Positions 1 through 64,000 of a DNA stretch of 64,000 nucleotides are shown here, piece by piece. The position numbers were made by a program, and so were the translations under genes. The notes under the pieces were generated by a model that saw only the letters and a program-made list of their open reading frames with translations, had not been told where the DNA came from and made no database searches. Numbering within the stretch: position 1 is the first letter of the stretch; every line of letters starts with the position of its first letter. Source of the DNA: Armatimonadota bacterium (lineage in GTDB: Bacteria > Armatimonadota > Chthonomonadetes > Chthonomonadales > CAJBBX01); contig JAPLCQ010000064.1 of assembly GCA_026392115.1 (NCBI GenBank), positions 64,698-128,697 on the forward strand, written 5' to 3'.

Positions 1-1595
1 GTCAGGGGCGCGACGAGCAGACCCAGTTCGCTACCGTCGCGGAGCCTGCGGCGCAGGGTCAAGGTCAACTCGCGCCCATGGATGTTCGCCTCCCGCAGGA
101 GCAGCGGATTGTCGTTGGAGACGAACCAGTCGGTGTAGGTGGCGGTGACCCACATGCGCGGGTCCACCGTCCAGGAGAGCCCGGCCACCGCGGTCTGGCT
201 GTCCGGGCCGAACATGGCGGTCGTGGGCCAGTCGGTGATCTCGGTACGCAGCTTGAGGTTCTCGTACGCGTACTCTCCGAAGGCGACGACCTTGGGGCCC
301 AACTGCAGGCTGCCGCCGGCCTGCAGGGCGCCGGCTGCGGAGCGCGCGTACCGCTCGGCGTTCTCCTGCACCTTGTAGGAGCTCGCGAGGTAGCCGGTGG
401 CGCTGGCCATGCAGGTCTCCAGACGGGCCGAAACGTTGGTGCGGCGGTTCCAGTAGAGGGAGCGCGTGTCTTCCTGCGCGGCGAGCGGCGAACCGGCGAG
501 CCACTGGGAGCCGGCCTTGAGCGTGATCCTGGTCTGGGAGCTCAGGAGCCCGCGCAGCCGGGCGTCGATCGTGGTCCAGCGCGGCACATCGACATAGGTG
601 CGGGTCTGGTTCAGCCGCATGATCTCGCGGCTGCGGAGGCCCACTTCGGCGTTCCAGTGGGCCCAGCGCTTCTGCAACCGCGCCGAGCCGCCCTGGTTGC
701 GAGTGACGGCCATCGTGGCGGAGGCCGGGTTGCCGATGGTCTCGCTGGTGGCGTCCAGGCTCAGGTTGCCCAGACGGCCTAGGGTGGCGTCGGCCATGAG
801 GCCGGCGGACTCCACGGTGGCCTGAGGCAGGGCCCCCTGGCGAATGAGCGTGCGGGAGTAGCTGCCGCCAGCGTCAACAGAGGGCGTCGCCTGCACCACG
901 TAGGATACGGTGGCCTGCTCCACGGTGGAGGAGGGCAGGACCGCGGTGCGATCATGGAAGTTGGAGCTGGAGTAGCCGCCGGAGATGAAGCCGCGCCCCG
1001 CCTTGCCGTAGGCCTGGACGTCGAGGGTGCGCGAGCGCTGGTACTGTGCGGCGCGGGGCACGCTGAACGTCTGCGTCTGCGACTCCATCCGGTAGGACGA
1101 GGCGATGACGAACGACGGGCTGATCCGCTGGGCGACGTTCCAGCCGGACACCTTCCGCTCGCTCTCGCCTTGGGGCTCGGGAGTGTCGGGCAGGTACCGG
1201 CTGCGCGTATAGTAGGCGTCGGCCCGCAGGCGGCCGAACATCTCGTCGGCGTTGCCGCGGTAGCTGTAATCATCGGCGCCCACGCCGCGCAGGGTGACGC
1301 CGCCCTGGCCGCTGCCCCAGCCGGCGCGGGAGCGGAGGCTCAGTTCCTCGATGAAGAGGAGCTTGGGCGGCGTGGCGTAGCGGCGCAGCGTGTTCTGGTT
1401 GCCCGAGAGGCCCAGGTCGCCGAAACCCAGGGTCAACGCGCCGGCCACGGGCAGGAGCGGCTTGGCCTTGGCCTCTTCGGTCTTCTGCTCATCCTCCGCG
1501 GGGGCCTTGTCCTGCGCCCACGCGGCTCCGCTGGGCGCCAGAACGGCGGCGGCGGCGGCCATCACGAGCAGTTCACGTACCCACGTTCTCCTCAT
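1..1595 (-). CDS. Outer-membrane beta-barrel protein, 3' end cut by the window edge (candidate MtrB/PioB-like porin partner of the adjacent decaheme cytochrome)
   Basis: Absent from the ORF track because it has no stop in the window. Reading the minus strand from the ATG at 1595 (GGGAGG 10 nt upstream) gives an uninterrupted frame down to position 3 (531 codons). The N-terminus MRRTWVRELLVMAAAAAVLAPSGAAWA/QDKAPAEDE is a signal peptide. It is followed by Tyr/Gly/Ser/Thr/Arg-rich alternating segments typical of large OM barrels (FVIASSYRMESQTQTF, LDVQAYGKAGRGFISGGYSSSNF, VVAFGEYAYENLKLRTE). The porin-partner role rests on gene order only. Confidence 0.6.
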   Translation of the reverse strand, partial: MRRTWVRELLVMAAAAAVLAPSGAAWAQDKAPAEDEQKTEEAKAKPLLPVAGALTLGFGDLGLSGNQNTLRRYATPPKLLFIEELSLRSRAGWGSGQGGVTLRGVGADDYSYRGNADEMFGRLRADAYYTRSRYLPDTPEPQGESERKVSGWNVAQRISPSFVIASSYRMESQTQTFSVPRAAQYQRSRTLDVQAYGKAGRGFISGGYSSSNFHDRTAVLPSSTVEQATVSYVVQATPSVDAGGSYSRTLIRQGALPQATVESAGLMADATLGRLGNLSLDATSETIGNPASATMAVTRNQGGSARLQKRWAHWNAEVGLRSREIMRLNQTRTYVDVPRWTTIDARLRGLLSSQTRITLKAGSQWLAGSPLAAQEDTRSLYWNRRTNVSARLETCMASATGYLASSYKVQENAERYARSAAGALQAGGSLQLGPKVVAFGEYAYENLKLRTEITDWPTTAMFGPDSQTAVAGLSWTVDPRMWVTATYTDWFVSNDNPLLLREANIHGRELTLTLRRRLRDGSELGLLVAPL

Positions 1596-1627
1596 GTTGT
1601 TTGGACCTCCCTTCGCGCCGTGGCGGC

Positions 1628-2680
1628 CTAGCGTACGAGCAGGTTCGGGTCTCGGTTCGACCCGTGAAGCGCGGCGTGGCATCCCGAAGCCCAGCAGGTC
1701 TGGCCCGGGTAGTGGGTGGCGTTCTTGTCCGTGTGGCACTGGTTGCAGAGCCCGCGGGAGAAGGCGCCCAGCATCTTCGGGTTGGTGGCGCCGTGGGGCT
1801 TGTGGCACTCGACGCAGCCGTCGCCGGATGCGCCGGTGACCGGATCATGCGGGTACACGAAGGGGCCGGCGACTTCGCGATGGCATGTGGCGCAGACCTG
1901 CGTCGGGTTCTTGAGCCCGACCCGCATGGAACCCTTGCGGAGGCTGGTCCGGGTGGGATGCGGCTCATGGCAGTCGCTGCAGGTCATGCGGCCTTCGGGT
2001 ACGGGATGATGGTAGGGCTGCCGGAACTGGGCGACGTCGGCCTTGTGGCAGGAGCCGCAGAGGTCGGCCTCGTGATCCTTCAGCAGGTGCTGGGTCTCTT
2101 TCACGGCCACCGCGGTGGGCTTCCGGATGCTCTGGGCGTCGCGGGTGGCGCGGGCGGCCGGATCGCTCTGCTTGGCGTCCTTGTGGATGAAGTGGCACGA
2201 GCGGCAGGAGACGTCGCCGCGGGCGTGGGCCGTCTTCTTCCAGTGCGACTCGGACATGGTCCGGGAGTGGCATCGCAGGCACATGGCGTTCACATCGGCC
2301 GGGGAGGCCTTGCTCGGCGCGAAGATGTGCTTCTGCAGTTCGCCCTCTTCCTGGTTCTCCAGGTGGTTCTTGCCCGGCCCGTGGCAGGACTCGCAGCCGC
2401 GGTGGTCGACCGGCAGCTTGGAGTCGCGGACGTACTGGGCGTGGGGCGAAGCCTCAAAGCTCTCCAGATACGCGGGATGGCATCCGCCGCAGGTCTTCTC
2501 GCCCAGGTAATCCTCAGCCGCGGCGCCCGCGTGGAGCGCCACAGGGAACGGCGCCTTCTTGGGGGCGGCCGGTTTGGAGGATGACGCCTGCCCAACGAGG
2601 GACACGCCGGCCAGTGCGGCCATGGACAACGCCATCGCAACCGAGGGCCAAGCCCGCAGCCAGTGCTTGATGTGCATCAT
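1628..2680 (-). CDS. Periplasmic decaheme c-type cytochrome (MtrA/DmsE/PioA-like)
   Basis: ORF 1628..2824, with the likely true start at the ATG at 2680 (MMHIKHWLRAWPSVAMALSMAALAGVSLV signal peptide). The sequence GGAGGCAAGGAG lies immediately upstream. There are nine CXXCH motifs (CGGCH, CESCH, CLRCH, CRSCH, CGSCH, CSDCH, CATCH, CVECH, CNQCH) plus a terminal CWASGCH-x3-HGSN. At about 350 aa this is the size and heme density of MtrA-type proteins. Confidence 0.85.
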   Translation of the reverse strand: MMHIKHWLRAWPSVAMALSMAALAGVSLVGQASSSKPAAPKKAPFPVALHAGAAAEDYLGEKTCGGCHPAYLESFEASPHAQYVRDSKLPVDHRGCESCHGPGKNHLENQEEGELQKHIFAPSKASPADVNAMCLRCHSRTMSESHWKKTAHARGDVSCRSCHFIHKDAKQSDPAARATRDAQSIRKPTAVAVKETQHLLKDHEADLCGSCHKADVAQFRQPYHHPVPEGRMTCSDCHEPHPTRTSLRKGSMRVGLKNPTQVCATCHREVAGPFVYPHDPVTGASGDGCVECHKPHGATNPKMLGAFSRGLCNQCHTDKNATHYPGQTCWASGCHAALHGSNRDPNLLVR

Positions 2681-2839
2681 CTCCTTGCCTCCGGGTGAAC
2701 TCCATACGGCGGTCCGCCGAATCGTGAGCCGTGTAACGCAAGTGCGGCCGCATGTGCGAAGCATCATACCAATACCTAGCGTGTCTACGCAAGGGGATGG
2801 GCGGCTCCCTGTGCTGTTTCTCACAAACCGGCGGGCCGG

Positions 2840-4753
2840 CTAGGGCCAGAACTCGTAGGTCTGGACATTCAGCGCCATGCCGAGCAGCGTCCAGCTACAG
2901 CCCACGGCGAACTCGCCCAGCATGAGCCCGAAGAAGAAGAGCGTGGCGGCCCGGTAGCCCGACAGGCCCCGCCACTTAAGGATGGCGCCTTTGCAGAGGC
3001 TGCCGATGAGGATCGGCAGCCAGAGGTTGGCCATGCCCCAGCTGTTGGCGGCGGCGTAGGCCAGCGGATGGAACGGCAGACCCAGGAGCCGCTGACGCAA
3101 GGCGCCCAGGGCCGCCGCAACCGCGCAGCCGGCCAGCATGGCCATGCGGTCGCCGGGCATGGGAGGCGCGGGGCTGTTGAGCCACGTCGAGAGGTTCACG
3201 CTGAAGGCTTCCCGCGCGTAGCCCACGCCCCACATATTGACGGAGGCGGTGGCCGCTCCCACGCGATAGAAGCCGTGCAGAAAGACCGCCCAGCAGATCG
3301 GCACGGCCACCAGCCCGGCCAATCCCACGGCGAAGGCCATGGCGCGGCGGTCGGCCTCGGCGTTGCCTGCCACCTTCAGGGCCTCCAGCGCGTGCGGCAT
3401 GGGGTGGCCCCGGTAGGCTCGGCTGGTCCAGTGGAGCATCGCGAACATGCCCAGTGTCGGCTTGTCGAACGCTTCGGCGCCCAGGTTCCGCACCAGGGCG
3501 TTGACCGGGCCCATCTGGTGCATGTCGTGGACCGGGAAGCCGAACTCGGCGCGTATGCGCGTGATGAGCACCGAGAGTGCGCCGAAGAGCGTCAGGAAGA
3601 GGACCGCCACCCAGGGCTTCATGCCCGCGATCACCAGGAAGCCGAAGAGGAGGCAGACGGAGCCGGCCAGGCCCGCGGCCGCCAAGCGTGTTGAGCGCGC
3701 TTCGGCTCCGCCTCCCGCCGCCGAGCGCCAGACGGCCGCCAGCTGCGCCCGAAGCCGCCACGCCGCCGCCGCGAAGACCCACATATAGGCGCCGAACGCC
3801 TGCGAGTCGGCGTAGGGCGCCCGGCTCTCCGGCGGAAGCCCCATGTTCGCCACGACGAGCAGCTCGGCTCGATAGAGGAGATAGAAGAGGCTCAGCGAGG
3901 CGCTCAGGTCCAGCGGCATCAGGAATCCCAGGGTGATGGCGAAGAAGTAGAACGCCACCGTGATGGTCGATACGGGCTGCATGGGTCCCGATGGTATGAG
4001 CAGGATGTACTGGCGCTTGATGGGGATGGCCGGTATGGCGGGGTAGAGCGCGTTGAGGCCGTTCAGCAGCGTGACGCCCGCGGCCACCGCGAAGCCGATC
4101 CAGAAGACGCGGCTGGCGTAGAGCGCCCGGGGGTGCTGTGCCATGGCAAGCGGCAGGGCCACGATGGGGAACGTGAGGCGCTCGTTCTCGGCCCAGGCCC
4201 GCCGGAGCAGCGCCGAGGCGCAGAGCATTGCGAGCATGGCGGCCCAGAGCGCCAGCGTCCAGACGAGCACGGGCAGGGCCCAGGCGCGCATCGCCTCGGG
4301 CGTCCAGAAGCTGGAGTTGCCGCGGAAGAAGCCGCTGACGGCCTCCTTCGGCCCGACCAGCAGCCACGGCGGCATGGCGCCGTCGAAGAGCGATGACCAG
4401 CGGTTGGCCTTGTCGGCGAAGTAGGCCGGATAGCCCAGCTCGGTGACCAGGATCGACTGCAGGTCGCAGGAGAGCATCGCCGAGCCCACCGAGACCATGG
4501 CGTAGACCGCCAGCGTCTCCAGCCCGGTGAGGGCCGCCCGCGGGCGGTGCGCCCGGAGCCAGAGGTTGCCCAGGCTCACCAGCAGCAGGATGTAGACGGC
4601 GTGGCAGAACGGCGCGGCCAGCGTGACGAAGGAGTACCGGACGATCTCGCCCCAGAAGACCCAGTGCGCCGACAGCCAGATGAGCGCCACGCCCAGTATC
4701 AGGGCGCGGGCGCGGATGGGAGGACCGGCTACTGCGTTTGGGTGCTCTGCCAA
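2840..4753 (-). CDS. Large polytopic inner-membrane protein, function unknown
   Basis: 637-codon ORF starting at a TTG at 4753 with GGAGGG 8 nt upstream. It is hydrophobic throughout, with more than 12 predicted helices by eye (LILGVALIWLSAHWVFW, VYILLLVSLGNLWL, WALPVLVWTLALWAAMLAMLCASALL and others). I did not recognise a catalytic motif. Confidence 0.75.
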   Translation of the reverse strand: MAEHPNAVAGPPIRARALILGVALIWLSAHWVFWGEIVRYSFVTLAAPFCHAVYILLLVSLGNLWLRAHRPRAALTGLETLAVYAMVSVGSAMLSCDLQSILVTELGYPAYFADKANRWSSLFDGAMPPWLLVGPKEAVSGFFRGNSSFWTPEAMRAWALPVLVWTLALWAAMLAMLCASALLRRAWAENERLTFPIVALPLAMAQHPRALYASRVFWIGFAVAAGVTLLNGLNALYPAIPAIPIKRQYILLIPSGPMQPVSTITVAFYFFAITLGFLMPLDLSASLSLFYLLYRAELLVVANMGLPPESRAPYADSQAFGAYMWVFAAAAWRLRAQLAAVWRSAAGGGAEARSTRLAAAGLAGSVCLLFGFLVIAGMKPWVAVLFLTLFGALSVLITRIRAEFGFPVHDMHQMGPVNALVRNLGAEAFDKPTLGMFAMLHWTSRAYRGHPMPHALEALKVAGNAEADRRAMAFAVGLAGLVAVPICWAVFLHGFYRVGAATASVNMWGVGYAREAFSVNLSTWLNSPAPPMPGDRMAMLAGCAVAAALGALRQRLLGLPFHPLAYAAANSWGMANLWLPILIGSLCKGAILKWRGLSGYRAATLFFFGLMLGEFAVGCSWTLLGMALNVQTYEFWP

Positions 4754-4843
4754 GGCGTGCGCCCTCCGCCGGGCTCGCCGCGGGCTTCCTGGCGGCCGGC
4801 CTCGCGCATATTCGCCGCGCCGGACCCGGGCTCCTGCCTGGCG

Positions 4844-6091
4844 CTACGCGGCGGCGGCCCGCGGGCCCTCCGTCGCCCGGAGGCGGCGCACCACCCAGAT
4901 GCCTATGGCCAGCAGCGCGGCGTTGAGCACGAAGGGCAGGGCGCGGTTGCTCTGCGACAGGATGCCCGCAACCCAGCCGAAGGGCGTGGTGCAGGCGATC
5001 ACGGTGAGGTGCGCCATGGCCACGATGCGCGCGCGTTCGCGGGCGTCCACGTTGACCACGGCGAGCCGCTCGACCTGCGTGGCCACCACGGAGTAGCACC
5101 CCGCCTCCAGCACCGTGCTGAGCAGCAGCCAGCCATAGCCCCTCTCGGGCACGTTGATCAGCACGAGCTGGCTCACGGCGTAGCCGGCGAAGGCCAGCAT
5201 CATGGGTCGGCCGAAGCAGACGCCCCGCAGCCGCGGCACCACCAGGAAGAGGAAGGCCAGCATGATGAGCGACCGCGCGAACGGATAGAGCGCGATATGC
5301 CCGGCGGGGATGTGGATGCGCTCGGTGACGATGATCGACCAGAAGGTCCCCTGCACCATCGTGACGATGCTGACGACGACCATGAGCGCGATGGTGAAGA
5401 GCGTGTGCGGCGCAGAGCGGATCTGCCGCAGGACGCCGCGATACTCACGGAGCAGCGACGCCACGGAGCGGCCCCGCGTCTCCTCCATGCGGACGGCGCC
5501 CTGCCGGGTCTCCGAGACCATGCCGTTGAGCACGATGAACTTGGTGGTCATCATCACGCAGGCCAGCACATACATGCCCCGCACCGAGGGAACCAGCGTG
5601 AAGTGCGTGATCAGCACGCCCGCCACCGGCGCGAAGAAGACCGCCATCTGCCCGGCGATGAAGGAGAGGGCGTAGATGTGCATCAGGTCTTCGGGGTTGG
5701 TGTCCTCCACCAGCAGGCAGTTCCACGAGATGTCGGGCACCTTGCGCAGGCTGTTCACCAGCCCGGCGGCGATGAACCAGCGGATATCCCGTGCGCAGGC
5801 CCAGAGCAGGCAGGGGATGGTCCAGGCGAGGATGTCGAACACCAGCGTTGCGCGCTTGCGGCCCATCTTGTCGATGATGACGCCCGCCAGCAGCGCCATC
5901 GCCACCTGTCCGGCCATGGCCACGCTGGTGACGAAGCCCACCTGGCTGTCGCGCAGGCCCAGAGCCAGCATGTAGACCGACGCGTACGGCGCGAAGAGGT
6001 TGAACGGGATGCCCCAGAGCGGCTCGGTGATGATCGCGCCGCGGGCGTTGCCCCGGAGCCCGCGCAGGGTGCCGACAAGGGTCTCAGACAA
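4844..6091 (-). CDS. MFS transporter
   Basis: 415 aa. The MFS loop motif is present (GVIIDKMGRKRATL) and the protein has a 12-helix-like hydrophobic pattern. The start (TTG at 6091) overlaps the upstream gene stop by 8 bp and is not certain. Confidence 0.8.
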   Translation of the reverse strand: MSETLVGTLRGLRGNARGAIITEPLWGIPFNLFAPYASVYMLALGLRDSQVGFVTSVAMAGQVAMALLAGVIIDKMGRKRATLVFDILAWTIPCLLWACARDIRWFIAAGLVNSLRKVPDISWNCLLVEDTNPEDLMHIYALSFIAGQMAVFFAPVAGVLITHFTLVPSVRGMYVLACVMMTTKFIVLNGMVSETRQGAVRMEETRGRSVASLLREYRGVLRQIRSAPHTLFTIALMVVVSIVTMVQGTFWSIIVTERIHIPAGHIALYPFARSLIMLAFLFLVVPRLRGVCFGRPMMLAFAGYAVSQLVLINVPERGYGWLLLSTVLEAGCYSVVATQVERLAVVNVDARERARIVAMAHLTVIACTTPFGWVAGILSQSNRALPFVLNAALLAIGIWVVRRLRATEGPRAAAA

Positions 6092-7760
6092 GGTTGGAGG
6101 GCTTCCGCGGCTCGATCTGTAGGAGGCGCTCCGGCAACTGGATCTGCAGCAGCCGCTCAGCCCGAGCCGGGGCGGCGGCCGGCTCGTTCAGGAAGGCGGC
6201 CAGTTCGGCGTCGGTGTGGCGGTCGACGAACTCCGCGAAGGCCTCGCCCTGGCCGCGCAGCCCGCCGAAGGCGCCGAGCAGCCGCTCGATGGCGAGATGC
6301 ACCGTCTCGGCCGGCGCCTTGCGGAGGATCGGCCGGGCGAAGCGCGCATCGGCGCCCATGCGGCCTCCCAGGCTGATGTCGTAGGCCTCCACGCGCTCCT
6401 CGCCCACCCGCACCACGCAGCCCTGGAGCCCGATGTCCGCGATGGCGTGGCGGCCGCAACCGTTGGGGCAGCCGTTCACGTTGATGCGCAGCGGCTCATC
6501 GGCGGTCCGGGCCGCCTCGAGGCGCTCCACGATGTCGGTCAGGCGCTGCTTCGTCTCGGTCAGGGCCAGGTTGCAGAACTCGGACCCGGTGCAGGCCACG
6601 GCCGTGCGGCGGATGGCCGTGGCGTCCCACCGCAGACCCGCCTGGCGCAGGGCGGAAAGGGCGTCGTCCAGGCGGGCCGCCGGGATGTGCGGCACGATGA
6701 GGTTCTGCTGGTTGGTGGCGCGCAGCTCGCCGGCGCCGAAGCGCTCCGCCACGTCGGCCGCGGCATCCATCTGCTCGGCGCCCAAGCGCCCGGTTAGCAC
6801 GGCGAGGCCCACCCAGCGGAGGCCGGGCGTCTTCTGCTCATGGATGCCCAGATGGTCGTCGCAGGCGGCGTCCGGTCCCTTGTCGGGCAGCGCGGGAGCG
6901 GGCCTGAAACCGAGGCGTTCGCTCAGCTCGTCCAAGAAGCGCCCGGGACCCCAATCCTCCATCAGGAACTTGAGGCGCGCGTGGTTGCGCCGCTCGCGGT
7001 AGCCCTGATCGCGGAATATTCGCGCCACGGCCACGCAGGCGGCCGCCACATGGTGCGGCGGCAGCAGGGCGTCGAGCCACCGCGAAAGGCGGGGCTGCGA
7101 GCTGAGACCGCCGCCCACGCGCAGGTGGTAGGCCACGCCGTCGGGGGCCTCGGCGGCCATGGGATGGCCCTGCGGCAGGCGAACGGCGCAGGCGCCCACG
7201 TCGTTGATCTCGGGCAGGTGGCACTGCTGCGGGCATCCGGCCGCGGCCATCTTGTACTTGCGCGGCAGGTTCGAGAAGTCGCGGTTGCCGAGGAAGGCCC
7301 GCTCCAGTTCGGCCACGACGCCCGAGGCGTCGCACAGCTCGTGCGGGTCCAGACCGGCAACGGGGCAGCCGAGGACGTTGCGGGTGATGTCGCCGCAGGC
7401 GCCCACGGTGGAGATGCCGACCGCGCCGAGCCGGGCGATGGCTTCGGGGATGTCGGCGATGGTGAGCCAGTGGAACTGGATGTTCTGCCGGGTGGTGATG
7501 TCGGCGATGCCCCTGCCGAAGTCGCGGGCGATTCCGGCCATGGCGCGCCACTGGGCCGCCGTGACGCCGCCGCCGGGCATCCGGACGCGCATCATGAAGT
7601 GGCCGGCGCGGGGCTGCTGCTCGTAGACGCCGTACCAGCGCATGCGCAGCATATCGTCGGGCGGGATGGCGTCGTAGCCGAGGCGGCTGTACCGGAGCAG
7701 GTCCGGCCAGACGTCGAGCGGGTCCTTGTCCAGCTTGATCTGCTCCACCGAGTTCGCCAT
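6084..7760 (-). CDS. Ferredoxin-dependent sulfite/nitrite reductase (siroheme/4Fe-4S, NirA/Sir family)
   Basis: 558 aa. The two-repeat nitrite/sulfite reductase architecture is visible (RMRWYGVYEQ..., TTRQNIQFHW). The cluster and siroheme cysteine motifs are present (CTGSEFCNLALTETK and VNGCPNGCGRH). Substrate (sulfite versus nitrite) cannot be decided from sequence alone. Confidence 0.9.
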   Translation of the reverse strand: MANSVEQIKLDKDPLDVWPDLLRYSRLGYDAIPPDDMLRMRWYGVYEQQPRAGHFMMRVRMPGGGVTAAQWRAMAGIARDFGRGIADITTRQNIQFHWLTIADIPEAIARLGAVGISTVGACGDITRNVLGCPVAGLDPHELCDASGVVAELERAFLGNRDFSNLPRKYKMAAAGCPQQCHLPEINDVGACAVRLPQGHPMAAEAPDGVAYHLRVGGGLSSQPRLSRWLDALLPPHHVAAACVAVARIFRDQGYRERRNHARLKFLMEDWGPGRFLDELSERLGFRPAPALPDKGPDAACDDHLGIHEQKTPGLRWVGLAVLTGRLGAEQMDAAADVAERFGAGELRATNQQNLIVPHIPAARLDDALSALRQAGLRWDATAIRRTAVACTGSEFCNLALTETKQRLTDIVERLEAARTADEPLRINVNGCPNGCGRHAIADIGLQGCVVRVGEERVEAYDISLGGRMGADARFARPILRKAPAETVHLAIERLLGAFGGLRGQGEAFAEFVDRHTDAELAAFLNEPAAAPARAERLLQIQLPERLLQIEPRKPSNLV

Positions 7761-7869
7761 CGTGCCTCCCGCCTTGCCGCGGCCCGAGAAGCCGCAGGCA
7801 AAATCCTACCCGAAGCGACGACGGAGGGGGTACGGCGAACAGGCCGATGGGTAGACCTCGCCGGGCGGC

Positions 7870-9168
7870 CTACCTGGCTACCGGCGCCGGTCGTCCCTTC
7901 ACGAGATCGGTGAACCAGGCCTCGCATCGCTTCGAGTAGGCGCCGTGGTCGCCGCCATGGCCCGTGTTGGGCATGACGACCACCTCTTTCGGACCCTTCA
8001 ACTCGTTGGTCATGGCGAAGACGCCCGGCGCCGGGCAGGTCACGTCCACAAGCCCCAGGCCGACGAGGATGGGGCGCTTCACGCGGGAGGCGAAGTTCAC
8101 CACGTCGAAGTAGCGCGATGCGGCGCGCACCCTGGCCACATCCTTCCCATCGGTGGCCCAGTACCACATGGGCCAGCCCGCCGCGCGCCCGGCTTCGGGA
8201 CCGTTCAGATCGCAACCCGCCGGCACATCGGCGACGCCCGCGGTGATCTTCGGATGGAGGGCGGCGGTGACGATGGTCTGGAGCCCTCCCTGGCTCCCGC
8301 CGGTCACCACCAGCACCTTGCCGTCCCAGTCGGGACGCCGCGCCAGGTACTCGGCTGCCCGGTAGCACGAGAGGTACATGCGGAGGAAGTAGCTGGTCTC
8401 CCGGTCGTCGTTGCCGATGGCCGGGTAGCCCGCCAGGGCGCCGCGCGACTGCTCGTCATAGAACGCCTGCGGCTGGTCGATGGGCAGGTCGTGGGCCTGG
8501 ATGTCCAGCACCAGCCAGCCGGCTTCGGCCCGCCACTGGATCCAGTCGCGCTGGAGCGGGTAGACGCCCGCCCACTGCACGATGAGCATCGCCGGGAACT
8601 TGCCGGGACGCTTGGGCCGGGCGAGCTGCCCGTAGATGTGCGAGCCCCGGATGTTGTCCATGCGGAGCTTGAAGTACTCGATACCCGGCTTGCCGATGTC
8701 GACAGGCTCCAGCACGGGGTTCGCCGGCACCCGCGCGAGGTCGGCCAGCTTGGCCTTCCAGAAGGCGTCGAAGTCGGCCGGGCGCGGGAGCGACGGCCCG
8801 ATGCGGCTCGGGCTGAAGGCGGCTCCGGCCGCCGCGGTGATCTCCCTGGAGGGGAGCTTCGCCTTCAGCTCCAGAAGCAGCGTGCCGGGCTCGTCGAGCT
8901 TCGCCTCGAGCGCGGCCTTGCCGCCGGTCAGCGGAAGGGCGCCCTCCCGCAGTACCTTGAGGCCGTTCTGCTTCAGCACATAGCGAACGTCGGCAGCCCC
9001 CTCGGCGCCGGGGCCGCGGACCTCGATCTCCCACCGGGCCGTCTCGCCGGCGGCGTAGACGGCCCGCGGCTCCGAGGCGGTCGCAACGATCTCCTGCGCG
9101 GCGATCGGCCGCAGCGATGTCAGGCCGACGGCGGCGAGGACGAGGCGTAGCTGGGTTCGCAGGTTCAT
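7870..9168 (-). CDS. Secreted acetyl-xylan esterase / cephalosporin-C deacetylase family (CE7-like)
   Basis: This is the C-terminal 432 codons of track ORF 7870..11145. The start is the ATG at 9168 (MNLRTQLRLVLAAVGLTSLRPIAAQE signal peptide, GGGAG upstream). A GGSQGG nucleophile elbow, the AXE1-like core and a C-terminal HGG are present. The rest of the 1091-aa ORF is antisense shadow of the next gene. Confidence 0.85.
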   Translation of the reverse strand: MNLRTQLRLVLAAVGLTSLRPIAAQEIVATASEPRAVYAAGETARWEIEVRGPGAEGAADVRYVLKQNGLKVLREGALPLTGGKAALEAKLDEPGTLLLELKAKLPSREITAAAGAAFSPSRIGPSLPRPADFDAFWKAKLADLARVPANPVLEPVDIGKPGIEYFKLRMDNIRGSHIYGQLARPKRPGKFPAMLIVQWAGVYPLQRDWIQWRAEAGWLVLDIQAHDLPIDQPQAFYDEQSRGALAGYPAIGNDDRETSYFLRMYLSCYRAAEYLARRPDWDGKVLVVTGGSQGGLQTIVTAALHPKITAGVADVPAGCDLNGPEAGRAAGWPMWYWATDGKDVARVRAASRYFDVVNFASRVKRPILVGLGLVDVTCPAPGVFAMTNELKGPKEVVVMPNTGHGGDHGAYSKRCEAWFTDLVKGRPAPVAR

Positions 9169-9291
9169 GGTTGGCTCCCGATGCGTGGTTGTGCGGCAGG
9201 CCGGATCCGTAGCGACCACAGGTTCGACTCGGCGGCCCGACGCTCCTGCTCCCTCAGAGGACTCCGCCGGCGCCGCGCCGAACATGGCCGC

Positions 9292-11115
9292 ATGAACGCC
9301 CTTCACGTTTGCGCCATGCTTGCGGCCATGCTCCCGGCCGCGCCGTCGCTTGCCGCACCCAAGGAGCCACGCGCCATGCCTGCTGCCGATCACGCCTTCA
9401 CGCTGGTCCGCGCCGGAAGGGCCGCCTGCCGCATCGTTGTGCCCGCCAGGCCCGCGCCGGTGGTGCGCCACGCAGCCGAGGAGCTTCGACGGCTGGTGGC
9501 CCTGATGTCCGGGGCCACGCTGCCCATCGCCGAGGAGGGCGCGGGCGGCGACGGCGCGGCCGTCTACCTGGGGCCGACCCGCAAGGCCGCGGCGCTCTTC
9601 GCGGCGGGGGGCAAGCCCTCGGCGGAGGACGGCGTGGCGATCCGCACCGCGGGCCGCGACCTGGTCCTGTCGGGCGGCAATGGGCGCGGGCGCCTCTACG
9701 CCGTCTATGTGCTGCTGGAGAAGTGGCTCGGCGTCCGGTTCCTGGCGCACGACTGCACGGTGGTCCCCAGGCGCTCCACGGTGACGCTGCCGGAGATCAA
9801 CTACACCTACGCGCCGCCCTTCATGTACCGCGAGGCGCTTTACTGGGACGCCTACCCCAAGGAGACCGCCGCGCCCCAGCGGCTCAACGGCCCCGCCACC
9901 AAATGCGACGAGGCCACGGGCGGTAAGGTCGCCTTCTTCCCCTACGTCCACAGCTTCTGCAAGCTGGTGCCGCCGGATAAGTACTTCGCCGAGCACCCCG
10001 AGTACTTCAGCCTGGTGGGCGGCAAGCGCACCGACCTGACGATCCACGGCCAACTCTGCCTGACGAACCCGGAGGTCCTGAGAATCGCCACCGCCCAGGC
10101 CCTGGCCTGGATTCGCGAGAACCCCGATATCCCGATCATCGACATCTCGCAGAACGACGGCGAGGGCGCCTGCGAGTGCGACGCGTGCGTGGCCGTGGAG
10201 CGCGAGGAGGAGAGCAAGCACGGGCCCATACTGCGGTTCGTCAACGCCATCGCCGACGCCGTGAAGCGCGAGCACCCGGACAAGTGGGTGGAGACGCTGG
10301 CCTACGCCTATTCCACCAAGCCGCCGGCCAGGACGCGCCCGCGCGACAACGTCATCATCCGCCTGTGCCATGCCGGGTGCTACCACCACGGCTTCGAGGC
10401 CTGCGGCCTGGGCGCGAACCTGACGACCTATCTGGAGGGCTGGCGCAAGCTCACCCGCCGCATCTTCATCTGGCACTACGCGGCCAACTTCGCGCACTAC
10501 CTGGCGCCCAACTTCAACCTGCAGGGGCTGGCCGCCGACCTGAAGGCCTACCCGCGCTACGGCGTTAACGGCGTGATGGTCCAGGCCGACCACCAGGGCT
10601 CCGGCGGCGAACTGGCCGAGCTGCGGCAGTACCTGGTCGCGCAGCTGCTGTGGGACCCCACCCGCGATCCCATGGAGATCCGCCGCGAGTTCTGCGCCGG
10701 CTACTACGGCCCCGCGGCATCCGACGTGGAAGACTATCTGGCGTTGGTGGACGCCGAGGGCGCCCGCAAGGAGATCCACGCCTTCGGCGCATGGGACCCG
10801 ACGGGCACGGTGCGGCCCGAGTTCGTGGCCCGCGGGCTGGAGGTGCTGGCCGGCGCCCGGGCGAAGTGCGCCGACGAAGCCGTGCGCAACCGCGTGGACA
10901 AGCTGATGCTGCCGCACTGGTACGCCCAGCTCCAGTGGCCCGACAAGTACGCGCTGCCCGAATCCGACGCGCCCGCCCTGGTGGCGAAGTTCCGCCGCGT
11001 GGTCGAGCGCAACCAGATCACCTACATCCGCGAGGACTTCAACTCCCCCAGCATGCCCGGATGGCTGGCCGAGATGGAGAAACGCTACTCCACCCAAGGA
11101 AGAAGGACCCCATGA
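9292..11115 (+). CDS. Secreted DUF4838-family protein (alpha-glucuronidase/GH20b-like N-domain)
   Basis: The start is the ATG at 9292 (MNALHVCAMLAAMLPAAPSLAAP signal peptide). Family hallmarks are present: RGRLYAVYVLLEKWLGVRF, YFSLVGGKR, QLCLTNPEV, ISQNDGEGACECDAC, IWHYAANF. Confidence 0.85.
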   Translation: MNALHVCAMLAAMLPAAPSLAAPKEPRAMPAADHAFTLVRAGRAACRIVVPARPAPVVRHAAEELRRLVALMSGATLPIAEEGAGGDGAAVYLGPTRKAAALFAAGGKPSAEDGVAIRTAGRDLVLSGGNGRGRLYAVYVLLEKWLGVRFLAHDCTVVPRRSTVTLPEINYTYAPPFMYREALYWDAYPKETAAPQRLNGPATKCDEATGGKVAFFPYVHSFCKLVPPDKYFAEHPEYFSLVGGKRTDLTIHGQLCLTNPEVLRIATAQALAWIRENPDIPIIDISQNDGEGACECDACVAVEREEESKHGPILRFVNAIADAVKREHPDKWVETLAYAYSTKPPARTRPRDNVIIRLCHAGCYHHGFEACGLGANLTTYLEGWRKLTRRIFIWHYAANFAHYLAPNFNLQGLAADLKAYPRYGVNGVMVQADHQGSGGELAELRQYLVAQLLWDPTRDPMEIRREFCAGYYGPAASDVEDYLALVDAEGARKEIHAFGAWDPTGTVRPEFVARGLEVLAGARAKCADEAVRNRVDKLMLPHWYAQLQWPDKYALPESDAPALVAKFRRVVERNQITYIREDFNSPSMPGWLAEMEKRYSTQGRRTP

Positions 11116-12869
11116 CGACCCGATCCGCCGCCGTTGCCGCGTCACTGCTGGCTCTCGCCGCGCAGGCCCAGGCCGCCCAGCTCTGGGTGGCGCCCAACGG
11201 CAAGGACACCAACCCCGGCACCAAGGCCAGACCCGTTGCCACCCTTCAACGGGCTCGCGACCTGGCGCGGGCCGCCCTCGCCGCCAAGCCCTCGCCGGTG
11301 ACCATCACGCTCAGGGCAGGAACCTACTTCCTCGCATCGCCGCTGGAGCTCACCGCCGCCGACAGCGGCGCGGCCGGCGCTCCGGTCACCTACACCAGCC
11401 TGCCGGGCGAGAGCGCCGTGCTGAGCGGCGGCGCGCCGGTGGCGGGCTGGAAGCAGCAGCCCGACGGCCTGCTCGCCGCGCCCATCCCCGCCGGAGGCGC
11501 CCTCAAGGCCATGCGGCAGCTGTTCGTTGGGGCGAGCCGGGCGACGCGCGCACGGTGGCCCAACGACGACGGCGCCCTGCAGCTGGCGACCGTGTCGGAC
11601 GACGTAAAGTCCTTCACGCTCTCGCATGCCATTCCCGGCGGCGACCTGGCCGGCGCGGGCGCCGAGCTGGTGGTCTACGAGAACTGGTCCGTCACGCGGG
11701 GCGCCGTCACCCGATCCGGCGGTGACAAGCTGGAGACGGCCACTCCCATGGGCTGGATCGGCCACGGACCCATGACCACCGCCAGCCCCGGCAAGCCCGC
11801 GTTCCTGGAAGGCGGCAGGGCCTTTCTGGACCAGCCCGGCGAGTGGTGCATCGATGGCGGCCGGATCCTCTACAAGCCGCGCGCCGGCGAGACCGCCGCG
11901 AACCTAAGGGCCGTGGCGCCCCGGCTGGAGCGGCTCGTGGCCTTCCGCGGCGAGGCCGGAAAGCCTGTGCGGCACATCGTCTTCCGCGGTGTGACCTTCG
12001 CGCATACCGAGTTCGCGCTGCCGGTCGTTGGCTACTGCGAGATTCAGGCGGGCCACTACGGCCCAGCCACCGCCCAGCCCTGCTGGGTGCAGCCTGTGGC
12101 CGTGGAGGCGGCCTGCGCCGAGGATTGCCGGTTGGAGCGCTGCACGCTGCGGAATCTGGGCGGCTCGGCCGTCGGCGTCGGGCGCGGCTGCAAGCGCGTG
12201 GCCGTGAGCCGCTGCACGCTGGAGGAGATCGGGGGCAACGGCATCATGGTCGGTTGGCGCGGCAACAAGGGGGCCATCCGCTGCCAGGTTGGCGATCTCG
12301 ATGCCGACTGGGTCGATCCAGCCGACGCGCCGGCGGGCTGCACCGTCACCGACAATGTGATCACGCGGTGCGGGGCGTTCAGTCCCGGGTGCGTGGGCGT
12401 CTACGCGGCCTTCAGCGCCGACACGTTGGTGGCGCACAACCTGGTACACGATATGCCCTACACCGGCATGTCCGTCGGCTTCCGCTGGAGCCAGGAACCG
12501 AGCACGCAGACGCGGTGCATCGTGGAGAACAACCACATCCACGATGTGATGAAGCTCCTTGCCGACGGCGGCGGCATCTACACGCTGGGCGTGCAGCCGG
12601 GCACGGTCCTTCGCGGCAACCGAATCTACGACGTCCACCGGAGCGGCTTCGCCCAGGGCGGCGCGCCCAACAACGGCTTCTTCGTGGACGAGAGCAGCAC
12701 GGGCTTCCTCTTCGAGCGCAACCTGGTCTACCGCACCTCCGGCGAGCCCGTGCGCTTCAACCGGTGCGCGCGGGACTGGCACACGTGGAAGGACAACCTG
12801 CTGGGCTGGGACGAGAAGGAGAGCCCCGAGGCGGCGGCCATCATCAAGGCGGCGGGGCCGCGGAGGTAG
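11112..12869 (+). CDS. Secreted right-handed parallel beta-helix repeat protein
   Basis: The ATG at 11112 overlaps the upstream stop (ATGA). The signal peptide is MTTRSAAVAASLLALAAQAQAAQ. The N-terminus LWVAPNGKDTNPGTKARPVATLQRARD is typical of pectate-lyase-fold proteins. Repeated coils are visible (NLGGSAVGVG, IGGNGIMVG, IHDMPYTGMSVG, GGGIYTLG). Confidence 0.8.
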   Translation: MTTRSAAVAASLLALAAQAQAAQLWVAPNGKDTNPGTKARPVATLQRARDLARAALAAKPSPVTITLRAGTYFLASPLELTAADSGAAGAPVTYTSLPGESAVLSGGAPVAGWKQQPDGLLAAPIPAGGALKAMRQLFVGASRATRARWPNDDGALQLATVSDDVKSFTLSHAIPGGDLAGAGAELVVYENWSVTRGAVTRSGGDKLETATPMGWIGHGPMTTASPGKPAFLEGGRAFLDQPGEWCIDGGRILYKPRAGETAANLRAVAPRLERLVAFRGEAGKPVRHIVFRGVTFAHTEFALPVVGYCEIQAGHYGPATAQPCWVQPVAVEAACAEDCRLERCTLRNLGGSAVGVGRGCKRVAVSRCTLEEIGGNGIMVGWRGNKGAIRCQVGDLDADWVDPADAPAGCTVTDNVITRCGAFSPGCVGVYAAFSADTLVAHNLVHDMPYTGMSVGFRWSQEPSTQTRCIVENNHIHDVMKLLADGGGIYTLGVQPGTVLRGNRIYDVHRSGFAQGGAPNNGFFVDESSTGFLFERNLVYRTSGEPVRFNRCARDWHTWKDNLLGWDEKESPEAAAIIKAAGPRR

Positions 12870-12953
12870 CGGCAGGGCCCAACGCCCATCGGCCCGCAGG
12901 GGTCTGCGGGAGGCGCTTGACATCGGAGCATCACTGGTCGCATGCTCTGATGC

Positions 12954-13172
12954 ATGAGAACGACTCTCACACTCGACGACGACGTTGCCGCCATGGTGGC
13001 GGGGTATCAGAAGCGGACCGGTGCACGGGCCAAGCGGATCGTGAACGAGGCGCCGGATTCATCGACGGGCCAGTACCGCGTTCAACCGGTCACGTTGGGC
13101 CGATGCCTGTTGCCCGGCCTTGACGACGTGACCGACGCCCTGGCATCGACCGAAGGCGACGGCTTCCGGTGA
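12954..13172 (+). CDS. VapB-type antitoxin (short form)
   Basis: 72 aa, with N-terminus MRTTLTLDDDV and a C-terminal GRCLLPGLDDVTDALASTEGDGFR motif as in PIN-associated antitoxins. Its stop overlaps the GTG of the downstream PIN remnant (GTGA). Confidence 0.6.
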   Translation: MRTTLTLDDDVAAMVAGYQKRTGARAKRIVNEAPDSSTGQYRVQPVTLGRCLLPGLDDVTDALASTEGDGFR

Positions 13173-13348
13173 TTCTGGTAGATGCCAACCTGCTAATCCA
13201 TGCCCACGTCTCCGGCCTGCCGGCTCACGGCCGCGCCAACCTTGTGCCCGATGCGCACCTGGCTGCGCTCGCGATAGAGCACGGCCTCTCGCTCTGCTCC
13301 GCGGACGGTGACTTCGCCCGGTTCCCCGGGTTGCGGTGGCAGAACCCG
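13169..13348 (+). pseudogene. VapC (PIN) toxin remnant with a large internal deletion
   Basis: The translation MILVDANLLIHAHVSGLPAHG/RANLVPDAHLAALAIEHGLSLCSADGDFARFPGLRWQNP joins the PIN N-terminal strand directly to the C-terminal ~40 residues. About 80 residues of a normal ~140-aa VapC are missing. No stop follows the conserved end, and the frame reads on for 200 more codons into the next gene. Confidence 0.6.
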
Positions 13349-13398
13349 CCGGCATGCCGGTCTATGCTTCGGCGGCGCGCCGATGCGAGGGGAATCAC

Positions 13399-15741
13399 AT
13401 GCCACGAATCTGCTCGATCCGCTCGATTGCCGCGGCGGCTCTGCTCCTGGTCGGCTTGCCCGCCGGCGCCGCGTTCGAGCACTCGCGGGGCCGGCCGGCC
13501 GTCATCGTCACAAGCCCCGGCGCCTCTGCCGCGGAGGCCGCGGCGGCGCAGGAGGCCGCGCACTATCTGGGGCTGGTCACTGGAGCGAAGCCGGAGGCGA
13601 GGCCCGAGGGCGGCGCCCCTGCCGGACGGGTTCGCATCTATGTCGGACCCACGGCGGCAGCGGCGCGGCTGGGCGTCGATGCGTCCAAGCTGGGCCCCGA
13701 GGAGTGGATCGTGCGCACATCGGGCGACGATCTCTACCTGGTGGGCGGACGGCCGCGCGGGACGCTCTATGCCGTGTACCACTTCCTCGAGGACGTGGTC
13801 GGCATCCATTGGTGGAACCCGTGGGCGGAGAGCGTTCCGCGAAAGCCCCGGCTCCGGCCGGGCGCACTGGCCCTGCGCGGCGCTCCGGCCTTCCGATACC
13901 GCGATATCTACATGCTCTATGGCCGCGACGAGGGCCGGTTCGCCGCCCGCAACCGGCTGAACCGCGACGGCGACGCGGCCATCGCCGGTCGTTACGGCGG
14001 GTCGCTGGCCTACGGTCCGCCCTACCACGTCCACACGGCCAACTCCTACTTCCCGCCGTCCGAGTACTTCGGCCCGCATCCCGAGTGGTACTCGTTGATC
14101 AACGGTCGCCGCACCACGGAGAACGCGCAGCTCTGCTGGACAAACCCGGAGTTGCGGGCGGCCTTCCGCGAGAAGCTCCTGTCGACGATCCGCTCCTCGT
14201 GGGCGGCCGCCCGCGCCGCGGGCGAGCCCCCGCCGCTGGTCTTCAGCATCTCCCAGAACGACTGCTACGGCGCGTGCCGGTGCCCGGCCTGCAAGGCGCG
14301 GTCCGACGCCGAGGGGTCCGAAGCCGCCCCGCTGCTGGACTTCGTGAACCTGATGGCCGATGCGGTGAAGGGCGAGTTCCCCGAGGTCTTCATCGACACG
14401 CTGGCCTACCAGTACACGCAGAAGGCGCCGAAGACCCTGCGGTGCCGCGACAACGTCATCATCCGCCTCTGCGACACCGAGGCAGACATGCTCAAGCCGA
14501 TCACCGCGCCGGAGAACCGGGCGTTCCGCGAGCAACTCCTGTCCTGGGCCCGCATCGCCAGGAACCTGCGGATCTGGGACTACGCGGTGACCTACGGCAC
14601 GCTGGGCATGCCCCTGCCCACGGCGCACACCTTCGGCCCGGACTACCGGTTCTACCTGGCGCACAACGTGGAAGGCGTCTTCACCGAGCTGGAGTATGAG
14701 CTTCTGGCCGACATGCGCGACTACAAGGTCTGGACCATGATGAAGACGCTGGAGGAGCCGTCCGCCGATCTCGCGAAGCTCACCGACACCTTTATGCGCG
14801 GGTTCTACGGACCCGCCGGCAGGTGGGTGGCGCGGTATGTGCGGGAGCTGGCATCCGAAGCCGCCCTGCGGAAGAGCCGAAGCAGCTGCTGGCAGGGCTC
14901 GGCGACGCAGCTCTCCTACCTGACGCCGCGGTTCATCGCCAGGGCGCAGGGCCTCTTCGATCGCGCCGACCGGGCGGTCGCGGCGGACCCGGCGCTCCGT
15001 TCGCGTGTGGGCCACGCCCGGCTCCCGTTGGATCGGGCCACGCTGGCGCTCTACCCCAACCTGGCGGCGGCGTGGCAGGCCGCGGGCAAGCCCGGCATGG
15101 ACCGGGACGCGGTGGGGCGCCGCGCCCTGGCGGCATGGTTCGACGAGATCGACCGACGCATCGAACCCGGCCGGCAGGCCGCAGAGCGCTTGGCCGCCGA
15201 GGGCGAGATTCAGCGTTTGACGCTGGCCCCCGCGAAGACCGGCCTGCCCGCTCAGTTTCGGGACCGGCCGAAGGGCTCGGTGATCGACTACACGGCCGTC
15301 ATGACGCGGAACTGGAACAACGTGGTCAAGGTGGTGCGGGACCCGGAGGCTGAGACGGGCATCACGAACCGCCTGGACCTCACCGCGCCGGACGTGGAGC
15401 ATCCCGAGCGGTACGTGTTGCCCATGCCCTGGGGCCTCTACGTCTCAGCGGACCAGAAGACCCTGCCAGCGGATCCGATCGGCGCCGGGGACGTGCCCGG
15501 CGCCGGGTACCACTGGTACAGGCTGGGCGCCTATCCGGTGGCTCCAAGCGCCTACCTCTGGTTCTTCTGGAGCTGGATCATCCAGCTCGACATCGGCAAC
15601 GCCCTGGACCCCTCCGCGCCTGACCGGAAGTTCGAGGTATGGGCCCGCGTTAAGTTCGAGGGACCCCGGTTCCCGCACGGCAAGCCCGGCGACAAGGACG
15701 CGATCTGCGTGGAGAGGGTCGTGCTGGTTCAGGCCGGGTAA
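13399..15741 (+). CDS. Secreted DUF4838-family protein, second paralog
   Basis: The start is the ATG at 13399 (MPRICSIRSIAAAALLLVGLPAGAA, GAGGGG upstream). It has the same hallmarks as 9292..11115: RGTLYAVYHFLEDVVGIHWW, WYSLINGRR, QLCWTNPEL, ISQNDCYGACRCPAC, IWDYAVTY. Confidence 0.85.
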   Translation: MPRICSIRSIAAAALLLVGLPAGAAFEHSRGRPAVIVTSPGASAAEAAAAQEAAHYLGLVTGAKPEARPEGGAPAGRVRIYVGPTAAAARLGVDASKLGPEEWIVRTSGDDLYLVGGRPRGTLYAVYHFLEDVVGIHWWNPWAESVPRKPRLRPGALALRGAPAFRYRDIYMLYGRDEGRFAARNRLNRDGDAAIAGRYGGSLAYGPPYHVHTANSYFPPSEYFGPHPEWYSLINGRRTTENAQLCWTNPELRAAFREKLLSTIRSSWAAARAAGEPPPLVFSISQNDCYGACRCPACKARSDAEGSEAAPLLDFVNLMADAVKGEFPEVFIDTLAYQYTQKAPKTLRCRDNVIIRLCDTEADMLKPITAPENRAFREQLLSWARIARNLRIWDYAVTYGTLGMPLPTAHTFGPDYRFYLAHNVEGVFTELEYELLADMRDYKVWTMMKTLEEPSADLAKLTDTFMRGFYGPAGRWVARYVRELASEAALRKSRSSCWQGSATQLSYLTPRFIARAQGLFDRADRAVAADPALRSRVGHARLPLDRATLALYPNLAAAWQAAGKPGMDRDAVGRRALAAWFDEIDRRIEPGRQAAERLAAEGEIQRLTLAPAKTGLPAQFRDRPKGSVIDYTAVMTRNWNNVVKVVRDPEAETGITNRLDLTAPDVEHPERYVLPMPWGLYVSADQKTLPADPIGAGDVPGAGYHWYRLGAYPVAPSAYLWFFWSWIIQLDIGNALDPSAPDRKFEVWARVKFEGPRFPHGKPGDKDAICVERVVLVQAG

Positions 15742-15753
15742 GCAGGAACCCCG

Positions 15754-15908
15754 CTCCCTCCCCTTGCCGCGCAGCGGGAGGGGGAGGGCTGGGGTGGGGG
15801 TTTCGCCTTTAGATCTATCATCTTCCGATTTATCGGCCTTACGGCAACCCCCATCCCGGCCTTCCCCCTCCGCGGCTTCGCCGCGCAAGGGGAAGGAGCA
15901 GGCGGGCC
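15754..15908. repeat. Composite palindromic GC-rich repeat element, full copy A (left arm, AT-richer core, right arm)
   Basis: The left arm (15754-15802) is CTCCCTCCCCTTGCCGCGCAGCGGGAGGGGGAGGGCTGGGGTGGGGGTT. The core runs 15803-15841. The right arm (15842-15908) is CGGCAACCCCCATCCCGGCCTTCCCCCTCCGCGGCTTCGCCGCGCAAGGGGAAGGAGCAGG. The arms are imperfect reverse complements of each other, and each contains its own nested hairpin (CCTTCCCC...GGGGAAGG). Related copies lie at 16299-16357 and 36807-36957. Confidence 0.85.
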
Positions 15909-15913
15909 GACTG

Positions 15914-16288
15914 CTACGGGGCCTCGCTCAGCCCTTGGCACTCCTCCCAAAGCCACTGCAACCGTGCGTCCGTGTCGCGCATCAGGTCACCGGCGGCGAT
16001 CCTGATGGTGCGCACTCCGGCCGCCGCCAGCGCCTCGTCACGAGCCGCGTCGCGCTCGGCTCTGTCGGAGTGATCATCGCCATCGACCTCAACACATAGG
16101 CGTAGGCTTGGGCTGTAGAAGTCCAGAACGTAGGGTCCGAAGGGATGCTGGCGGCGGAAGCGATGGCCGACCGCGCCGGCCCGAAGGCGCGCCCAGAGCA
16201 CGCGTTCCGGCATCGTCATCTCGCGCCGTAGCCTGCGAGCGTTGTTGACGGCAGCGTGGTCGGTATTACGATGCAATGGAATGGTCAT
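15914..16288 (-). CDS. DUF559 (Vsr-like) endonuclease-domain protein
   Basis: 124 aa. RRLRREMTMPERVLWARLR...RFRRQHPFGPYVLDFYSPSLRLCVEVDG..H matches the DUF559 core as I know it. Confidence 0.85.
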   Translation of the reverse strand: MTIPLHRNTDHAAVNNARRLRREMTMPERVLWARLRAGAVGHRFRRQHPFGPYVLDFYSPSLRLCVEVDGDDHSDRAERDAARDEALAAAGVRTIRIAAGDLMRDTDARLQWLWEECQGLSEAP

Positions 16289-16298
16289 GACCTAGCTC

Positions 16299-16357
16299 AC
16301 CGGCAACCCCCATCCCGGCCTTCCCCCTCGCGGCTTCGCCTCGCAAGGGGAAGGAGC
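16299..16357. repeat. Solo right-arm copy B of the palindromic repeat element
   Basis: CCGGCAACCCCCATCCCGGCCTTCCCCCTCGCGGCTTCGCCTCGCAAGGGGAAGGAGCAAG is nearly identical to 15842-15902 (one 1-bp indel and a few substitutions). Together the two copies bracket the DUF559 gene as direct repeats. Confidence 0.85.
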
Positions 16358-16388
16358 AAGTCAGCCGCGCGTCACCGCTCTGTTTGCC

Positions 16389-17612
16389 CTACAACGCGGG
16401 CAGGATGGCGCGGATGGCCGCCAGCGCCTCGTCTACGTCCTGCTCGGTGATGACCAGCGGCGGCACGAAGCGGATGACCGTCTCGCCGATGGCGTTCGTC
16501 ACGACGCCCCGGTCCATGAGCCCCTTGTGGAGCGCCCGCGCCACCGGGTTCGCGAGCTCCAGTCCCACCATGAGGCCCGCGCCGCGGACCTCCTTGACCG
16601 TGCCCGGCATCTCCTCGCCGATGGCCCGCAGCCCGGCCAGCAGGTAGCCGCCCACGCGGGCAGCGTTGGCCATGAGGCCCTCTTCCTCCATCACGTCCAG
16701 CACCGCCAGCGCCGCCGCGCAGGCGATGAGCTGGCCGCCGAAGGTGGAGGCGTGGTCGCCGGGGACCAGCGTCGTTGCGGCCGACCCCCGGGCCAGGCAT
16801 GCGCCCATGGGCACTCCCGCCGCGATGCTCTTGGCCAGCGTCGCGACGTCCGGCAGGACGCCCGCCCGCTGGTAAGCCATGAAGCTGCCTGTCCGGCCCA
16901 TGCCGCACTGCACCTCGTCGAAGATGAGCAGGGCGCCCCGCTCGTCGCAGAGCTTGCGGAGGAGGCGCAGGAAGCCGTGCGGGACATCCTTGATGCCGCT
17001 CTCGCCCTGAATCGGCTCGATCATCACCGCGCAGGTCTTGTCCGTCACCGCCTCGTCGATGGCCGCCTCGTCGCCCACGTCCACGTAGCGGAAGCCGGGC
17101 ACCAGGGGCCGGAAGGGGGCTTGGTACTTCTCCTGCGCGGTGGCCGTGATGGTTCCCAGCGTCCGGCCGTGGAAGGAGCCGCTGAAGGTGACGAACTCGA
17201 CGCGCTCCTCCTCGCCCCGCAGCTTGGCGTGCTTGCGGGCGATCTTCAGCGCGCACTCGTTGGCCTCGGCGCCGGACTCGGCGAAGAAGGCCTTCTCCAT
17301 GCCCGACAGCTCGCAGAGCCGCTTGGCCAGGCGGGGCTGCAGGGGCGTATGGAAGAGGTTGCTCACATGCAGCAGCGTGGAGGCCTGCTCGGCGATGGCG
17401 GCCGCCACCTTCGGGTGGCTGTGCCCCACGCCGCAGACGGCGATGCCGGCAAGGAGGTCGAGGTACTCCTTGCCGTCGCTGTCCCAGAGTCTGGCGCCGC
17501 GGCCGCGGACGAACTGGACCGGCTGACGGGCGTAGGTGCCCATCACGTAGTCCCGATCCCACTGCATGAGGGTGGCGGCATCGGGGTTGGCGGTCGATGT
17601 GTTCGTTGACAT
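16389..17612 (-). CDS. argD: Acetylornithine/class-III aminotransferase
   Basis: This is the C-terminal 407 codons of track ORF 16389..19076. The start is the ATG at 17612 (AAGGAG upstream). Family motifs are present: GTYARQPVQFVRGRGARLWDSDGKEYLDLLAGIAVCGVGHSHP, FFAESGAEANE, LIFDEVQCGMGRTG, LAKSIAAGVPMG. Exact substrate is not proven. Confidence 0.85.
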   Translation of the reverse strand: MSTNTSTANPDAATLMQWDRDYVMGTYARQPVQFVRGRGARLWDSDGKEYLDLLAGIAVCGVGHSHPKVAAAIAEQASTLLHVSNLFHTPLQPRLAKRLCELSGMEKAFFAESGAEANECALKIARKHAKLRGEEERVEFVTFSGSFHGRTLGTITATAQEKYQAPFRPLVPGFRYVDVGDEAAIDEAVTDKTCAVMIEPIQGESGIKDVPHGFLRLLRKLCDERGALLIFDEVQCGMGRTGSFMAYQRAGVLPDVATLAKSIAAGVPMGACLARGSAATTLVPGDHASTFGGQLIACAAALAVLDVMEEEGLMANAARVGGYLLAGLRAIGEEMPGTVKEVRGAGLMVGLELANPVARALHKGLMDRGVVTNAIGETVIRFVPPLVITEQDVDEALAAIRAILPAL

Positions 17613-17647
17613 GGTCGGGCTCCTTTGCTGCTCGCGCCGGCGCGCGG

Positions 17648-19054
17648 CTACTCGTTGTCTCTTTCGTACCCCACGAAGTCGCCGTCCCGCAGCTTCTCGT
17701 CGGCGGGCGGCGGCGCGGGTGTGTCCTTGGGCACCGACTGCTCCATCTTGCCCACGCGCTTGAGCGGGATGGGCTGCAGGGGCAGCGGGTCGGGCAGGCC
17801 CGTCTCGGCGACGCGGCGCTGCACGTGGTCTTCCATCCAGCCGCGCAGCCTGCGGGTCACCTCGGGCAGCTCGCGGGCCATGTTGGTCTGCTCGGCCGGG
17901 TCGCCGGTGAGGTGGTAGAGCTCCTCGGCGGGGAAGCCGTGGATGTCCGGCTCCAACCCGACGATGAGCTTCCACTCGTGGGTGCGGAGGGCGCGCTTCT
18001 TCATCCAGGTGTTCTCGGTCATGTGGATCACGTCGCAGGTCCCGCGCGAGACCGAGGTCTGGAAGGCGCCGGCGCGGGGCGCCTCCAGCATGGGCCGCAT
18101 GGAGGAGCCCTCGAATCGGAGGGCGGGGTCCAGAAGCCCGGCGAAGTCCAGGATGGTGGGCGTCAGGTCGATGGAGCGGCCGAAGCCCGGAGCGCGCGCG
18201 CCGGCGGGGATGCGGCCCGGCAGGCGCAGGACCAGCGGGATGCGCGTGTTGGGCTCGTAGAGGCCGTGGTGGTCGAACCAGCAGCCGTGCTCGTCCAGCT
18301 CCTCGCCGTGGTCGGTGGTGATGGCCAGGAGCGTGTCCTCGATCATCCCCTTCTCCCGCAGCCGTGCGAAGACGTGCGCCAGGCAGGCGTCCATGTAGGC
18401 GATCTCGGCGTCGTACTGGGCCTTGGGGAACTCGATGTCGGTGACGCCCGGCATCCACTCGTTGAAGTACCACTTGAAGTTCTCGAACCGCCAGACCGGA
18501 TCCATGCTCCGGTTGGCCGGGTCCTTCTCGTCGCCGCCGTAGAACATGCGGTCGAAGGGCGCCGGCGGCAGGTAGGGCGTGTGCGGGTCCCAGAAGTGGA
18601 GGTAGACGAAGAAGGGCTTGTACTGCGCCGCGGCCTGGTCGATGACGCTCAACGCGGGCTTCAACACCGCCTCGGCCTTGCGCCACGAGGTGGCGGCCGC
18701 GGTATCCCAGCTGTAGCCCTCGTAGACGTCGAAGCCGCGCTGGAACCAGCGCCCGAGGTTGTCGGCGGCCGCGGTGAAGTAGCCCCGCCGCTTGAGCAGC
18801 TCGGCCAGCATCGGCACGTCGGTGGAGAGCTCGGGCGTGCCGGACTGCCCGGTGACCCGCGTGGCGTAGACGTCCCGTCCGGTCATCATGGAGGTGTGGC
18901 CGGGGTAGGTGGGGATATGCGGCGAGAAGTACTCCGTAAGCACCGCGCCCTGCGCCGCCACCGCGTCCAGGTTTGGGCTGGTCGGCCGCGAGTGGCCATA
19001 GCAGGAGAGCCTGTCGGCCCGCAGCGTATCCAGGCTGAAGAGGATGACGTTCAT
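17648..19054 (-). CDS. Sulfatase-fold (alkaline-phosphatase superfamily) hydrolase lacking the formylglycine motif
   Basis: 468 aa, AAGGAG upstream of the ATG at 19054. The N-terminus MNVILFSLDTLRADRLSCYG matches sulfatase-family metal-site block 1. At the position of C/S-x-P-x-R the sequence is T-Y-P-G-H (HIPTYPGHTSMMTG). Confidence 0.85.
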   Translation of the reverse strand: MNVILFSLDTLRADRLSCYGHSRPTSPNLDAVAAQGAVLTEYFSPHIPTYPGHTSMMTGRDVYATRVTGQSGTPELSTDVPMLAELLKRRGYFTAAADNLGRWFQRGFDVYEGYSWDTAAATSWRKAEAVLKPALSVIDQAAAQYKPFFVYLHFWDPHTPYLPPAPFDRMFYGGDEKDPANRSMDPVWRFENFKWYFNEWMPGVTDIEFPKAQYDAEIAYMDACLAHVFARLREKGMIEDTLLAITTDHGEELDEHGCWFDHHGLYEPNTRIPLVLRLPGRIPAGARAPGFGRSIDLTPTILDFAGLLDPALRFEGSSMRPMLEAPRAGAFQTSVSRGTCDVIHMTENTWMKKRALRTHEWKLIVGLEPDIHGFPAEELYHLTGDPAEQTNMARELPEVTRRLRGWMEDHVQRRVAETGLPDPLPLQPIPLKRVGKMEQSVPKDTPAPPPADEKLRDGDFVGYERDNE

Positions 19055-19181
19055 GGCAGGGTGCTCCTTCGCGCATCGCGCCGATTTAGGGGCTATGGGT
19101 TACCAGATTCCGGGGCCGTTTGGCTTGGGCGCGGTCGGCCATGCCGGGGTGATCGCGGATTCCGGTACCCTGGGGCGTTCC

Positions 19182-19342
19182 GAGGGGCGTTGCCCCGGGT
19201 TGTTGGCCCGGGATGTTGCGCCGGGATGTTGGCCCAGGGCGTTGCCCCGGGCTCGGGTTGGGCCGCGCCGTTGGCGCTCGGGCCGGCCTGGATCCGAGCC
19301 CTGAAGGGGCGATCCAACATCAGCCCGGGGCAACGCCCTGGG
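19182..19342. repeat. GC-rich degenerate tandem 13-mers plus a 21-bp perfect inverted repeat in a divergent intergenic region
   Basis: Units of the form GCGTTGCCCCGGG / TTGTTGGCCCGGG / ATGTTGCGCCGGG / ATGTTGGCCCAGG occupy 19182-19251. CCCAGGGCGTTGCCCCGGGCT (19233-19253) is the exact reverse complement of 19322-19342. The 68-nt spacer itself contains GCTCGG...CCGAGC. Confidence 0.8.
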
Positions 19343-19421
19343 AACCTGGCGCGCGGGATGGCGGCCGGTGCGCCGCCCCGCTGCGCCGCTGGAGTCGGGG
19401 TCCTTCACTCCGTTCAGGACG

Positions 19422-19460
19422 ACCGTCAACGGCGTCAACCTTGTCAACAGCGTCAACGGC
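19422..19460. repeat. 9-bp-period array (GTCAAC every 9 bp, 4 units)
   Basis: GTCAAC occurs at 19425, 19434, 19443 and 19452. The array is about 110 bp upstream of the first URO-D gene. Confidence 0.8.
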
Positions 19461-19566
19461 GGCCCCGTCCTGTGCCGCCACTTCTCGGCCATGAGGCGTG
19501 TCCGGCCGGAAGGAGTGCGGGGCCTGCGCCTCGAACCTACGGCAACACGCTTCGGAGGGAACGGCC

Positions 19567-20625
19567 ATGATGACCTCGCACGAACGCTTCTCGCGCATGT
19601 TTGCCCACAAGGAGGCGGATCGCGTGCCCATCATCGACGGACCTTGGGGCGATACCGTGGCCCGGTGGCAGCGCGAGGGCATGCCGACCGACGTCAGCTA
19701 CGTGGACTACTTCGGGCTGGACAAGGTCGTCGGGATCGGCGCCGACAACGGCCCGCGCTGGGAGGGCAAGCGGCTGGAGGAGACCGACGAGTACGTCATC
19801 GACCTCACCTCCTGGGGCGTCACGCTCAAGAACCTGAAGACCACCTCCGTGCCGCAGTACCTCGACTTCCGCATCAAGGACCCCGACACCTGGCGCGAGG
19901 CAAAGGAGCGCATGGAGCCGAGCCGCGACCGGGTGGATTGGGCGCACCTGAAGCAGCACTACGCCTCCTGGCGCGAGCAGGGGTGCTGGATTCAGGGCCA
20001 CCCCTGGTTCGGCTTCGACGCCGCGCACTCCTTCGTTGACATGGAGGTGCTGCTGGAGGCCATGGTCGAGCAGCCGGAGTGGTGTGCGGAGATGTACAAC
20101 CACTGCCTGGACGTGAGCCTCACCATGCTGGACATGGTCTGGGACGAGGGCTACACCTTCGACTCGCTCTTCTGGTGCGACGACATGGGCTACCGGAACA
20201 CCCAGTTCTTCTCGGTGCGGGCCTACCGCGAGTTGCTCCTGCCGGCGCAGAGGCGCGCCGTGGAGTGGGCGCACCGCAAGGGCATCGTGGCGCACCTCCA
20301 CTCCTGCGGCAACATCATGCGCTTCGTGCCCGAGCTGGTCGGCATCGGGATGGACGGCCTGAACCCGCTGGAGGTGAAGGCCGGCATGGACTCCATCGGC
20401 ATCAAGCAGCAGTTCGGCGACCGCCTGCTGCTCCACGGCGGCATCAACGCCGTGCTGTGGGACAAGCCCGACGAGATCGAGGCAGAGATGCGCGCGGTGG
20501 TGCCCGCCCTGAAGCGGAACGGCGGCTACATCTTCTCCTCGGACCACTCGGTGCCCAGCAGCGTGAGCCTGGAGGACTTCCGGCGCATCGTGGAGCTGGC
20601 CAAGGAGCTGGGGAGCTACGAGTAG
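19567..20625 (+). CDS. URO-D-superfamily protein, paralog 1 (not HemE)
   Basis: The start is the ATG at 19567 (GGAGGG upstream). The N-terminus HKEADRVPIIDGPWG replaces the HemE PVWxMRQAGR block. HLHSCGN and GGYIFSSDHSV motifs are present. 352 aa. Confidence 0.85.
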   Translation: MMTSHERFSRMFAHKEADRVPIIDGPWGDTVARWQREGMPTDVSYVDYFGLDKVVGIGADNGPRWEGKRLEETDEYVIDLTSWGVTLKNLKTTSVPQYLDFRIKDPDTWREAKERMEPSRDRVDWAHLKQHYASWREQGCWIQGHPWFGFDAAHSFVDMEVLLEAMVEQPEWCAEMYNHCLDVSLTMLDMVWDEGYTFDSLFWCDDMGYRNTQFFSVRAYRELLLPAQRRAVEWAHRKGIVAHLHSCGNIMRFVPELVGIGMDGLNPLEVKAGMDSIGIKQQFGDRLLLHGGINAVLWDKPDEIEAEMRAVVPALKRNGGYIFSSDHSVPSSVSLEDFRRIVELAKELGSYE

Positions 20626-20647
20626 GGCCTCGAGGAGGAACCGCACC

Positions 20648-21778
20648 ATGGACGTTGCGCAGGTGAAGATCGACCGGCTTCGGCTGGCGTTGGCCCACAA
20701 GGAGCCGGACCGCGTGCCGGTGGGCGAGTTCTTCTGGACCGGCTTCCTCAAGCGCTGCAAGGCGGTCTGGGGCGAGGAGTTCGACCCCTACCGCCGGTTC
20801 GACCTCGACTACATCGTCATCGGACCGAACATGGACCCGGTGATCCGGCCCTTCGAGGTGGTCGCGCAGTCGGGCGACGACATCACGGTGCGGACCGGCT
20901 TCGGCGCGACGATCAGGCGCTCCGGCGACCTGCCCATGCCCAGCTTCGAGGCCTTCTCCGTCACGCGGCCCGAGGAGATGGCCGACTTCGCCTTCGATGC
21001 GCCGGACGACCCGCGCCGCTTCCGGCAGGGCGGCGACGACCAGCTCAACTGCGTGGGCGACGCGCTGGCCCGCGACATCCCCAGCTTCCTCGATCGGATG
21101 GCGCCCTACACCGCGGACATGGCGGTCTTCGGCGGCATCTGCGAGCCCTTCGAGTACCTCTGGCGCATCATCGGCACCGAGAACGCGCTGGAGTGGATGG
21201 CCACCGCGCCGGACGAGCTGGGCGCCTTCGTGCAGCGGATCGGAGCGCACATGGTCGCCATGTGCCGGGCGCAGATCGACGCCGCCGAGGGCAAGCTGGC
21301 CGGCATGGTCATCTGGGGCGACGTGGCCTACCGCAGGGGGATGCTCTTCGGCGCCCGGCGCTGGCGGAGCCTCTTCCGCCCCCACGTGCAGGCCCTCATC
21401 GACCTCTGCCACGAGCGCGGCCTCATGGTGATCTACCACGGCTGCGGCAACGCGTCGGACATCCTGGAGGACATGGTCGAGATCGGCCTGGACGCCTACA
21501 ACCCGCTGGAGGCCAAGGCCGACCTGGACGTGGTGAAGCTCAAGCAGCGGTACGGCGGACGCCTGGCCTTCTGCGGCAACGTCGATGTCCGCGTGCTGGA
21601 GTCGGGCGACCCGGCGGCCATCCGAGCCGAGGTCCTCTACAAGCTGCAGGCGGCGCGGGGCGGCGGCTACATCTTCCAGTCCGACCACTCGGTGAGCAGC
21701 GGCGTGGCGCCCGAGAGCTATGAGCTGGCCATCCGCACGCTCCGCGAGACCGGCGATTACCCATTGAGGCTCCCATGA
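20648..21778 (+). CDS. URO-D-superfamily protein, paralog 2
   Basis: 376 aa, GAGGAGG upstream. Motifs HKEPDRVPVGEFFW, IYHGCGN and GGYIFQSDHSV are present. Confidence 0.85.
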   Translation: MDVAQVKIDRLRLALAHKEPDRVPVGEFFWTGFLKRCKAVWGEEFDPYRRFDLDYIVIGPNMDPVIRPFEVVAQSGDDITVRTGFGATIRRSGDLPMPSFEAFSVTRPEEMADFAFDAPDDPRRFRQGGDDQLNCVGDALARDIPSFLDRMAPYTADMAVFGGICEPFEYLWRIIGTENALEWMATAPDELGAFVQRIGAHMVAMCRAQIDAAEGKLAGMVIWGDVAYRRGMLFGARRWRSLFRPHVQALIDLCHERGLMVIYHGCGNASDILEDMVEIGLDAYNPLEAKADLDVVKLKQRYGGRLAFCGNVDVRVLESGDPAAIRAEVLYKLQAARGGGYIFQSDHSVSSGVAPESYELAIRTLRETGDYPLRLP

Positions 21779-22821
21779 TGACACCCAGAGAGCGCGTCCT
21801 CACCACGTTCGACCATCGCGAGCCGGACCGCGTGCCGGTCTGGTGCGGCGCTTCGGCCGAGTTCCAGCAGAAGGTCAGGGACGAGCTGGGCCTGGACGAA
21901 GAGGCCTGGCTCCTGCGCATCCGCGACGACTTCCGCCGGGTCCGCGCCGGCGACTGCGGGCCGGAGTTCGCCCTCTCGCCCGGCGCCACCTGCCGCACCG
22001 TCTTCGGCGTGGAGCGCCACGGACTGGGGTACGGCCAGCCGCTGAGCCACCCGCTGGCAGACGCCGGCCTGGCCGAGGTGGATGCCTACGCCTGGCCCGA
22101 TCCCGCCTGGGTCGATGTCTCGCGCATCCGCGAGGAGGCGCTGCGTTGGGAAGGCCGGTATGCCGTGCTGGGCGGCGACTGGTCGCCCTTCTTCCACGAC
22201 GCCATCGACCTGCTGGGCATGGAGCGGCTCTACTTCGCCATGGCCGACGAGCCGGAGCTGGTGCAGAGCCTCATGCGGCACATGGTGGACTACTACCACG
22301 AGTCCAGCAGGCGCGTCTTTGAGGCCGCGGCCGGGGCCATCGACATCTTCTTTATCGGCAACGACTTCGGCAGCCAGCGCGGGCCCCTCCTCTCGGCCCG
22401 CCACTTCCGCTCCTTCGTGCTGCCCCACCTCGCGCGGCTCATCGAGCTGGGGCACGGCTACGGCCTCAAGGTGATGCTCCACTGCTGCGGCGGGATCCGG
22501 CCGCTGATCCCGGACATGATCGACGCCGGCCTCGACGCCCTCCACGCGGTGCAGCCCAGCTGCCTGGGCATGGACCTGGCGGGCCTGAAGGCCGAGTTCG
22601 GCGACCGCATCGTCTTCAACGGGGCCATCGACTCGCACCACGTGCTCATCAAGGGCACGCCCGAGACGGTGCGCGAGGGGACCCGCGAGGCCCTGCGCGC
22701 CATGATGCCCGGAGGCGGCTACATCGCCGGCGCCAGCCACGACAGCATCCTGGAGGAGACCCCGGTGGAGAACGTCGTGGCCATGTTCGACGCGGTCCAC
22801 GAGTTCGGCGCGTATGCCTGA
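21775..22821 (+). CDS. URO-D-superfamily protein, paralog 3
   Basis: 348 aa. The ATG overlaps the upstream stop (ATGA). Motifs HREPDRVPVWCG, MLHCCGG and GGYIAGASHDS are present. Confidence 0.85.
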   Translation: MMTPRERVLTTFDHREPDRVPVWCGASAEFQQKVRDELGLDEEAWLLRIRDDFRRVRAGDCGPEFALSPGATCRTVFGVERHGLGYGQPLSHPLADAGLAEVDAYAWPDPAWVDVSRIREEALRWEGRYAVLGGDWSPFFHDAIDLLGMERLYFAMADEPELVQSLMRHMVDYYHESSRRVFEAAAGAIDIFFIGNDFGSQRGPLLSARHFRSFVLPHLARLIELGHGYGLKVMLHCCGGIRPLIPDMIDAGLDALHAVQPSCLGMDLAGLKAEFGDRIVFNGAIDSHHVLIKGTPETVREGTREALRAMMPGGGYIAGASHDSILEETPVENVVAMFDAVHEFGAYA

Positions 22822-25414
22822 CGCCTCCGAGATCGGCCTGGCCCTGAGCCTGCGGGGCGTCAGCAAGCGCTACCCCGGCACGCTGGCCGTCGACCGCGTC
22901 GACTTCAGCCTCCGCTCCGGCGAGATCCACGCGCTGGTGGGCGAGAACGGCGCGGGCAAGTCGACGCTGGTGAAGATCATCGCCGGCGCGTTCAGCGACT
23001 ACACGGGCCAGGCCCTTATCAACGGCAAGGAGGTGGCCCTCCGGTCGCCATCCGCCGCCAAGGCGCAGGGCATTGAGCTGATCCACCAGGAGCTGAGCCT
23101 CGCCCTGCCGCGCAGCGTGGCCGAGAACGTGCTGTCCGGTCGCCTCCCCGTGCGGGCCGGCTTCTGGGTGGACGACCGGCGGCTGGAGGCGGACGCCCGC
23201 ATCTGGCTCGAGGCCGTGGGTCTGGATCTGGATCCCGCCACCCCTGTGGAGGAGCTGAGCCGCCACGAGGCCCAGTTGGTGGAGATCGCCCGGGCGCTGG
23301 CCAACATGCCCTGCATCCTGGTGCTGGATGAGCCCACCTCGTCGCTCAGCCGCGAGGAGACCGACCGGCTCTTCGAGCTGCTGCGCCGCCTGCGGTCCAA
23401 GGGACTGGCCATCGTCTACATCTCGCACCACCTGCCCGAGATTTTCGCCATCGCCGACCGCGTGACCGTCATGCGCGACGGCCGCAAGGTGGCCGAGGAG
23501 AGCCTGCACGACGTGAGCCCCGAGCGGCTGGTGGGCCTCATGGTGGCCGGCGCCGCGGCCGGCCTGCGCCCGCGCCGCTCCTCCGAGCCCGGCGGTGTGC
23601 GGCTGGAGGTGGCCGGAGCCGGGCGCAAGGGCTTCTTCACCGACATCTCGTTCAATGTGCGAGCCTGCGAAGTGCTGGGCATTGGCGGCCTCAGCGGCTC
23701 CGGCCGCACCGAGCTGGCCCGCAGCCTCTGCCGCATCGACCCGCTCCATAGCGGCACGGTGACGCTGGACGGCGCGCCCGTGGCCCGTGGCGGTCCCTCC
23801 GCGGCCATTCGGCGGGGCCTGGCGTACCTGACCGAGGACCGCAAGGGCGACGGCCTGGCCCTGCGCCTGACCGTCTCCGACAACGTGCTGGCGGCCGCCA
23901 CGCCGGGCCGAACGCAGAAGGGGTGGCTCGCGCCCCGAGCGGGAGGCGTCGCCGCCCTGCTGGACCAGCTGGCGGTGCAGCCCCGGGATCCGCGCCGTCA
24001 GGCAGCGGGGCTCAGCGGCGGCAACCAGCAGAAGGCGCTCCTGGCCCGCTGGCTGGCCGTGAACCCCGAGGTCCTCTTCCTCGACGAGCCCACGCGCGGC
24101 GTGGACGTGGCGGCCAAGGCGGCCATCCACGAGGCCATCGTCCGGCTGGCCGAGGCGGGCAAGTGCGTCGTACTCATCTCCAGCGACCTGCCCGAGCTGG
24201 TGGCCCTCTCGGACCGAGTGCTGGTGATGCGCCAGGGGCGCGTGGAGGCCGAGCTGGCCCGCGAGCAGTGCAGCGAAGAGGCCGTGCTGCTGGCGGCCAA
24301 CGGCAGGCCCGTGCCGGGAGAGACACGGGCAGGGACGCCTGTGCCACCAACGGCGGTGGCGCCACCGGCAACTACCCCTCCGGGGGCGGGGGAGACCCGG
24401 GCAGGGACGCCCGTGCCCCCGGATGTGGGTGACGCCGTCGCCCGCGGCCTCAGGCATGGGGCGGCCGGCCGACGCTGGCTGGCGCTCGCGGCGGCCGCGC
24501 TGGCGCTGGCGGTGGCGGCCATGCTGGCGCCGCGCGCCCTGTTCAGCCCGGCCAATCTGCTCTCGGTGGTGCAGGCCGTGGCGATCCTGGGCGTGGTGGC
24601 CTGCGGGGTCTGCTTTACCACGTACACAGGGCACTACGCCGACCTGTCGGTCCCCTCGGCCATGGCCTTCTCGGGCATCGTCACCATCTGGGCGCTGCCG
24701 CATGGGCTGGGGCCCGCGCTGGCGGCGGGGCTGGGCGTGGGCCTGGCCGTCGGTGTGGTGAACGGCGCCGCCATCGGCTGGCTCCGCGTGAACCCCATCA
24801 TCTGGACACTGGCCACCGGCGCCGCCGTGGGCGGTCTCATCCGGTGGGTCTTTAGCGGCGAGCAGGTCTACCCCGACGAGGCGCTGGCGGCGGGGCGCAC
24901 CTTCCTGGAGCTCTACGGCGGCAAGGTGTGGGGCCCCGTGACGCTGGCAGTGGCCGCCATGGGCACGGCGGCGCTGGCGGCCGGGGCGTTGCTGCGCGGG
25001 ACGCTCTTCGGCTTCCATGCCCGGCTCACGGGGGCGAGCTACGAGGCCGCCCGGCTCAGCGGCGCGCCCGTGGGTGGCGTGGTGGCCGCGGCCTTCGCGC
25101 TCTCCGGGCTGGCGGCGGCCGTGGGCGGCATCCTGCTCGCCTCGCTGAACAAGGTGGGCGCGCCCTACATCGGCAAGGGGTACGACTTCCTGGCGGTCAC
25201 CGCCATCGTGCTGGGCGGCATGAGCCTGGCGGGCGGGCGCGGGGGCGCGGGCGGCGTGCTGGGCGGCGTGCTCGTCATCGGCCTGCTGCGGAGCGCCATG
25301 AACCTGATCGGACTGAACAGCTTCCTGCAGGAGATCGCCCAGGGCATGGTCTTCATCGCGGTGGTGGGCGCCCACGTGCTGCTCCTCCGGCGGCAGGGGC
25401 TCGACGATGCATAG
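22814..25414 (+). CDS. CUT2-type sugar ABC transporter: tandem-NBD ATPase fused in frame to a permease domain
   Basis: 866 aa. NBD1 has GENGAGKST, the signature-like LSRHEAQLVEIARAL and ILVLDEPT. NBD2 has GLSGSGRTE, LSGGNQQK and LFLDEPTRGVD. A Pro/Thr-rich linker follows with the duplicated peptide GETRAGTPVPP. An RbsC-like permease domain completes the protein (NLLSVVQAVAILGVVACG, TGASYEAARLSG, AVTAIVLGGMSLAGGRG). The start overlaps the upstream stop by 8 bp. Confidence 0.8.
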   Translation: MPDASEIGLALSLRGVSKRYPGTLAVDRVDFSLRSGEIHALVGENGAGKSTLVKIIAGAFSDYTGQALINGKEVALRSPSAAKAQGIELIHQELSLALPRSVAENVLSGRLPVRAGFWVDDRRLEADARIWLEAVGLDLDPATPVEELSRHEAQLVEIARALANMPCILVLDEPTSSLSREETDRLFELLRRLRSKGLAIVYISHHLPEIFAIADRVTVMRDGRKVAEESLHDVSPERLVGLMVAGAAAGLRPRRSSEPGGVRLEVAGAGRKGFFTDISFNVRACEVLGIGGLSGSGRTELARSLCRIDPLHSGTVTLDGAPVARGGPSAAIRRGLAYLTEDRKGDGLALRLTVSDNVLAAATPGRTQKGWLAPRAGGVAALLDQLAVQPRDPRRQAAGLSGGNQQKALLARWLAVNPEVLFLDEPTRGVDVAAKAAIHEAIVRLAEAGKCVVLISSDLPELVALSDRVLVMRQGRVEAELAREQCSEEAVLLAANGRPVPGETRAGTPVPPTAVAPPATTPPGAGETRAGTPVPPDVGDAVARGLRHGAAGRRWLALAAAALALAVAAMLAPRALFSPANLLSVVQAVAILGVVACGVCFTTYTGHYADLSVPSAMAFSGIVTIWALPHGLGPALAAGLGVGLAVGVVNGAAIGWLRVNPIIWTLATGAAVGGLIRWVFSGEQVYPDEALAAGRTFLELYGGKVWGPVTLAVAAMGTAALAAGALLRGTLFGFHARLTGASYEAARLSGAPVGGVVAAAFALSGLAAAVGGILLASLNKVGAPYIGKGYDFLAVTAIVLGGMSLAGGRGGAGGVLGGVLVIGLLRSAMNLIGLNSFLQEIAQGMVFIAVVGAHVLLLRRQGLDDA
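24317..24420 (+). repeat. Two ~32-bp GC-rich hairpin repeats inside the ATPase-permease linker
   Basis: GGAGAGACACGGGCAGGGACGCCTGTGCCACC (about 24318-24349) and GGGGAGACCCGGGCAGGGACGCCCGTGCCCCC (about 24389-24420) match at 28 of 32 positions by eye. Each contains a CGGGC-AGGGAC-GCCCG type stem-loop. The copies are 72 bp apart, so the frame is preserved. Confidence 0.8.
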
Positions 25415-26390
25415 CGCGGCATTCCGCGCCGTGGCCAGCTTCGCGGCAAGGAGGCGGATCTGGCTGCTCCTGCTGGCGGTCTGGGGCGTCATGGCGGCCA
25501 CCGCGCCCCACTTCGCCACGGGCCCCAACACCGCCTCCATCCTGAAGGCGGCCGCCACACACCTGCCCGCCGCCATCGGCCTCACGCTGGTGATGGTGGC
25601 CGGACAGCTGGACCTCTCCTTCGGCTCCGGCATGAGCCTGGCAGGCATGGTGACCGTGGCGCTCCAGCCGAAGCTGGGCTGGGCGGGAGCCATGGGCGTG
25701 GCGCTGGCCTGCGGCGCGCTGCTGGGCGCGGTGAACGGGATGCTTGTGGCTCGGGCGCGGGTGAACTCCTTCATCGCCACGCTTGGCACCATGACCATCG
25801 TGCAGGGCATGGTGAACATCCTCTCCCGGGGCGGCACGCTGGCCGTGGAGGAGTTCGCGGCCGGCGACTGGCTGGAGGGACCGTGGCTGTCGGCCCTCTG
25901 CCCACGCGCCGCGTTGGCCGCGCTGCTGGTGGTCGGCTTCGAGTTGCTGCTTCAGCGGACCCGCTGGGGGCGCAACCTGCTGCTCGTGGGCGCCAACGCC
26001 ACCACGGCCAGGTACGCGGGCCTGAACGCGCCGGGCGCCCTGCAGGCGGCCTTCACGCTCTCGGGCCTCCTGGCGGCCTGCGGCGGCGCGCTCTTCGCGG
26101 TAAGCGTCAGTTCGGCCAACCCGCTCATGGGCGAGAGCTCACTCATGGTCGTGATCGCCGCGGTCATCATCGGCGGCACATCCATGCAGGGCGGCCGTGG
26201 AAGCGTGGCGGCCTCGGCGGCGGCGGTCCTGGCGCTGGTCTCGCTCAGCAGCGGCCTCAGCTGCATGGGCGCCAGGCCCGAGGCGCAGATGCTGGCCAGC
26301 GGGCTCGTGCTGGGCGCCAGCGTGCTGTACGACGCCTGGATGGCACGGGCGGCGCGGCTCCGGAAGGGCAGCCGGCACGCGCGGGGGTGA
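25407..26390 (+). CDS. Sugar ABC transporter permease (RbsC/AraH-like), second TMD
   Basis: 327 aa. The start overlaps the upstream stop by 8 bp. Motifs: GQLDLSFGSGMSLAGMV, NSFIATLGTMTIVQG, VVIAAVIIGGTSMQGGRGS. Confidence 0.85.
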   Translation: MHSAAFRAVASFAARRRIWLLLLAVWGVMAATAPHFATGPNTASILKAAATHLPAAIGLTLVMVAGQLDLSFGSGMSLAGMVTVALQPKLGWAGAMGVALACGALLGAVNGMLVARARVNSFIATLGTMTIVQGMVNILSRGGTLAVEEFAAGDWLEGPWLSALCPRAALAALLVVGFELLLQRTRWGRNLLLVGANATTARYAGLNAPGALQAAFTLSGLLAACGGALFAVSVSSANPLMGESSLMVVIAAVIIGGTSMQGGRGSVAASAAAVLALVSLSSGLSCMGARPEAQMLASGLVLGASVLYDAWMARAARLRKGSRHARG

Positions 26391-26439
26391 TGGGGCGGCG
26401 GGGCGGCTGACAACTCCGCCAACCCCATAACGCCGGGGC

Positions 26440-26482
26440 CTTGTGACGCTGTTGACCGTGTTGACGAAGTTGTCAGCGACGG
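26440..26482. repeat. 9-bp-period array (GTGAC/GTTGAC/GTTGAC/GTTGTC)
   Basis: Motif starts are at 26442, 26451, 26460 and 26469. The array lies in the convergent spacer between the ABC permease and vapC. Confidence 0.8.
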
Positions 26483-26543
26483 CCGCGGCACGGTGGTGGC
26501 CCCGGTATCGCGCCCCTGCAGCGGACCATCAGGCAGGCCGCTC

Positions 26544-26981
26544 TCAATCATCCGACGCGTGCGTCAAAGGGTTTGTGTACCTGATGCCGCCGATGGCCGG
26601 GGCGCCTTGTAGGTCGTCGGTGTAGATGACGCCGCAGCCGGCGATTGCCGCTGCTGCGGGAATCTGGGCGTCGTGGTGCGACATCCCGTGCGCGACGCCG
26701 ATACGGACGGCGTCTGCAACGACACCAGCCGTGACATCGACAACCTTGGCCGCGGCGCAGAGCGAGTCGACGTACGATGCCAGGTCCACTGCAACGGAGA
26801 CGTCGGGCAACTTGCCTCGGCGGATCACCGCGCAGAACTCGCTGAGGACCTGGGCGCTGATGACGAGTTCTCCCGCGAGTGACAGTTCACGTATCAGCGC
26901 TTGGGCCAGCGCTCGCTCGCGCGGGTACCGGGCGTCGACGCTGTACAGCAGGATGTTGGTGTCAACGAACGCCTGGGACAT
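26544..26981 (-). CDS. vapC: PIN-domain toxin VapC (apparently intact)
   Basis: The start is the ATG at 26981 (MSQAFVDTNILLYSVD). Acidic PIN residues and SAQVLSEF and HHDAQI blocks are present. 145 aa. It overlaps the upstream antitoxin by 20 bp. Confidence 0.8.
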   Translation of the reverse strand: MSQAFVDTNILLYSVDARYPRERALAQALIRELSLAGELVISAQVLSEFCAVIRRGKLPDVSVAVDLASYVDSLCAAAKVVDVTAGVVADAVRIGVAHGMSHHDAQIPAAAAIAGCGVIYTDDLQGAPAIGGIRYTNPLTHASDD

Positions 26982-27207
26982 AGCGTTCCTCGCGCTCCGA
27001 GTGGAGGGCTTGTCGCGTCGGGTAGGCGCCGATGGGCACGGGCAGGCCGCGCCGCATCGCAGCATCGAGCGCGTCCGAGGCAGTTCGCCGTTGCTCGGGT
27101 GTCGGCATCGGTTCGATGGTAACGGTCACTCGTTGCCCGTTGAGTTCGCGAAGCAACCGGTCGAGCACGATACGCCCGTTACGAACCTCGCCCACCATTG
27201 TTGTCAT
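26962..27207 (-). CDS. Putative antitoxin partner of VapC
   Basis: 81 aa from the ATG at 27207 (GGAGGAG upstream). The N-terminus MTTMVGEVRNGRIVLD is a swapped-hairpin-like beta motif. The call rests on position and overlap with vapC. Confidence 0.55.
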   Translation of the reverse strand: MTTMVGEVRNGRIVLDRLLRELNGQRVTVTIEPMPTPEQRRTASDALDAAMRRGLPVPIGAYPTRQALHSEREERYVPGVR

Positions 27208-27253
27208 GGGTCTCTCCTCCACACGCCATTGTGCTACCACCCGCCGGCGCGCC

Positions 27254-30200
27254 TCACCTTCCCGCCTCCGCTGCGATCTCCTCCGGCGTCAGGGCGAAGG
27301 CGTAGAGGCGCAGGTCGCGCAGCAGGCCCTTGAACTGGTACATCTCCTCGCGGAGGTGGTAGTTGCCGACATACAGCGGGCCGGGCCATGGGCGGAAGTC
27401 GACCACCGGCGCCGGGCGGCTGCCCGCCTCCTTGCCGTCGATGAAGACGCGCATCCTGGCGCCGTCGTAGGTGCAAGCCACGCGATACCAGCGGTCCGCC
27501 TCGATGCGGCCGGCGTCCATGACGTTGTCGCCGCCCAGCGAGAAGCGGAGGCCCTGCGCCAGGATCTGGACGAACCAGCCCTGCTTGGCGAACTCGCCGC
27601 AGCTGGCCAGCACCGGGATGGCGTCAACTGATGCGGCCTTGAAGCGCATGGAGACACTAAACTCGCCCTCGAGCGCGAAGTCGGGCCTGTTGGCGTAGGC
27701 GACCCACCCGCCTGACCGCGTCTGTAGGCCCTCATCGGTCAGGGCCGCGGGCGGCTGCAGCGTCCCGCCCGGCGCCTCGCCGATGAGCCGCGCCTCGAAA
27801 GCCGGGCCCGTAGGCCGCTCAAGGGCGACCACCCGAACCGGCTCCGAGCGCCCGCCCTCGCGCCCGCCCCGGTCGACCACCGACACGGTGTAGGCGTACT
27901 CGCGCCGCGCGACGACCCTCGTGTCGAGGAAGAGCGTCGCCGGGATGGGCTCCGGCGTGATGCAGACCGCCTCGCCGCCCGCTTCGGAGCGGTAGACGCG
28001 ATAGCCCCGCACGCGCCCCTGGGCTGGAGCCCACGTGACCCGGACCTTTCCGGCGCCTGGCATGGCCTCCATGCCGGCGGGCGCGGGCCTGGGCGCTGCC
28101 GTGGGTACGGTGACGGAAACCGCAGCCGCCGGGCCGCGCTTGCCTGCGAACACTTCGGCAACCTCGTACCGCACGTCCGCGCCAGCGACCGTGTCGACGT
28201 CGCACAGCTCGCCTAGGGCCGTGCGGACCGTGGCGCCTCCCGGCCAGGGCGGCGTACGGGTCACTTCGCACATGGCGCCGGGCGTGGCGGCCTCCCATGC
28301 CAGTCGTACCTCGTAGTCCGGCGCGGCCGCGGCGGTCAGATTCCGCACGGGCGCGCGCTTCCGCGCCGCCGGCGGGGCGAACGGGCGTACGCGTGGGATG
28401 GTCACGGCCGAGGCGGTCCAGACCTGCGACGCGGCGATGGCCCTGCCCGCGCCGTCGACCGCCTCAACCACGTACTCGATGCCGTCGAGGCCCACCGCCG
28501 AGGCGGGGATATCCCCGGTCCAGGTCCTGGCGTGGCTGTTCGACATGGGCGCGGTGCGCCAGACCTCGGAACCGCCCGCCCGGTACCGGATGCGGAGGCC
28601 CGCGGCCTTGCCATGCAGATTCGCCTCCACGGCCACGGGCTTGCGGGGCTCCACCAGGCCCGCGGGCGTCTGCATCTGGATGCGGGCAACCGCAGGCTCG
28701 GGCAGGCCGCGCTCCTCGAGTCCCGGATCGCCGCCTGCCGCCCGCAGGCGCGCCGCGATCCGTCGGTAGGCCGCGTAGGCCTTCACGTTGATGGTGGCCA
28801 GCGCGCCCCACTCGCCTCGAGTGCTGATCTTCCGTGCGAAGGCCTGCATGGCCCGACCGAGCGGCGCAGCTCGGAACGCCGCGCCGGCCTCGGCCGCAGC
28901 CGAGGCGCAGGCAGCAGCGTTCCCCGTGCGGTTGGCCTCCTCCGCGCGGTTCAGGGCGGCGTCCACGGGACCGCCGGGCCGCAGGGCCGCGGCAGCCTCA
29001 TCGTAGGTCACCAGCCAGTCGACGGTGGCGAGGAGCCAGTCGATGCGCTCCAGACCGGCCGTCTCGCCGGCGGCGACCATGCCGCGGCGTACGCGGTCGA
29101 TGCGGCTGCGCAGCGCCGCCAGCTTGGCGAGGTTGCCCGGCAGCGGCAGCCGCCCCTCGCTGAACCACTCAAAGCCGCCGCACTCGACCTGCCCCGGCGC
29201 GCCGGTCCATCGCGGCCCCAGCGCCTCCAACTCGCGGTGGATGGAGCTCATCTCGACCGCCCAGTTCGGGCCGTAGCAGGCGTGCGCGAAGCGGTCGAAG
29301 AAGCCCTCGTAGGTGAGGCTCGTGTCCCAGGCGAAGCGGGCCTGCAGCGCGGCGGCCTCCTCCACGTCGCGGGTGCGCCAGTGGATCGCCAGCATGCCCT
29401 GGCAGCCCTTCTTCAGCACGTCCCGGCAGAGGGGCAGGAAGGGCGCGGCGTTGGTCTGCGGACCCCACTGGTCGCGCCGCGAGTAGCCTCCGTCGGACTC
29501 CCACCAGGGGATGGGCCACCTCTCGCGGCCGGGGCTGAGGTTGCCGTAGGCGTCGGCCACCGTCGTGGCCATGCTCGGGTCGATATTGTCCAGCGCGGCG
29601 AAGATGACCTCCTGCGGCAGCGTCTTGTCGAGGCCCAGGTAGAAGTCGCTGAAGCGCATCCACTTGTCGCCGCCCCATCCGCTGACGGCCATCCGGACCC
29701 TCGGGGCCAGGCGGCGCAGGATGCCGTGGGCCAGCCGCGAGTAGAGCATGACGCGCACCGCCTCGTGGATGCGGGCCGGGTTCTCCAGGTAGGCGAAGGC
29801 GCCGCCGTGGCGCGCCACCGCCAGTTCCATGGGCGAGCCCGGTGCCGCGATGTCCGACCCGCCGCCCAGGCCCTCCGACTGCCAGATCCAGACGACATCG
29901 AGCATGGGGTAGGCCTTCAGGAGCGCCGTGAGCCGCGCCTCCAGCCGCGCCTGGGCGTCGGGATGGGTCGGGTCGCCGGTCACCTCGAAGCCGACGCAGA
30001 CCTTCAGCCCCCGCGAACGGGCGTAGGTGAGGCCTTCGGCCAGGAGCGCCTGCTGGCGACCGATCTGCTGCTCGCGGGAGCCGGGCTGAGTGGCCGGCTT
30101 GGAGCCGAACTCGGGACCGGTGAATACCTCCCCGGTGCCGAAGCCGAAGTCGCGCGTGGCCAGCCCCTCCACCGTGCCCCAACCGTAGTTGTGCGCGGTG

Positions 30201-30886
30201 ACCAGCGGCTAGCCGCCGATCAGCTTGCCGCCGAACTCGTAGGCACAGAAGGGCTCTGAGTCGTAGCTGTGGAAGCCCACGAAGTTCATCCGCATCCGGG
30301 CCATCTGGTCGAAGAAGAAGCGGAAGTCGTCGCGGTCCCACGTGGTGGGGCTGTCGAGGAAGTTGTACCAGGGGAGGCTCCCGCGCACCTTCAGGGCGGG
30401 CCGCTCCACGAGCGACAGCCCCTCCGGCAGCCGCGCCGGGCCGGCGCCGGCAAGCGCGTCGCCGCCGAGGAAGAAGCCCACGCCCAGCCGCTCCAGAAGC
30501 CCGTAAGCCGCCCATAGCACGCCCCGAGGCGTGGAGGCGGCCAGAGTGACCCGTCCCGGCCGCGTGTGGAGCAGGTAGCCTTCGTCGCCCAGCGTGCCTG
30601 CTGTCTTCGTCGCGGCGATGAGGCGCGCCACGTCGCTGCTGGAGTGCGGGGTGCCCAGCACGAGGCGCGTCCCGGCGCCCTGCGCCTGCGGCACGATGCG
30701 GCAGCGCCCGGCGCCCATCAGCCCCAGGTAGCGTTGTAGTTCGCGGGCGGCCAGGGCCTCGAGCCGGTCGGTCCCGGAGCCCAGCACGATCTCGGCCCGG
30801 GTCAGATCCACGTCGGCGCCTGCGGCTGCCGCGCGTCCGGCCAAACAGAGCGCGGCGACCGCCGCGACCAACATCCACAAACGCAT
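27254..30886 (-). pseudogene. Large secreted glycoside-hydrolase-like protein (GH20b/alpha-glucuronidase-type N-domain, TIM-barrel-like core, Fn3-like repeats, C-terminal LamG) interrupted by one in-frame TAG
   Basis: Track ORFs 30209..30922 and 27254..30172 are in the same frame. The reading is ...YEFGGKLIGG-TAG(30209-30211)-PLVTAHNYGWGTVEGLATRDFGFG... The signal peptide is MRLWMLVAAVAALCLAGRAAAAG (ATG at 30886). The N-domain motif is GVLWAAYGLLERLGVGFF. The C-terminus is LamG-like (WYRVACTYDGARMRVFIDG). The combined frame is 1,222 codons from ORF-track start 30922, or 1,210 from the annotated ATG at 30886. Confidence 0.7.
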
Positions 30887-30997
30887 GGCACGCCCCCAAT
30901 CCCACGGAAGTGGGCCTACCATTCGCGGTCCGGCGCCGATTCTCCTTGCGGCAGGGGAACCGGTCGAAGGGCATCCGCGAAGCGCGCCGCCGGGTTC

Positions 30998-31963
30998 CTA
31001 CATCAGGGCGGTCATCTCCTCCAGCTTGTCGGCCTTAAGGATCGCCACCAGCAGCGCGTCCAGCCGCTCGGGGTCACTGATGCCCTGGATGCGCGCCGTG
31101 ACATGCTCAGGCAGTTCGCCGAGCTTGCTGCGCATCTGTGCCAGCAGGGACCGGCGCTGGCCCGCGAGCAGGCCCTCGGCGATGCCCCTCTCGATGCCCT
31201 CCGCGATGCCCTCCGCGATGCCCTTCTCGATCCCCTGTTCGATGCCCTTCTCGATGCCCTTCTGTTCGAAGATGTTCACCATGCTGGTTACCTCTGTGTC
31301 GGGCCGCATCGCGGCGAGTTGCGCGAAGACGGCTTCCTGCTCGTCCGACAATACCATATACGCGCCCACGACGCCCGCCAGGATGTATCGCCGCGCTTCG
31401 TTGGTTTGGGCTGCCGCAACGGCTCGGAGCGCCTCCAGCTTGTGCTGGGCCGGCTCCAGCTGTCCCGGCCGCATCAGGGCGCTGACGGCCGGCGCCAGCA
31501 GGTTCGCCGAGTTCAGGAACTGCGCCGCCTCGAAACTCGGAAGCGCTACCGCCCAGTAGCGCAGCGTGCAGTAGGTGTCGCCGAACAGTTCTTCACGGTA
31601 GGTCTCGAGCGCCAGGCCCGCGCGTCCCGGCGCCAGGTAGAGCACGATCGGCAGCACCGGCAGCTTCTTCCGGAAGCGCAGAAGGCAGTAGTACTCCCAC
31701 ATGCGCCGGTCCATCTCCGGGTCGCGGCCGCTCTGCACCTCCACGTGGATCGCGATCAGCTCGCGCTGGCCGTCGCGGCAGGCGACCTCGGCGACCAGGT
31801 CGGGCCTTCGAACATCACCGGTGGGCGGGTCGGCAAAGAGCTCAGGATTGCTGAACTCCACCGTCGATAGGTCGATCTGCTCGGCGATGCGCGGGAAGAA
31901 GAGCTCCATGAACTCGCCGAAGAATTCCGTAAGCACTTCCTTCCAGATCTGGTCGTGGTCCAC
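30998..31963 (-). CDS. Rpn-family recombination-promoting nuclease / PD-(D/E)XK putative transposase with DUF4351-like tail, copy 1
   Basis: 321 aa. Motifs DHDQIWKEVLTEFFGEFMELFFP, PDLVAEV and IAIHVEVQSGRD (D...E-x-Q nuclease motif) are present. The C-terminal low-complexity peptide is GIEKGIEQGIEKGIAEGIAEGIERGIAEG, followed by LPEHVTARIQGISDPERLDAL. Confidence 0.8.
   Translation of the reverse strand: MDHDQIWKEVLTEFFGEFMELFFPRIAEQIDLSTVEFSNPELFADPPTGDVRRPDLVAEVACRDGQRELIAIHVEVQSGRDPEMDRRMWEYYCLLRFRKKLPVLPIVLYLAPGRAGLALETYREELFGDTYCTLRYWAVALPSFEAAQFLNSANLLAPAVSALMRPGQLEPAQHKLEALRAVAAAQTNEARRYILAGVVGAYMVLSDEQEAVFAQLAAMRPDTEVTSMVNIFEQKGIEKGIEQGIEKGIAEGIAEGIERGIAEGLLAGQRRSLLAQMRSKLGELPEHVTARIQGISDPERLDALLVAILKADKLEEMTALM
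31175..31270. repeat. 12-bp tandem repeat (about 8 units) inside the Rpn copy 1 coding sequence
   Basis: The plus-strand units CTCGGCGATGCC / CCTCTCGATGCC / CTCCGCGATGCC x2 / CTTCTCGATCCC / CTGTTCGATGCC / CTTCTCGATGCC encode the (G-I-E/A-x)n peptide. Confidence 0.85.
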
Positions 31964-32035
31964 TCAGCGCCTCCAACGCCCTTCGGTGGTGCAACGGCTC
32001 AGTGTACACCGATGGGCGGCCCACGCGCCGCCATG

Positions 32036-32086
32036 CAGGCGTTCGGGGCCTCCGCGTCGAACAGTGTGCGCGGCCCCGAACGCCGG
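32036..32086. promoter_or_regulatory. Inverted repeat (candidate operator or RNA hairpin) upstream of the sugar-binding-protein gene
   Basis: GCGTTCGGGGCC (32039-32050) is the exact reverse complement of GGCCCCGAACGC (32072-32083). The match extends to 15 bp with one mismatch, with a 21-nt spacer. It lies about 70 bp upstream of the ATG at 32154. Confidence 0.3.
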
Positions 32087-32153
32087 GAGCCGGTGTGCCG
32101 TAGGTTGGGGTGATGCGCGCGGGCAAGCCGCCTGCGCCGTGCGGGAGGATACG

Positions 32154-33329
32154 ATGAGATCAGTGACGATGGCGATGGCCGCCGTGGCGGCCCTGGCGCT
32201 CCTGGCGGGATGCAACGGCAAGGGCGGCGACAAGCCCCCGGCGCCGACCCCGGCCGGGCCGAAGGTGGATGTCTCCACGCTCAAGTCGGGTGACGGGCAG
32301 CCGCTCGTCATCGTCGACACCGCGCCGCTCACGCCGCCCGCGCGGCCGGTCGACCCCAAGGCGCTGCCCGAGGATGACGCCCTGCACTGGTACGACATCG
32401 AGTACGCCGGTTGGAAGTCGGACAAGCTGCCGCAGCCCGAGCCGCCCGCCGGAGGGGCACGGGGTAAGCGCGTCCTCTGCCTCCGCTTCATGGACCACCC
32501 CTACCTGACCGCCTACACCAAGGGCATGCAGAAGGTGGCCGACGCCTACGGTATCGAGCTGAAGACGCTGGTGGCGAACAACGACATCAACCTCCAGTCG
32601 CAGCAGGTGGATCAGGCCATCAACGAGCGGCCCGACCTGGTTATCATCCTGCCCGTGGACGCCACCGCCGTGGTGCCGCTCCTGCGCAAGCTCCACCAGG
32701 CCAAGATTCCGGTCATCGCCAGCAACCTCATCCCCATCGACGACGGGATGAAGTACCTGCTCACCTGGACCGGACCCGACGACTGGGGCCAGTTCCGCAT
32801 GCTCGCCAAGAAGTTCGCCGAGCTGATGAACTACGAGGGCGGCTACTGCATCGTGCGGCACATGCCCGGCAGCTCCCCCTTCTTCTCGCGCACCTTCGCC
32901 ATCACCAGCGAGCTGAAGAAGATCGCGCCGAAGATGAAGTGCCTCGACATGCAGGCCACCAAGCTGCAGGCCGAGCCCACCATGCAGGCCGTCTCGGACT
33001 GGATCACGCGGTTCGGCAAGGAGCTCAAGGGCATCGTCAGCGCCGACGACTCCGGCGCGCAGATCGGCATCAACGAGGCGATCAAGGCCGCCAAGCGTGA
33101 CGACATCATCCGCGTGGCGGCGGGCAACAGCAAGGTGGGGATGGACTTCGTGAAGGCGGGCAAGCTCAACGCCATCACCTACCAGTCCGCCGAGGCCGAC
33201 GGCGCCCTGCCCATGAGCCTCGCCGCCGACTGGCTCAACGGCAAGAAGATCGACAAGCCGGTCTACTATCTGCCCAAGCGGGTCATCACCAAGGACGAAG
33301 TCGGCCGGTACATGCCCGCGCAGTGGTAG
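32154..33329 (+). CDS. Sugar ABC transporter substrate-binding lipoprotein (periplasmic-binding-protein type I, RbsB/RhaS-like) with a Pro-rich N-terminal extension
   Basis: The start is the ATG at 32154 (GGGAGGA upstream). A lipobox is present (ALALLAGC). PBP-I blocks include PDLVIILPVDATAVVPLLRKLHQAKIPVIASN, GIVSADDSGAQIG and NAITYQSAEADG. Confidence 0.85.
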   Translation: MRSVTMAMAAVAALALLAGCNGKGGDKPPAPTPAGPKVDVSTLKSGDGQPLVIVDTAPLTPPARPVDPKALPEDDALHWYDIEYAGWKSDKLPQPEPPAGGARGKRVLCLRFMDHPYLTAYTKGMQKVADAYGIELKTLVANNDINLQSQQVDQAINERPDLVIILPVDATAVVPLLRKLHQAKIPVIASNLIPIDDGMKYLLTWTGPDDWGQFRMLAKKFAELMNYEGGYCIVRHMPGSSPFFSRTFAITSELKKIAPKMKCLDMQATKLQAEPTMQAVSDWITRFGKELKGIVSADDSGAQIGINEAIKAAKRDDIIRVAAGNSKVGMDFVKAGKLNAITYQSAEADGALPMSLAADWLNGKKIDKPVYYLPKRVITKDEVGRYMPAQW

Positions 33330-33336
33330 GAGGGCT

Positions 33337-33383
33337 AGTCCAAAGTCTAAAGTCTAAAGTCTAAAGTCACAAGTCTAAAGTCC
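33337..33383 (+). repeat. Heptanucleotide tandem repeat AGTCTAA (about 6.7 units)
   Basis: AGTCCAA AGTCTAA AGTCTAA AGTCTAA AGTCACA AGTCTAA AGTCC. It starts 8 nt after the binding-protein stop and ends about 8 nt before the GGAGG of rhaM. It is an AT-rich island in a GC-rich genome. Confidence 0.9.
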
Positions 33384-33402
33384 GGGGCGGGGAGGTGTGG
33401 GT

Positions 33403-33726
33403 GTGAGGCGATACGGACAGGTGTTGAGGCTGCGTGAGGGGGCCTTGGAGCGGTACTCGGAGCTGCATCGGGCGGTCTGGCCCACGGTGCTGGCGAAGAT
33501 CGCCGAGTGCGGCATCCGCAACTACACCATCTACCACAAGGACGGCTGGCTCTTCGCCACGTTCGAGTACCACGGCGACGACTTCGACGGCGACATGGCC
33601 GCCATGGCCGCCGACCCGGAGACCCAGCGCTGGTGGGCCGAGTGCAAGCCCCTGCAGGAGCCCCTGCCCACCCGCAACGAGGGCGAGTGGTGGGCCGGCA
33701 TGGAGGAGCTTTTCCACTGCGATTGA
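33403..33726 (+). CDS. rhaM: L-rhamnose mutarotase
   Basis: (M)RRYGQVLRLREGALERYSELHRAVWPTVLAKIAECGIRNYTIYHKDGWLFATFEYHG.DF matches the RhaM family. The likely start is the GTG at 33403, 7 nt after GGAGG. The track start at 33397 is also a GTG. Confidence 0.85.
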   Translation: MRRYGQVLRLREGALERYSELHRAVWPTVLAKIAECGIRNYTIYHKDGWLFATFEYHGDDFDGDMAAMAADPETQRWWAECKPLQEPLPTRNEGEWWAGMEELFHCD

Positions 33727-33748
33727 GGCCGGGTGTAGGAGGGCATAG

Positions 33749-36700
33749 ATGCCTGTAGAAACCATAATCGCGGGCTCGGTGGCGGGCGCCGTCATCAAGG
33801 CCGTGGCAATGTACTACCTGGGCGGCAACGTGCTGCAGCAGGCCGCCATGGATGTGCTGGACCTGGCCACGGCGCTGACCCAGGATGAAGCTGATGCCAG
33901 GAAGACCAAGCGCGTACTGGAGTCGGCCGGCGAGAAGGTCGAAGCGGAAATGCGGCGCATCTTTGCCACCCAGGCCAGCGGGCTGTCGCCTGAGTCGGTG
34001 GAGCCGTTGGCGCTGACCTTTCGCGATGCCATCCAGCTCCACGCGCCGACACCCGAGTTGCTCCGCGATCCAACGCTGAACCCCGAGATGATCTTCGCGC
34101 GGCTTCGCGAGGGTGCGTTCGCCCCTAAGAGGAGGTACACCGCGCCGGGCACACCGGAATGGCGCGACTTTGGCCCTGCCGAGGAGCAGTTTCTGGAGCG
34201 CACGCTTAGGGACTACAGCATCCGCCTCATGTCGGTGATCGACACCATGCCTGCTCGGCCGGCCGTGCGGGAGTTGGCTCGGCGGGAGGCCGAGTGTCAC
34301 GCGAAGCTTGAGGCGATGGTGCAGGGCTGGGTCCTGGTGCTCGAGCAATCCCTCAGCAGCAGCAGGAACGAGGACTGGCAGCACTTCCACGAACAGTACT
34401 GCTCAGAGGTAGCTCGGGAGCTGGATCGGGTGGAGCTATTTGGGGCCAACCTGAACAGCTGCCGCCGCTGGTCGCTGAGCGTTGCGTATGTGACGCTCGG
34501 GGTGGGTGAGGCCGGAGGCGATGCGCGGGAGGCGTCCGAGACCTCGTTCGTCGATCAGGTGGTTCGTGCGCACCCGCGCCTGCTGATCCACGGCGCCGCG
34601 GGTTCCGGCAAGACCACCCTGGGCCAGTGGCTCGCCGTGCGGGCCGCCAGGCAGGACCAGCTGGAGCAGGCGCCCGAGCTTCGGGGCCTCGTACCGTTCT
34701 TCATCAAGCTCCGGCGGTTCTCCGACGGCAAGTTTCCCGCTCCCGAGGAGTTCCCGAAGTGCGCCGCGCCCAACTACGGCGGCGCCGTGCCGCCCGGATG
34801 GGTGCAGACCCAGATGAAGGGTGCGATCATCATCCTGGACGGCGTGGACGAGCTGTCGGAAGCCGCTCAGGAGAAGGCCAGGGACTGGATCATTGGCCTT
34901 GTAGAGACCTTCCCGGAGGCGCGCTACGTGGTCACTTCGCGGCCCTACGCCGCCAAGGACGGCTGGCTGACGAAGAGCGGCTTCGCGGAAGCCATGCTCA
35001 TGCCCATGCGCGAGCACAATGTGGCCACCTTCGTCGAGCAGTGGCACAAGGCGGTGGCCGAGGGAGCCACGGAGGATAGCGAGAAGGCGGCGCTGCTTGC
35101 CGATGCCGGTATGCTGGCCAAGCAGATCGTCGGTGACCATGCATTGCGTGCCCTGGCCACCACGCCTCTCCTCTGCGCCCTCCTCTGCGCCCTCTACCAT
35201 GAGACCCACAGGCACCTGCCCAAGGTGCGGATGCAGCTCTATCGGGCCTGCTGCGAGATGCTGGTCGACCGCCGCGACCGCGAGCGCGACGTGATGATCG
35301 ACCGGGACTACCCGCGACTGGAGCAAGACGCCAAGCTGCGTCTGCTCCAGGATGCGGCGCTCTGGATGGTGCAGGCCGATTGCAGGGACCAGAAGTGGGA
35401 CGAGGTCATGCTCTGGCTGGAACCCCGCGTGGCCGGCCTGCGCGGCATGCCGCAGGGCATGGGGGCCGGGCATGTGCTGCGCCTGCTCACCCATCGGACA
35501 GGGGTGATGCGCGAGCCCGCCGCCGGTGTGGTGGACTTCGCCCACCTGGTGCTGCGCGACTACCTGGCGGCCGAGGCCTTTGTGCGGGAGCGTCACTTCG
35601 GTCCCCTGGATGCCCTCGCCTCGCGGCCGGGTGAAGGTGAGATCATAGCGCTGGCGGCGGGTATCGCCGGCAAGAAGGATGCGGAGCGGATCATCAAGAC
35701 GCTCCTGAACCCGCCCGTATGGCGCCGGCGGGAACGGGTCCGGCGGTCGCTCCTGGGCGCCGCGTGCTTGGAGACCGTCGTGGAGCTTGAACAGGGCCTC
35801 CGCACTCAGGTGGAGTCCCGCCTGGCCGACGTCTTCCCTATCAAGAGCCGGTCCGACGCGGAGATGGTCGCCCGCGCGGGCGAGATGGCGGTACCGCACC
35901 TCAGGTACGACGCGTCGGCCTCACCTGCCACGATGCGTTGGTGCGCGGCCGCGCTGGCGCTGATGGACAGCGACGGCGCGCGTGTCGCCTTGAACGAGTA
36001 CGTACCGGCCATGGATCGCGACCCCGGCCTGCGGATCGAGCTGCTGCGGGCGTTGGGCGGGCGCCTGAACGGCCAGGAGTATGTGGGCATTCCGGGTGGC
36101 GCGTGTGAGTTCGACGCGTCCATCGGCGCCGTCAGGATTCAGCCGTTCCAGTTGGGCAAGTACCCGGTGACCGTGGCGCAGTACCGGGAGTTCACGGAGG
36201 TGACCGGTCGTCGGATGCCGAAGCCGCCGGACTGGGGCTGGGTCCCGGACCACGCCATGGTGAACGTGTCGTGGTTCGATGCGCGCGACTACTGCGAATG
36301 GACCGGCGGTCGGCTCCCCACCGAGGAGGAGTGGGAGTGGGCCGCTAGCTGGGATCAGGCGAAGCGTCGTTGTCGTGTCTACCCATGGGGCGACGAATGG
36401 GACCCCGCCGCTTGCGCCAACTCCGTTGACACTCGGCTGGCTGGCACCGTGGCTGTGGGTAGCTACCCTTCCGGCGTCAGCCCTTGCGGTTGCTACGACA
36501 TGGCAGGCAATGTGTGGGAGTGGTGTGCCAGTCCATATGAAAGAGATGCCGATGATAAGCAGACGGATGTCTCCTGTGTGCTGCGCGGCGGGTCGTGGCA
36601 CAGCGCCGACCCGGACGCCTTCCGGTGTGCCTACCGCAGCATCAACCGCCCGGACGCCCGCTTCGTCATCTACGGTTTCCGTGGCGCCAGGACTGTCTGA
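33749..36700 (+). CDS. NLR-like STAND NTPase: helical N-terminal domain of unknown type, NACHT module, helical repeats, and a C-terminal FGE-sulfatase (SUMF1/EgtB/PvdO-like) domain
   Basis: 983 aa, AGGAGG 6 nt upstream of the ATG.
- aa 1-25: hydrophobic helix IIAGSVAGAVIKAVAMYYLGG.
- aa ~225-250: pre-NACHT block LDRVELFG...LSVAYVTL.
- aa 282-289: Walker A GAAGSGKTT.
- aa ~359-367: Walker B IIILDGVDE, followed by VVTSRP.
- Winged-helix block: FAHLVLRDYLAAEAF.
- aa 778-983: FGE fold (YPVTVAQYREF, VNVSWFDARDYCEW, RLPTEEEWEWAA, GNVWEWC, LRGGSW). Confidence 0.85.
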   Translation: MPVETIIAGSVAGAVIKAVAMYYLGGNVLQQAAMDVLDLATALTQDEADARKTKRVLESAGEKVEAEMRRIFATQASGLSPESVEPLALTFRDAIQLHAPTPELLRDPTLNPEMIFARLREGAFAPKRRYTAPGTPEWRDFGPAEEQFLERTLRDYSIRLMSVIDTMPARPAVRELARREAECHAKLEAMVQGWVLVLEQSLSSSRNEDWQHFHEQYCSEVARELDRVELFGANLNSCRRWSLSVAYVTLGVGEAGGDAREASETSFVDQVVRAHPRLLIHGAAGSGKTTLGQWLAVRAARQDQLEQAPELRGLVPFFIKLRRFSDGKFPAPEEFPKCAAPNYGGAVPPGWVQTQMKGAIIILDGVDELSEAAQEKARDWIIGLVETFPEARYVVTSRPYAAKDGWLTKSGFAEAMLMPMREHNVATFVEQWHKAVAEGATEDSEKAALLADAGMLAKQIVGDHALRALATTPLLCALLCALYHETHRHLPKVRMQLYRACCEMLVDRRDRERDVMIDRDYPRLEQDAKLRLLQDAALWMVQADCRDQKWDEVMLWLEPRVAGLRGMPQGMGAGHVLRLLTHRTGVMREPAAGVVDFAHLVLRDYLAAEAFVRERHFGPLDALASRPGEGEIIALAAGIAGKKDAERIIKTLLNPPVWRRRERVRRSLLGAACLETVVELEQGLRTQVESRLADVFPIKSRSDAEMVARAGEMAVPHLRYDASASPATMRWCAAALALMDSDGARVALNEYVPAMDRDPGLRIELLRALGGRLNGQEYVGIPGGACEFDASIGAVRIQPFQLGKYPVTVAQYREFTEVTGRRMPKPPDWGWVPDHAMVNVSWFDARDYCEWTGGRLPTEEEWEWAASWDQAKRRCRVYPWGDEWDPAACANSVDTRLAGTVAVGSYPSGVSPCGCYDMAGNVWEWCASPYERDADDKQTDVSCVLRGGSWHSADPDAFRCAYRSINRPDARFVIYGFRGARTV

Positions 36701-36806
36701 TTGCGGCTTGCGGCTTTACGACTTTACCACTTGAGCCGTGCGCAGCGCGGCTCGGTGTTGACGTTGACCTTGACGTGGGTACGGCGCGTAGCGCCGCCGA
36801 TTTGTG

Positions 36807-36957
36807 CCCTCCCCTTGCCGTGCCGCGACAGGGGAGGGTAGGGTTGGGGTTATGTCGTTGTGATATATATCTTCCATTTTAGAACCCTTACACCGACTCC
36901 CATCCCGGCCTTCTCCCTCCGCGGCTTCACCGCGCAAGCGGAAGGAGCAGGGCGGCC
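36807..36957. repeat. Composite palindromic GC-rich repeat element, full copy C (empty, no internal gene)
   Basis: The left arm is CCCTCCCCTTGCCGTGCCGCGACAGGGGAGGGTAGGGTTGGGGTT. The AT-rich core runs 36852-36890 (ATGTCGTTGTGATATATATCTTCCATTTTAGAACCCTTA). The right arm is CACCGACTCCCATCCCGGCCTTCTCCCTCCGCGGCTTCACCGCGCAAGCGGAAGGAGCAGG. By eye the right arm is about 90% identical to copies A and B. Confidence 0.85.
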
Positions 36958-37035
36958 CAGAACATGGCGATCATCGTCAAGCGCCAAGCCCGCGGCGCGG
37001 TGGCGAGGCCGTTTGTCCAACGGAGGATGCCCGAT

Positions 37036-39084
37036 ATGAACGCCGCGCTCGTCTTGTGCGCCTTGCTGGTGGCCGCGCTGCCTGTGTGCGCCGCGCCGGT
37101 CTTCCATGTGTCGCCGGCAGGAAGCGACGACGGCCCCGGGAGCGCCGGGCGGCCCTTCGCCACGCTGGAGCGCGCCCGTGATGCGGTGCGATCGTTGCGG
37201 CGGAGGGGCGGCGCGCGGGTGGTCCTCCATGCCGGCGCCTACGAGCGGGCGGCCGCCTTCGAGTTGACCGAGGCCGACGGCGGGGCGCCGGGCCGCCCGG
37301 TTGTCTGGGAAGCCGCGCCGGGCGCCGAGGTGCGGCTGCTGGGCGGGCGGGTCGCGCCCGCGTCCCTCTTCCAGCCCGCCTCCGACCCTCTAATCGTGGA
37401 CCGGCTCGATCCGGCCGCCCGTGGCCGCGTCCTCGTCGCGGGCTTCGATGCGCTGGGCCTGAAGGGCTCCGAGGCGTTCCCCACCACCTACCACGGCGCG
37501 CCGCCCGGGCCGGAGCTCTTCTTCAACGGTGAGCGGCTACGGCTGGCCTGCTGGCCCAACAAGGGTTGGGCGCACATCGCCCGCGTGGTGGACCCCGGTT
37601 CCGAGCCGAGGGAGGGCGACATGGCCGGCCGTCTGCCGGTCTTCGCGTACGACGGCGACCGCCCCGCCCGCTGGAAGGCCGATGCGGGCGTCTGGCTCCA
37701 GGGCTACTGGCGCTTCGACTGGTACGACCAGGTCATCAATGTCGGCGCCATCGACGCGGCGGCCCGCACCATCACGCTGGCCGCGCCGCACGTCTACTCG
37801 CTGAAGCCCGGCAACCCCTCGCCGCGCCGGTTTCGCGCGCTCAACGTGCTGGAGGAGCTGGACGAGCCCGGCGAGTTCGTCATCGATGTGGCGGGCCGCC
37901 GCGTCTTCCTCTGGCCGCCGGCCGACCCGTCCGCCGCGCGGGTGGAGGTCTCGACGCTGAACGCGCCGGTCATCGCCCTGCGCGGCGCGTCGGACCTCAC
38001 CATCAGGGGCCTCGCCGTGGAGTGCGGCCTCGCCGGCGGCATCGAGGTCGAGGGCGGACGGAGTTGCGTCATCGACGCTTGCCGGGTCCGAAACCTGCGC
38101 CATACCGGCGTCCGGGTCGCCAGCGGGACGCTGCATCGGGTTCAGAACTGCGACATCCACGACACGGGCACGGGCGGGCTGGAGATGCAGGGCGGCGACC
38201 GCAAGACGCTGCAACCGGCCGGTCACCAGGCGCTCAACAACCACATTTGGCGCTTCTCCATTCACCAGTTCACCAGCGCCTACGGGCTGATCCTGGGCGG
38301 CGCGGGGAACCGGGCGGCCAACAACCTGATCCACGACGCGCCGCACCAGGCCGTCTCGCTGGTCGGCAACGACCACGTCTTCGAGCTGAACGAGGTGCAC
38401 AGCGTCTGCATGGAGACGGACGACTGCGGCGCGCTCTATAAGGGCCGGAACCCCTCCTGCCGGGGCAACCTGATCCGCTGGAACTACTGGCACGACATCG
38501 GGAGCCCCATGGGCCACGGCAACGCGGCCGTCTACTTCGACGACGGCGACGGCGGCGACACGGTCCTCGGTAATGTCTTCGTGCGGTGCGGCGACCCCGG
38601 CATCGGCTCGTTCGGCACGGTCTTCTCCCACGGCGGCCACGACATCCGGGCCGATAACAACCTCTTCGTGGAGTGCAAGCGCGCCCTGGGGTCGGCGCCG
38701 TGGGACTACCCGCGCTGGCTCGACGCGGTGCGCGGCGGGCAGGACTGCTTCTTCACCGAGAAGCTGCTCAAGGAGGTCGACATCACCCGGCCGCCCTACA
38801 CCACGCGCTACCCGGAGCTGGCGGGCTTCATGGACCCCAAGCCCGAGACGCCCCGCGTCAACCGCGCCGCCCGCAACATCCTGGTCCGCTGCGGCCAGGT
38901 CTCCGGCGGCGCCTGGCAGCTGGAGCCCGACTCCACCTGGTCCACCAACGAGGACCCCGGCTTCGTGGACATGGCCGCCGGCAAGTACACGCTGAAGAAG
39001 GGCGCCGAAGCCTTCCGCCGGGTACCCGGCTTCCAGCCCATACCGTTCGGGAGGATGGGGCTGCAGCGGCGGGGCCGACGGTGA
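37036..39084 (+). CDS. Secreted right-handed parallel beta-helix repeat protein, second
   Basis: The start is the ATG at 37036 (GGAGG 9 nt upstream). The signal peptide is MNAALVLCALLVAALPVCAAP, followed by FHVSPAGSDDGPGSAGRPFATLERARD. Beta-helix coils include LTIRGLAVECGLAGGIEV, IHDTGTGGLEM and NNLIHDAPHQAVSL. Confidence 0.8.
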   Translation: MNAALVLCALLVAALPVCAAPVFHVSPAGSDDGPGSAGRPFATLERARDAVRSLRRRGGARVVLHAGAYERAAAFELTEADGGAPGRPVVWEAAPGAEVRLLGGRVAPASLFQPASDPLIVDRLDPAARGRVLVAGFDALGLKGSEAFPTTYHGAPPGPELFFNGERLRLACWPNKGWAHIARVVDPGSEPREGDMAGRLPVFAYDGDRPARWKADAGVWLQGYWRFDWYDQVINVGAIDAAARTITLAAPHVYSLKPGNPSPRRFRALNVLEELDEPGEFVIDVAGRRVFLWPPADPSAARVEVSTLNAPVIALRGASDLTIRGLAVECGLAGGIEVEGGRSCVIDACRVRNLRHTGVRVASGTLHRVQNCDIHDTGTGGLEMQGGDRKTLQPAGHQALNNHIWRFSIHQFTSAYGLILGGAGNRAANNLIHDAPHQAVSLVGNDHVFELNEVHSVCMETDDCGALYKGRNPSCRGNLIRWNYWHDIGSPMGHGNAAVYFDDGDGGDTVLGNVFVRCGDPGIGSFGTVFSHGGHDIRADNNLFVECKRALGSAPWDYPRWLDAVRGGQDCFFTEKLLKEVDITRPPYTTRYPELAGFMDPKPETPRVNRAARNILVRCGQVSGGAWQLEPDSTWSTNEDPGFVDMAAGKYTLKKGAEAFRRVPGFQPIPFGRMGLQRRGRR

Positions 39085-39109
39085 TCTCAGCGACATCAAG
39101 GCGTGGACC

Positions 39110-39142
39110 CGACTGACATCATTGACGTCGCTGTCAGTGGCG
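39110..39142. repeat. 9-bp-period array (CTGAC/TTGAC/CTGTC)
   Basis: ACTGACATC ATTGACGTC GCTGTCAGT. It resembles 26460-26480 and 40141-40160 (TTGAC-N4-TTGTCAGCG). Confidence 0.7.
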
Positions 39143-39360
39143 GCGGCGTTTCGCCCGCGCCGCACGGCCCCATCGACTGGCGCCCGCACTCCAGGCCAAG
39201 GGGCCTTCGGACCCGTTGCCTCGCGCCCGGTCCTGCCCCGATCTCCGGTAAGATGATGCCGGTCCGCGCGATCCTTCGCGGGCCGGCTTCCATACTGCAT
39301 TCACCGGGCGAGCCAGTCTGGCGACCGGTTCCCATCTCGACGGTGTGGTGAGGGACTGAC

Positions 39361-40116
39361 ATGGCATCTGGACTGCGGGAAATGCTCGCGGTGGCGCGCA
39401 CCGTGCGGCGCGACCTGGGGCCGGGGCGCGCCTTGGCCGTTCTGGCGCACAAGTGGTGGCGCAAGCTCCGGCGCCAGAGGCCGCCCAACACCGTGGAGGC
39501 CAACCTCGAGGTCTGGGAGACCCACGACTGGTCGGAGGCCGGCGACGAGTGGACCCCTTCGCCCGAGTGGAAGCAGGCCGTGCTCACCGAGTACCTACAT
39601 GAGTACATGCCGAGCAAGGGCGCGCTGCTGGAGATCGGACCCGGCGGCGGACGCTGGACCGAGCACCTGGCGCCGCTGGCCGGGGCGCTGACCTTGGTGG
39701 ACCTGACGCCCGCCTGCATCGGCCTCTGCCGATCACGCTTCGCCGAGCACAAGCACATCGAGTACCACGTCAACGACGGCCGCTCGCTTCCCTTCGTGCC
39801 CGACGCGAGCATCGATGGCATCTGGTCGTTCGATACCTTCGTCCACATCGCGCCGCCGGACATCCACAGCTACGTGAAGGAGTTCGCCCGCATCCTGAAG
39901 CCCCATGGCGTCGCGGTGATCCACCACGCCCGGGCCGGCGCCTACAGCCGAAGCTGGCGTAGCGACATGACCGCCGAGCATATGCAGGAGTTCTGCCGCG
40001 ACTTCCGGCTCCAGGTGGTGCTGCAGCGGGACAGCCTGGCGAATGGCTCCATCCCGCTCTACCAGATGGCCACCCAGACCAAGCCCGACGTGGTCACGGT
40101 GATCCAGAAGGGGTAG
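39361..40116 (+). CDS. Class I SAM-dependent methyltransferase
   Basis: 251 aa. Motif I is LLEIGPGGGRWT, followed by LVD and an acidic loop, then DGIWSFDTFVHI and LKPHGVAVIHH. Confidence 0.8.
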   Translation: MASGLREMLAVARTVRRDLGPGRALAVLAHKWWRKLRRQRPPNTVEANLEVWETHDWSEAGDEWTPSPEWKQAVLTEYLHEYMPSKGALLEIGPGGGRWTEHLAPLAGALTLVDLTPACIGLCRSRFAEHKHIEYHVNDGRSLPFVPDASIDGIWSFDTFVHIAPPDIHSYVKEFARILKPHGVAVIHHARAGAYSRSWRSDMTAEHMQEFCRDFRLQVVLQRDSLANGSIPLYQMATQTKPDVVTVIQKG

Positions 40117-40124
40117 GCGCCCCC

Positions 40125-40210
40125 GGACGTTGCTGGCGGTGTTGACGGCGTTGTCAGCGGACGGCGCCGTTGTCGTCCCCTTTCAACTCGCCCCTTTCGA
40201 CTTTCGACTT
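40125..40210. repeat. Composite short-period repeat tract: GTTGNC 9-mers followed by TTTCGAC heptads
   Basis: GTTGCT, GTTGAC, GTTGTC and GTTGTC occur at 40129, 40141, 40150 and 40169. TTTCAAC (40181) and TTTCGAC TTTCGAC (40195-40208) follow. On the minus strand the heptads read AGTCGAA AGTCGAA, the same AGTCNAA unit as at 33337-33383. Confidence 0.75.
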
Positions 40211-40225
40211 CCCCTGCCGTTCCCC

Positions 40226-43200
40226 CTACTGCAGCGTCGGCATGGCCGCGGTTTCGCCCCGCATCTGCCTCGCCTGCTCCTCGGGGGAGTAGACGCCGTA
40301 GAAGAGGGCGTTCAGGTCGATCCACTCGGCCAGGGCCCGGCGCTCTTCGCCGCTGAGCGTGACGCCGTGGTGGCCCGATGCCAGCAGGCGCATGAGGCGG
40401 CTTCCGCGGGCGCCGTAGGCTCCGCCGGGCGGCGTCACCTGCACCTGGTTTCGCGCGCCGAAGCGGGGAACCAGCGCCTTCGCGGCGTTGCGGAGGTTGG
40501 TGGCCCCGCCGTCGAAGGTCCGACCGCCGCAGAGCGACCAGTAGGAGGCGGAGAAGGCCCCGCGCGGCGTGCCGGTCAGGTCCAGCGTGCCCGAGTCGGG
40601 GCCGTGGCAAGAGACGCAACGCCGGTCGAGGACGGGCTGCACCGAGGCCATGTAGGAGTAGGGGCGGCCGTCGCGCGGACCCGCGAGGAGCTTGGAGGGC
40701 GGCCGCCGCATGGCCATGACCGCGCCCGAGGCGGTGCGGCCGCCTTCGGACCTGCCCTCGTGGCAACCCACGCACGAGATGCGCTCGCCGCGCTGCAGGT
40801 AGGTGAGAGAGCGCATGGTCTGCACCGCCGCGCCGTCGGCGTCCAGCGCCTGGAAGAGGATCGGCTTCATGGCGGGGACCGTGAAGCGCGCCGAGCCGTC
40901 GGCCTCCACGGGCACGACGCCCAGCACCGCCCGGGCGTTCTCCTCGCCGGCCAGGCCCACGGCGGGCGCGTCGGCGATGTTGGTCGTCTTCGGGAAGATC
41001 TGCACCACTCGCAGCTGCTTCACCGTGCCGCGGGCGATGCCGGGCAGGCCCCGGTAGACGTCCTGCAGCGTCACCTCGCCGGTATCGGGCGCGGACTTCG
41101 GCAGCGTGGATGCCGGCGCGGGCGGGCAGGGGCGCGGGCGGAGCGGGATGGGCGTGGTGGCGCCGATCTCGGGATCGCGGTAGAGGAGCTCGCGGTTGCC
41201 GTGGGCGTCCTGCAGGTAGATGCCCAGCGCGTCGGGCCGGTTCGCGCCGGGCTCCCAGACCAGCGGGTAGGGGCTGTAGGCGACCAGGAAGGCGCGCTCC
41301 GAGAGCGGCCAGGGGCTGCAGTAGTACTCGCGGATGTCGTTGCCCTCGGCCTCGGGGAAGGGCACCGCGGGCGTGATGCGGGTGAGCGCCTTGTGGCCGT
41401 TCTCGCCCTTGGTCGGGTCGAGGACGACGATGGAGCCCGCCGTCATGGAGTGGTGCGCCGAGGCCGTGAAGACCCATTTGGCGGTGCCGGGGATGGGCTG
41501 GGCCTGGAAGGAGCAGTGGGGCGAGGGCGTGGCGTTGCCCCAGAGGTTGGCCGGCGCGGTGCCGTCGGGGCGCGTGGTCCATAGGTTCTGGTGGGTCACG
41601 GCGTCGCGGTCGATGTAGTCCCATCGGGCGTAGACGATCTGGCCGTCGCGCCCCACGTTGGGGAACCATTCGTTGGTGTCGTGCATCGAGAGCAGGCGCA
41701 GGCCGGAGCCGTCGGGCTGCACGCGGTGGAGCGTGTAGACGTGGGTCCGCTTGCTGAAGCCCGCCCCGAAGCAGCGCGAGTAGCCGCCGCGCCGCGTAGA
41801 GCTGAAGACGATGCCGCCGTCGGGCAGGTAGTTGGGCATCAGGTCGTCGAAGGGGCCGCGCGTGATCTGCCGCAGCCCGCCGCGGAGGTCGGCTTCATAG
41901 ACGTGATAGGAGCGCTCCTCGGGGCTCTCAACGCCCAGCGCGGAGGGGTCGGGCTCGGCGGCGCGGCAGTCGACCCAGGAGAAGACCACCCGCTTGCCGT
42001 CATATGAGAGGCGGGGCTCCAGCACGCTGCCGTGGGCGAGGCGCCCGCCCAGGATGTCGCGGCACTGGAGCGAGAATCCGGGTCGGTCCAGCAGGAAGAC
42101 GCCCCCGCCGGCCCGCGCCCGCCAGCCGTAGTACTGCATGACGAGGTGGCTGTAGGAGGGCGGCACGCGCTTGTTGAAGAGGATGGGCGTGCGCGGCAGG
42201 AGCGGGTTGGCCAGCGCCACGCGCCGCTTGAGCCACCGGACCCGGAAGTAGAGCGACCGGGCCTGCGCCTCGGTGAGGTCGGGACGCAGCGAGAGCGGGG
42301 CCATGGAGCGCCACTGCGCGCGCTCGGTTGCCAGCGGCATGGCGGCGGAGCGCGCGAGGTCGGCCATGAGCCGCCAGGCGCCCTCCAGGTGGGTCCGCGC
42401 GGCCATGGTGAACGAGCGGGGCTGGGCGGGCGCCTCGGTCGAGGCGGTGAGGCCGTCTTCCCTGAGCCAATCGGCGGCGACGAGCCACCAGAGGCCCAGT
42501 TCCAGGCTTCCCGAGCCCGGCGCGGCGGCCACTCCCATGGTCGCGCAGGCCAACCGCAATGATCGCCGGAGCCCGGCCATGGGCGCGGCGCACGCGGCGT
42601 CGCGCAGGGCCTCGTCCAGGGCGCGGAAGCCGTTGGCCGAGGGGCCCTTGTAGGCGGCAAGCACCGTGGTCGAGCTACCGGCGCGGAGCCGAACGGAGCC
42701 ATCGGCTGTCAGTTCGGCCTCCACCGGGCCGGGTTCGGCCATGGCGACGGCCACGCCGCCGGTGTCGTCGGCATCGGCCAGCACGGCCACCGGGAGCGCT
42801 CCGGACGGCAGCGCCGCGCGTTCCGTGGCGGGCAGGCGGCAGACGAAGGGCGAGCTGTCGGCACGGATGCCGCTGAGCGCATGACCGGCGGGACCGGCGG
42901 CGTCGGCGCGCTCCATCTCGTAGGACCAGCCCTGGGCGCCCTGCTTGCCGGCATCGAACGCGGCGGAGGCCCGCAGGCGGCGGCCATCGGGGAGCGTGAC
43001 CACGGGATCCCAGTAGGTGGTGTCGCAGGGGATGTCGCCGCGCTTCAGCGCCACGAAGCGGAGCGCGTCGCCCTGCCGAACCTGCAGCGTGAGGCCGGGG
43101 TCCACGCCGGTGGGATCGTTGTAGGCGATGTCGGCCGACCAGACGGTGCGGGCATTGAGGCGGATCTCGGCGCGGATCCCGTCGCCGCCGTTCAGGTCGG

Positions 43201-43645
43201 CCTTCCGCACCGGGCCGCCGACGGTGATGCGACCGCCCACGGGCAGGGTGAATCGCCGGACCGAGGCGTTGGCCGTGCCGGGGTGGTGCCAGTCCTTCCC
43301 CACGCGGGTCCAGTCGGGTCCGCCCCAGTAGGTGCTGCCGTACCAGGTGTCGGACCGGTACTCCAGCGGCGCGTAGCGGCCGGCCGCATCGTCCTGCTTG
43401 CCGCCGAAGAGCCACTCCAGGCGCTCTCCCGGTGCGGGCCGCACCAGCACGGCCGTGCCCGAGGCCAGCGGCGTGAGGGCGCCTGCCGGCGCGGCGGTGA
43501 TCCGGCGAGCCATGGCCCCCTCGGGCAGCGACGCGAAGGGCACCTGTGGGCGTCCGAACGTGGCGCCCAGGGCGAGAAGGCACAGCAGGGCTGCGAGGGC
43601 GACGGATTGGGCCGCGCGGGCGCGGTGGAGGTGCATACGTGACAT
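40226..43645 (-). CDS. Giant secreted PD40/TolB-like beta-propeller protein with two C-terminal CXXCH motifs
   Basis: 1139 aa with a signal peptide (AQSVALAALLCLLALGATFG). The central region has PD40-like blades (LSYDGKRVVFSW, YLPDGGIVFSS, VGRDGQIVYARWDYIDR, TRPDGTA). The C-terminus carries CVGCH and CVSCH, the latter in a planctomycete-cytochrome-like context (VQPVLDRRCVSCHGP..LDL). Confidence 0.8.
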   Translation of the reverse strand: MSRMHLHRARAAQSVALAALLCLLALGATFGRPQVPFASLPEGAMARRITAAPAGALTPLASGTAVLVRPAPGERLEWLFGGKQDDAAGRYAPLEYRSDTWYGSTYWGGPDWTRVGKDWHHPGTANASVRRFTLPVGGRITVGGPVRKADLNGGDGIRAEIRLNARTVWSADIAYNDPTGVDPGLTLQVRQGDALRFVALKRGDIPCDTTYWDPVVTLPDGRRLRASAAFDAGKQGAQGWSYEMERADAAGPAGHALSGIRADSSPFVCRLPATERAALPSGALPVAVLADADDTGGVAVAMAEPGPVEAELTADGSVRLRAGSSTTVLAAYKGPSANGFRALDEALRDAACAAPMAGLRRSLRLACATMGVAAAPGSGSLELGLWWLVAADWLREDGLTASTEAPAQPRSFTMAARTHLEGAWRLMADLARSAAMPLATERAQWRSMAPLSLRPDLTEAQARSLYFRVRWLKRRVALANPLLPRTPILFNKRVPPSYSHLVMQYYGWRARAGGGVFLLDRPGFSLQCRDILGGRLAHGSVLEPRLSYDGKRVVFSWVDCRAAEPDPSALGVESPEERSYHVYEADLRGGLRQITRGPFDDLMPNYLPDGGIVFSSTRRGGYSRCFGAGFSKRTHVYTLHRVQPDGSGLRLLSMHDTNEWFPNVGRDGQIVYARWDYIDRDAVTHQNLWTTRPDGTAPANLWGNATPSPHCSFQAQPIPGTAKWVFTASAHHSMTAGSIVVLDPTKGENGHKALTRITPAVPFPEAEGNDIREYYCSPWPLSERAFLVAYSPYPLVWEPGANRPDALGIYLQDAHGNRELLYRDPEIGATTPIPLRPRPCPPAPASTLPKSAPDTGEVTLQDVYRGLPGIARGTVKQLRVVQIFPKTTNIADAPAVGLAGEENARAVLGVVPVEADGSARFTVPAMKPILFQALDADGAAVQTMRSLTYLQRGERISCVGCHEGRSEGGRTASGAVMAMRRPPSKLLAGPRDGRPYSYMASVQPVLDRRCVSCHGPDSGTLDLTGTPRGAFSASYWSLCGGRTFDGGATNLRNAAKALVPRFGARNQVQVTPPGGAYGARGSRLMRLLASGHHGVTLSGEERRALAEWIDLNALFYGVYSPEEQARQMRGETAAMPTLQ

Positions 43646-43700
43646 GCGGGTAGGTTCGCCGCGCCGGAGGGGATGACCTGCCGCCGGCGCGGCGCGAGGA

Positions 43701-45155
43701 TCAGGGGGCGGCCTCCTTGGGCAGCGTCAGGATGGTGCAACGCCCCGGCGAGGTCGGCACGACGAGGTCATGCCCGGCCACGCGGAGCTTCACCGGGCCG
43801 GGGACGGCGCCGAAATCGGTCCGCCGCACGAGGACGCGACCGCCCAGCCGCAGGCCGGACAGCACGGCTCCGGGCTTCTCGGGCACGTCGAAGGCCACCG
43901 GGCGGCCCTTCTCCAGGAACTCGCCGAACTCCAGCGCCTCGGCCCAGACGCCGTGGAGCAGCTCCACCTCCTTGGCCTGCTCGGTCTCCATGCACCAGAG
44001 GAAGAAGGTGGCGTGGCCGCGCAGGAGCATGTGCCAGAGCAGTTCGCGGTAGGCCCGCTCCGACATCTGCGGCTCGGGCGGCGTGCCGGGCTCGATGGTG
44101 TGCCAGTGGACGAACGTGATGATGGGCGCCGAGGCCGGGGTGTGCCGAGCGGCGTTGGAGCCGACCTTCAACATATTGTAGAACCAGCGGTAATCGCCCG
44201 GCTCGTGGTCGTACCAGCCCCAGGTGCGCGACCAGGGGTAGGCGACGGGCATGGCGAAGGTGTAGCCCGCCCGCTCGAACTCCGGCGCCCAGTGCCGGTA
44301 GCGGGCCCGCTGGTCGGCCAGCATGGGCCCGGGCTGCTCCGGCGGCTCGAAGTAGTCGTACCAGTACCGGAAGCCGTCGTTGGGGTAGACGCCGTAGTTC
44401 CCCACGAGGACGGCCGGGAAACGCTCCTTCAGCGGCTCGGCGTAGCACTCCCGCTGCAGGTCGGCGCGCATCTCACGGATGATCTTCTGATAAGCCAGGA
44501 AGTTATCCATCGCGGGCAGGTGTGATCGGCATCGGCTGCATCGCTTGGAGGCCGCCCAGGCGCCGTTCCACTCGATGGGACCGTCGATCTCCCAGTCGGC
44601 GAAGCAGAAGCCCACCGGCGCCCCCGCCCGCCGGTAGGCCTCGGCGAAGGCCTCCACGCGGCGGCGGATCGGCTCCTTGCGCCCCTCCAGGCCGAAGGGG
44701 CAGCCCATGTCCGGCTTGCCCGCGAAGGAGCCGTCCCAGAAGCGCTCCCCTGCCGCGTCGATATGGGCCGTCTCCGGGCTGCCGTCGAAGAAGGAGGAGA
44801 GGCAGGCCGTGGCATCCACCGCCACCGGCTGGCCGATCTTCCTCTGCGCCCGGGCGACGGGTAGCGCGGCTGCCAGCGAAGCCTCCATGTGAGCGGGATC
44901 CCACCGGCAGACCAGACCCACCCCGCGCCGGTCCAGCTCGCGCACCAGCTCCTCGGCGCGGGCGTCGGTGAGCGTTCCGGGGTTCATGGCGGGCCACAGG
45001 TAGAGGGGCAGCCGCTTGCCCCGGGCGTGCTTCAGCGGCTGCGCGTTCTTGAGGACCACCTGGATCGAGGCGGGCCACTCCATGGGCTTGGTCTCCTTGG
45101 CGGCAGGCGCCCGCGGCAAGGCAAGCGCCAGCGCGGCGCAGAGGACGGCGGTCAC
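43701..45155 (-). CDS. Secreted hypothetical protein
   Basis: This is the C-terminal 484 codons of track ORF 43701..45509. The GTG at 45155 overlaps the upstream stop (GTGA). The short signal peptide is (M)TAVLCAALALALPRAPAAKE. I did not recognise any family. Confidence 0.6.
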   Translation of the reverse strand: MTAVLCAALALALPRAPAAKETKPMEWPASIQVVLKNAQPLKHARGKRLPLYLWPAMNPGTLTDARAEELVRELDRRGVGLVCRWDPAHMEASLAAALPVARAQRKIGQPVAVDATACLSSFFDGSPETAHIDAAGERFWDGSFAGKPDMGCPFGLEGRKEPIRRRVEAFAEAYRRAGAPVGFCFADWEIDGPIEWNGAWAASKRCSRCRSHLPAMDNFLAYQKIIREMRADLQRECYAEPLKERFPAVLVGNYGVYPNDGFRYWYDYFEPPEQPGPMLADQRARYRHWAPEFERAGYTFAMPVAYPWSRTWGWYDHEPGDYRWFYNMLKVGSNAARHTPASAPIITFVHWHTIEPGTPPEPQMSERAYRELLWHMLLRGHATFFLWCMETEQAKEVELLHGVWAEALEFGEFLEKGRPVAFDVPEKPGAVLSGLRLGGRVLVRRTDFGAVPGPVKLRVAGHDLVVPTSPGRCTILTLPKEAAP

Positions 45156-46609
45156 GGCTCGAGGTCGCGGCTGCCGGCGTAGACGTGGACGTCCCACCCG
45201 CGTACGCCGTCCCGGAACGCGCCGGAGCGGACCGTCACGCTCTCGCTCGTGCCCAACCGGTAGAGCGTCTTCCCCTCCAATGCCGCCGGCAGGCCCGAGA
45301 CCGTGAAGGCGCGGCCCGTCCCCCGCTCGTTGGCCACGATCAAGAGCGTCCTGCCGCCCGCCTGGCGCAGCGTCGAGACCAGGCCCGCGCCGTCGTGCGA
45401 ACTGGGGTTCTCTTCCAGGGTAAACTTCGGGCCGGGCGCGGCGGCGGGCGCCACGAGCAGCGGCTCCAGCGCGCGGAGTTCGCGGGCGATGCGGAGCAGG
45501 TCGCGCCACAGGGCCGTGTTGAGGTCTTTGGTCCCGTCCTCCTTATTGTCGAATGCATAGGCCGTGCCCCACCACATGAGCGCGTCGGCGCCGTGCAGGA
45601 GCGCGTCATAGGCCATGAAGCGCGTCTCCTGCCAGGTCGGACGACGTCCGATGCGGTCGTCCTTGACCTTTTCGGGCGCGGGATTGATGTCGATCCAGCC
45701 GAAGCCCTGCAGCACCATGAAGCAGAGCTTGCCGGGCGCGCTGGCCCGCATGCGGTCGGTGTAGGCCCCGACGGAGGCGGCAGTGGTATCCAGCAGGTCG
45801 CTGTGCCCGTTCACCATGTTGAACGGGATGGGGTAGATGTCGCAGCCCACGGCGTCGGCTGCCTTGCCGAACAGCTTCAGCGAGCGCATGGAGTTCCGCG
45901 GCGCGTGGTTGAACCAGACGGGGTGCGCCGGATCGAGGATCCGGACCGCGGCGGACCCAGTCGCCATACCGGCCGCCAGCGCGTCGGATACCTTGAAGGC
46001 CGTGTCCGTGCGCACGCCGGGCGCCGGATCCGGCTGTCCGATGGCCGCCCAGAATGCCTGTCGCTCCGCCTGCGCCTTGTCTGTCAGGCCGCGGCTCTCC
46101 AGGTCGGCCAGGCGGCTGATGCGGGCCTTCCAGGGCGCGGGATCGGCCTGTGCGTCCGCGGCTCGATGCATAGCCGGGTAGACGGTCTCCTCAAGCGTGC
46201 CCGCGGGACCATAGCTGCAGTTCCAGAGCGCCTCGTCTGGCGCCTCCCAGATGAGCAGGGCGGGGTGGGCTTTGAGCGTGTTCACCGTGGCCTGCAGGCG
46301 GTTGCGGCGAGTGGCTGCATCGGTGCTCAGGTCGAGGTCGCCTCCGAGGTTCACCCAGGCCTTGGCCCCTGCGGCGGCTACGCGGTCCAACGCGTCGGGC
46401 TTGGCGGCGCACTGGATCAGGTTGAACCCGGCGTCCACGGCCTCTTTGAGCCGGGCGTCGTCGGTGGGGTTCTCGTACAGGCCCAGCACGAGGGCGGGCT
46501 TGCCGTTCACGTGGAGCATGGGCTTGGCCTTCCTTTCCGGGGCGGCGACGGCAAGGCATGCGGCGCAGAGCAGGGCGGCGAAGGCCGCAACAGTCAGCCA
46601 TCTGGGCAT
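45152..46609 (-). CDS. Secreted hypothetical protein, possibly glycoside-hydrolase-like
   Basis: The start is the ATG at 46609 (GGAGG upstream). The signal peptide is MPRWLTVAAFAALLCAACLAVAAP. Loose TIM-barrel-like features are present (LLIWEAPDEALWN, VWFNHAPRN, CDIYPIP). The family assignment is uncertain. Confidence 0.55.
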   Translation of the reverse strand: MPRWLTVAAFAALLCAACLAVAAPERKAKPMLHVNGKPALVLGLYENPTDDARLKEAVDAGFNLIQCAAKPDALDRVAAAGAKAWVNLGGDLDLSTDAATRRNRLQATVNTLKAHPALLIWEAPDEALWNCSYGPAGTLEETVYPAMHRAADAQADPAPWKARISRLADLESRGLTDKAQAERQAFWAAIGQPDPAPGVRTDTAFKVSDALAAGMATGSAAVRILDPAHPVWFNHAPRNSMRSLKLFGKAADAVGCDIYPIPFNMVNGHSDLLDTTAASVGAYTDRMRASAPGKLCFMVLQGFGWIDINPAPEKVKDDRIGRRPTWQETRFMAYDALLHGADALMWWGTAYAFDNKEDGTKDLNTALWRDLLRIARELRALEPLLVAPAAAPGPKFTLEENPSSHDGAGLVSTLRQAGGRTLLIVANERGTGRAFTVSGLPAALEGKTLYRLGTSESVTVRSGAFRDGVRGWDVHVYAGSRDLEP

Positions 46610-46682
46610 CGGGTGCCTCCTTGATGTGGCATAGTGAAGCCGGAGTGGTGATACCGCGCGGCCTGGACCGATTCCTGCAAGG

Positions 46683-46720
46683 GCCCGACTCGGCCGACAC
46701 GTCCGACAAGTCCGACCAGA
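46683..46720. repeat. 9-bp-period array (CCGAC every 9 bp, 4 units)
   Basis: CCGAC occurs at 46685, 46694, 46703 and 46712. The array lies in the divergent spacer between the 46609 minus-strand operon start and the NUDIX gene. Confidence 0.8.
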
Positions 46721-46752
46721 CGCTCCGCGCACCGCAATGAGGAGGTCTTTCC

Positions 46753-47226
46753 ATGGTTGAGCGCTTCTACTACGGCGATCCCGACGCTCCGGCGCCCAAC
46801 GTGCCGATCCTGCCCGGCGCGGCGGCTGTGATGTTCGACGCCGATCGGCGCATCCTCGTGCTCAAGCGGACGCGGGGGCCCTACTGGTCGCTGCCCGGCG
46901 GGCGCATGGACCTGGGTGAGAGCGCGCAGGGCTGCTGCGTGCGCGAGGCGCTGGAGGAGACGGGCCTGGCGGTGGTGGTGACGCGCCTGATCGGCCTGTA
47001 TACGGACCCTGGCAGCATCTGCGCCTATCCCGACGGCAACGTGCACCAGAGCTACGTGGTCGGCTTCGAGTGTGAGGTGGTGGGCGGCACGCTGACCACC
47101 GGGCCGGAGTCGCAGCGCTTCCGCTGGATCGGGCGGGAGGAGTTGGACGCGCTACTCCTCCTGCCCGACAACGTGCTCATGTGCCGCGACGCCTGGCTCG
47201 GCCGGCCCGAGGCGGCCATCCGTTAG
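46753..47226 (+). CDS. NUDIX hydrolase
   Basis: 157 aa, GGAGG 7 nt upstream. The Nudix box is GGRMDLGESAQGCCVREALEETG. Confidence 0.85.
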   Translation: MVERFYYGDPDAPAPNVPILPGAAAVMFDADRRILVLKRTRGPYWSLPGGRMDLGESAQGCCVREALEETGLAVVVTRLIGLYTDPGSICAYPDGNVHQSYVVGFECEVVGGTLTTGPESQRFRWIGREELDALLLLPDNVLMCRDAWLGRPEAAIR

Positions 47227-47249
47227 GTGTTTCTCGCGAAACAATGGGC

Positions 47250-50200
47250 CTACATGCCGCGGATGGCGCCACCGCCGGGCTGGACCCGCCTCCGTTCCTC
47301 GGGCTTGAACCAAGCCGCGTCCCAGTAGCGCCGTTCTGCGGCGTACATATCGATGGCCGCTGTTGGGTCCAGTGTCGCGGGCAGCACGCCGTACCGCTGC
47401 ATCTCGCGTATCCAGCCGGGGTGCGGACGGAAGCCAGGCATATCGAACCGCTTGATCTCCGCCAGTCGCGCCCCGGCGGCGGCGACGGCGTCCAGCATGA
47501 GCAGATAGTCCGCATCGTTCGTATCCGCGAAGACCTCGCCGCATCGGCCCCAGCCGCCCGCGGCCTTGCCCAGCGGCGCCAGCAGCAGGGGCGACAGAGC
47601 CGGGCGGGTCAGGTTGTACAGCAGGTGGTTCGCGTAGGTGCGGCGCGGGTCGTCGGGCGACATGTCGATCCACGGTTGCAGGCCCTGGTCGTCCGACACG
47701 CTGCCGGGAAGCGCACGCGGGCCCGTGTGGCAGCCGCCGCAGCGCCGCTGCTGCGCTGCCATGGCCCTCTGCGTCTGCGGCCACTGCAGATCGCGCCGGT
47801 CAAGCTGATTCACCACGTACCCGCCGACCATCCCGGCGCCCAGGGCGGCGTAGGTGCCTGGGTAGGGCGCGCCGCAGTCGATCCAGAGCCGAACCATGAG
47901 CCGCTCGCGCTCGTTGAGGGCCGCACCGTGGTGCGTGCCGTCCACCTTGGCCATGAGGGCGCTGGCCACGCTGCCCAGCGTGCGCGGCGCGTAGTTGGAG
48001 ACGGGCCGGTTGCGGCCGTCGGAGACCTGGCTCCGGGCGAAGAGCGCGAAGTAGCTCTGCGAGTAGAGCGGGCCCCGGTCTCCCTCGAGCACGATCCGCC
48101 CCGCGCGCCGCTGGAAGCTGTGGCAGCCCACGCAGTGGCGGTCCCAGATAGGCTGGATGTCACGCGGGTAGTCGTAGACGTCCGGCACGCCCCCGATGGG
48201 GGCGATCTTCGCCGGCGGAAGCGACATGGCCGCGGGACGCTGCGTCGGCGCCAGGGATCGCCGCTCATGGCAGCCCACGCATCCCTGCGTCTCGCCGGGC
48301 GCCAGACTGGCGAAGCTCTGCATCCGCTTCACGGGCGAGCCCTGCTTATCCAGCGCGATGAAGAAGAGGCTCCGCAGAGCGGGCGCCTCGAAGAAGGCCG
48401 AGCCGTCCGAGGCTACGGGCACCGTGCCCAGGATGCGCTCCAGCGTGAAGGTGCCGCCGTAGGAGAGGGGCTCCATGCCGCCGGTGAAGTTCACGGGCTT
48501 CGGCAGCGACTCCATCACCATGAGCGACGCGATCTCCCCGCGCCGCACGCCCGTCATCTTGCGCCCAGCGTATACGTCGGAGAGCATGAACTTCCCAGTG
48601 GCCTCGGCGGAGGCCAGCCGGTGCGTGGTGACGGTGAACTCCCTGGGCCGGGCGACCAGCGGGCGCGGCTCATGGCACTGGTACCCCGCGCCCGACTCGG
48701 CCGGGGGCAGCCGGTAGAGCTGCTGCACGCCGCCTCGGCCGTTGCCGACGACCAGCGTGTCGCCCGACGCGGCCAGGATGCACTCCTCGGTGAACGCCCA
48801 GGGGTCGCGGAACCGCTGGCCCGGCGCCACGCGGCGGGAGCTGACCGGATCGTCGGGACCGCCGTTGGGGCTCACGATGCGTATCTCGCCGTCGTGCTCC
48901 ATCTGCCCGTGCCCCGGCGAGTAGATGCAGACGACCTTGTCGGTTCCGGGGACGGGCTTGGCGTCGATCATCACGACGCCGGGCATCTGGTTGCCGTAGT
49001 AGACCGTGTGGCCCGTGCCGTCGGGGTTGACCGACCAGAGATGGTGGTAGTGGACCTGGCTCCGGTCGATGTACTCCCAGCGGGTGTAGAGCAGGCGGCC
49101 GTCGGGCATGGGCCAGGGCGTGTTGTCGTGCTCGATGTTGGCGGAGATGGGCCGGATGCCCTGCCCGTCGTCGTCGCACCGGTAGAGGGTCGCCACCGGC
49201 GTCCGCCAGCAGTTCACCCAGCGCCGGCTGCGGCTGCTGATGAAGGCGATGCCGCCGTCCGGCAGGTAGGAGGGCTCGAAGTCGTCGAACGGACCCTCGG
49301 TGATCTGCCGCAGGCCGGAGCCGTCCGGCGCGATCTCGTACAGGTGGTAGTGCTCCGTGCCGCCCGGCCTATAGGAGAAGAGGATGCGGCTGCCGTCGTA
49401 GCTCACCTGCGGGTCGCGGATGCCACCCCGCTCGGTGGTCAGGATCGGTCGCGTCTTGCCCGTCCGCACGTCCAGGCGGAGCAGGCGCGCGCCCTCGTTG
49501 TACATGCGCTGGTTAGGGTCATTAGCATCGTAAGCAAAGTTGGCATACCAGTGCCCGTCGTTGCCCATCTTGCGCGCCACGAAGACAACCTCGCGTACGC
49601 CCGCCATGGGCCCCGCAAGCGCCTCCTGAACGATGTCTGGCGTCGCCGCGACGGGAGCGTTGGGCTTGTCGGAGAGCTCGATGAAGTCGTAGACCATCCA
49701 GCTGCCCTGGTCCAGTGTGATCTCGATCTGGTTGGCGCCGGCCCGTATCGCGCCCTCGGGCAGCGGGACGGTCAGCACGCCGCCCTCGCCCATCTGCATC
49801 GGGTCGAAGGCCATGCTCACGTCCTGCGCCGTGTCGGGCAGCCGCCGCTGGAGCGCCTGCGCGCCGTTGACGGCCAGGGTGATGCGGCTGGGCTCCCAAG
49901 CCGAGAGCCAGCCGATATGGAGCCACCTGCGGCCCGCCGCGGAGGGCGAGTCGAAGCGGATGGCGAAGGTATGCGGCGAGCCGCCGGCCCAACCATCCTT
50001 CGTGCTGGGGTGGATGAAGGGCCAGTCACGCGCCGTGGAGCGGCCCACGGTGTAGACCACCGGACCCGCGAAGCGTTGCGGGAAGACGGTGTAGTCTCGG
50101 TCGGCGCATCCGAACTCGGACGCCAGATGGTCGGGTGAGCCGATGCGGAAGAGCGCGGCCTCGGTGCGCGGCGCCTGGGCGGCCTGGGTGCGGGCCGCGG

Positions 50201-50330
50201 CGACCCGCACGGGGCGTACCGCGGCGGCGGTTGCGGCGCCCGGGTTCCGCGGCCGCGTCGGCGATGCCGCCGAGAAGCCCAGCAGCGCCGTCAGCGCCGT
50301 GAGCATGATCACGAGGGGTCCGTTTCGCAT
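47250..50330 (-). CDS. Giant secreted PD40/TolB-like beta-propeller protein with three C-terminal CXXCH motifs (paralog of 40226..43645)
   Basis: 1026 aa with a signal peptide (MRNGPLVIMLTALTALLGFSAAS). The N-domain is FRIGSPDHLASEFG...WMVYDFIELSD, a layout I associate with lyase/CBM-like modules. The PD40 blades match the paralog (VSYDGSRILFSY, YLPDGGIAFISS, MPDGRLLYTRWEYIDR, VNPDGTG). CVGCH, CVGCH and CGGCH are present. Confidence 0.8.
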   Translation of the reverse strand: MRNGPLVIMLTALTALLGFSAASPTRPRNPGAATAAAVRPVRVAAARTQAAQAPRTEAALFRIGSPDHLASEFGCADRDYTVFPQRFAGPVVYTVGRSTARDWPFIHPSTKDGWAGGSPHTFAIRFDSPSAAGRRWLHIGWLSAWEPSRITLAVNGAQALQRRLPDTAQDVSMAFDPMQMGEGGVLTVPLPEGAIRAGANQIEITLDQGSWMVYDFIELSDKPNAPVAATPDIVQEALAGPMAGVREVVFVARKMGNDGHWYANFAYDANDPNQRMYNEGARLLRLDVRTGKTRPILTTERGGIRDPQVSYDGSRILFSYRPGGTEHYHLYEIAPDGSGLRQITEGPFDDFEPSYLPDGGIAFISSRSRRWVNCWRTPVATLYRCDDDGQGIRPISANIEHDNTPWPMPDGRLLYTRWEYIDRSQVHYHHLWSVNPDGTGHTVYYGNQMPGVVMIDAKPVPGTDKVVCIYSPGHGQMEHDGEIRIVSPNGGPDDPVSSRRVAPGQRFRDPWAFTEECILAASGDTLVVGNGRGGVQQLYRLPPAESGAGYQCHEPRPLVARPREFTVTTHRLASAEATGKFMLSDVYAGRKMTGVRRGEIASLMVMESLPKPVNFTGGMEPLSYGGTFTLERILGTVPVASDGSAFFEAPALRSLFFIALDKQGSPVKRMQSFASLAPGETQGCVGCHERRSLAPTQRPAAMSLPPAKIAPIGGVPDVYDYPRDIQPIWDRHCVGCHSFQRRAGRIVLEGDRGPLYSQSYFALFARSQVSDGRNRPVSNYAPRTLGSVASALMAKVDGTHHGAALNERERLMVRLWIDCGAPYPGTYAALGAGMVGGYVVNQLDRRDLQWPQTQRAMAAQQRRCGGCHTGPRALPGSVSDDQGLQPWIDMSPDDPRRTYANHLLYNLTRPALSPLLLAPLGKAAGGWGRCGEVFADTNDADYLLMLDAVAAAGARLAEIKRFDMPGFRPHPGWIREMQRYGVLPATLDPTAAIDMYAAERRYWDAAWFKPEERRRVQPGGGAIRGM

Positions 50331-50434
50331 GGCATCTCCCGCTCTCGAGCCCGCATCAGGCGAGCATCAAGAGTATTGTACTAGCGGCGCCTGTGCGCCG
50401 GGAGCCGACAGCCTTGCTGCCCGGAGGTGGCGGG

Positions 50435-50965
50435 ATGCATATCGATGTGCGGATGATGGAGAAGGGCGACGCCGAGCCCCTGAGCGCGGCGTTTGAGGCC
50501 GTGGGCTGGCACAAGCCGGTGGAACTCTTCGAGCGCTACGTGGCCCAGCAGGCCGATGGGAAGCGGTCCGCGCTGCTGGCCCTGGCCGACGGCGAGCCCG
50601 CGGGGTACCTCACGGTGAGCTGGCGCCCCCGGTACCGCCCGCTCCACGCCGCGGGAACCCCGGAGATACAGGACTTCAACGTGTTGCCACACTACCGGCG
50701 CCGGGGGATCGGCACGCTGCTCATGGACATCGCCGAAGGGCTGGCGCGGGAGCGCTCGCCCGCGGTCGGCATCGGCGTGGGCCTCTACGCCGACTACGGC
50801 GCGGCGCAGATCCTCTATGTGAAGCGCGGCTACGTGCCCGACGGCCACGGCGTCAGCGCGTGCGACGCGCCTGTGCAGCCCGGCCACAGCGTCTGCGTGG
50901 ACGACGACCTCGTCCTCCATTTCGTCAAGAATCTGAGCAAGCCGAAGTGCGGCGAGCCGGGCTGA
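50435..50965 (+). CDS. GNAT-family N-acetyltransferase
   Basis: The start is the ATG at 50435 (GGAGGTGG upstream). The acetyl-CoA loop is VLPHYRRRGIGTLLM. 176 aa. Confidence 0.8.
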   Translation: MHIDVRMMEKGDAEPLSAAFEAVGWHKPVELFERYVAQQADGKRSALLALADGEPAGYLTVSWRPRYRPLHAAGTPEIQDFNVLPHYRRRGIGTLLMDIAEGLARERSPAVGIGVGLYADYGAAQILYVKRGYVPDGHGVSACDAPVQPGHSVCVDDDLVLHFVKNLSKPKCGEPG

Positions 50966-51043
50966 TCCGGTCGATTTCGCTGGATCGCGCCGCCGGGCCA
51001 ACCGATCGGCTGATTCGTGCTACTCACACGGTGAGGGCAGTTC

Positions 51044-51135
51044 ATGCAGCATGACGACAAGCGGCTACTGGCGCGGTTCACGGCAGGGGAGCGCGACGCC
51101 TACGACGAGGTCTTCCGGCTCTACGGGGGCCGCGC
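51044..51135 (+). pseudogene. N-terminal fragment of an ECF-type sigma-70 factor
   Basis: MQHDDKRLLARFTAGERDAYDEVFRLYGGR matches the region just before sigma region 2. Protein-like sequence stops after about 30 codons, and the strand is then occupied by antisense ORFs. Confidence 0.45.
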
Positions 51136-51404
51136 AGGCGGTCGTTCAGCGTGGCATAGGGCGCCCACCTGCGCTTCGTCTGGACGCGCAACCCGGGAAC
51201 GTGCTGCACCTCGACCACGCCGTTCGGCAGGTTGACCTTCTTGTCGTCGACGCTGACGGTGAGCCGGGCGCCGATCGTACCATCCTTGTAGACGGCGCGC
51301 CACCCAGGCGCCTTCCCGTCCTGCCACACCACGCCGTAGCCGTCCCACCAGTGCGTGGCTCCAGCCGCCTGCGCCGCCTGCTGCTCGCGCGTCAGGCTCC
51401 CCAT
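51078..51404 (-). CDS. Small hypothetical ORF (possibly a truncated or fused remnant)
   Basis: MGSLTREQQAAQAAGATHWWDGYGVVWQDGKAPGWRAVYKDGTIGARLTVSVDDKKVNLPNGVVEVQHVPGL looks protein-like. The Arg-rich tail (RPRRRRRAPLP) is antisense to the sigma fragment and is probably not native. Confidence 0.3.
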   Translation of the reverse strand: MGSLTREQQAAQAAGATHWWDGYGVVWQDGKAPGWRAVYKDGTIGARLTVSVDDKKVNLPNGVVEVQHVPGLRVQTKRRWAPYATLNDRLRGPRRAGRPRRRRRAPLP

Positions 51405-51460
51405 CCCTGCCAGCGCGTGCGGGCTCGACTGCTCTCCCACGTAGACGACAGGCCGGCGGC

Positions 51461-51752
51461 CTACCCCTCCTGGATCAGCCGCGTCGCCTCCCCCAGGCAC
51501 AGCCGCGGGAACTGCTCCATCAGCTCTCTTACGTCCTGCCGGAAGCTCGGGTCGTCTTTGTACCTCTGCAATCGCTCGTCGGCGGATAGCGGCTGCGGCT
51601 TCCTTGGGGTTGTATCCTCCGGTCGGCCCTGTGCGCTCGCGGGAGGCGTAGGCTGCGTCCTCATTGTCGAACTCCTTTGCGATGGCCTGGACTTCATCCT
51701 CGCTCATAGCAGGCAGGCCGCGGTCTGCGCGGGCCTGCTTCTCGACATCCAT
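51461..51752 (-). pseudogene. Small ORF with an apparent 1-nt frameshift
   Basis: Frame A reads MDVEKQARADRGLPAMSEDEVQAIAKEFDNEDAAYAS..NPKEAAAA, which is protein-like and then becomes junk. Frame B becomes protein-like at the same point (LSADERLQRYKDDPSFRQDVRELMEQFPRLCLGEATRLIQEG, then stop). The switch lies near 51585-51600. Confidence 0.35.
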
Positions 51753-51920
51753 GTACGATACAGAGTTCTCCGGCTTGCCCCAGATTTCCTGCCAAGTGCG
51801 TCCATCGCCTCCTGCCGGCCCTTGCGGATTTGGCCCGTGCTTGGAGCAGGACAAGACGACCCGCGCACCGAATAGAGAATCAGCCGCGGCTCGATTCGCC
51901 GGGGAACATTGGAGTGAGCC

Positions 51921-53600
51921 ATGCCAAGATGCCTGAAGCCCGCTATCGCCCTGCTCGCCCTCGCCGCCGCGCTGGGAGCCGCCGCCGCGCCGCGCGTGGA
52001 ATACCGCCGCCTGCCCCTGAAGACCTTCATGAGCAAGATGAAGGCCGGCTGGCTGGGGCAGATCGCCGGGGTCTCCCTGGGCGCCCCCACGGAGTTCCGG
52101 TGGCAGGACAAGATCATCCCCGACGACGAGTGCCCGCGCTGGCAACCCAAGCTCATCAACGACGCCTTCGCGCAGGATGACCTCTATGTCGAGATGACCT
52201 TCCTGCGCACCATGGAGCAGTACGGGCTGGGCGTCTCCATCCGGCAGGCCGGGCTGGACTTCGCCAACTCGCGATACAGCCTCTGGTGCGCCAACAACGC
52301 CGGCCGCACGAACCTGCGCCGGGGCATCGCGCCGCCCGACTCGGGCCACCCGAAGTTCAACAAGTGCCCGAACGACATCGACTACCAGATCGAGGCGGAC
52401 TACTCGGGCCTCATCGCGCCGGGGATGCCCCAGGCCGCCGTGGAGCTGGGCGAGAAGTTCGGCCGTCTGATGAACTACGGCGACGGCCTCTATGCCGGCC
52501 AGTTCGTGGGCGCCATGTACGCCGCGGCCTACTTCCATTCGGACCCCGTCATCATCGTCGAGGAGGCCCTCAAGGCGATTCCGGCCCAGAGCCAGTACGC
52601 CGAGATGGTCCGCGACATGCTGGCCTGGTACCGCAACGACCCCGACGACTGGCAGGCCACGTGGCGCCTCTGCCAGACCAAGTACCGCCTGAACCCCGAG
52701 TACCAGAAGTCCTCCAACGGCGGCATCGACTGCAAGATCAACGGCGCCTACGTCTTGCTCGGCCTCCTCTACGGCCACCGCGACCCCGAGGCCACCATGC
52801 GCATCGCCTGCCGCGGCGGCATGGACTCGGACTGCAATCCCTCCAGCGCCGCCGGAGTCCTCTTCACCGCGCTGGGCATGGAGGGCTTGGAGCCGCGCTT
52901 CTACGAGGCGCTGGAGCAGAAGCCCATCTTCAGCCACACGGCGTACAACGTGCCCCGCCTGCTGGAGGTCTGCCGAAAGCTGGCCCTACAGGTCCTCCGC
53001 AAGCGCGGCGGAAAGGTCGTGCGGGAGAACGGCGTCGATATGATGCTCATCCCGGTGCGCCCCGTGGTTCCCACCGCGCTGGAGCTGAGCTGGGCTCCCG
53101 GCCCCATCACCGGGGCGCGCTACACCCCCGCCGAGATGCGCAAGGTCACGATGCTCTCGGTGCCCGAGAAGGTCCAGCAAGCCGTGAAGCAGGTGCTGCC
53201 CGGTTGGGCCGTGCGCGACTGCGGACCCGACATGGACCCCGGCCTGCAGGCGGAGTACCGGGGCAAGAAGAACGTCGTCCTGCTCCATCCGCTGGATCAG
53301 GAGATCGGCTGCGCCCTGAAGCGCGTCCTGGCCGTCCCCGCGGCCGGCGCTCCCGTCCTGCGCATCGTCGTGGCCCGCGACGAGCGCGGCGACTTCGACC
53401 TCATCGTCAAGGTCGACGGCAAGGAGGCCCTCCGCAAGCCCATGACCAAAGAGACCGCGCCGGACTGCTGGACCACGGTGACGGTGGACCTGGGCGCGTG
53501 GAAGGGCAGGCAGGCCACCGTCGAGATCGTGAACCAGCCCAGCGGCTGGTCCTTCGAGGCCGCATACTTCGCCGAGATCGCTCTCGTTCAGCGCCCCTAG
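51921..53600 (+). CDS. Secreted ADP-ribosylglycohydrolase-family protein
   Basis: 559 aa with signal peptide MPRCLKPAIALLALAAALGAAAAP. ARH-family blocks are present (GWLGQIAGVSLGAPTEF, DDLYVEMTFL, GGMDSDCNPSSAAG). A C-terminal beta-sandwich-like extension follows. Confidence 0.8.
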   Translation: MPRCLKPAIALLALAAALGAAAAPRVEYRRLPLKTFMSKMKAGWLGQIAGVSLGAPTEFRWQDKIIPDDECPRWQPKLINDAFAQDDLYVEMTFLRTMEQYGLGVSIRQAGLDFANSRYSLWCANNAGRTNLRRGIAPPDSGHPKFNKCPNDIDYQIEADYSGLIAPGMPQAAVELGEKFGRLMNYGDGLYAGQFVGAMYAAAYFHSDPVIIVEEALKAIPAQSQYAEMVRDMLAWYRNDPDDWQATWRLCQTKYRLNPEYQKSSNGGIDCKINGAYVLLGLLYGHRDPEATMRIACRGGMDSDCNPSSAAGVLFTALGMEGLEPRFYEALEQKPIFSHTAYNVPRLLEVCRKLALQVLRKRGGKVVRENGVDMMLIPVRPVVPTALELSWAPGPITGARYTPAEMRKVTMLSVPEKVQQAVKQVLPGWAVRDCGPDMDPGLQAEYRGKKNVVLLHPLDQEIGCALKRVLAVPAAGAPVLRIVVARDERGDFDLIVKVDGKEALRKPMTKETAPDCWTTVTVDLGAWKGRQATVEIVNQPSGWSFEAAYFAEIALVQRP

Positions 53601-53611
53601 GGAGGTGCCGT

Positions 53612-54751
53612 ATGTCCGGTTGGCTCATTGCGTTGTTCGTGGCCGCCGCGGTTGCCGCCGCCGCCGCCGAGGCGAAGGCCGCGCCCGAGTGGGACCTGCC
53701 CGACCCGTTCCGGATGGAGGACGGCTCGCGAGTGGCCTCGTCGGCGGACTGGTCGCGCCGCCGGGCCGAAATCCGAGCCATCCTGCTCAAGCACGAATAC
53801 GGCGCGCCGCCCTCGGCCGATGCGCGCGTCACGGCCGCGGTCGGCGGCGTCTCGTACCTCTTCGACGGCACGGTGTCGCAGCGCAGGGCCACACTGACGA
53901 CGGGCCCCGACCAGGCCGTCGCCATGACCGTGGAACTGACCCTGCCGACGGGCAAGGGGCCCCACCCGGTCATCGTCTGCGGCGACGCCTGCTGGGGTGC
54001 GGTCCCGGGCCTGCAGCGCATCCTGGAGCGGGGCTACGGCGTGGCCACGTTCGACCGCACCGAGGTCGACCCCGACACCGCCGAGCGCGCCAAGGGCGCC
54101 CGTGTGCTCTACAAGGGCGAGGATTGGGCCACGATCTCGGCCTGGGCGTGGTCCTTCAGCCGCGTCATCGACTGGCTCTGCACCGTGCCGGAGATCGACG
54201 ACCGCCGCATCGTGGTCACCGGCCACTCCCGCGGCGGCAAGGCCGCCCTGCTGGCCGGCGCGCTGGACGAGCGCGTCGCGGTCACCGCGCCCAACAACTC
54301 GGGCTGCGGCGGCGCGGCGCCCTACCGCATCCTGGACAAGGGCTCGGAGACGCTGGAGATCATCACGCGGGCCTTCCCGCACTGGTTCGTGCCCGGCCTG
54401 CGCGAGTTCAAGGACGACGCGACCAAGCTGCCCTTCGACCAGCACTTCCTGCTCGCCCTGGTCGCGCCGCGCGGGCTCCTGATCACCAACGCGCTGGATG
54501 ACCATTGGGCCGACCCGGAGGGCACCCAGCAGACCTTCCTGGCCGCCAAGGAGGTCTTCCGGTATCTCGACGCCGGAGGCAAGGCGGGCATCGCCTACCG
54601 GCCCGGCGGTCACGGCCACACCGAGGATGACTGGATGGCCCTGGTGGACTTTTCCGACATCGTCTTCCACCGCGGCAAGCCGGAGCGCAAGTTCGACGCC
54701 CTGCCCTTCAACGGCGGCAAGCGCGCGTTCCGCTGGTCGGCGCCGGGTTAG
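53612..54751 (+). CDS. Glucuronoyl esterase (CE15-like)
   Basis: This is the C-terminal 379 codons of track ORF 52286..54751. The start is the ATG at 53612 (GGAGG 6 nt upstream). The signal peptide is MSGWLIALFVAAAVAAAAAEAKA. The nucleophile elbow is VTGHSRGGKAALLAG, followed by PNNSGCGGAAP, DQHFLLALVAPRGLL and a GGHGH tail. Confidence 0.8.
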   Translation: MSGWLIALFVAAAVAAAAAEAKAAPEWDLPDPFRMEDGSRVASSADWSRRRAEIRAILLKHEYGAPPSADARVTAAVGGVSYLFDGTVSQRRATLTTGPDQAVAMTVELTLPTGKGPHPVIVCGDACWGAVPGLQRILERGYGVATFDRTEVDPDTAERAKGARVLYKGEDWATISAWAWSFSRVIDWLCTVPEIDDRRIVVTGHSRGGKAALLAGALDERVAVTAPNNSGCGGAAPYRILDKGSETLEIITRAFPHWFVPGLREFKDDATKLPFDQHFLLALVAPRGLLITNALDDHWADPEGTQQTFLAAKEVFRYLDAGGKAGIAYRPGGHGHTEDDWMALVDFSDIVFHRGKPERKFDALPFNGGKRAFRWSAPG

Positions 54752-54870
54752 CCGTTCTGGAATCGTGAGCGCCGGACGGGCGTAAGGTAGAGTATTCGGA
54801 CGATGGAGCCGCGGCACGGCGGCGCGTCACAACCGCACATTTCCGCAGATCGAAGCAGGGAGGACTGGGT

Positions 54871-57699
54871 ATGGCCATTCGCATGATGCAGTCGCTGCAT
54901 GCGGCTGCCGCGCTGATCGCGCTCGGGGTTCCGTGTTGGGCCGGGGGCATCGATCCCGACCGAGGACCCGATGAGCTGCTGCCCGTAAGCGGTCCCCACC
55001 GGACCACGATGGCGGACGCGCTCCGCCTCGATGCGGCCCGCCCGCCGAGGTCTGAGCTGGTGGACGCCCTCATCCGGCAGCGCGGCCGCGTTATCCGCAG
55101 CAAGCCGAGAGTCCGGGGCGGCATGTCGGCGATCGGCGCGCCGTGGCACGGCCTCTACGTCAAACGCTCATTCGTCGAGGCGCCGGCCGTCTACTTTCCG
55201 CCGCCCGCCTTCGCCGGCGACCGCCCCGCTCCCCGGGCGCCTCAGACCATCAACACCAGCTTCATCGGCCTGGGGTACGGCGACACGGCCGGGTGGATTC
55301 CACCGGACACCAACGGCGCCGTCGGGCCGAACCACGTCGTCATCGCCATCAACTCCGACGTGGGTTACTACACCAGGGCGGGCGCGAAACTGTCGCAGGT
55401 CACGCTGGAGAGCGTCTTCGGAGACGCGATGGTGGGCGGCGGCTTCGATCCGCGCGTCGTGTACGACAGGCTCAGCGGGCGATGGCTGATCTCCGCGCTG
55501 GAGATGGGCTCCTCCGAGAACAACAACGTCTTCCTCGCCGTCAGCAACACCTCGGACCCGACGGCCGGCTGGACGCATTGGGAGATCGGCGTCGCTGGCG
55601 CGGGCTATTTCAATGACTACGATTCCCTCGGCGTCGACGACAACGGCGTCTACCTCGGCCTGACGAAGTTCAACACGACCACCTGGACCGCCACCTACAG
55701 CATCGTCACCATTCCGAAGGCGCAGGTGGTGGCGGGCGGCGCCATCACGCCTTCCGCCTTTCTCGGGATCACGGGCCTGTACGCCACGCCGCAGCCGGCC
55801 ACGTCGGTCACGGCTGTTGGGGCGGGCGGCGCCCTCTGGTTCGCGGCCTCCTCGAACAGCGTCTACGCCAACGTGATCATGCGCAAGGTCACCTGGTCCG
55901 GCGCCTCGCCGTCCTTGGGCGGCGCCGTCGCCGTGACGACGCCCGCGTTCGGGCCGACCTCCTTGGCCAAGGCCAAAGGTAGCACCACCGACATCGACGC
56001 GGGCGACGAGCGGATGCAGATGGGCATGCGGCGCGGCAACCGCGTCTGGCTCTGCCGCAATGTCGGCGTCGATTCCTCCGGCGGGGCCGGCTCCACGCGG
56101 ACGGCCGCCGAGTGGTTGGAGATGGATGTCTCCGGCGGCTCGCCCGTCCTGGTCCAGTCCGGCCGCATCTATGACGCCTCCGTCTCCGACCCGCGCATGT
56201 ACTACTACCCGGCCCTCGCCGTGAACGGTCAGGGACATGTGGCGCTGGGCTTCTCCGGGTCCAAGTCCACCGAGTACGTGGCGGCCTACACCTGCGGACG
56301 CTTGGCAACCGACGCCGCCGGCGCCATGCAGGCCATCGCCACCGTGAAGGCCGGCGCTGGAGCCTATACGGTCGTGGCAGACGGGCTGAACCGCTGGGGC
56401 GACTACAGCTACACCAGCGTCGACCCGACCAACGACATGGGCATCTGGACCGTCCAGGAGTACGCCCGCAGCACGAATACCTGGGGGACGTGGGTGGCCG
56501 AGCTCCGATCGCCGGCGCCCACGGCGGCCAATCCGAGCGCGACGGCGACGCAGGGCCAGTCCGGCGCCTCTTTCACGCTCACCGGTACGGGCTTCTTCGA
56601 TCCAGGCGCGGGCTTCACAGGCCGACTCGGCGTTGCGATCACCGGCGGCTCGCCCAACGGCGTCTCGGGCATCGTCGCGACCGTCAACAGCCCGACCAGC
56701 GTCACCGTGACGTACAACGTGGCCGCCGACGCCCAGGCCGCCACGCGCAACATCGTCGTAACGAACCCGGACGGCCAGTCCGCTACGGTCACGGGCGGCC
56801 TGACGATCTCCGCCGGCAAGGTGGCGTCGAAGCTGTCTGTGTTTGACCGCACCGGCAACTACACCGACACCATCGCCCTGAAGGCGAACCTCTACCGCTC
56901 CAGCGACAACGCCCTGCTGGCCGGGCGTTCGGTCTCGTTCAGCATCGCCGGCACCGCCGTTGGCTCGGCGACGACGGATGCGTCGGGCCTCGCCACGCTG
57001 AACTGGGCCATCACCAGCGGCGCGGCCTCGCGGACCATCGGCGCCGACTTCGCGGGCGACGCCGGCTTCCTGTCCTGTACGGGTAGCGCGACCCTCACCT
57101 CCACGGTGCAGCCGACCAAGGTCTACGTGGTCGACCGGCTGAACGTGAAGATCAAGACCTACACCGTTCTCAAGGCCTACCTCTACACCACCGCCAACGT
57201 CATCCTGCCCGGCCGCACGCTGACCATGTCGGTGGACGGCACGTCGTTGGGCTCGCAGGTCACCAACGGCAGCGGCTACATCTCCTACGGATACACTGTG
57301 CCCGAGGGAACGGGCGCTGGCAACCGCGTGGTGGCCTCTTCATGGGCCGGCAATGCGGGCTATCCGGCCTCCAACAGCAAGGGCAAGCTGGGCGTGGTGC
57401 AGGGCAACCTCTATATCTGGCCCTACATCCGCTCGGGCAAGCGCGGCACGGTCCACCCGCTCAAGGGCTACGTCCGCAGCCTGCCGGACTACGTGATCCA
57501 GCCCGGCAAGAGCATCACCTTCAAGGTGAACGGCTCCGTCATCGGCTCCGCCAACGTTGCGGCCGACGGCTGGGCCACGGTCAACTGGACCATCCCGGCC
57601 GGCGAGCCCACCGGCGCCCACACCGGCGCCGCCGAGTTCGCGGGTGACGCCTGGTACGCGGCGGTCACGGCGAGCACCACGTTCAACGTCGTGCTGTAG
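54871..57699 (+). CDS. Large secreted protein, tandem paralog 1: propeller-like N-half, IPT/TIG-like domain, three Ig-like repeats
   Basis: 942 aa, GGGAGGA upstream, with a signal peptide ending PCWAG. Conserved blocks are PPDTNGAVGPNH, FDPRVVYDRLSGRW, AVSNTSDPTAGW (Asp-box-like), DYDSLGVDDNGVY and NRWGDYSYTSVDP. These are followed by ASFTLTGTGFFDPG and three ~90-aa repeats (LKANLY..., LKAYLY..., LKGYVR...). Confidence 0.85.
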   Translation: MAIRMMQSLHAAAALIALGVPCWAGGIDPDRGPDELLPVSGPHRTTMADALRLDAARPPRSELVDALIRQRGRVIRSKPRVRGGMSAIGAPWHGLYVKRSFVEAPAVYFPPPAFAGDRPAPRAPQTINTSFIGLGYGDTAGWIPPDTNGAVGPNHVVIAINSDVGYYTRAGAKLSQVTLESVFGDAMVGGGFDPRVVYDRLSGRWLISALEMGSSENNNVFLAVSNTSDPTAGWTHWEIGVAGAGYFNDYDSLGVDDNGVYLGLTKFNTTTWTATYSIVTIPKAQVVAGGAITPSAFLGITGLYATPQPATSVTAVGAGGALWFAASSNSVYANVIMRKVTWSGASPSLGGAVAVTTPAFGPTSLAKAKGSTTDIDAGDERMQMGMRRGNRVWLCRNVGVDSSGGAGSTRTAAEWLEMDVSGGSPVLVQSGRIYDASVSDPRMYYYPALAVNGQGHVALGFSGSKSTEYVAAYTCGRLATDAAGAMQAIATVKAGAGAYTVVADGLNRWGDYSYTSVDPTNDMGIWTVQEYARSTNTWGTWVAELRSPAPTAANPSATATQGQSGASFTLTGTGFFDPGAGFTGRLGVAITGGSPNGVSGIVATVNSPTSVTVTYNVAADAQAATRNIVVTNPDGQSATVTGGLTISAGKVASKLSVFDRTGNYTDTIALKANLYRSSDNALLAGRSVSFSIAGTAVGSATTDASGLATLNWAITSGAASRTIGADFAGDAGFLSCTGSATLTSTVQPTKVYVVDRLNVKIKTYTVLKAYLYTTANVILPGRTLTMSVDGTSLGSQVTNGSGYISYGYTVPEGTGAGNRVVASSWAGNAGYPASNSKGKLGVVQGNLYIWPYIRSGKRGTVHPLKGYVRSLPDYVIQPGKSITFKVNGSVIGSANVAADGWATVNWTIPAGEPTGAHTGAAEFAGDAWYAAVTASTTFNVVL

Positions 57700-57729
57700 C
57701 CCTCCGTCGTACCCGATCAGACGCACGAC

Positions 57730-57758
57730 GGCCCCGGAGCAACCCGCGCTCCGGGGCC
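57730..57758 (+). terminator. GC-rich hairpin downstream of paralog 1 (candidate intrinsic terminator, no U-tract)
   Basis: GGCCCCGGAGC-AACCCGC-GCTCCGGGGCC: an 11-bp perfect stem, 31 nt after the stop codon. Confidence 0.5.
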
Positions 57759-57812
57759 GTTCCCCATTGCCGCCCGTGTCGGCTATCATGGTGTGAGGGG
57801 GCTTCCGCCGAT

Positions 57813-58856
57813 ATGTACGATGCCGATGACCCGCCGATTCGCGAGTTCGCCGACAGGGGCACGCTCTGGCTGCTGGAATCGACCTCCAACCTCCGCGACC
57901 TGGTGGCCATGGCCGCCCGGGAGGTGGCCGACTCGCTGGACTTCGAGCGGGCCGAGCGCGTGAACCGATCGTTCGTCCCCGCCGACCTGCACAAGCAGGA
58001 GGCGGACCTGCTCTACCGCGTGCCTTTCCGCACCGGGAAGTCGGAGGTCTGGGTCTACCTGCTGGTCGAGCACCAGTCGAAGCCCGACCGGTTGATGGGA
58101 CTGCGGGTACTCTCGTATATGGTACAGGTGTGGGACATGCAGCGGCAGCGCTGGGAGCAGGAGCGACCGTCCGCCGCCCGGCGCAGGCTGGCGCCCATCG
58201 TGCCTCTGGTCTTCTACACGGGCAAGCGGCGCTGGTCGCGCGTTCCGGGGCTGGAAGCCGTGATGCAGGCTCCCGCCGCGCTGCAACGGTTCGTGCCGAG
58301 GCACGAGACGCTGTTCGTCGGACTGGACGGCCTGCCGGCGCACTCGGATGATGCGTCGCCGCTGGCCACGGTGCTGCGGGTGTTGCGAATGGCGGACAGC
58401 GACACCGAGGCGATGAAGGCGGCCCTGGCTGGCGCCATGCGGGAGTTGGAGGCGCTGCCGCCCGAGGCGCAGGCCGAGTGGCGCCGCGCGGCGCACTACC
58501 TGATTCTGCTGGTGCGCCACAAGCGCACGGTGGACGAGCAGGATGCCCTGAACCAGGCGCTGGCGGACGCCATCGTCGGCGAGCGGCACGAGGAGGTGAA
58601 CGAGATGACCATGACCGGTGCCGAGGCCCTGCTGCGAGAGGGGCACAGACTCGGCGTTGACGAGGGCCGCCAGATCGGCGCTGACGAGGGGCGTCAGGAG
58701 GCGTTCAAGGCGTTGCTCACGCTGCAACTGGAGCGTCGCTTCGGTTCGCTGACCGAAGCCCAGCGGAGCAAGATCGCGGCGCTCACCGGCGAACAGGCGA
58801 GCCTGCTGGGCGTTCAGCTGCTCGACGCTCGCTCACTGGCGGAGTTGGGCCTGTAG
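57813..58856 (+). CDS. Rpn-family recombination-promoting nuclease / PD-(D/E)XK putative transposase with DUF4351-like tail, copy 2
   Basis: 347 aa. Motifs EADLLYRVPF, VWVYLLVEHQSKPD (D...E-x-Q), PIVPLVFYTGKRRW, the repeat VDEGRQIGADEGRQ, and the tail LQLERRFGSLTEAQRSKIAAL are present. Confidence 0.8.
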   Translation: MYDADDPPIREFADRGTLWLLESTSNLRDLVAMAAREVADSLDFERAERVNRSFVPADLHKQEADLLYRVPFRTGKSEVWVYLLVEHQSKPDRLMGLRVLSYMVQVWDMQRQRWEQERPSAARRRLAPIVPLVFYTGKRRWSRVPGLEAVMQAPAALQRFVPRHETLFVGLDGLPAHSDDASPLATVLRVLRMADSDTEAMKAALAGAMRELEALPPEAQAEWRRAAHYLILLVRHKRTVDEQDALNQALADAIVGERHEEVNEMTMTGAEALLREGHRLGVDEGRQIGADEGRQEAFKALLTLQLERRFGSLTEAQRSKIAALTGEQASLLGVQLLDARSLAELGL

Positions 58857-58925
58857 GGCGGAGCATCGCCCAACGCGGGCGCCGACGGCCTGCCAGCAGC
58901 GGCTCGTACCTCGTTCGCACAGCGC

Positions 58926-58954
58926 GGCCCCGGAGCAACCCGAGCTCCGGGGCC
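58926..58954 (+). terminator. Second copy of the same hairpin, downstream of Rpn copy 2
   Basis: GGCCCCGGAGC-AACCCGA-GCTCCGGGGCC. The stem is identical to the one at 57730-57758. Confidence 0.5.
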
Positions 58955-59223
58955 GTCTTGCGTCTCGGCCGCGCCCTTCCGTATCATCCGCCGGGGTTGG
59001 GGAACTCTTGGTCCAGTATGTAAGTCATTCCTCCCGGCGCGGCCTCGGATCACGGTGCCGTGCGTTTGTCGGCACCGTGGCGACTGCCCGCCGGCCCGGT
59101 CGGCACGTACGCGCCGCTGCGCCGTGCCTTCTTCGTAAGTACAATGCGCCACGAGCAACGGGAGCCCGCGCTGCGGCGTAAGACCCCGTAGGTTCGTGTG
59201 CGTGAGCGCAGGAAGGACACCCT

Positions 59224-62079
59224 ATGACCATTGCCACCGCGCGGTCGCTACTGGCGGCCGCTACCATTGCCTTGATGGCGGCGCCCTGCTGGGCCGTCGG
59301 CATCGACCCGGATCGCGGACCCGATGCGCTGCTTCCGGTGAACGGTCCGTATCGGACCACCATCGCAGAAGCAGTCCGGGCCGACGCCCAGCGGGAGGCC
59401 GACATCCTGGCCGGTCGCCGCGCCCCGGATTCGCCGCTGGTCGATGCCCGCGTTCGGGAGGTCGGCCGTCGCTGGAATGTCAAGCCCAGGGTGCGCGGCT
59501 CCATGTCCGTGGTGGGCGCGCCCTGGCACGGGCTCTACGCCAAGCGCAATTTCCTGGTTGAGGACGCCATCTACTTCGCCCCGCCGGCCTTCACGGGCAG
59601 GCAGCCTCTGCCCAACGCGCCGCAGACGATCAACGCCAGCTTCATCGGCGTGGGCCTCAGCGACGAGAGCACCGGCTACATCCCGCCGGACACCAACGGC
59701 GCGGTGGGGCCCAACCACTTCATGATTGCGATCAACGGCGCCGTGGCGTTCTACAGCCGGGCAGGCGCCAAGCTGGCGCAGGTCTCGCTGGAGAGCCTCT
59801 TTGGCAATACCACCACCGGCGGGGCCTTTGACCCGCGGATTATCTACGACCGCCTCAGCGGTCGCTGGATGCTGACCGTGCTGGAGTTTAACTCAAGCAG
59901 CGCCAACAACGTCTTCCTGGCCGTCAGCAACACGTCGGACCCGACGGGCGGCTGGACCTACTGGGAGTTGGGGGTGGGCGCGGCGAGCAACTTCACAGAC
60001 TTCGACACGCTCGGTGTCGATGATAACGGCGTCTACATCGCCGTGACGAAGTTCGATGCGTCGAACAACGCGACCGGCACCATCCTGGCGCTCCCCAAGG
60101 CGCAGGTCCTGGCCGCGTCGGGCGTTTCCGTCTACCCGTTCGCCGGGCTCACCGATATGTGGGGCACCGCACAGCCGCTTCCGAGCCTCACGGCCGTAGG
60201 CGCCTCCGGCGCGGCCTGGTTCGCCGGCACCTCGACGACCGTCTACGCAAATGCGGTGTTTCGCAAGATCACCTGGTCCGCCGGCGTGCCGACCCTGAGC
60301 GCGTCCGTGACCGTGGCGACCCCCAGCTACGGGGCCGCTCCGAACGCCAAGGCCAACGGCAGCACCACGGATATCTCCACCAACGATGACCGCATCCAGA
60401 TGGGCGTCCGCCGCGGCAATCGCCTCTGGATCACCCGCAACGTCGGCACCAACGCCGCCGGCGCCGCGGGTTCCACGCGATGCAGCGTGGAGTGGCTCGA
60501 GATGGATGTGTCCGGCGCCACCCCGACGGTGTTCCAGTCCGGTCGTGTCTATGATGCGGCGGCGTCGGATCCGCGGATGTACTACTATCCGGCCATCGCC
60601 GTGAACGGCCAGGGCCATGTCGCCCTGGGCTTCTCCGGTTCGAAGTCCACCGAGTACGTGGCGGCCTACACCTGCGGACGCTTGGCAACCGACGCCGCCG
60701 GCGCCATGCAGGCCATCGCCACCGTGAAGGCTGGGGCGGGCTCGTACAACCAGCTGGCCAACGGCATCAACCGGTGGGGCGACTACAGCTACACCAGCGT
60801 CGACCCGAACAACGACATGGGCATCTGGACCGTCCAGGAGTACGCCCGCGGCACCAACAACTGGGGCACGTGGGTGGCCGAACTCCGATCGCCGGCGCCC
60901 ACGGCGGCCAATCCGAGCGCGACGGCGACGCAGGGCCAGTCCGGCGCCTCCTTCACGCTTACCGGCACGGGCTTCTTCGATCCAGGCGCGGGCTTCACAG
61001 GCAGGCTCGGCGTTGCGATCACCGGCGGCTCGCCCAACGGCGTCTCGGGCATCGTCGCGACCGTCAACAGCCCGACCAGCGTCACCGTAACCTACAACGT
61101 GGCTGCCGACGCCCAGGCCGCCACGCGCAACATCGTCGTAACGAACCCGGACGGCCAGTCCGCTACGGTCACGGGCGGCCTGACGATCAGCGCCACCAAA
61201 GCCGCCTCGAAGCTCATCGTGGTCGACCGCACCGGAAACTACACCGATACCGTCGTTCTAAAGGCGAACCTCTACCGCTCCAGCGACAACGCCATGCTGG
61301 GGAGCCGTTCGGTCTCGTTCGCCATCGCAGGAACCGCCGTCGGCTCGGCAACGACCGACGCCACGGGGCTCGCAGCACTGAACTGGGCCATCACATCCGG
61401 GGCGGCGTCACGGACCATCGGAGCCGACTTCGCGGGCGACGCCGGCTTCCTGTCCTGCACCGGCAGCGCGACGCTCACCTCCACGGTGCAGCCGACCAAG
61501 GTCTACGTGGTCGACCGTTTGAACGTGAAGATCAAGACCTACACCGTGCTCAAGGCCGACCTCTACACCACCGCCAACGTCATCCTGCCCGGCCGCACGC
61601 TGACCATGTCGGTGGACGGCACGTCGTTGGGCTCGCAGGTCACCAACGGCAGCGGCTACATCTCCTACGGGTACACCGTGCCCGAGGGCGTCGGCGCCGG
61701 CAATCGCGTGATCGGCTCCAGCTGGGCGGGCAACGCGGGCTACCCGGCCTCCAGCAACACGGGCAAGCTGGGCGTGGTGCAGGGCAACCTCTATATCTGG
61801 CCCTACATCCGCTCGGGCAAGCGCGGCACGATCCACCCGCTCAAGGGCTACGTCCGCAGCCTGCCGGACTACGTGATCCAGCCCGGCAAGAGCATCACCT
61901 TCAAGGTGAACGGTTCCGTCATCGGCTCCGCCAACGTGGCGACCGACGGCTGGGCCACGGTCAACTGGACCATCCCGGCCGGCGAGCCCACCGGCGCCCA
62001 CACCGGCGCCGCCGAGTTCGCGGGGGACGCCTGGTACGCGGCGGTCACGGCCAGCACCACGTTCAACGTCGTGCTGTAG
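59224..62079 (+). CDS. Large secreted protein, tandem paralog 2
   Basis: 951 aa with the same architecture as paralog 1. The last ~1.48 kb aligns to paralog 1 at a constant offset of 4,380 bp without indels, including exact runs (for example 56263-56351 equals 60643-60731). Confidence 0.85.
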   Translation: MTIATARSLLAAATIALMAAPCWAVGIDPDRGPDALLPVNGPYRTTIAEAVRADAQREADILAGRRAPDSPLVDARVREVGRRWNVKPRVRGSMSVVGAPWHGLYAKRNFLVEDAIYFAPPAFTGRQPLPNAPQTINASFIGVGLSDESTGYIPPDTNGAVGPNHFMIAINGAVAFYSRAGAKLAQVSLESLFGNTTTGGAFDPRIIYDRLSGRWMLTVLEFNSSSANNVFLAVSNTSDPTGGWTYWELGVGAASNFTDFDTLGVDDNGVYIAVTKFDASNNATGTILALPKAQVLAASGVSVYPFAGLTDMWGTAQPLPSLTAVGASGAAWFAGTSTTVYANAVFRKITWSAGVPTLSASVTVATPSYGAAPNAKANGSTTDISTNDDRIQMGVRRGNRLWITRNVGTNAAGAAGSTRCSVEWLEMDVSGATPTVFQSGRVYDAAASDPRMYYYPAIAVNGQGHVALGFSGSKSTEYVAAYTCGRLATDAAGAMQAIATVKAGAGSYNQLANGINRWGDYSYTSVDPNNDMGIWTVQEYARGTNNWGTWVAELRSPAPTAANPSATATQGQSGASFTLTGTGFFDPGAGFTGRLGVAITGGSPNGVSGIVATVNSPTSVTVTYNVAADAQAATRNIVVTNPDGQSATVTGGLTISATKAASKLIVVDRTGNYTDTVVLKANLYRSSDNAMLGSRSVSFAIAGTAVGSATTDATGLAALNWAITSGAASRTIGADFAGDAGFLSCTGSATLTSTVQPTKVYVVDRLNVKIKTYTVLKADLYTTANVILPGRTLTMSVDGTSLGSQVTNGSGYISYGYTVPEGVGAGNRVIGSSWAGNAGYPASSNTGKLGVVQGNLYIWPYIRSGKRGTIHPLKGYVRSLPDYVIQPGKSITFKVNGSVIGSANVATDGWATVNWTIPAGEPTGAHTGAAEFAGDAWYAAVTASTTFNVVL

Positions 62080-62110
62080 CCCGTCCGCCGTACCCGATCA
62101 GACGCACGAC

Positions 62111-62139
62111 GGCCCCGGAGCAACGCGAGCTCCGGGGCC
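62111..62139 (+). terminator. Third copy of the hairpin, downstream of paralog 2
   Basis: GGCCCCGGAGC-AACGCGA-GCTCCGGGGCC. The 30 nt preceding it also match the paralog-1 flank (GTACCCGATCAGACGCACGAC). Confidence 0.5.
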
Positions 62140-62290
62140 GTCGTGCGTGGGCGCGTTGTATGACAATGCAGCCGATTGGAACTTTCGACCTCCGCCTCTC
62201 GTGGAGTCTCCATATGTGATCAGGCATCTGGGCCGTCCCACACCTGCTGGACTCTGGGCTTGAGGTGGGCGCGGCCAAAGGAGATCAACG

Positions 62291-64000
62291 ATGCGATGGG
62301 GTAGGCCACTGGTCAGCGGCATGGTGACCATGGCTCTGGGCGCCGTGTTGGCGCCGGCAGGTGCGGAACCGTTCGATTTGGACCGCCAGCCCGATGGAAT
62401 GGGCGTCGCGGTCCCGGTGCGGACCAGTTGGGCTGAGGCTGTGCGGCGCGACGCCCAGCATGCGGCCGATGTGGCGGCCGGTCGAGTCCCCGCCAGGACG
62501 GGCTTGACCGAGGTGCCGTGGCGTGAGCCGGATGTCGAGCGTCAGGCGGGCGTCGCCGACGCCATCTACTTCGTTCCGCCGATCTTCGAGGGGCGGAGGT
62601 CCCGCCCGGAGCAGGAGGCGCCCCAGACGTTGGGCGTCAACTTCATCGGCGTCGATATGCCCGGGGCCCGCTACTGGCGTCCGCCGGACAGCAACGGCGC
62701 CATCGGCCCCAACCACTTCGTCGCGGCGGTCAACAATGCCGTCTGCATCTACAACAGGTCCGGCACCCTCATATCCAACGTCTCGCTGGACAGCCTGCTC
62801 GGCGGCAGCCCGGTTAACGGCGCCTTTGACCCGCGCATCGTCTATGATCGACGTAGCGGGCGCTGGTTCATCACGGTGCTTGAGTTCGCATCCAAGACGA
62901 ACAACCGCGGTTTCATCGCCGTCTCCAACAGCTCCGATCCCACGGGTGGCTGGTACTGGTACGCCCTTGGCATCGGCATGGCCGACACCTTCAACGACTA
63001 TGAGACGCTGGGCACGGACGACAACGGGGTCTACATGGGGTTCACGCGCTTCGGCGGAACCAACCCCGGCGCGGCCCTGCTGGCCGTGGCGAAGGACCCT
63101 GTGGTGGCGGGCGCCGGCATCACCTACTACTACTGGAGTTCGCTGACCGACCTCTACAGCACTCCCCAGCCCGCGCTGAACGTCTCCGCCGCGGGCGCCG
63201 GCGCCAAGGCCTGGATCGCGGCCTCATCGACCGCGGCCAACAGCGACGTCCGACTGAAGCCGATCACCTGGAGCGGAACGACGCCCACCCTCGGGAGCAC
63301 CGTGACCGTCTCCACCTACGGCTACGGCTCGCCCGTGGCGGCGAATGCCAAGGGCAGCAGCACGGACGTTTCGGTCGGCGACGACCGCATCCAGATGTCG
63401 TTCCTCCGCGATGGGCAGCTCTGGGTCTGTCGGAATGTGGGAGTGGACGCCACGGGCGCCGCCGGCACCGACCGGACCGGAAGCGAGTGGATTCAGATCA
63501 ACACCATCCCGGCCACGCCCGTCAGGGTCCAGTCCGGGCGCGTCTACGATCCCACAAGCCCGGACCCGCGGATGTACTACTATCCCTCGCTTGCGGTCTC
63601 GGGCCAGGGGCACGTGGCCATGGGGTTCTCGGGCTCCAACGGCGCCGAGTATGTGTCGGCCTACACCGCCGGCCGCCTGACGTCCGATGCCGCGGGAACG
63701 ATGCGGTCCATCATCACCATCAAGGACGGCACGCATCCGTACACGCTGTTGGTCGAGGGCGTGAATCGCTGGGGCGACTACAGCTACACGAGCGTCGACC
63801 CCAACGATGACCAGACGATCTGGACCATCCAGGAGTACGCTTCGGCCACCGATGTCTGGTGTACCTGGATCGCGCAGCTTCTCGCGCCGGCGCCCAAGGC
63901 CAGCGATCCCGCGGCCTCGGCGCTGCAGTTCACGTCCGGCGCTTCGTTCACGCTCACCGGCACGGGCTTCTTCGATCCCGGCGCCGGGTTCCCCAACCAT
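62291..64000 (+). CDS. Large secreted protein, tandem paralog 3 (3' end beyond the window)
   Basis: Not in the ORF track because it has no stop in the window. The ATG at 62291 has AAGGAG 7 nt upstream, and 570 codons stay open to the window end. The translation starts MRWGRPLVSGMVTMALGAVLAPAGAEP and carries the family blocks PPDSNGAIGPNH, FDPRIVYDRRSGRW, AVSNSSDPTGGW, NRWGDYSYTSVDP and ASFTLTGTGFFDPG. Confidence 0.8.
   Translation, partial: MRWGRPLVSGMVTMALGAVLAPAGAEPFDLDRQPDGMGVAVPVRTSWAEAVRRDAQHAADVAAGRVPARTGLTEVPWREPDVERQAGVADAIYFVPPIFEGRRSRPEQEAPQTLGVNFIGVDMPGARYWRPPDSNGAIGPNHFVAAVNNAVCIYNRSGTLISNVSLDSLLGGSPVNGAFDPRIVYDRRSGRWFITVLEFASKTNNRGFIAVSNSSDPTGGWYWYALGIGMADTFNDYETLGTDDNGVYMGFTRFGGTNPGAALLAVAKDPVVAGAGITYYYWSSLTDLYSTPQPALNVSAAGAGAKAWIAASSTAANSDVRLKPITWSGTTPTLGSTVTVSTYGYGSPVAANAKGSSTDVSVGDDRIQMSFLRDGQLWVCRNVGVDATGAAGTDRTGSEWIQINTIPATPVRVQSGRVYDPTSPDPRMYYYPSLAVSGQGHVAMGFSGSNGAEYVSAYTAGRLTSDAAGTMRSIITIKDGTHPYTLLVEGVNRWGDYSYTSVDPNDDQTIWTIQEYASATDVWCTWIAQLLAPAPKASDPAASALQFTSGASFTLTGTGFFDPGAGFPNH

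Follow-up and report, generated by a model that had tools for sequence, protein, structure and literature searches.

The three genes described here, encoding a decahaem cytochrome, an outer-membrane beta-barrel and an octahaem lipoprotein, probably form a porin-cytochrome conduit across the outer membrane. The first two lie at the beginning of the window (the whole stretch of 64,000 nucleotides from an Armatimonadota bacterium that was analysed), and the preliminary description had proposed a two-gene module on this basis. This had to be revised to three genes, since the octahaem gene, located outside the window itself, follows the barrel gene in every relative with enough downstream flank. 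As a whole, the observations are probably best explained by a decahaem wire housed in the barrel and an octahaem terminus at the cell surface, outward being the most likely direction of electron flow.

The cytochrome gene (1628..2680, minus strand) encodes a 350-aa secreted c-type cytochrome of the MtrA/DmsE type, as judged from its translation and its matches to families and solved structures. It starts with ATGATG, directly 5' of which stands GGAGGCAAGGAG, and ends with a stop codon at 1630..1628. The translation begins with a signal peptide and contains nine CXXCH motifs (CGGCH, CESCH, CLRCH, CRSCH, CGSCH, CSDCH, CATCH, CVECH, and CNQCH) followed by a tenth haem site with CX4CH spacing, C329-W-A-S-G-C334-H335, then H339-G-S-N (CWASGCH-AAL-HGSN). 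The nine motifs, the terminal site and its unusual spacing had been pointed out before, and we recovered them all; the ten Cys-Cys-His motifs, CX4CH included, are invariant in 15 orthologues whose overall identity is only 45-52%. Among the 27 coding-like ORFs of the window, one other contains three CXXCH motifs and the remainder none. This near-absence and the invariance among the 15 orthologues thus indicate that the haem motif cluster is no chance pattern. When the cytochrome sequence of the window was looked up exactly, only one 2,988-bp contig was retrieved, which ends inside the barrel gene and adds nothing beyond the window.

With its signal peptide, ten predicted haem-binding sites and a length within ~300-350 aa, the cytochrome resembles members of the DmsE/MtrA family. 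It scored 188.4 bits on the DmsE family model of NCBIfam (TIGR03508), 3.8 below the cutoff of 192.2, and its orthologue in Fervidibacter sacchari (49% identical) scored 203.4 bits, above this cutoff. By comparison, the NCBIfam model of NrfB gave 45 bits, and the model of the Geobacter GSU2203 decahaem family (NF041028) gave 183 bits, under its cutoff of 325. The best relative of solved structure was MtrA (6r2q_A), with an E-value of 7e-27 for the single sequence and 2.4e-41 for the profile, against 9e-4 and 7.6e-11, respectively, for NrfB. In the profile alignment, the last motif of MtrA, CLNCH-SQV-HGSN, aligned on the GCH-xxx-HGSN part of the tenth site. The cytochrome also matched NrfB-like and c3/c7 Pfam domains. 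From these sequence comparisons, we conclude that it is MtrA/DmsE-like and closer to MtrA than to the NrfB or c3 types, the grouping that the preliminary description had left to be decided.

The cytochrome gene is separated from the barrel gene by a spacer of 32 nt (1596..1627, minus strand), and the spacing is similarly tight in the relatives. This spacer contains GGGAGG at 1612..1607, 11 nt 5' of the barrel ATG, which suggests that the two genes are co-transcribed with independent translation initiation. On the other side, the upstream non-coding region (2681..2839, minus strand) carries the ribosome-binding site of the cytochrome gene (GGAGG at 2692..2688 and AAGGAG at 2686..2681) as well as a promoter-like pair rich in AT, with TTGCGT (2792..2787) and TATGAT (2768..2763) 18 nt apart. 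When loci L002, L007, and L008 were compared, the proximal ~125 nt were almost invariant and the stretch just past the stop codon of the preceding DUF6785 gene was diverged, with indels. The module thus probably has its own promoter; a scan for consensus promoters returned nothing at its threshold, and a terminator scan nothing above background.

The gene preceding this region (2840..4753), on the minus strand like the cytochrome and barrel genes, encodes a 637-aa polytopic membrane protein with DUF6785 and DUF6784 (Pfam, 414 and 94 bits). Within the window clade this gene adjoins the module, F. sacchari PD1 has an adjacent counterpart (31% identity), and the flanks of L017, L019, L020, L004, and L024 contain none. 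It is uncertain whether this protein is part of the system, and we set it aside as a component because F. sacchari alone among the distant loci has it. Upstream of the module, the window clade also encodes a NirA-type nitrite/sulfite reductase and an MFS transporter; they were likewise set aside, being syntenic within that clade only.

The barrel gene (1..1595, minus strand) is clipped by the window edge, as noticed earlier together with its size and its own GGGAGG. Its frame is open from the ATG at 1595 over 531 codons up to the edge, and the encoded protein begins with a signal peptide, MRRTWVRELLVMAAAAAVLAPSGAAWA|QD. Since its full-length relatives are 556 aa long, with ...GTTTF at the C-terminus, the window lacks 25 codons, which should include a C-terminal beta-signal ending in F; a C-terminal F is present in 93 of the 108 long members of the family. 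The window barrel had no match to any Pfam or NCBIfam family at E <= 0.1, the MtrB/PioB models and PF11854 included. Among 29 distant family members, eight gave sub-threshold matches to PF11854 (best E 8e-5; 19.4 bits for P0103, for a cutoff of 23) and 11 a weak match to Pfam Porin_4. A profile of 98 barrel sequences did not retrieve MtrB from the PDB sequences, its sole and weak match being the general porin 8wv0 (E 4e-8 over about 115 residues).

Structure prediction gave a different picture. The AlphaFold models of two relatives, P0001 (98% identical to the window barrel; pLDDT 72.6) and P0004 (pLDDT 80.7), both built on alignments of only 7-9 sequences, each have 26 strands. The alignments were this shallow because the word-indexed protein search yielded only 7-9 homologues even with the 98-sequence profile; an exhaustive HMM search recovered 176 cluster representatives. 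General porins have 16-18 strands. MtrB (6r2q_B) was the top Foldseek match in the PDB for both models, with an E-value of 1.4e-11 and a TM-score of 0.70 for the better one, the next matches of which were 22-strand TonB-dependent receptors, all with TM-scores <=0.51. We thus consider that the barrel has an MtrB-like 26-strand fold, as modelled, and that its sequence is outside the MtrB/PioB family. Hence, the likeness to MtrAB, PioAB, and MtoAB proposed initially is retained for the cytochrome, by homology, and for the predicted fold of the barrel but not for the barrel sequence.

The suggestion that an outer cytochrome could be encoded downstream of the barrel was correct as to its presence. 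In a contig 96.7% identical to the window at the DNA level, a gene for a 482-aa protein with eight CXXCH motifs starts 75 nt past the barrel stop codon, and its lipobox, L-x-G-C-GGGGP, is invariant among the relatives. It is not of the MtrC/OmcA type that had been expected: there was no match to TIGR03507 (OmcA/MtrC), and precomputed matches to PF22113 were only faint. The best solved relatives in profile searches were instead OcwA (6I5B; E 1.8e-12) and OmhA (6QVM; E 3.7e-11), followed by weaker matches to MccA (5e-5) and octahaem nitrite reductase (8e-3), and the F. sacchari copy matched Pfam Cytochrom_C552 at 21.6 bits. OcwA and OmhA serve as terminal reductases on the cell surface of Gram-positive thermophiles that reduce Fe(III), and they belong to the NrfA/cytochrome c554 superfamily (PMC6703420, PMC9250108). 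The octahaem protein thus appears OcwA/OmhA-like, unlike MtrC/OmcA, and looks like a surface terminal reductase. It contains no CXXCK motif, and seven invariant non-motif His and one invariant Met are available for its eight haems, one of which could thus be left open for catalysis, as it is in OcwA.

The order decahaem, barrel, octahaem was observed in all 14 species-level genome loci and in metagenome contigs, wherever the flank suffices, despite barrel identities of only 30-35% and different neighbour genes. The preliminary description had envisaged that relatives of the barrel might occur without multihaem cytochromes; we never encountered this, since the barrel adjoins an upstream decahaem gene at every related locus, the genomic context expected of the MtrB/PioB family. 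In P0108 and P0129, the decahaem cytochrome and the barrel are even fused into a single polypeptide, and both decahaem parts have the CWxAGCH-xxx-HGS ending. The P0129 fusion was found in two separate assemblies and keeps an octahaem-like gene downstream. The 14 loci from reference genomes all belong to Armatimonadota, as do all the named members of the family (Chthonomonas and Fervidibacter). The Fervidibacter-type loci add a membrane-anchored pentahaem cytochrome with a NapC/NirT-like signature, and the operon of F. sacchari PD1 is broken by small opposite-strand ORFs. We did not find a conserved quinol dehydrogenase or other inner-membrane partner beside the module in the flanks examined, and none of the window clade loci encodes an inner-membrane electron donor next to it. 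A quinol dehydrogenase was sought in this position at L017, L019, and L020, and the candidate was rejected, these flanks containing unrelated genes (peptidase, citrate synthase, MreB); that of L020 includes a monohaem cytochrome c gene. The MAGs closest to the window come from lake metagenome bins, and the isolate names suggest that these lakes are stratified.

In the conduit that we propose, the decahaem cytochrome would be exported to the periplasm, receive electrons from a presumed inner-membrane donor and thread the lumen of the barrel as a haem wire, which the 26 strands would insulate from the outer membrane. At the cell surface, where the octahaem lipoprotein is presumably exposed, the wire would meet this protein, the putative terminal site of electron exchange. 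The electrons would leave the periplasm for acceptors that are insoluble or macromolecular, possibly Fe(III)/Mn(IV) oxides or humic quinones. We favour this outward direction, to which we give even chances, because an outer cytochrome is present here and missing from the Fe(II)-oxidising PioAB and MtoAB, which have no outer-surface multihaem partner (PMC6344600). Several observations count against a conduit, namely the barrel sequence without similarity to MtrB/PioB, the shallow alignments behind the barrel models, the position of the octahaem gene beyond the window, the growth of F. sacchari PD1, the only cultured carrier, exclusively with O2 (PMC11535203), the interruption of its operon, the failure to find a conserved inner-membrane partner beside the module, and the seven invariant non-motif His for eight haems in the octahaem protein.

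The closest parallel is MtrCAB of Shewanella (6R2Q), likewise a set of jointly encoded proteins made up of a periplasmic decahaem cytochrome, a barrel of 26 strands and a multihaem lipoprotein cytochrome at the surface. MtrA is homologous to the window cytochrome and their tenth haem sites align, and among solved folds MtrB matches the barrel best. However, the tenth motif is CX4CH here and CXXCH in MtrA, the window barrel is ~100 residues shorter than MtrB, with which (as with PioB) it shares no detectable sequence similarity, and the outer cytochrome has eight haems and is of the OcwA/OmhA type instead of the ten-haem OmcA/MtrC type. In Shewanella, the name mtrCAB reflects the order of the operon, whereas the order here is A-B-'C'. 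MtrCAB has been reported from three phyla, and Armatimonadota are outside these (PMC8805035). PioAB and MtoAB are similar in having an MtrA-type decahaem and a large barrel with the cytochrome gene first but differ from the present module, with its ever-present octahaem lipoprotein, by the lack of an outer cytochrome, and PioB and MtoB are inside the MtrB/PioB sequence family. The OmaB-OmbB-OmcB system of Geobacter (Pcc) has the same architecture, a three-gene unit of periplasmic multihaem, porin-like protein and lipoprotein multihaem, and was described as non-homologous to MtrABC and taken as evidence of several conduit origins (PMC6344600). Its periplasmic partner is the octahaem OmaB, in contrast to the ten-haem MtrA homologue found here, and its outer partner has 12 haems instead of eight. 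As for the third gene, OcwA (Thermincola potens) and OmhA (Carboxydothermus ferrireducens) share with the octahaem protein a C-terminal helical region with a GVHN motif but have nine and 11 haems, respectively, and are found on the walls of Gram-positive cells, with no porin, whereas the octahaem protein is a lipoprotein whose gene adjoins that of an outer-membrane barrel. Finally, DmsEFAB of Shewanella also uses a DmsE-family decahaem and a barrel to deliver electrons to a surface-exposed terminal enzyme, but this enzyme is a molybdoenzyme and not a multihaem cytochrome, and the window barrel is outside the DmsF/MtrB family.

The same architecture could carry electrons inward, a reading that we consider unlikely. 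Fe(II), Mn(II) or reduced humics outside the cell would then supply the aerobic respiratory chain, in the way suggested for MtoAB/PioAB. MtrA-type and MtoA/PioA-type decahaems are inseparable by sequence, TIGR03508 spanning both, and the FEET study states that its own methods cannot tell MtrB from MtoB. The known carriers are aerobic or come from oxic-anoxic interfaces, which agrees with the O2 requirement of F. sacchari and with the lake origin, in presumably stratified waters, of the closest MAGs. Nevertheless, the strict conservation of an octahaem lipoprotein with no equivalent in PioAB/MtoAB, the nature of its closest solved relatives, which are Fe(III)-reducing surface reductases, and the saccharolytic heterotrophy of the carriers, with no evident need of a lithotrophic donor, speak for the outward direction.

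It is very unlikely, in our opinion, that the decahaem and barrel instead supply electrons like DmsEF to a catalytic surface enzyme, the octahaem protein reducing a soluble substrate (nitrite, hydroxylamine, sulfite, tetrathionate, or polysulfide) and not minerals or humics. Such a function would fit the position of this protein in the NrfA/ONR/MccA/OcwA superfamily, with the MccA, nitrite reductase and Cytochrom_C552 matches given above, and the seven distal-type His plus one Met, a number with which an open haem would agree. In hot-spring Armatimonadota, "a candidate octoheme nitrite reductase" has also been annotated (PMC11788075), and the NirA-MFS genes are found upstream in the window clade, though restricted to it. 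The two functions are not exclusive, since OcwA, an extracellular terminal reductase, also reduces nitrite (PMC6703420). Against a soluble substrate, the octahaem protein is devoid of CXXCK, its NrfA/ONR matches are far weaker than those to OcwA/OmhA, and a small soluble substrate would need no enzyme outside the outer membrane. A merely incidental neighbourhood, with the barrel serving as a plain diffusion porin or substrate channel and the cytochrome as a soluble NrfB- or c3-type shuttle in the periplasm, is scarcely credible and strongly disfavoured: the 8wv0 match of the barrel profile, the Porin_4 matches of its distant relatives and the NrfB-like and c3/c7 domain matches of the cytochrome would point that way but are outweighed by the strict three-gene co-occurrence of such divergent barrels in unrelated neighbourhoods, the decahaem-barrel fusions, a strand number far above that of general porins with MtrB clearly the best fold match, and MtrA/DmsE matches far above those to NrfB.

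The conduit that we favour would thus be a variant in which an MtrA homologue is associated with a barrel of a family that Pfam and NCBIfam do not contain and with a surface cytochrome of the OcwA/OmhA type. In the literature on Armatimonadota, Chthonomonas, and Fervidibacter with multihaem cytochromes, porin-cytochrome systems or EET, we found no description of a conduit, the nearest report being that of multihaem cytochromes of unknown function in the above hot-spring Armatimonadota (PMC11788075). The barrel is unannotated and matches no HMM, so screens based on mtrB/pioB HMMs probably miss the module.

One could go further and see in the module a third, independently assembled and Armatimonadota-specific class of conduit, driving extracellular redox reactions tied to glycan breakdown or iron supply and not anaerobic respiration. 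We regard this wider reading as quite unlikely. If true, an MtrA-type wire with a CX4CH site would operate in a barrel that has converged on the MtrB fold, or diverged from it unrecognisably, and would end at a terminal reductase of a kind that, to date, is known on the surface of Gram-positive cells alone. In these aerobic polysaccharide degraders, the electrons could then, for example, feed oxidative reactions attacking polysaccharides or lignin, or Fe(III) could be dissolved reductively.

Conduits across the outer membrane underlie the microbial cycling of iron, manganese, and humics as well as bioelectrochemistry. In humic lakes, EET to humic substances has been suggested to be of importance (PMC6344600), and the closest relatives of the window are from lake metagenomes. 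A pure-culture carrier exists in F. sacchari PD1. The mixed composition of the module shows that conduit parts are interchangeable, and the conduit proposed here would extend the range of such systems to Armatimonadota, a phylum known for the aerobic use of sugars and polysaccharides.

The module occupies the left end of the window on the minus strand, where translation gave the gene of a 350-aa decahaem cytochrome with an N-terminal signal peptide (positions 2680..1628), followed by a barrel gene of 531 codons open up to the window edge (1595..1). By sequence reading, GGAGGCAAGGAG stands directly before the cytochrome ATG, and the two genes are separated by a 32-nt spacer with GGGAGG. The barrel protein has its own signal peptide, with predicted cleavage between AAWA and QD. 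Since its full-length relatives comprise 556 aa, the window barrel lacks only 25 codons; the C-terminus of these relatives, …GTTTF, is typical of an outer-membrane beta-signal. The preliminary description of the cytochrome and barrel pair was accurate in all the details that we checked. The G+C content of the window is 69.9% and, among its 27 coding-like ORFs, CXXCH motifs are present in only one other, which has three.

The cytochrome contains nine CXXCH motifs, then a terminal CWASGCH-AAL-HGSN. Checked against NrfB, it sided with the MtrA/DmsE proteins in both family and structure searches. The nearest NCBIfam family was TIGR03508 (DmsE/MtrA decahaem), with 188.4 bits for a cutoff of 192.2, followed by the GSU2203 decahaem family (183 bits for a cutoff of 325), whereas the NrfB models reached about 45 bits; the orthologue of Fervidibacter sacchari obtained 203.4 bits with TIGR03508, above the cutoff. 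In the PDB search, the closest solved structure was chain A of the Shewanella baltica Mtr complex (6R2Q, E 7e-27), against only 9e-4 for NrfB; this chain is MtrA, deposited under a wrong molecule name. We aligned 15 orthologues from related loci, with 45-52% identity outside the window's own clade, and all ten Cys-Cys-His sites were invariant, including the C-terminal C-W-x-x-G-C-H…H-G-S-N. The profile of this alignment matched MtrA at E 2.4e-41, and the last motif of MtrA, CLNCH-SQV-HGSN, fell on GCH-xxx-HGSN within the CX4CH site. Because of this invariance and of the alignment with the last MtrA motif, the CX4CH spacing, first remarked upon as an unusual feature of the tenth haem site, is, judging from the aligned sequences, a conserved variant of the MtrA haem-10 site rather than an error. 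Cytochrome c3 is known to have haem sites of the CX4CH type, and one such protein (1WAD, motif CTTDGCH) came up in our search.

The MtrB/PioB-type identity proposed for the barrel was supported by the predicted fold and not by the family models. Neither Pfam nor NCBIfam gave a match to the window barrel at E ≤ 0.1, MtrB/PioB included. A word-indexed search retrieved only seven homologues, none of them named or containing a Pfam domain, and when 1.84 billion cluster representatives were searched exhaustively with an HMM, 176 matched at E ≤ 1e-3, of which 98 reached E ≤ 1e-30. All family members with a name in their source were “hypothetical protein” of Armatimonadota. Sub-threshold matches to PF11854 (MtrB_PioB) and to Porin_4 were present in 8 and 11, respectively, of 29 distant members; the profile of 98 sequences did not retrieve MtrB from the PDB sequences, its sole result being a weak general-porin segment. 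The AlphaFold2 model of the full-length representative P0001, 98% identical to the window barrel, exhibited 26 strands (7-sequence alignment, pLDDT 72.6), as did an independent model of the representative P0004, which is 33% identical (9 sequences, pLDDT 80.7, pTM 0.69). MtrB (6r2q_B) ranked first for both models in the Foldseek search against the PDB, with E 1.4e-11, TM 0.70/0.59, and rmsd 6.9 Å for the better one (P0004); the remaining matches were 22-strand TonB-dependent receptors and LptD, with query-normalised TM ≤ 0.51. On present evidence, the barrel would work like MtrB, yet by sequence it stands outside the MtrB family.

The third gene was found on the Logan contig nearest to the window (L021, 96.7% DNA identity to window 17-3200), where a 482-aa octahaem gene, preceded by a GAAGGAGG site, lies 75 nt beyond the barrel stop; the contig of the window would be expected to carry it at about this distance as well. 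It also directly follows the barrel in Chthonomonas MAG contigs, with 87-88% identity. The protein has an invariant lipobox with a glycine run (L-x-G-C-GGGGP), eight invariant CXXCH and, beyond these motifs, seven more invariant His and one invariant Met. It did not match the OmcA/MtrC family model. Its nearest solved structures were those of OcwA from Thermincola potens (6I5B, E 1.8e-12) and, next, OmhA from Carboxydothermus ferrireducens (6QVM, E 3.7e-11), the matches to MccA and to octahaem nitrite reductase being far weaker. OcwA and OmhA are terminal reductases at the cell surface of Fe(III)-reducing Gram-positive thermophiles and belong to the NrfA/cytochrome c554 superfamily (PMC6703420, PMC9250108). 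The octahaem protein may also have an open haem, with which it would be able, like OcwA, to act catalytically on soluble substrates.

A one-genome-per-species scan recovered 14 loci, although it relied on a single peptide pattern and says little on absence elsewhere. The titles of 11 loci name Armatimonadota or one of its members, with two uncultured Chthonomonas sp., Chthonomonadaceae, and several Fervidibacter, including the cultured F. sacchari PD1, among the carriers; we infer from similarity that the other three, titled “uncultured bacterium,” are Armatimonadota as well. A cytochrome with nine CXXCH and one CX4CH precedes the barrel at every locus, and an eight-haem cytochrome is present wherever the downstream flank is sufficient. 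Identities across loci are 45-50% for the decahaem protein, 30-35% for the barrel, and 45-49% for the octahaem protein, while the surrounding genes are completely different. We also observed natural decahaem::barrel fusions of about 1000 aa in three representatives from metagenome records, P0108, P0127, and P0129 (fusion genes at L022:1824-4790 and L023:1822-4788). P0108 and P0129 consist of an N-terminal decahaem part ending in CWxAGCH-xxx-HGS, a low-complexity linker of about 100 residues, and a barrel ending in RRF; the first haem motif of the fusion proteins is also CX4CH. P0129 was found in two assemblies, between pentahaem and octahaem-like genes. These fusions are strong evidence for a joint action of cytochrome and barrel as a single unit. 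In F. sacchari PD1 (L012; NZ_CP130454, about 2,211,300-2,218,600), two pairs of small ORFs on the opposite (minus) strand, none with a Pfam match, split the operon in the decahaem/barrel and barrel/octahaem gaps (L012:7207-8109 and L012:9549-10634), whereas the module genes are closely packed in the related MAGs L019 and L024.

In the Fervidibacter-type loci, the decahaem gene is immediately preceded by a fourth gene, which encodes a pentahaem protein of about 325 aa with an N-terminal hydrophobic segment (L012:5180-6154; also in L013, L014, L018, L019, L004, L024, and L022). Two Pfam models matched it above their cutoffs, Cytochrom_NNT (NapC/NirT) with 26.7 bits and MtrC/MtrF II-IV with 35.8 bits, and it may be the inner-membrane entry point, as a CymA-like candidate. 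This gene is absent from the window clade. Upstream of the module, the window encodes a polytopic DUF6785+DUF6784 membrane protein adjoining it (2840-4753, minus strand), and also an MFS transporter as well as a nitrite/sulfite reductase of the NirA type. The trio is syntenic within the window clade only; DUF6785 alone adjoins the module in the distantly related F. sacchari PD1 (31% identical, L012:13015-14964) and is missing from five other independent module contexts. Our search found no literature on the DUF6785+DUF6784 family. Among close relatives, the last ~125 nt before the cytochrome ATG, with an AT-rich TTGC(A/G)T-N18-TATGAT inside, are almost invariant, whereas the sequence just after the DUF6785 stop has diverged; a separate promoter for the module is probable.

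Glycan-related genes predominate in the remainder of the window, in agreement with the setting recognised previously; they comprise two DUF4838 genes, one sulfatase gene, AXE1, the genes of an ABC transporter, and three of the URO-D-like type. The minus ORF 7870-11145 overlaps the plus ORF 9181-11115, which encodes DUF4838. Because AXE1 is confined to the C-terminal ~300 aa of the former and third-position G+C is higher in the latter (0.91 vs 0.77), the true minus-strand gene is probably much shorter than 1091 aa. Three tandem genes of the URO-D-like (uroporphyrinogen-decarboxylase) fold, followed by a fused ABC ATPase-permease gene, are located at 19498-22821 (plus strand); such paralogues are often methyltransferases or decarboxylases for non-porphyrin substrates. 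A 983-aa protein (33749-36697, plus strand) has an unusual STAND-type architecture, with a NACHT NTPase module (NNH1 and NACHT) at the N-terminus and an FGE-sulfatase (formylglycine-generating-enzyme-like) domain at the C-terminus. Finally, a 1038-aa protein (47253-50366, minus strand) contains a hydrazine-synthase-alpha middle domain, whose fold binds haem c, together with a PL4 CBM-like domain, a PD40 repeat, and three CXXCH; this protein may bind glycans and contain haem.

As to the direction of transfer, we favour an outward flow, in which electrons would reach insoluble or macromolecular acceptors, because the inward-acting PioAB and MtoAB have no outer cytochrome (PMC6344600), in contrast to the Armatimonadota module with its octahaem outer partner, and because the relatives of the latter are Fe(III) reductases. 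Since growth of F. sacchari was seen only with O2 (PMC11535203), the module may alternatively conduct electrons inward, serve to acquire iron, or act as a micro-oxic overflow.

Canonical MtrCAB clusters are known from three phyla, Proteobacteria, Acidobacteria, and Gemmatimonadetes (PMC8805035). For humic lakes, “novel” clusters of the porin-cytochrome type, identified through their gene organisation, have been reported in Verrucomicrobia, Bacteroidetes, and further groups (PMC6344600, PMC5615132). Our literature search found no report of such a system in Armatimonadota. Multihaem cytochromes to which no function was assigned, together with a “candidate octoheme nitrite reductase,” have been described in a hot-spring Armatimonadota population (PMC11788075), and these may be genes of the module. 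The conduit principle is already known, and the cytochrome is a recognisable MtrA/DmsE relative; new here are a barrel family that lacks annotation, the chimeric make-up of the module, and the phylum in which it occurs. New porin-cytochrome clusters are regularly found by genome mining. As a putative conduit, the module would offer the field of extracellular electron transfer a solid and testable extension, with a cultured host.

Follow-up and report, generated by a model that had tools for sequence, protein, structure and literature searches.

The window, by which we mean the whole 64-kb stretch of DNA that was analyzed, contains a sugar-utilization region in which an NLR-like gene lies between rhaM and a gene for a beta-helix protein. 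The features at the locus, apart from the domains of the encoded protein, are the following.

33397–33726, + strand: rhaM (L-rhamnose mutarotase), the upstream neighbor at the insertion site
33737–33742, + strand: Shine-Dalgarno sequence AGGAGG of the NNH1-NACHT-FGE gene, with the ATG 6 nt downstream
33749–36700, + strand: NNH1-NACHT-FGE gene, ATG start, 983 aa
36714–36728, + strand: motif CTTTACGACTTTACC, 14 nt past the stop codon
36733–36753, + strand: GC-rich hairpin GAGCCGTGCGCAGCGCGGCTC with a 9-bp stem, 33 nt past the stop codon
36806–36957, no strand assigned: copy of a palindrome-containing repeat of ~150 bp, outside the gene
36964–39084: Beta_helix protein, the downstream neighbor

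A preliminary description, made from the sequence, had reported the 983-aa reading frame with its strong ribosome-binding site and had named both neighbors, and all were found at these positions. The protein is identical to NCBI MCX6359636.1, which is labelled 'SUMF1/EgtB/PvdO family nonheme iron enzyme [Armatimonadota bacterium]'.

Genomic setting

The gene starts 22 nt past the rhaM stop codon and is co-directional with PBP and rhaM. No promoter or terminator was predicted between rhaM and the gene, nor after the gene, and this arrangement suggests co-transcription with the sugar genes. The neighboring genes are sugar transport and polysaccharide genes, and the locus is not a defense island; a search of gene and locus with PADLOC-DB 2.0 returned P-loop noise only and no real match. 

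The gene belongs to the accessory genome. In a sister genome (L002) the sugar genes are otherwise colinear, but the site following rhaM is cleanly empty, a gap of 3.2 kb at exactly this position. Another genome (L003) carries an ortholog with 91% amino acid identity and the same rhaM linkage; there, a second copy of the rhaM 3′ end lies beyond the NLR gene. The full protein is absent from all 78 other PBP loci (78/78), about 40 of which have a detectable rhaM. Presence/absence polymorphism, which the preliminary description had proposed as a check, is thus evident, and the gene, being absent from L002, is not a universally syntenic core gene. A 36%-identical homolog sits in an unrelated gene context, and no conserved partner gene adjoins any of the three lineages. 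GC3 of the gene is 0.84 versus 0.93–0.95 in the neighboring genes. The earlier view that the gene is functionally unlinked to its sugar-locus neighbors is supported.

On the 3′ side, the repeat copy at 36806–36957 marks the end of synteny with L003 (a rearrangement breakpoint). It is 79% identical to positions 15756–15908 and partly to 16278–16366, two copies that flank a DUF559 endonuclease-like open reading frame at 15914–16288 (− strand), which is the nuclease gene previously linked to this palindromic repeat.

Domain organization and relatives

The domains and motifs of the protein lie at the following positions.

33749–34534, + strand: NNH1 domain, all-helical, aa 1–~262 (Pfam PF22733 at aa 10–191)
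33755–33820, + strand: helix alpha1 (aa 3–24), hydrophobic and rich in small residues (family consensus G12, A14, K17, W23, L24)
34580–35053, + strand: NACHT nucleotide-binding domain, aa 278–435 (Pfam E 9e-20)
34592–34618, + strand: Walker A GAAGSGKTT, aa 282–290 (K288)
34826–34852, + strand: Walker B IIILDGVDE, aa 360–368
34928–34945, + strand: VVTSRP, aa 394–399
35537–35581, + strand: winged-helix block FAHLVLRDYLAAEAF, aa 597–611 (H599)
35594–36073, + strand: helical spacer, aa ~616–775, common to NNH1-NACHT-LRR relatives
36113–36691, + strand: FGE-sulfatase/C-type-lectin-fold sensor, aa 789–981 (Pfam PF03781, E 1.4e-42)
36566–36682, + strand: DGR-type variable repeat (VR), aa 940–978, within the last ~45 codons of the gene
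36632–36682, + strand: VR core, with the framework YR-NNNN-P-xN-R-NNNN-GFR

NNH1, NACHT and FGE-sulfatase each score above their Pfam cut-offs (38 bits versus 27 for NNH1, directly N-terminal of NACHT, and 71.6 bits versus 26.7 for PF05729 NACHT), which gives a tripartite layout with NNH1 in the effector position, a central NACHT module and a C-terminal FGE sensor. NCBIfam and Rfam searches gave no informative match. These results agree with the NACHT core and C-terminal FGE fold proposed previously, as does the presence in the protein of every motif then quoted, and they support the reading of the protein as an NLR-like STAND NTPase that stands alone, belongs to the NACHT clade and senses through an FGE fold without enzymatic function, kin of the animal NLR immune receptors. 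Neither a signal peptide nor a confident transmembrane segment is predicted, so the protein would sense its ligand inside the cell.

Walker A fits the consensus GxxxxGK[ST]. According to a text citing Koonin and Aravind, the NACHT signature after Walker B is D[GAS]hDE; here it reads LDGVDE (aa 363–368), and D364, D367 and E368 are invariant among 58 homologs, as are K288 and H599. From its position in the family, H599 probably corresponds to NLRC4 H443 and to the histidine that was altered in bNACHT16. The AF2 model has pLDDT values of 85–96 across aa 270–770, and the best 50 Foldseek matches listed from the PDB are all NACHT NLRs (NLRP3, NLRC4, NOD2), with E values down to 2e-10. What is shared with these animal proteins is the NACHT fold (NBD-HD1-WHD, E ~1e-10), both Walker motifs (A and B) and the winged-helix histidine. 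However, the bacterial protein carries neither CARD nor PYD, its NNH1 domain is without counterpart in the animal proteins, and it has an FGE fold where they have a leucine-rich repeat (LRR) sensor.

The N-terminal domain, left unassigned in the preliminary description, is NNH1 and not a housekeeping family. NNH1 was defined by Kibby et al. (10.1101/2022.07.19.500537) and is typical of their clade 4. The conserved pre-NACHT part reaches ~aa 250, with D226, G232, L243, Y247 and L250 invariant, and the most conserved positions of NNH1 are those of its C-terminal half, adjoining NACHT. In a search with an HMM built from 18 homologs, 225 of the 235 homologs (96%) open with NNH1 at their extreme N terminus. 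The segment IIAGSVAGAVIKAVAMYYLGG (aa 6–26) had been read as the possible membrane-inserting part of a pore-former, an idea that neither fold nor sequence supports. Foldseek comparison of the NNH1 model (pLDDT 77) with the PDB gave a best E of 0.54, with the Rx coiled-coil at a non-significant 1.6, and the best hits of a profile search against PDB sequences were unrelated proteins (E 0.06). Neither search detected a relative with a known mechanism; Pfam gives NNH1 alone, and likeness to the executioner N-domains (CC/ZAR1-type, HeLo, MLKL 4HB) was not detectable.

The C-terminal domain matches FGEs among PDB sequences, and the catalytic cysteine pair (CxxxxC, with 'LCHDSYC' of the Streptomyces FGE as reference) is missing, alignment to 6muj/2q17 leaving the position of the first Cys empty and placing Pro opposite the second. 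Because both catalytic cysteines are absent, the domain is judged to be a catalytically dead domain with a predicted role in ligand binding, and the enzyme names given to it in databases are wrong. Its C-terminal part has SUMF2/pFGE (PDB 1y4j) as its best PDB sequence match, which likewise is without the cysteine pair but is a stand-alone eukaryotic ER protein with neither an NTPase nor a hypervariable tip. The nearest FGE-domain sequences (43–48% identity) occur in multi-FGE proteins with Por_Secre_tail, PEGA and other secreted or surface-type domains. Just two homologs cover this part of the protein, and the full-length AF2 model is for this reason poor here (pLDDT ~30).

More than 250 homologs are 28–38% identical over aa 1–770. 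A relative that has been tested is bNACHT16 (NNH1+NACHT+Imm-LRR), whose H443-equivalent or T584P mutants inhibit growth of E. coli (Kibby et al., 10.1101/2022.07.19.500537). Like bNACHT16 and the clade-4 proteins (Kibby et al. 2022/2023), our protein has an NNH1 domain, its N terminus and that of bNACHT16 being similar in register (pairwise E 0.004), as well as the NACHT core, the helical spacer to ~aa 770 and a single-gene organization, but an FGE/CLec sensor is found here in place of LRRs. The point at which LRR and FGE sensors are exchanged lies directly 3′ of the helical spacer. FGE ('FGS') or CLec domains on STAND proteins are described 'antigen receptor-type' sensors, some of them DGR-diversified. 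The FGE sensors that the preliminary description called computationally noted are thus a described class by now, and its statement on the lack of a demonstrated function is outdated as to the N-domain, in that the NNH1-NACHT-LRR relative bNACHT16 inhibits growth when hyperactivated.

The protein is thus an added member of a described family, although its domain combination is rare. 'NNH1+NACHT+FGS/FGE' is absent among the architectures in Table S1 of Kibby et al., and among 1.84 billion representative proteins the plain NNH1-NACHT-FGE arrangement was found only in this protein's own cluster, plus one SIR2-fused relative; the P0002 cluster came from the other database searched. Relatives with added effectors include SIR2+NNH1+NACHT+FGE (P0121) and NNH1+NACHT+LRR+TIR (P0010, P0039), and others join calcineurin, trypsin or PNP_UDP_1 domains to NNH1+NACHT. 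Clade-1 NACHT proteins with FGS (NACHT+FGE-sulfatase and NNH2+NACHT+FGE-sulfatase) have the same tripartite plan and end in one FGE-fold 'antigen receptor-type' sensor, and several are predicted to be DGR-diversified. In contrast to the protein described here, their N-domain is NNH2 or none, and judging by nearest homologs the two probably belong to different NACHT lineages. Bacterial NACHT proteins whose sensor is an FGE/C-type-lectin domain have often been described as coming nearest, among bacterial proteins, to antigen receptors, and NNH1 is among the commonest N-terminal modules of bacterial NACHT proteins.

The variable repeat at the 3′ end

The most informative feature of the gene, overlooked in the preliminary description, is the DGR-type VR at its 3′ end. 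Differences from the L003 ortholog at codon positions 1/2/3 number 38/37/148 over aa 1–900 and 11/15/2 over aa 940–984, so that the ratio of positions 1+2 to position 3 is 75:148 in the one and 26:2 in the other (Fisher P 1e-9). Correspondingly, dN/dS is 5.1 in the VR and 0.14 elsewhere, and purifying selection acts on the gene outside the VR. A scan of metagenome contigs with the full VR/TR pattern gave 0 matches, but the shorter predicted template core recovered 8 true template repeats, located next to RVT_1 reverse transcriptases and NACHT/nSTAND1+FGE targets. The VR bases that vary fall on adenines of independent template repeats in 16 of 17 cases, while 31 of 32 non-A template sites are invariant in the VR (P 2e-9 for the adenine match). 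The C-terminal tip bears the mutational signature of a diversity-generating retroelement (DGR), namely adenine-restricted variation and NNC codons.

Comparable DGR-diversified STAND-CLec targets are known (Kaur et al. 2020; Dore et al. 2024, PMC10907252), and we found three examples (L087, L088 and L089). As in our gene, their VR forms the very C-terminal end of a NACHT/nSTAND-FGE protein, has the framework VLRGGSW...YR-NNNN-P-DN-R-NNNx-GFR and varies specifically at adenines, and past the stop codon come a pyrimidine motif and a GC hairpin similar to ours. The motif CTTTACGACTTTACC, which resembles the flank of true DGR targets, is conserved at the corresponding position downstream of the homolog with 36% identity. 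The hairpin GAGCCGTGCGCAGCGCGGCTC resembles those after all three targets and shares ~20 of 23 bases (by visual count) with that after L087. DGR hairpins or cruciforms are described as having a 7–10 bp stem and a 4-nt GRNA loop, 4–34 bp downstream of the VR (Guo et al. 2011). Here the stem has 9 bp, the loop has 3 nt (GCA) in place of GRNA, and the folding energy is no better than that of shuffled sequence. This hairpin may be a DGR target-recognition element or a terminator.

In contrast to these targets (of the true DGR loci, L087 and L090 carry RVT_1), our gene is accompanied by neither a template repeat nor a reverse transcriptase nor an accessory gene, in the window or within 10 kb of its orthologs. 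A DGR cassette in cis was rejected on several grounds: neither blastn with the 3′ end of the gene nor a degenerate VR/TR pattern found a template repeat in the window, no reverse transcriptase motif occurs in its six frames, the same pattern was negative in the loci, as were self-comparisons of L001, L003 and L092–L094, so that no template repeat was found in L003 or L092, and neither component lies within the 21 kb that surround the ortholog or next to the homolog with 36% identity. Moreover, the VR appears fixed within each lineage, unlike in those targets, being identical in 5/5 members of the ortholog lineage and 3/3 of a second cluster. Ongoing hypermutation is therefore unsupported at the consensus level, and diversification of the VR may be extinct. 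The gene is an orphan, remote or fossil DGR target; remote targets have also been described in Thiohalocapsa.

Proposed function and alternatives

We favor, as somewhat the best bet, a single-polypeptide conflict sensor of the bNACHT type. The gene would have been acquired horizontally and inserted after rhaM. Its catalytically dead FGE/C-type-lectin-fold domain would serve as a ligand-binding receptor, whose binding tip (aa 940–978) would be a VR written by a DGR now elsewhere in the genome or lost. Binding of a ligand, most likely an invader-derived molecule, would release autoinhibition, the NACHT module would then oligomerize in an ATP-dependent manner, and the NNH1 helical domains thus gathered would stop the growth of the infected cell or kill it. 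In this scheme the nature of the ligand, a role against viruses and the mode of action of NNH1 are what we infer; toxicity of a hyperactivated form was shown for bNACHT16, a relative. The earlier proposal of a single-gene conflict system thus keeps its NLR-like, accessory protein with a non-enzymatic sensor and loses its pore-former. The locus is a compact natural test case, with a single gene, no obligatory neighbors, two natural alleles whose difference is almost confined to the DGR-written tip, and a sister genome with an empty site.

A bolder version, to which we give only a small chance, has NNH1 as a new kind of membrane-disrupting executioner whose conserved and nearly always free helix at aa 3–24 is released upon NACHT oligomerization and inserts into the membrane, together with a tip rewritten in trans by a distant DGR. 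Such helix release is modelled on plant resistosomes and HeLo/MLKL domains, and if true would make a programmable NLR pore out of one protein.

Equally doubtful, to our minds, is that NNH1 serves as an adaptor or as a regulatory module ahead of NACHT, with the protein requiring a separate effector encoded elsewhere in the genome or acting by sequestration of its ligand. In some relatives NNH1 is accompanied by SIR2, TIR, trypsin, calcineurin-like or PNP domains, which could mean that the effector is not NNH1 by itself; its best-conserved positions next to NACHT and the lack of a pore-former fold match point the same way. However, bNACHT16 has NNH1 alone in the effector position and is toxic when hyperactivated in E. 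coli, a heterologous host and an unlikely source of a dedicated partner. NNH1 is also the sole extreme N-terminal module in 96% of homologs, and in none of the three lineages does a conserved partner gene lie alongside.

Slightly less probable still is a receptor for self/non-self or kin, or for a cue of non-viral origin, for instance a glycan from the environment or a cell surface, rather than an antiphage protein. In the kin-recognition version, the DGR-written tip would recognize conspecific variants, as in fungal HET NLRs. Dore et al. (PMC10907252) raised this alternative for DGR-diversified STAND-CLec proteins, and it would suit both the surface-type company of the closest FGE domains and the location of the gene within a polysaccharide-use locus. 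Nevertheless, the protein appears to be an intracellular sensor, and the experimentally characterized bacterial NACHT and Avs proteins all sense phage infection.

It is improbable that the protein does housekeeping work in the rhamnose/sugar operon, as a signal-transduction ATPase whose lectin-like fold senses a sugar-derived ligand. The close, co-directional junction with PBP-rhaM, the gap with no predicted promoter or terminator, and the recurrence of the rhaM linkage in L003 would fit such a role. Yet the gene is missing from the colinear sugar genes of L002 and from 78 other PBP loci, Pfam shows no DNA-binding or other regulatory output domain, the 36% homolog has an unrelated context, and a tip dN/dS of 5 with an A-site mutation pattern is unexpected for a metabolite sensor.

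Finally, enzymatic activity of the formylglycine-generating or EgtB/PvdO type, which the NCBI and JGI annotations, the strong FGE-sulfatase match and a sulfatase gene ~10 kb away on the ortholog's contig might imply, was rejected as scarcely credible because the cysteines are gone and the equivalog matches are partial, the EgtB/SenA/OvoA models being covered just in their C-terminal FGE-like part (25–78 bits versus cut-offs of 360–420), with no full-length match including the N-terminal iron-binding domain of a sulfoxide synthase. The domain is, besides, joined to a NACHT NTPase, and its tip is hypervariable. Database names such as 'formylglycine-generating enzyme' and 'nonheme iron enzyme' are thus misleading for proteins of this kind.

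Architecture and family of the NLR protein

The open reading frame at 33749-36700 is real, with an ATG start and an AGGAGG sequence 6 nt before it, and all of the motifs previously quoted for its product are found at the given residues. The preliminary description took this product for a stand-alone, accessory, NLR-like conflict protein, and that part of its reading holds. Its statement that the N-terminal region matches no known type does not, as Pfam places the region in NNH1, and its picture of what is known about the class was outdated.

Features of the NLR gene and its product (domains from Pfam)
33749-36700 (+): NLR gene, 983 aa, MCX6359636.1
aa 10-191: NNH1 (PF22733), 38 bits against a cut-off of 27
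aa 278-435: NACHT, E 9e-20, above the curated cut-off
aa 789-981: FGE-sulfatase, E 1.4e-42, above the curated cut-off
36566-36682 (aa 940-978): variable repeat (VR)

The D[GAS]hDE signature, the published mark setting NACHT apart from other STANDs, reads LDGVDE in this protein. K288, D364, D367, E368 and the winged-helix residue H599 show no variation among 58 homologs. The full-length AlphaFold model is confident across aa 270-770 (pLDDT 85-96), and the best 50 listed Foldseek matches in the PDB are all NACHT NLRs (NLRP3, NLRC4, NOD2; E values to 2e-10).

Over the first ~770 aa, hundreds of homologs share 28-38% identity with the protein; they are NNH1-NACHT proteins of cyanobacteria, actinomycetes and planctomycetes with a sensor that is mostly an LRR. 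Table S1 of Kibby et al. (10.1101/2022.07.19.500537) assigns NNH1-NACHT architectures to clade 4, where the tested bNACHT16 is NNH1+NACHT+Imm-LRR and where calcineurin-like, trypsin or PNP domains are fused ahead of NNH1. The same table lists NNH2+NACHT+FGE and NACHT+FGE (clade 1), but not NNH1+NACHT+FGE. Among 1.84 billion representatives searched exhaustively, plain NNH1-NACHT-FGE occurs only in the protein's own cluster; a second such cluster (P0002, 36% identity) came from another database, and a further relative, P0121, is SIR2-NNH1-NACHT-FGE. The plain domain combination is rare. Because the NNH1-NACHT homologs mostly carry LRRs and the FGE combination is rare, the protein resembles a clade-4-type NNH1-NACHT chassis in which the LRR sensor has given way to an FGE sensor of the type targeted by diversity-generating retroelements (DGRs), a placement in clade 4 that follows the nearest homologs rather than a tree. 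It belongs to a kind already described: DGR-targeted bacterial NACHT proteins that carry an FGE "antigen receptor-type" sensor. Within that kind it has a rare domain combination and a VR orphaned from any DGR.

The names given to these proteins point to catalysis: NCBI calls MCX6359636.1 a "SUMF1/EgtB/PvdO family nonheme iron enzyme", and JGI calls its ortholog a [quoted passage not shown]. Sequence relatives of the FGE domain do include EgtB, SUMF2, OvsA and FGEs, but the best match is SUMF2, an inactive paralog. In a residue-level alignment the catalytic cysteines of the Streptomyces FGE (LCHDSYC) face a gap and a proline, and the EgtB, SenA and OvoA models match only through their own C-terminal part, with scores far under their cut-offs. 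A formylglycine-generating or EgtB-type enzyme was thus rejected, and a catalytic role for the protein as a whole is less likely. Both database names are misleading, since they ignore NACHT, NNH1 and the cysteine loss. With the cysteines missing, SUMF2 closest and the enzyme matches partial, the FGE domain is predicted to be a binding module.

A variable repeat with a DGR signature

We aligned the gene with a 91%-identical ortholog at a related locus (L003, 11548-14505) and sorted the differences by codon position. Over aa 1-900, positions 1/2/3 differ 38/37/148 times (dN/dS 0.14), and this part of the gene is under ordinary purifying selection. Over aa 940-984 the counts are 11/15/2 (dN/dS 5.1; Fisher P 1e-9). 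The terminal C is unchanged in all 15 C-ending variable VR codons, with allele pairs such as AGC/CTC, ATC/GAC, AAC/GGC, CGC/TTC, GCC/AAC and TTC/GGC; the remaining two end in T (GAT/GGT, TGT/CGT). The intervening codons CCG, CGC and GGT TTC CGY are constant between alleles. This is the substitution pattern made by DGRs with template repeats containing AAC codons.

Metagenome contigs were then scanned with the predicted template core TACCGCAACAACAACAAYCCGG, in which A is placed at the variable sites, and 8 of the 10 matches proved to be true template repeats, with the reading VLRGGSW-NN..-YR-NNNN-P-DN-R-NNN[IV]-GFR. They adjoin RVT_1 reverse transcriptases at two metagenome loci (L087, L090) and NACHT+FGE or nSTAND1+FGE target genes at three (L087, L088, L089). 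Within the 51-nt VR core (36632-36682), 16 of 17 bases that differ between alleles are adenines of these independent templates, and 31 of 32 non-adenine sites are unchanged (hypergeometric P 2e-9). The preliminary description had overlooked this DGR signature.

Neither a template repeat nor a reverse transcriptase was found within the 64-kb window, in the 21 kb surrounding the L003 ortholog, or beside the 36%-identical homolog. The VR does not vary among the five members of the ortholog lineage, nor among the three of the second cluster. Since no DGR lies nearby and the VR is uniform within each lineage, it is either a fossil of past diversification or is targeted remotely by a DGR elsewhere in the genome, a situation reported for Thiohalocapsa. 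The alleles of the window and L003 also differ by a 3-codon indel, and dS climbs along the gene (NNH1 0.155, NACHT 0.26, spacer 0.33, FGE aa 786-939 0.56); simple DGR homing accounts for neither.

The 3' flank carries a further, suggestive likeness to true DGR targets at the sequence level. The motif CTTTACGNCTTTACC lies 14-16 nt past the stop codon in both the NLR gene and its 36%-identical homolog and is absent from the rest of the window and of the 94 comparison loci, and the targets at L088 and L089 have CCTTTAC(C/T)GCCTTACCC at the matching position. A GC hairpin follows the motif in the gene, the homolog and the DGR targets alike, and the window hairpin has ~20/23 bases (counted by eye) in common with that after the L087 target. 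DGR targets are known to require such a hairpin 3' of the VR (PMC3240598). The loop and spacing of the window hairpin are off the phage consensus, and its stem does not exceed shuffled sequence in stability.

NNH1 and a proposed conflict sensor

A model of NNH1 built from 106 sequences is helical throughout (pLDDT 77). Neither Foldseek against solved structures (best E 0.54) nor a profile run against the sequences in the PDB (best E 0.06) gave a significant relative. The first helix is kept family-wide at G12, A14, K17, W23 and L24, and in this protein it is hydrophobic in an unusually uniform way (Kyte-Doolittle 1.72, mean Eisenberg 0.56, moment 0.02). Membrane insertion is compatible with such a helix, though no homology lies behind that idea. 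NNH1 starts at the extreme N terminus in 225 of 235 homologs, and in bNACHT16, where it stands alone in the effector position, NLRC4-type hyperactivating mutations, among them the presumed counterpart of H599L/P, inhibit E. coli growth (10.1101/2022.07.19.500537). This toxicity and the near-constant N-terminal place of NNH1 support an output through this domain. In some relatives SIR2, TIR or protease domains are added, so NNH1 could instead act as an adaptor or regulator.

The evidence fits best with an NLR-like conflict sensor made of a single protein. A ligand would be bound by the variable FGE tip, the NACHT module would oligomerise, and the clustered NNH1 domains would cause growth arrest. 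A role in kin recognition is less likely than this sensor function. As a clean candidate, the locus would allow an FGE-sensor NLR, and NNH1 itself, to be tested functionally for the first time.

An accessory gene among sugar-utilization genes

The neighbors are sugar-transport and polysaccharide genes: an ABC transporter, a periplasmic binding protein (PBP), rhaM, Laminin_G_3 and GH-like proteins, and a Beta_helix protein. This setting could suggest sugar regulation; we consider this less likely than a conflict sensor. The nearest genomes are two lake MAGs labelled "uncultured Chthonomonas sp." (Armatimonadota), with a 97% identical PBP. At L003 the NLR gene immediately follows rhaM; in the sister genome (L002) both flanks are colinear and exactly the 3.2 kb of the NLR gene is missing. 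No full NLR protein occurs near the PBP gene in the other 78 PBP loci, ~40 of which have a detectable rhaM; one (L010) weakly matches the FGE domain and nothing else of the protein. The NLR gene has a GC3 of 0.84, its neighbors 0.93-0.95. An imperfect direct repeat (rhaM 3' end plus Shine-Dalgarno spacer) flanks the L003 gene at ~11418-11545 and 14725-14790, the second copy with a 57-nt internal deletion; the window retains only the first.

Synteny with L003 ends at 36804, right at the start of a ~150-bp repeat that contains palindromes. In L002 and L003 the Beta_helix gene is inverted and sits upstream, so its position downstream of the NLR gene in the window is a rearrangement.

Repeats and other features of the window
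36806-36957: ~150-bp repeat, copy at the synteny breakpoint
15756-15908 and 16278-16366: ~150-bp repeat, copies bordering the next ORF
15914-16288 (-): DUF559 endonuclease-like ORF, 124 aa
33342-33382: tandem AAGTCT hexamers, ~six units, one variant, in the 67-nt PBP-rhaM gap
30998-31963 (-): ORF, 321 aa, weak DUF4351 match
31172-31267: within that ORF, six overlapping copies of a 12-nt-period repeat (GCCCTC.GCGAT-like), a tetrapeptide repeat
40226-43645 (-), 1139 aa, and 47250-50330 (-), 1026 aa: each matches "hydrazine synthase alpha middle domain" (HZS_alpha)
41803-41879 and 49241-49317: 77-nt stretch common to the two HZS_alpha genes, 81% identity
54871-57699, 59224-62079 and 62523-64000: three tandem paralogs, 60-84% nucleotide identity in register, spaced 4380 and ~3000 nt

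Both complete tandem paralogs finish with a Big_3_5 Ig-like domain, and a conserved GC-rich hairpin recurs at 57721-57760, 58925-58965 and 62100-62148.
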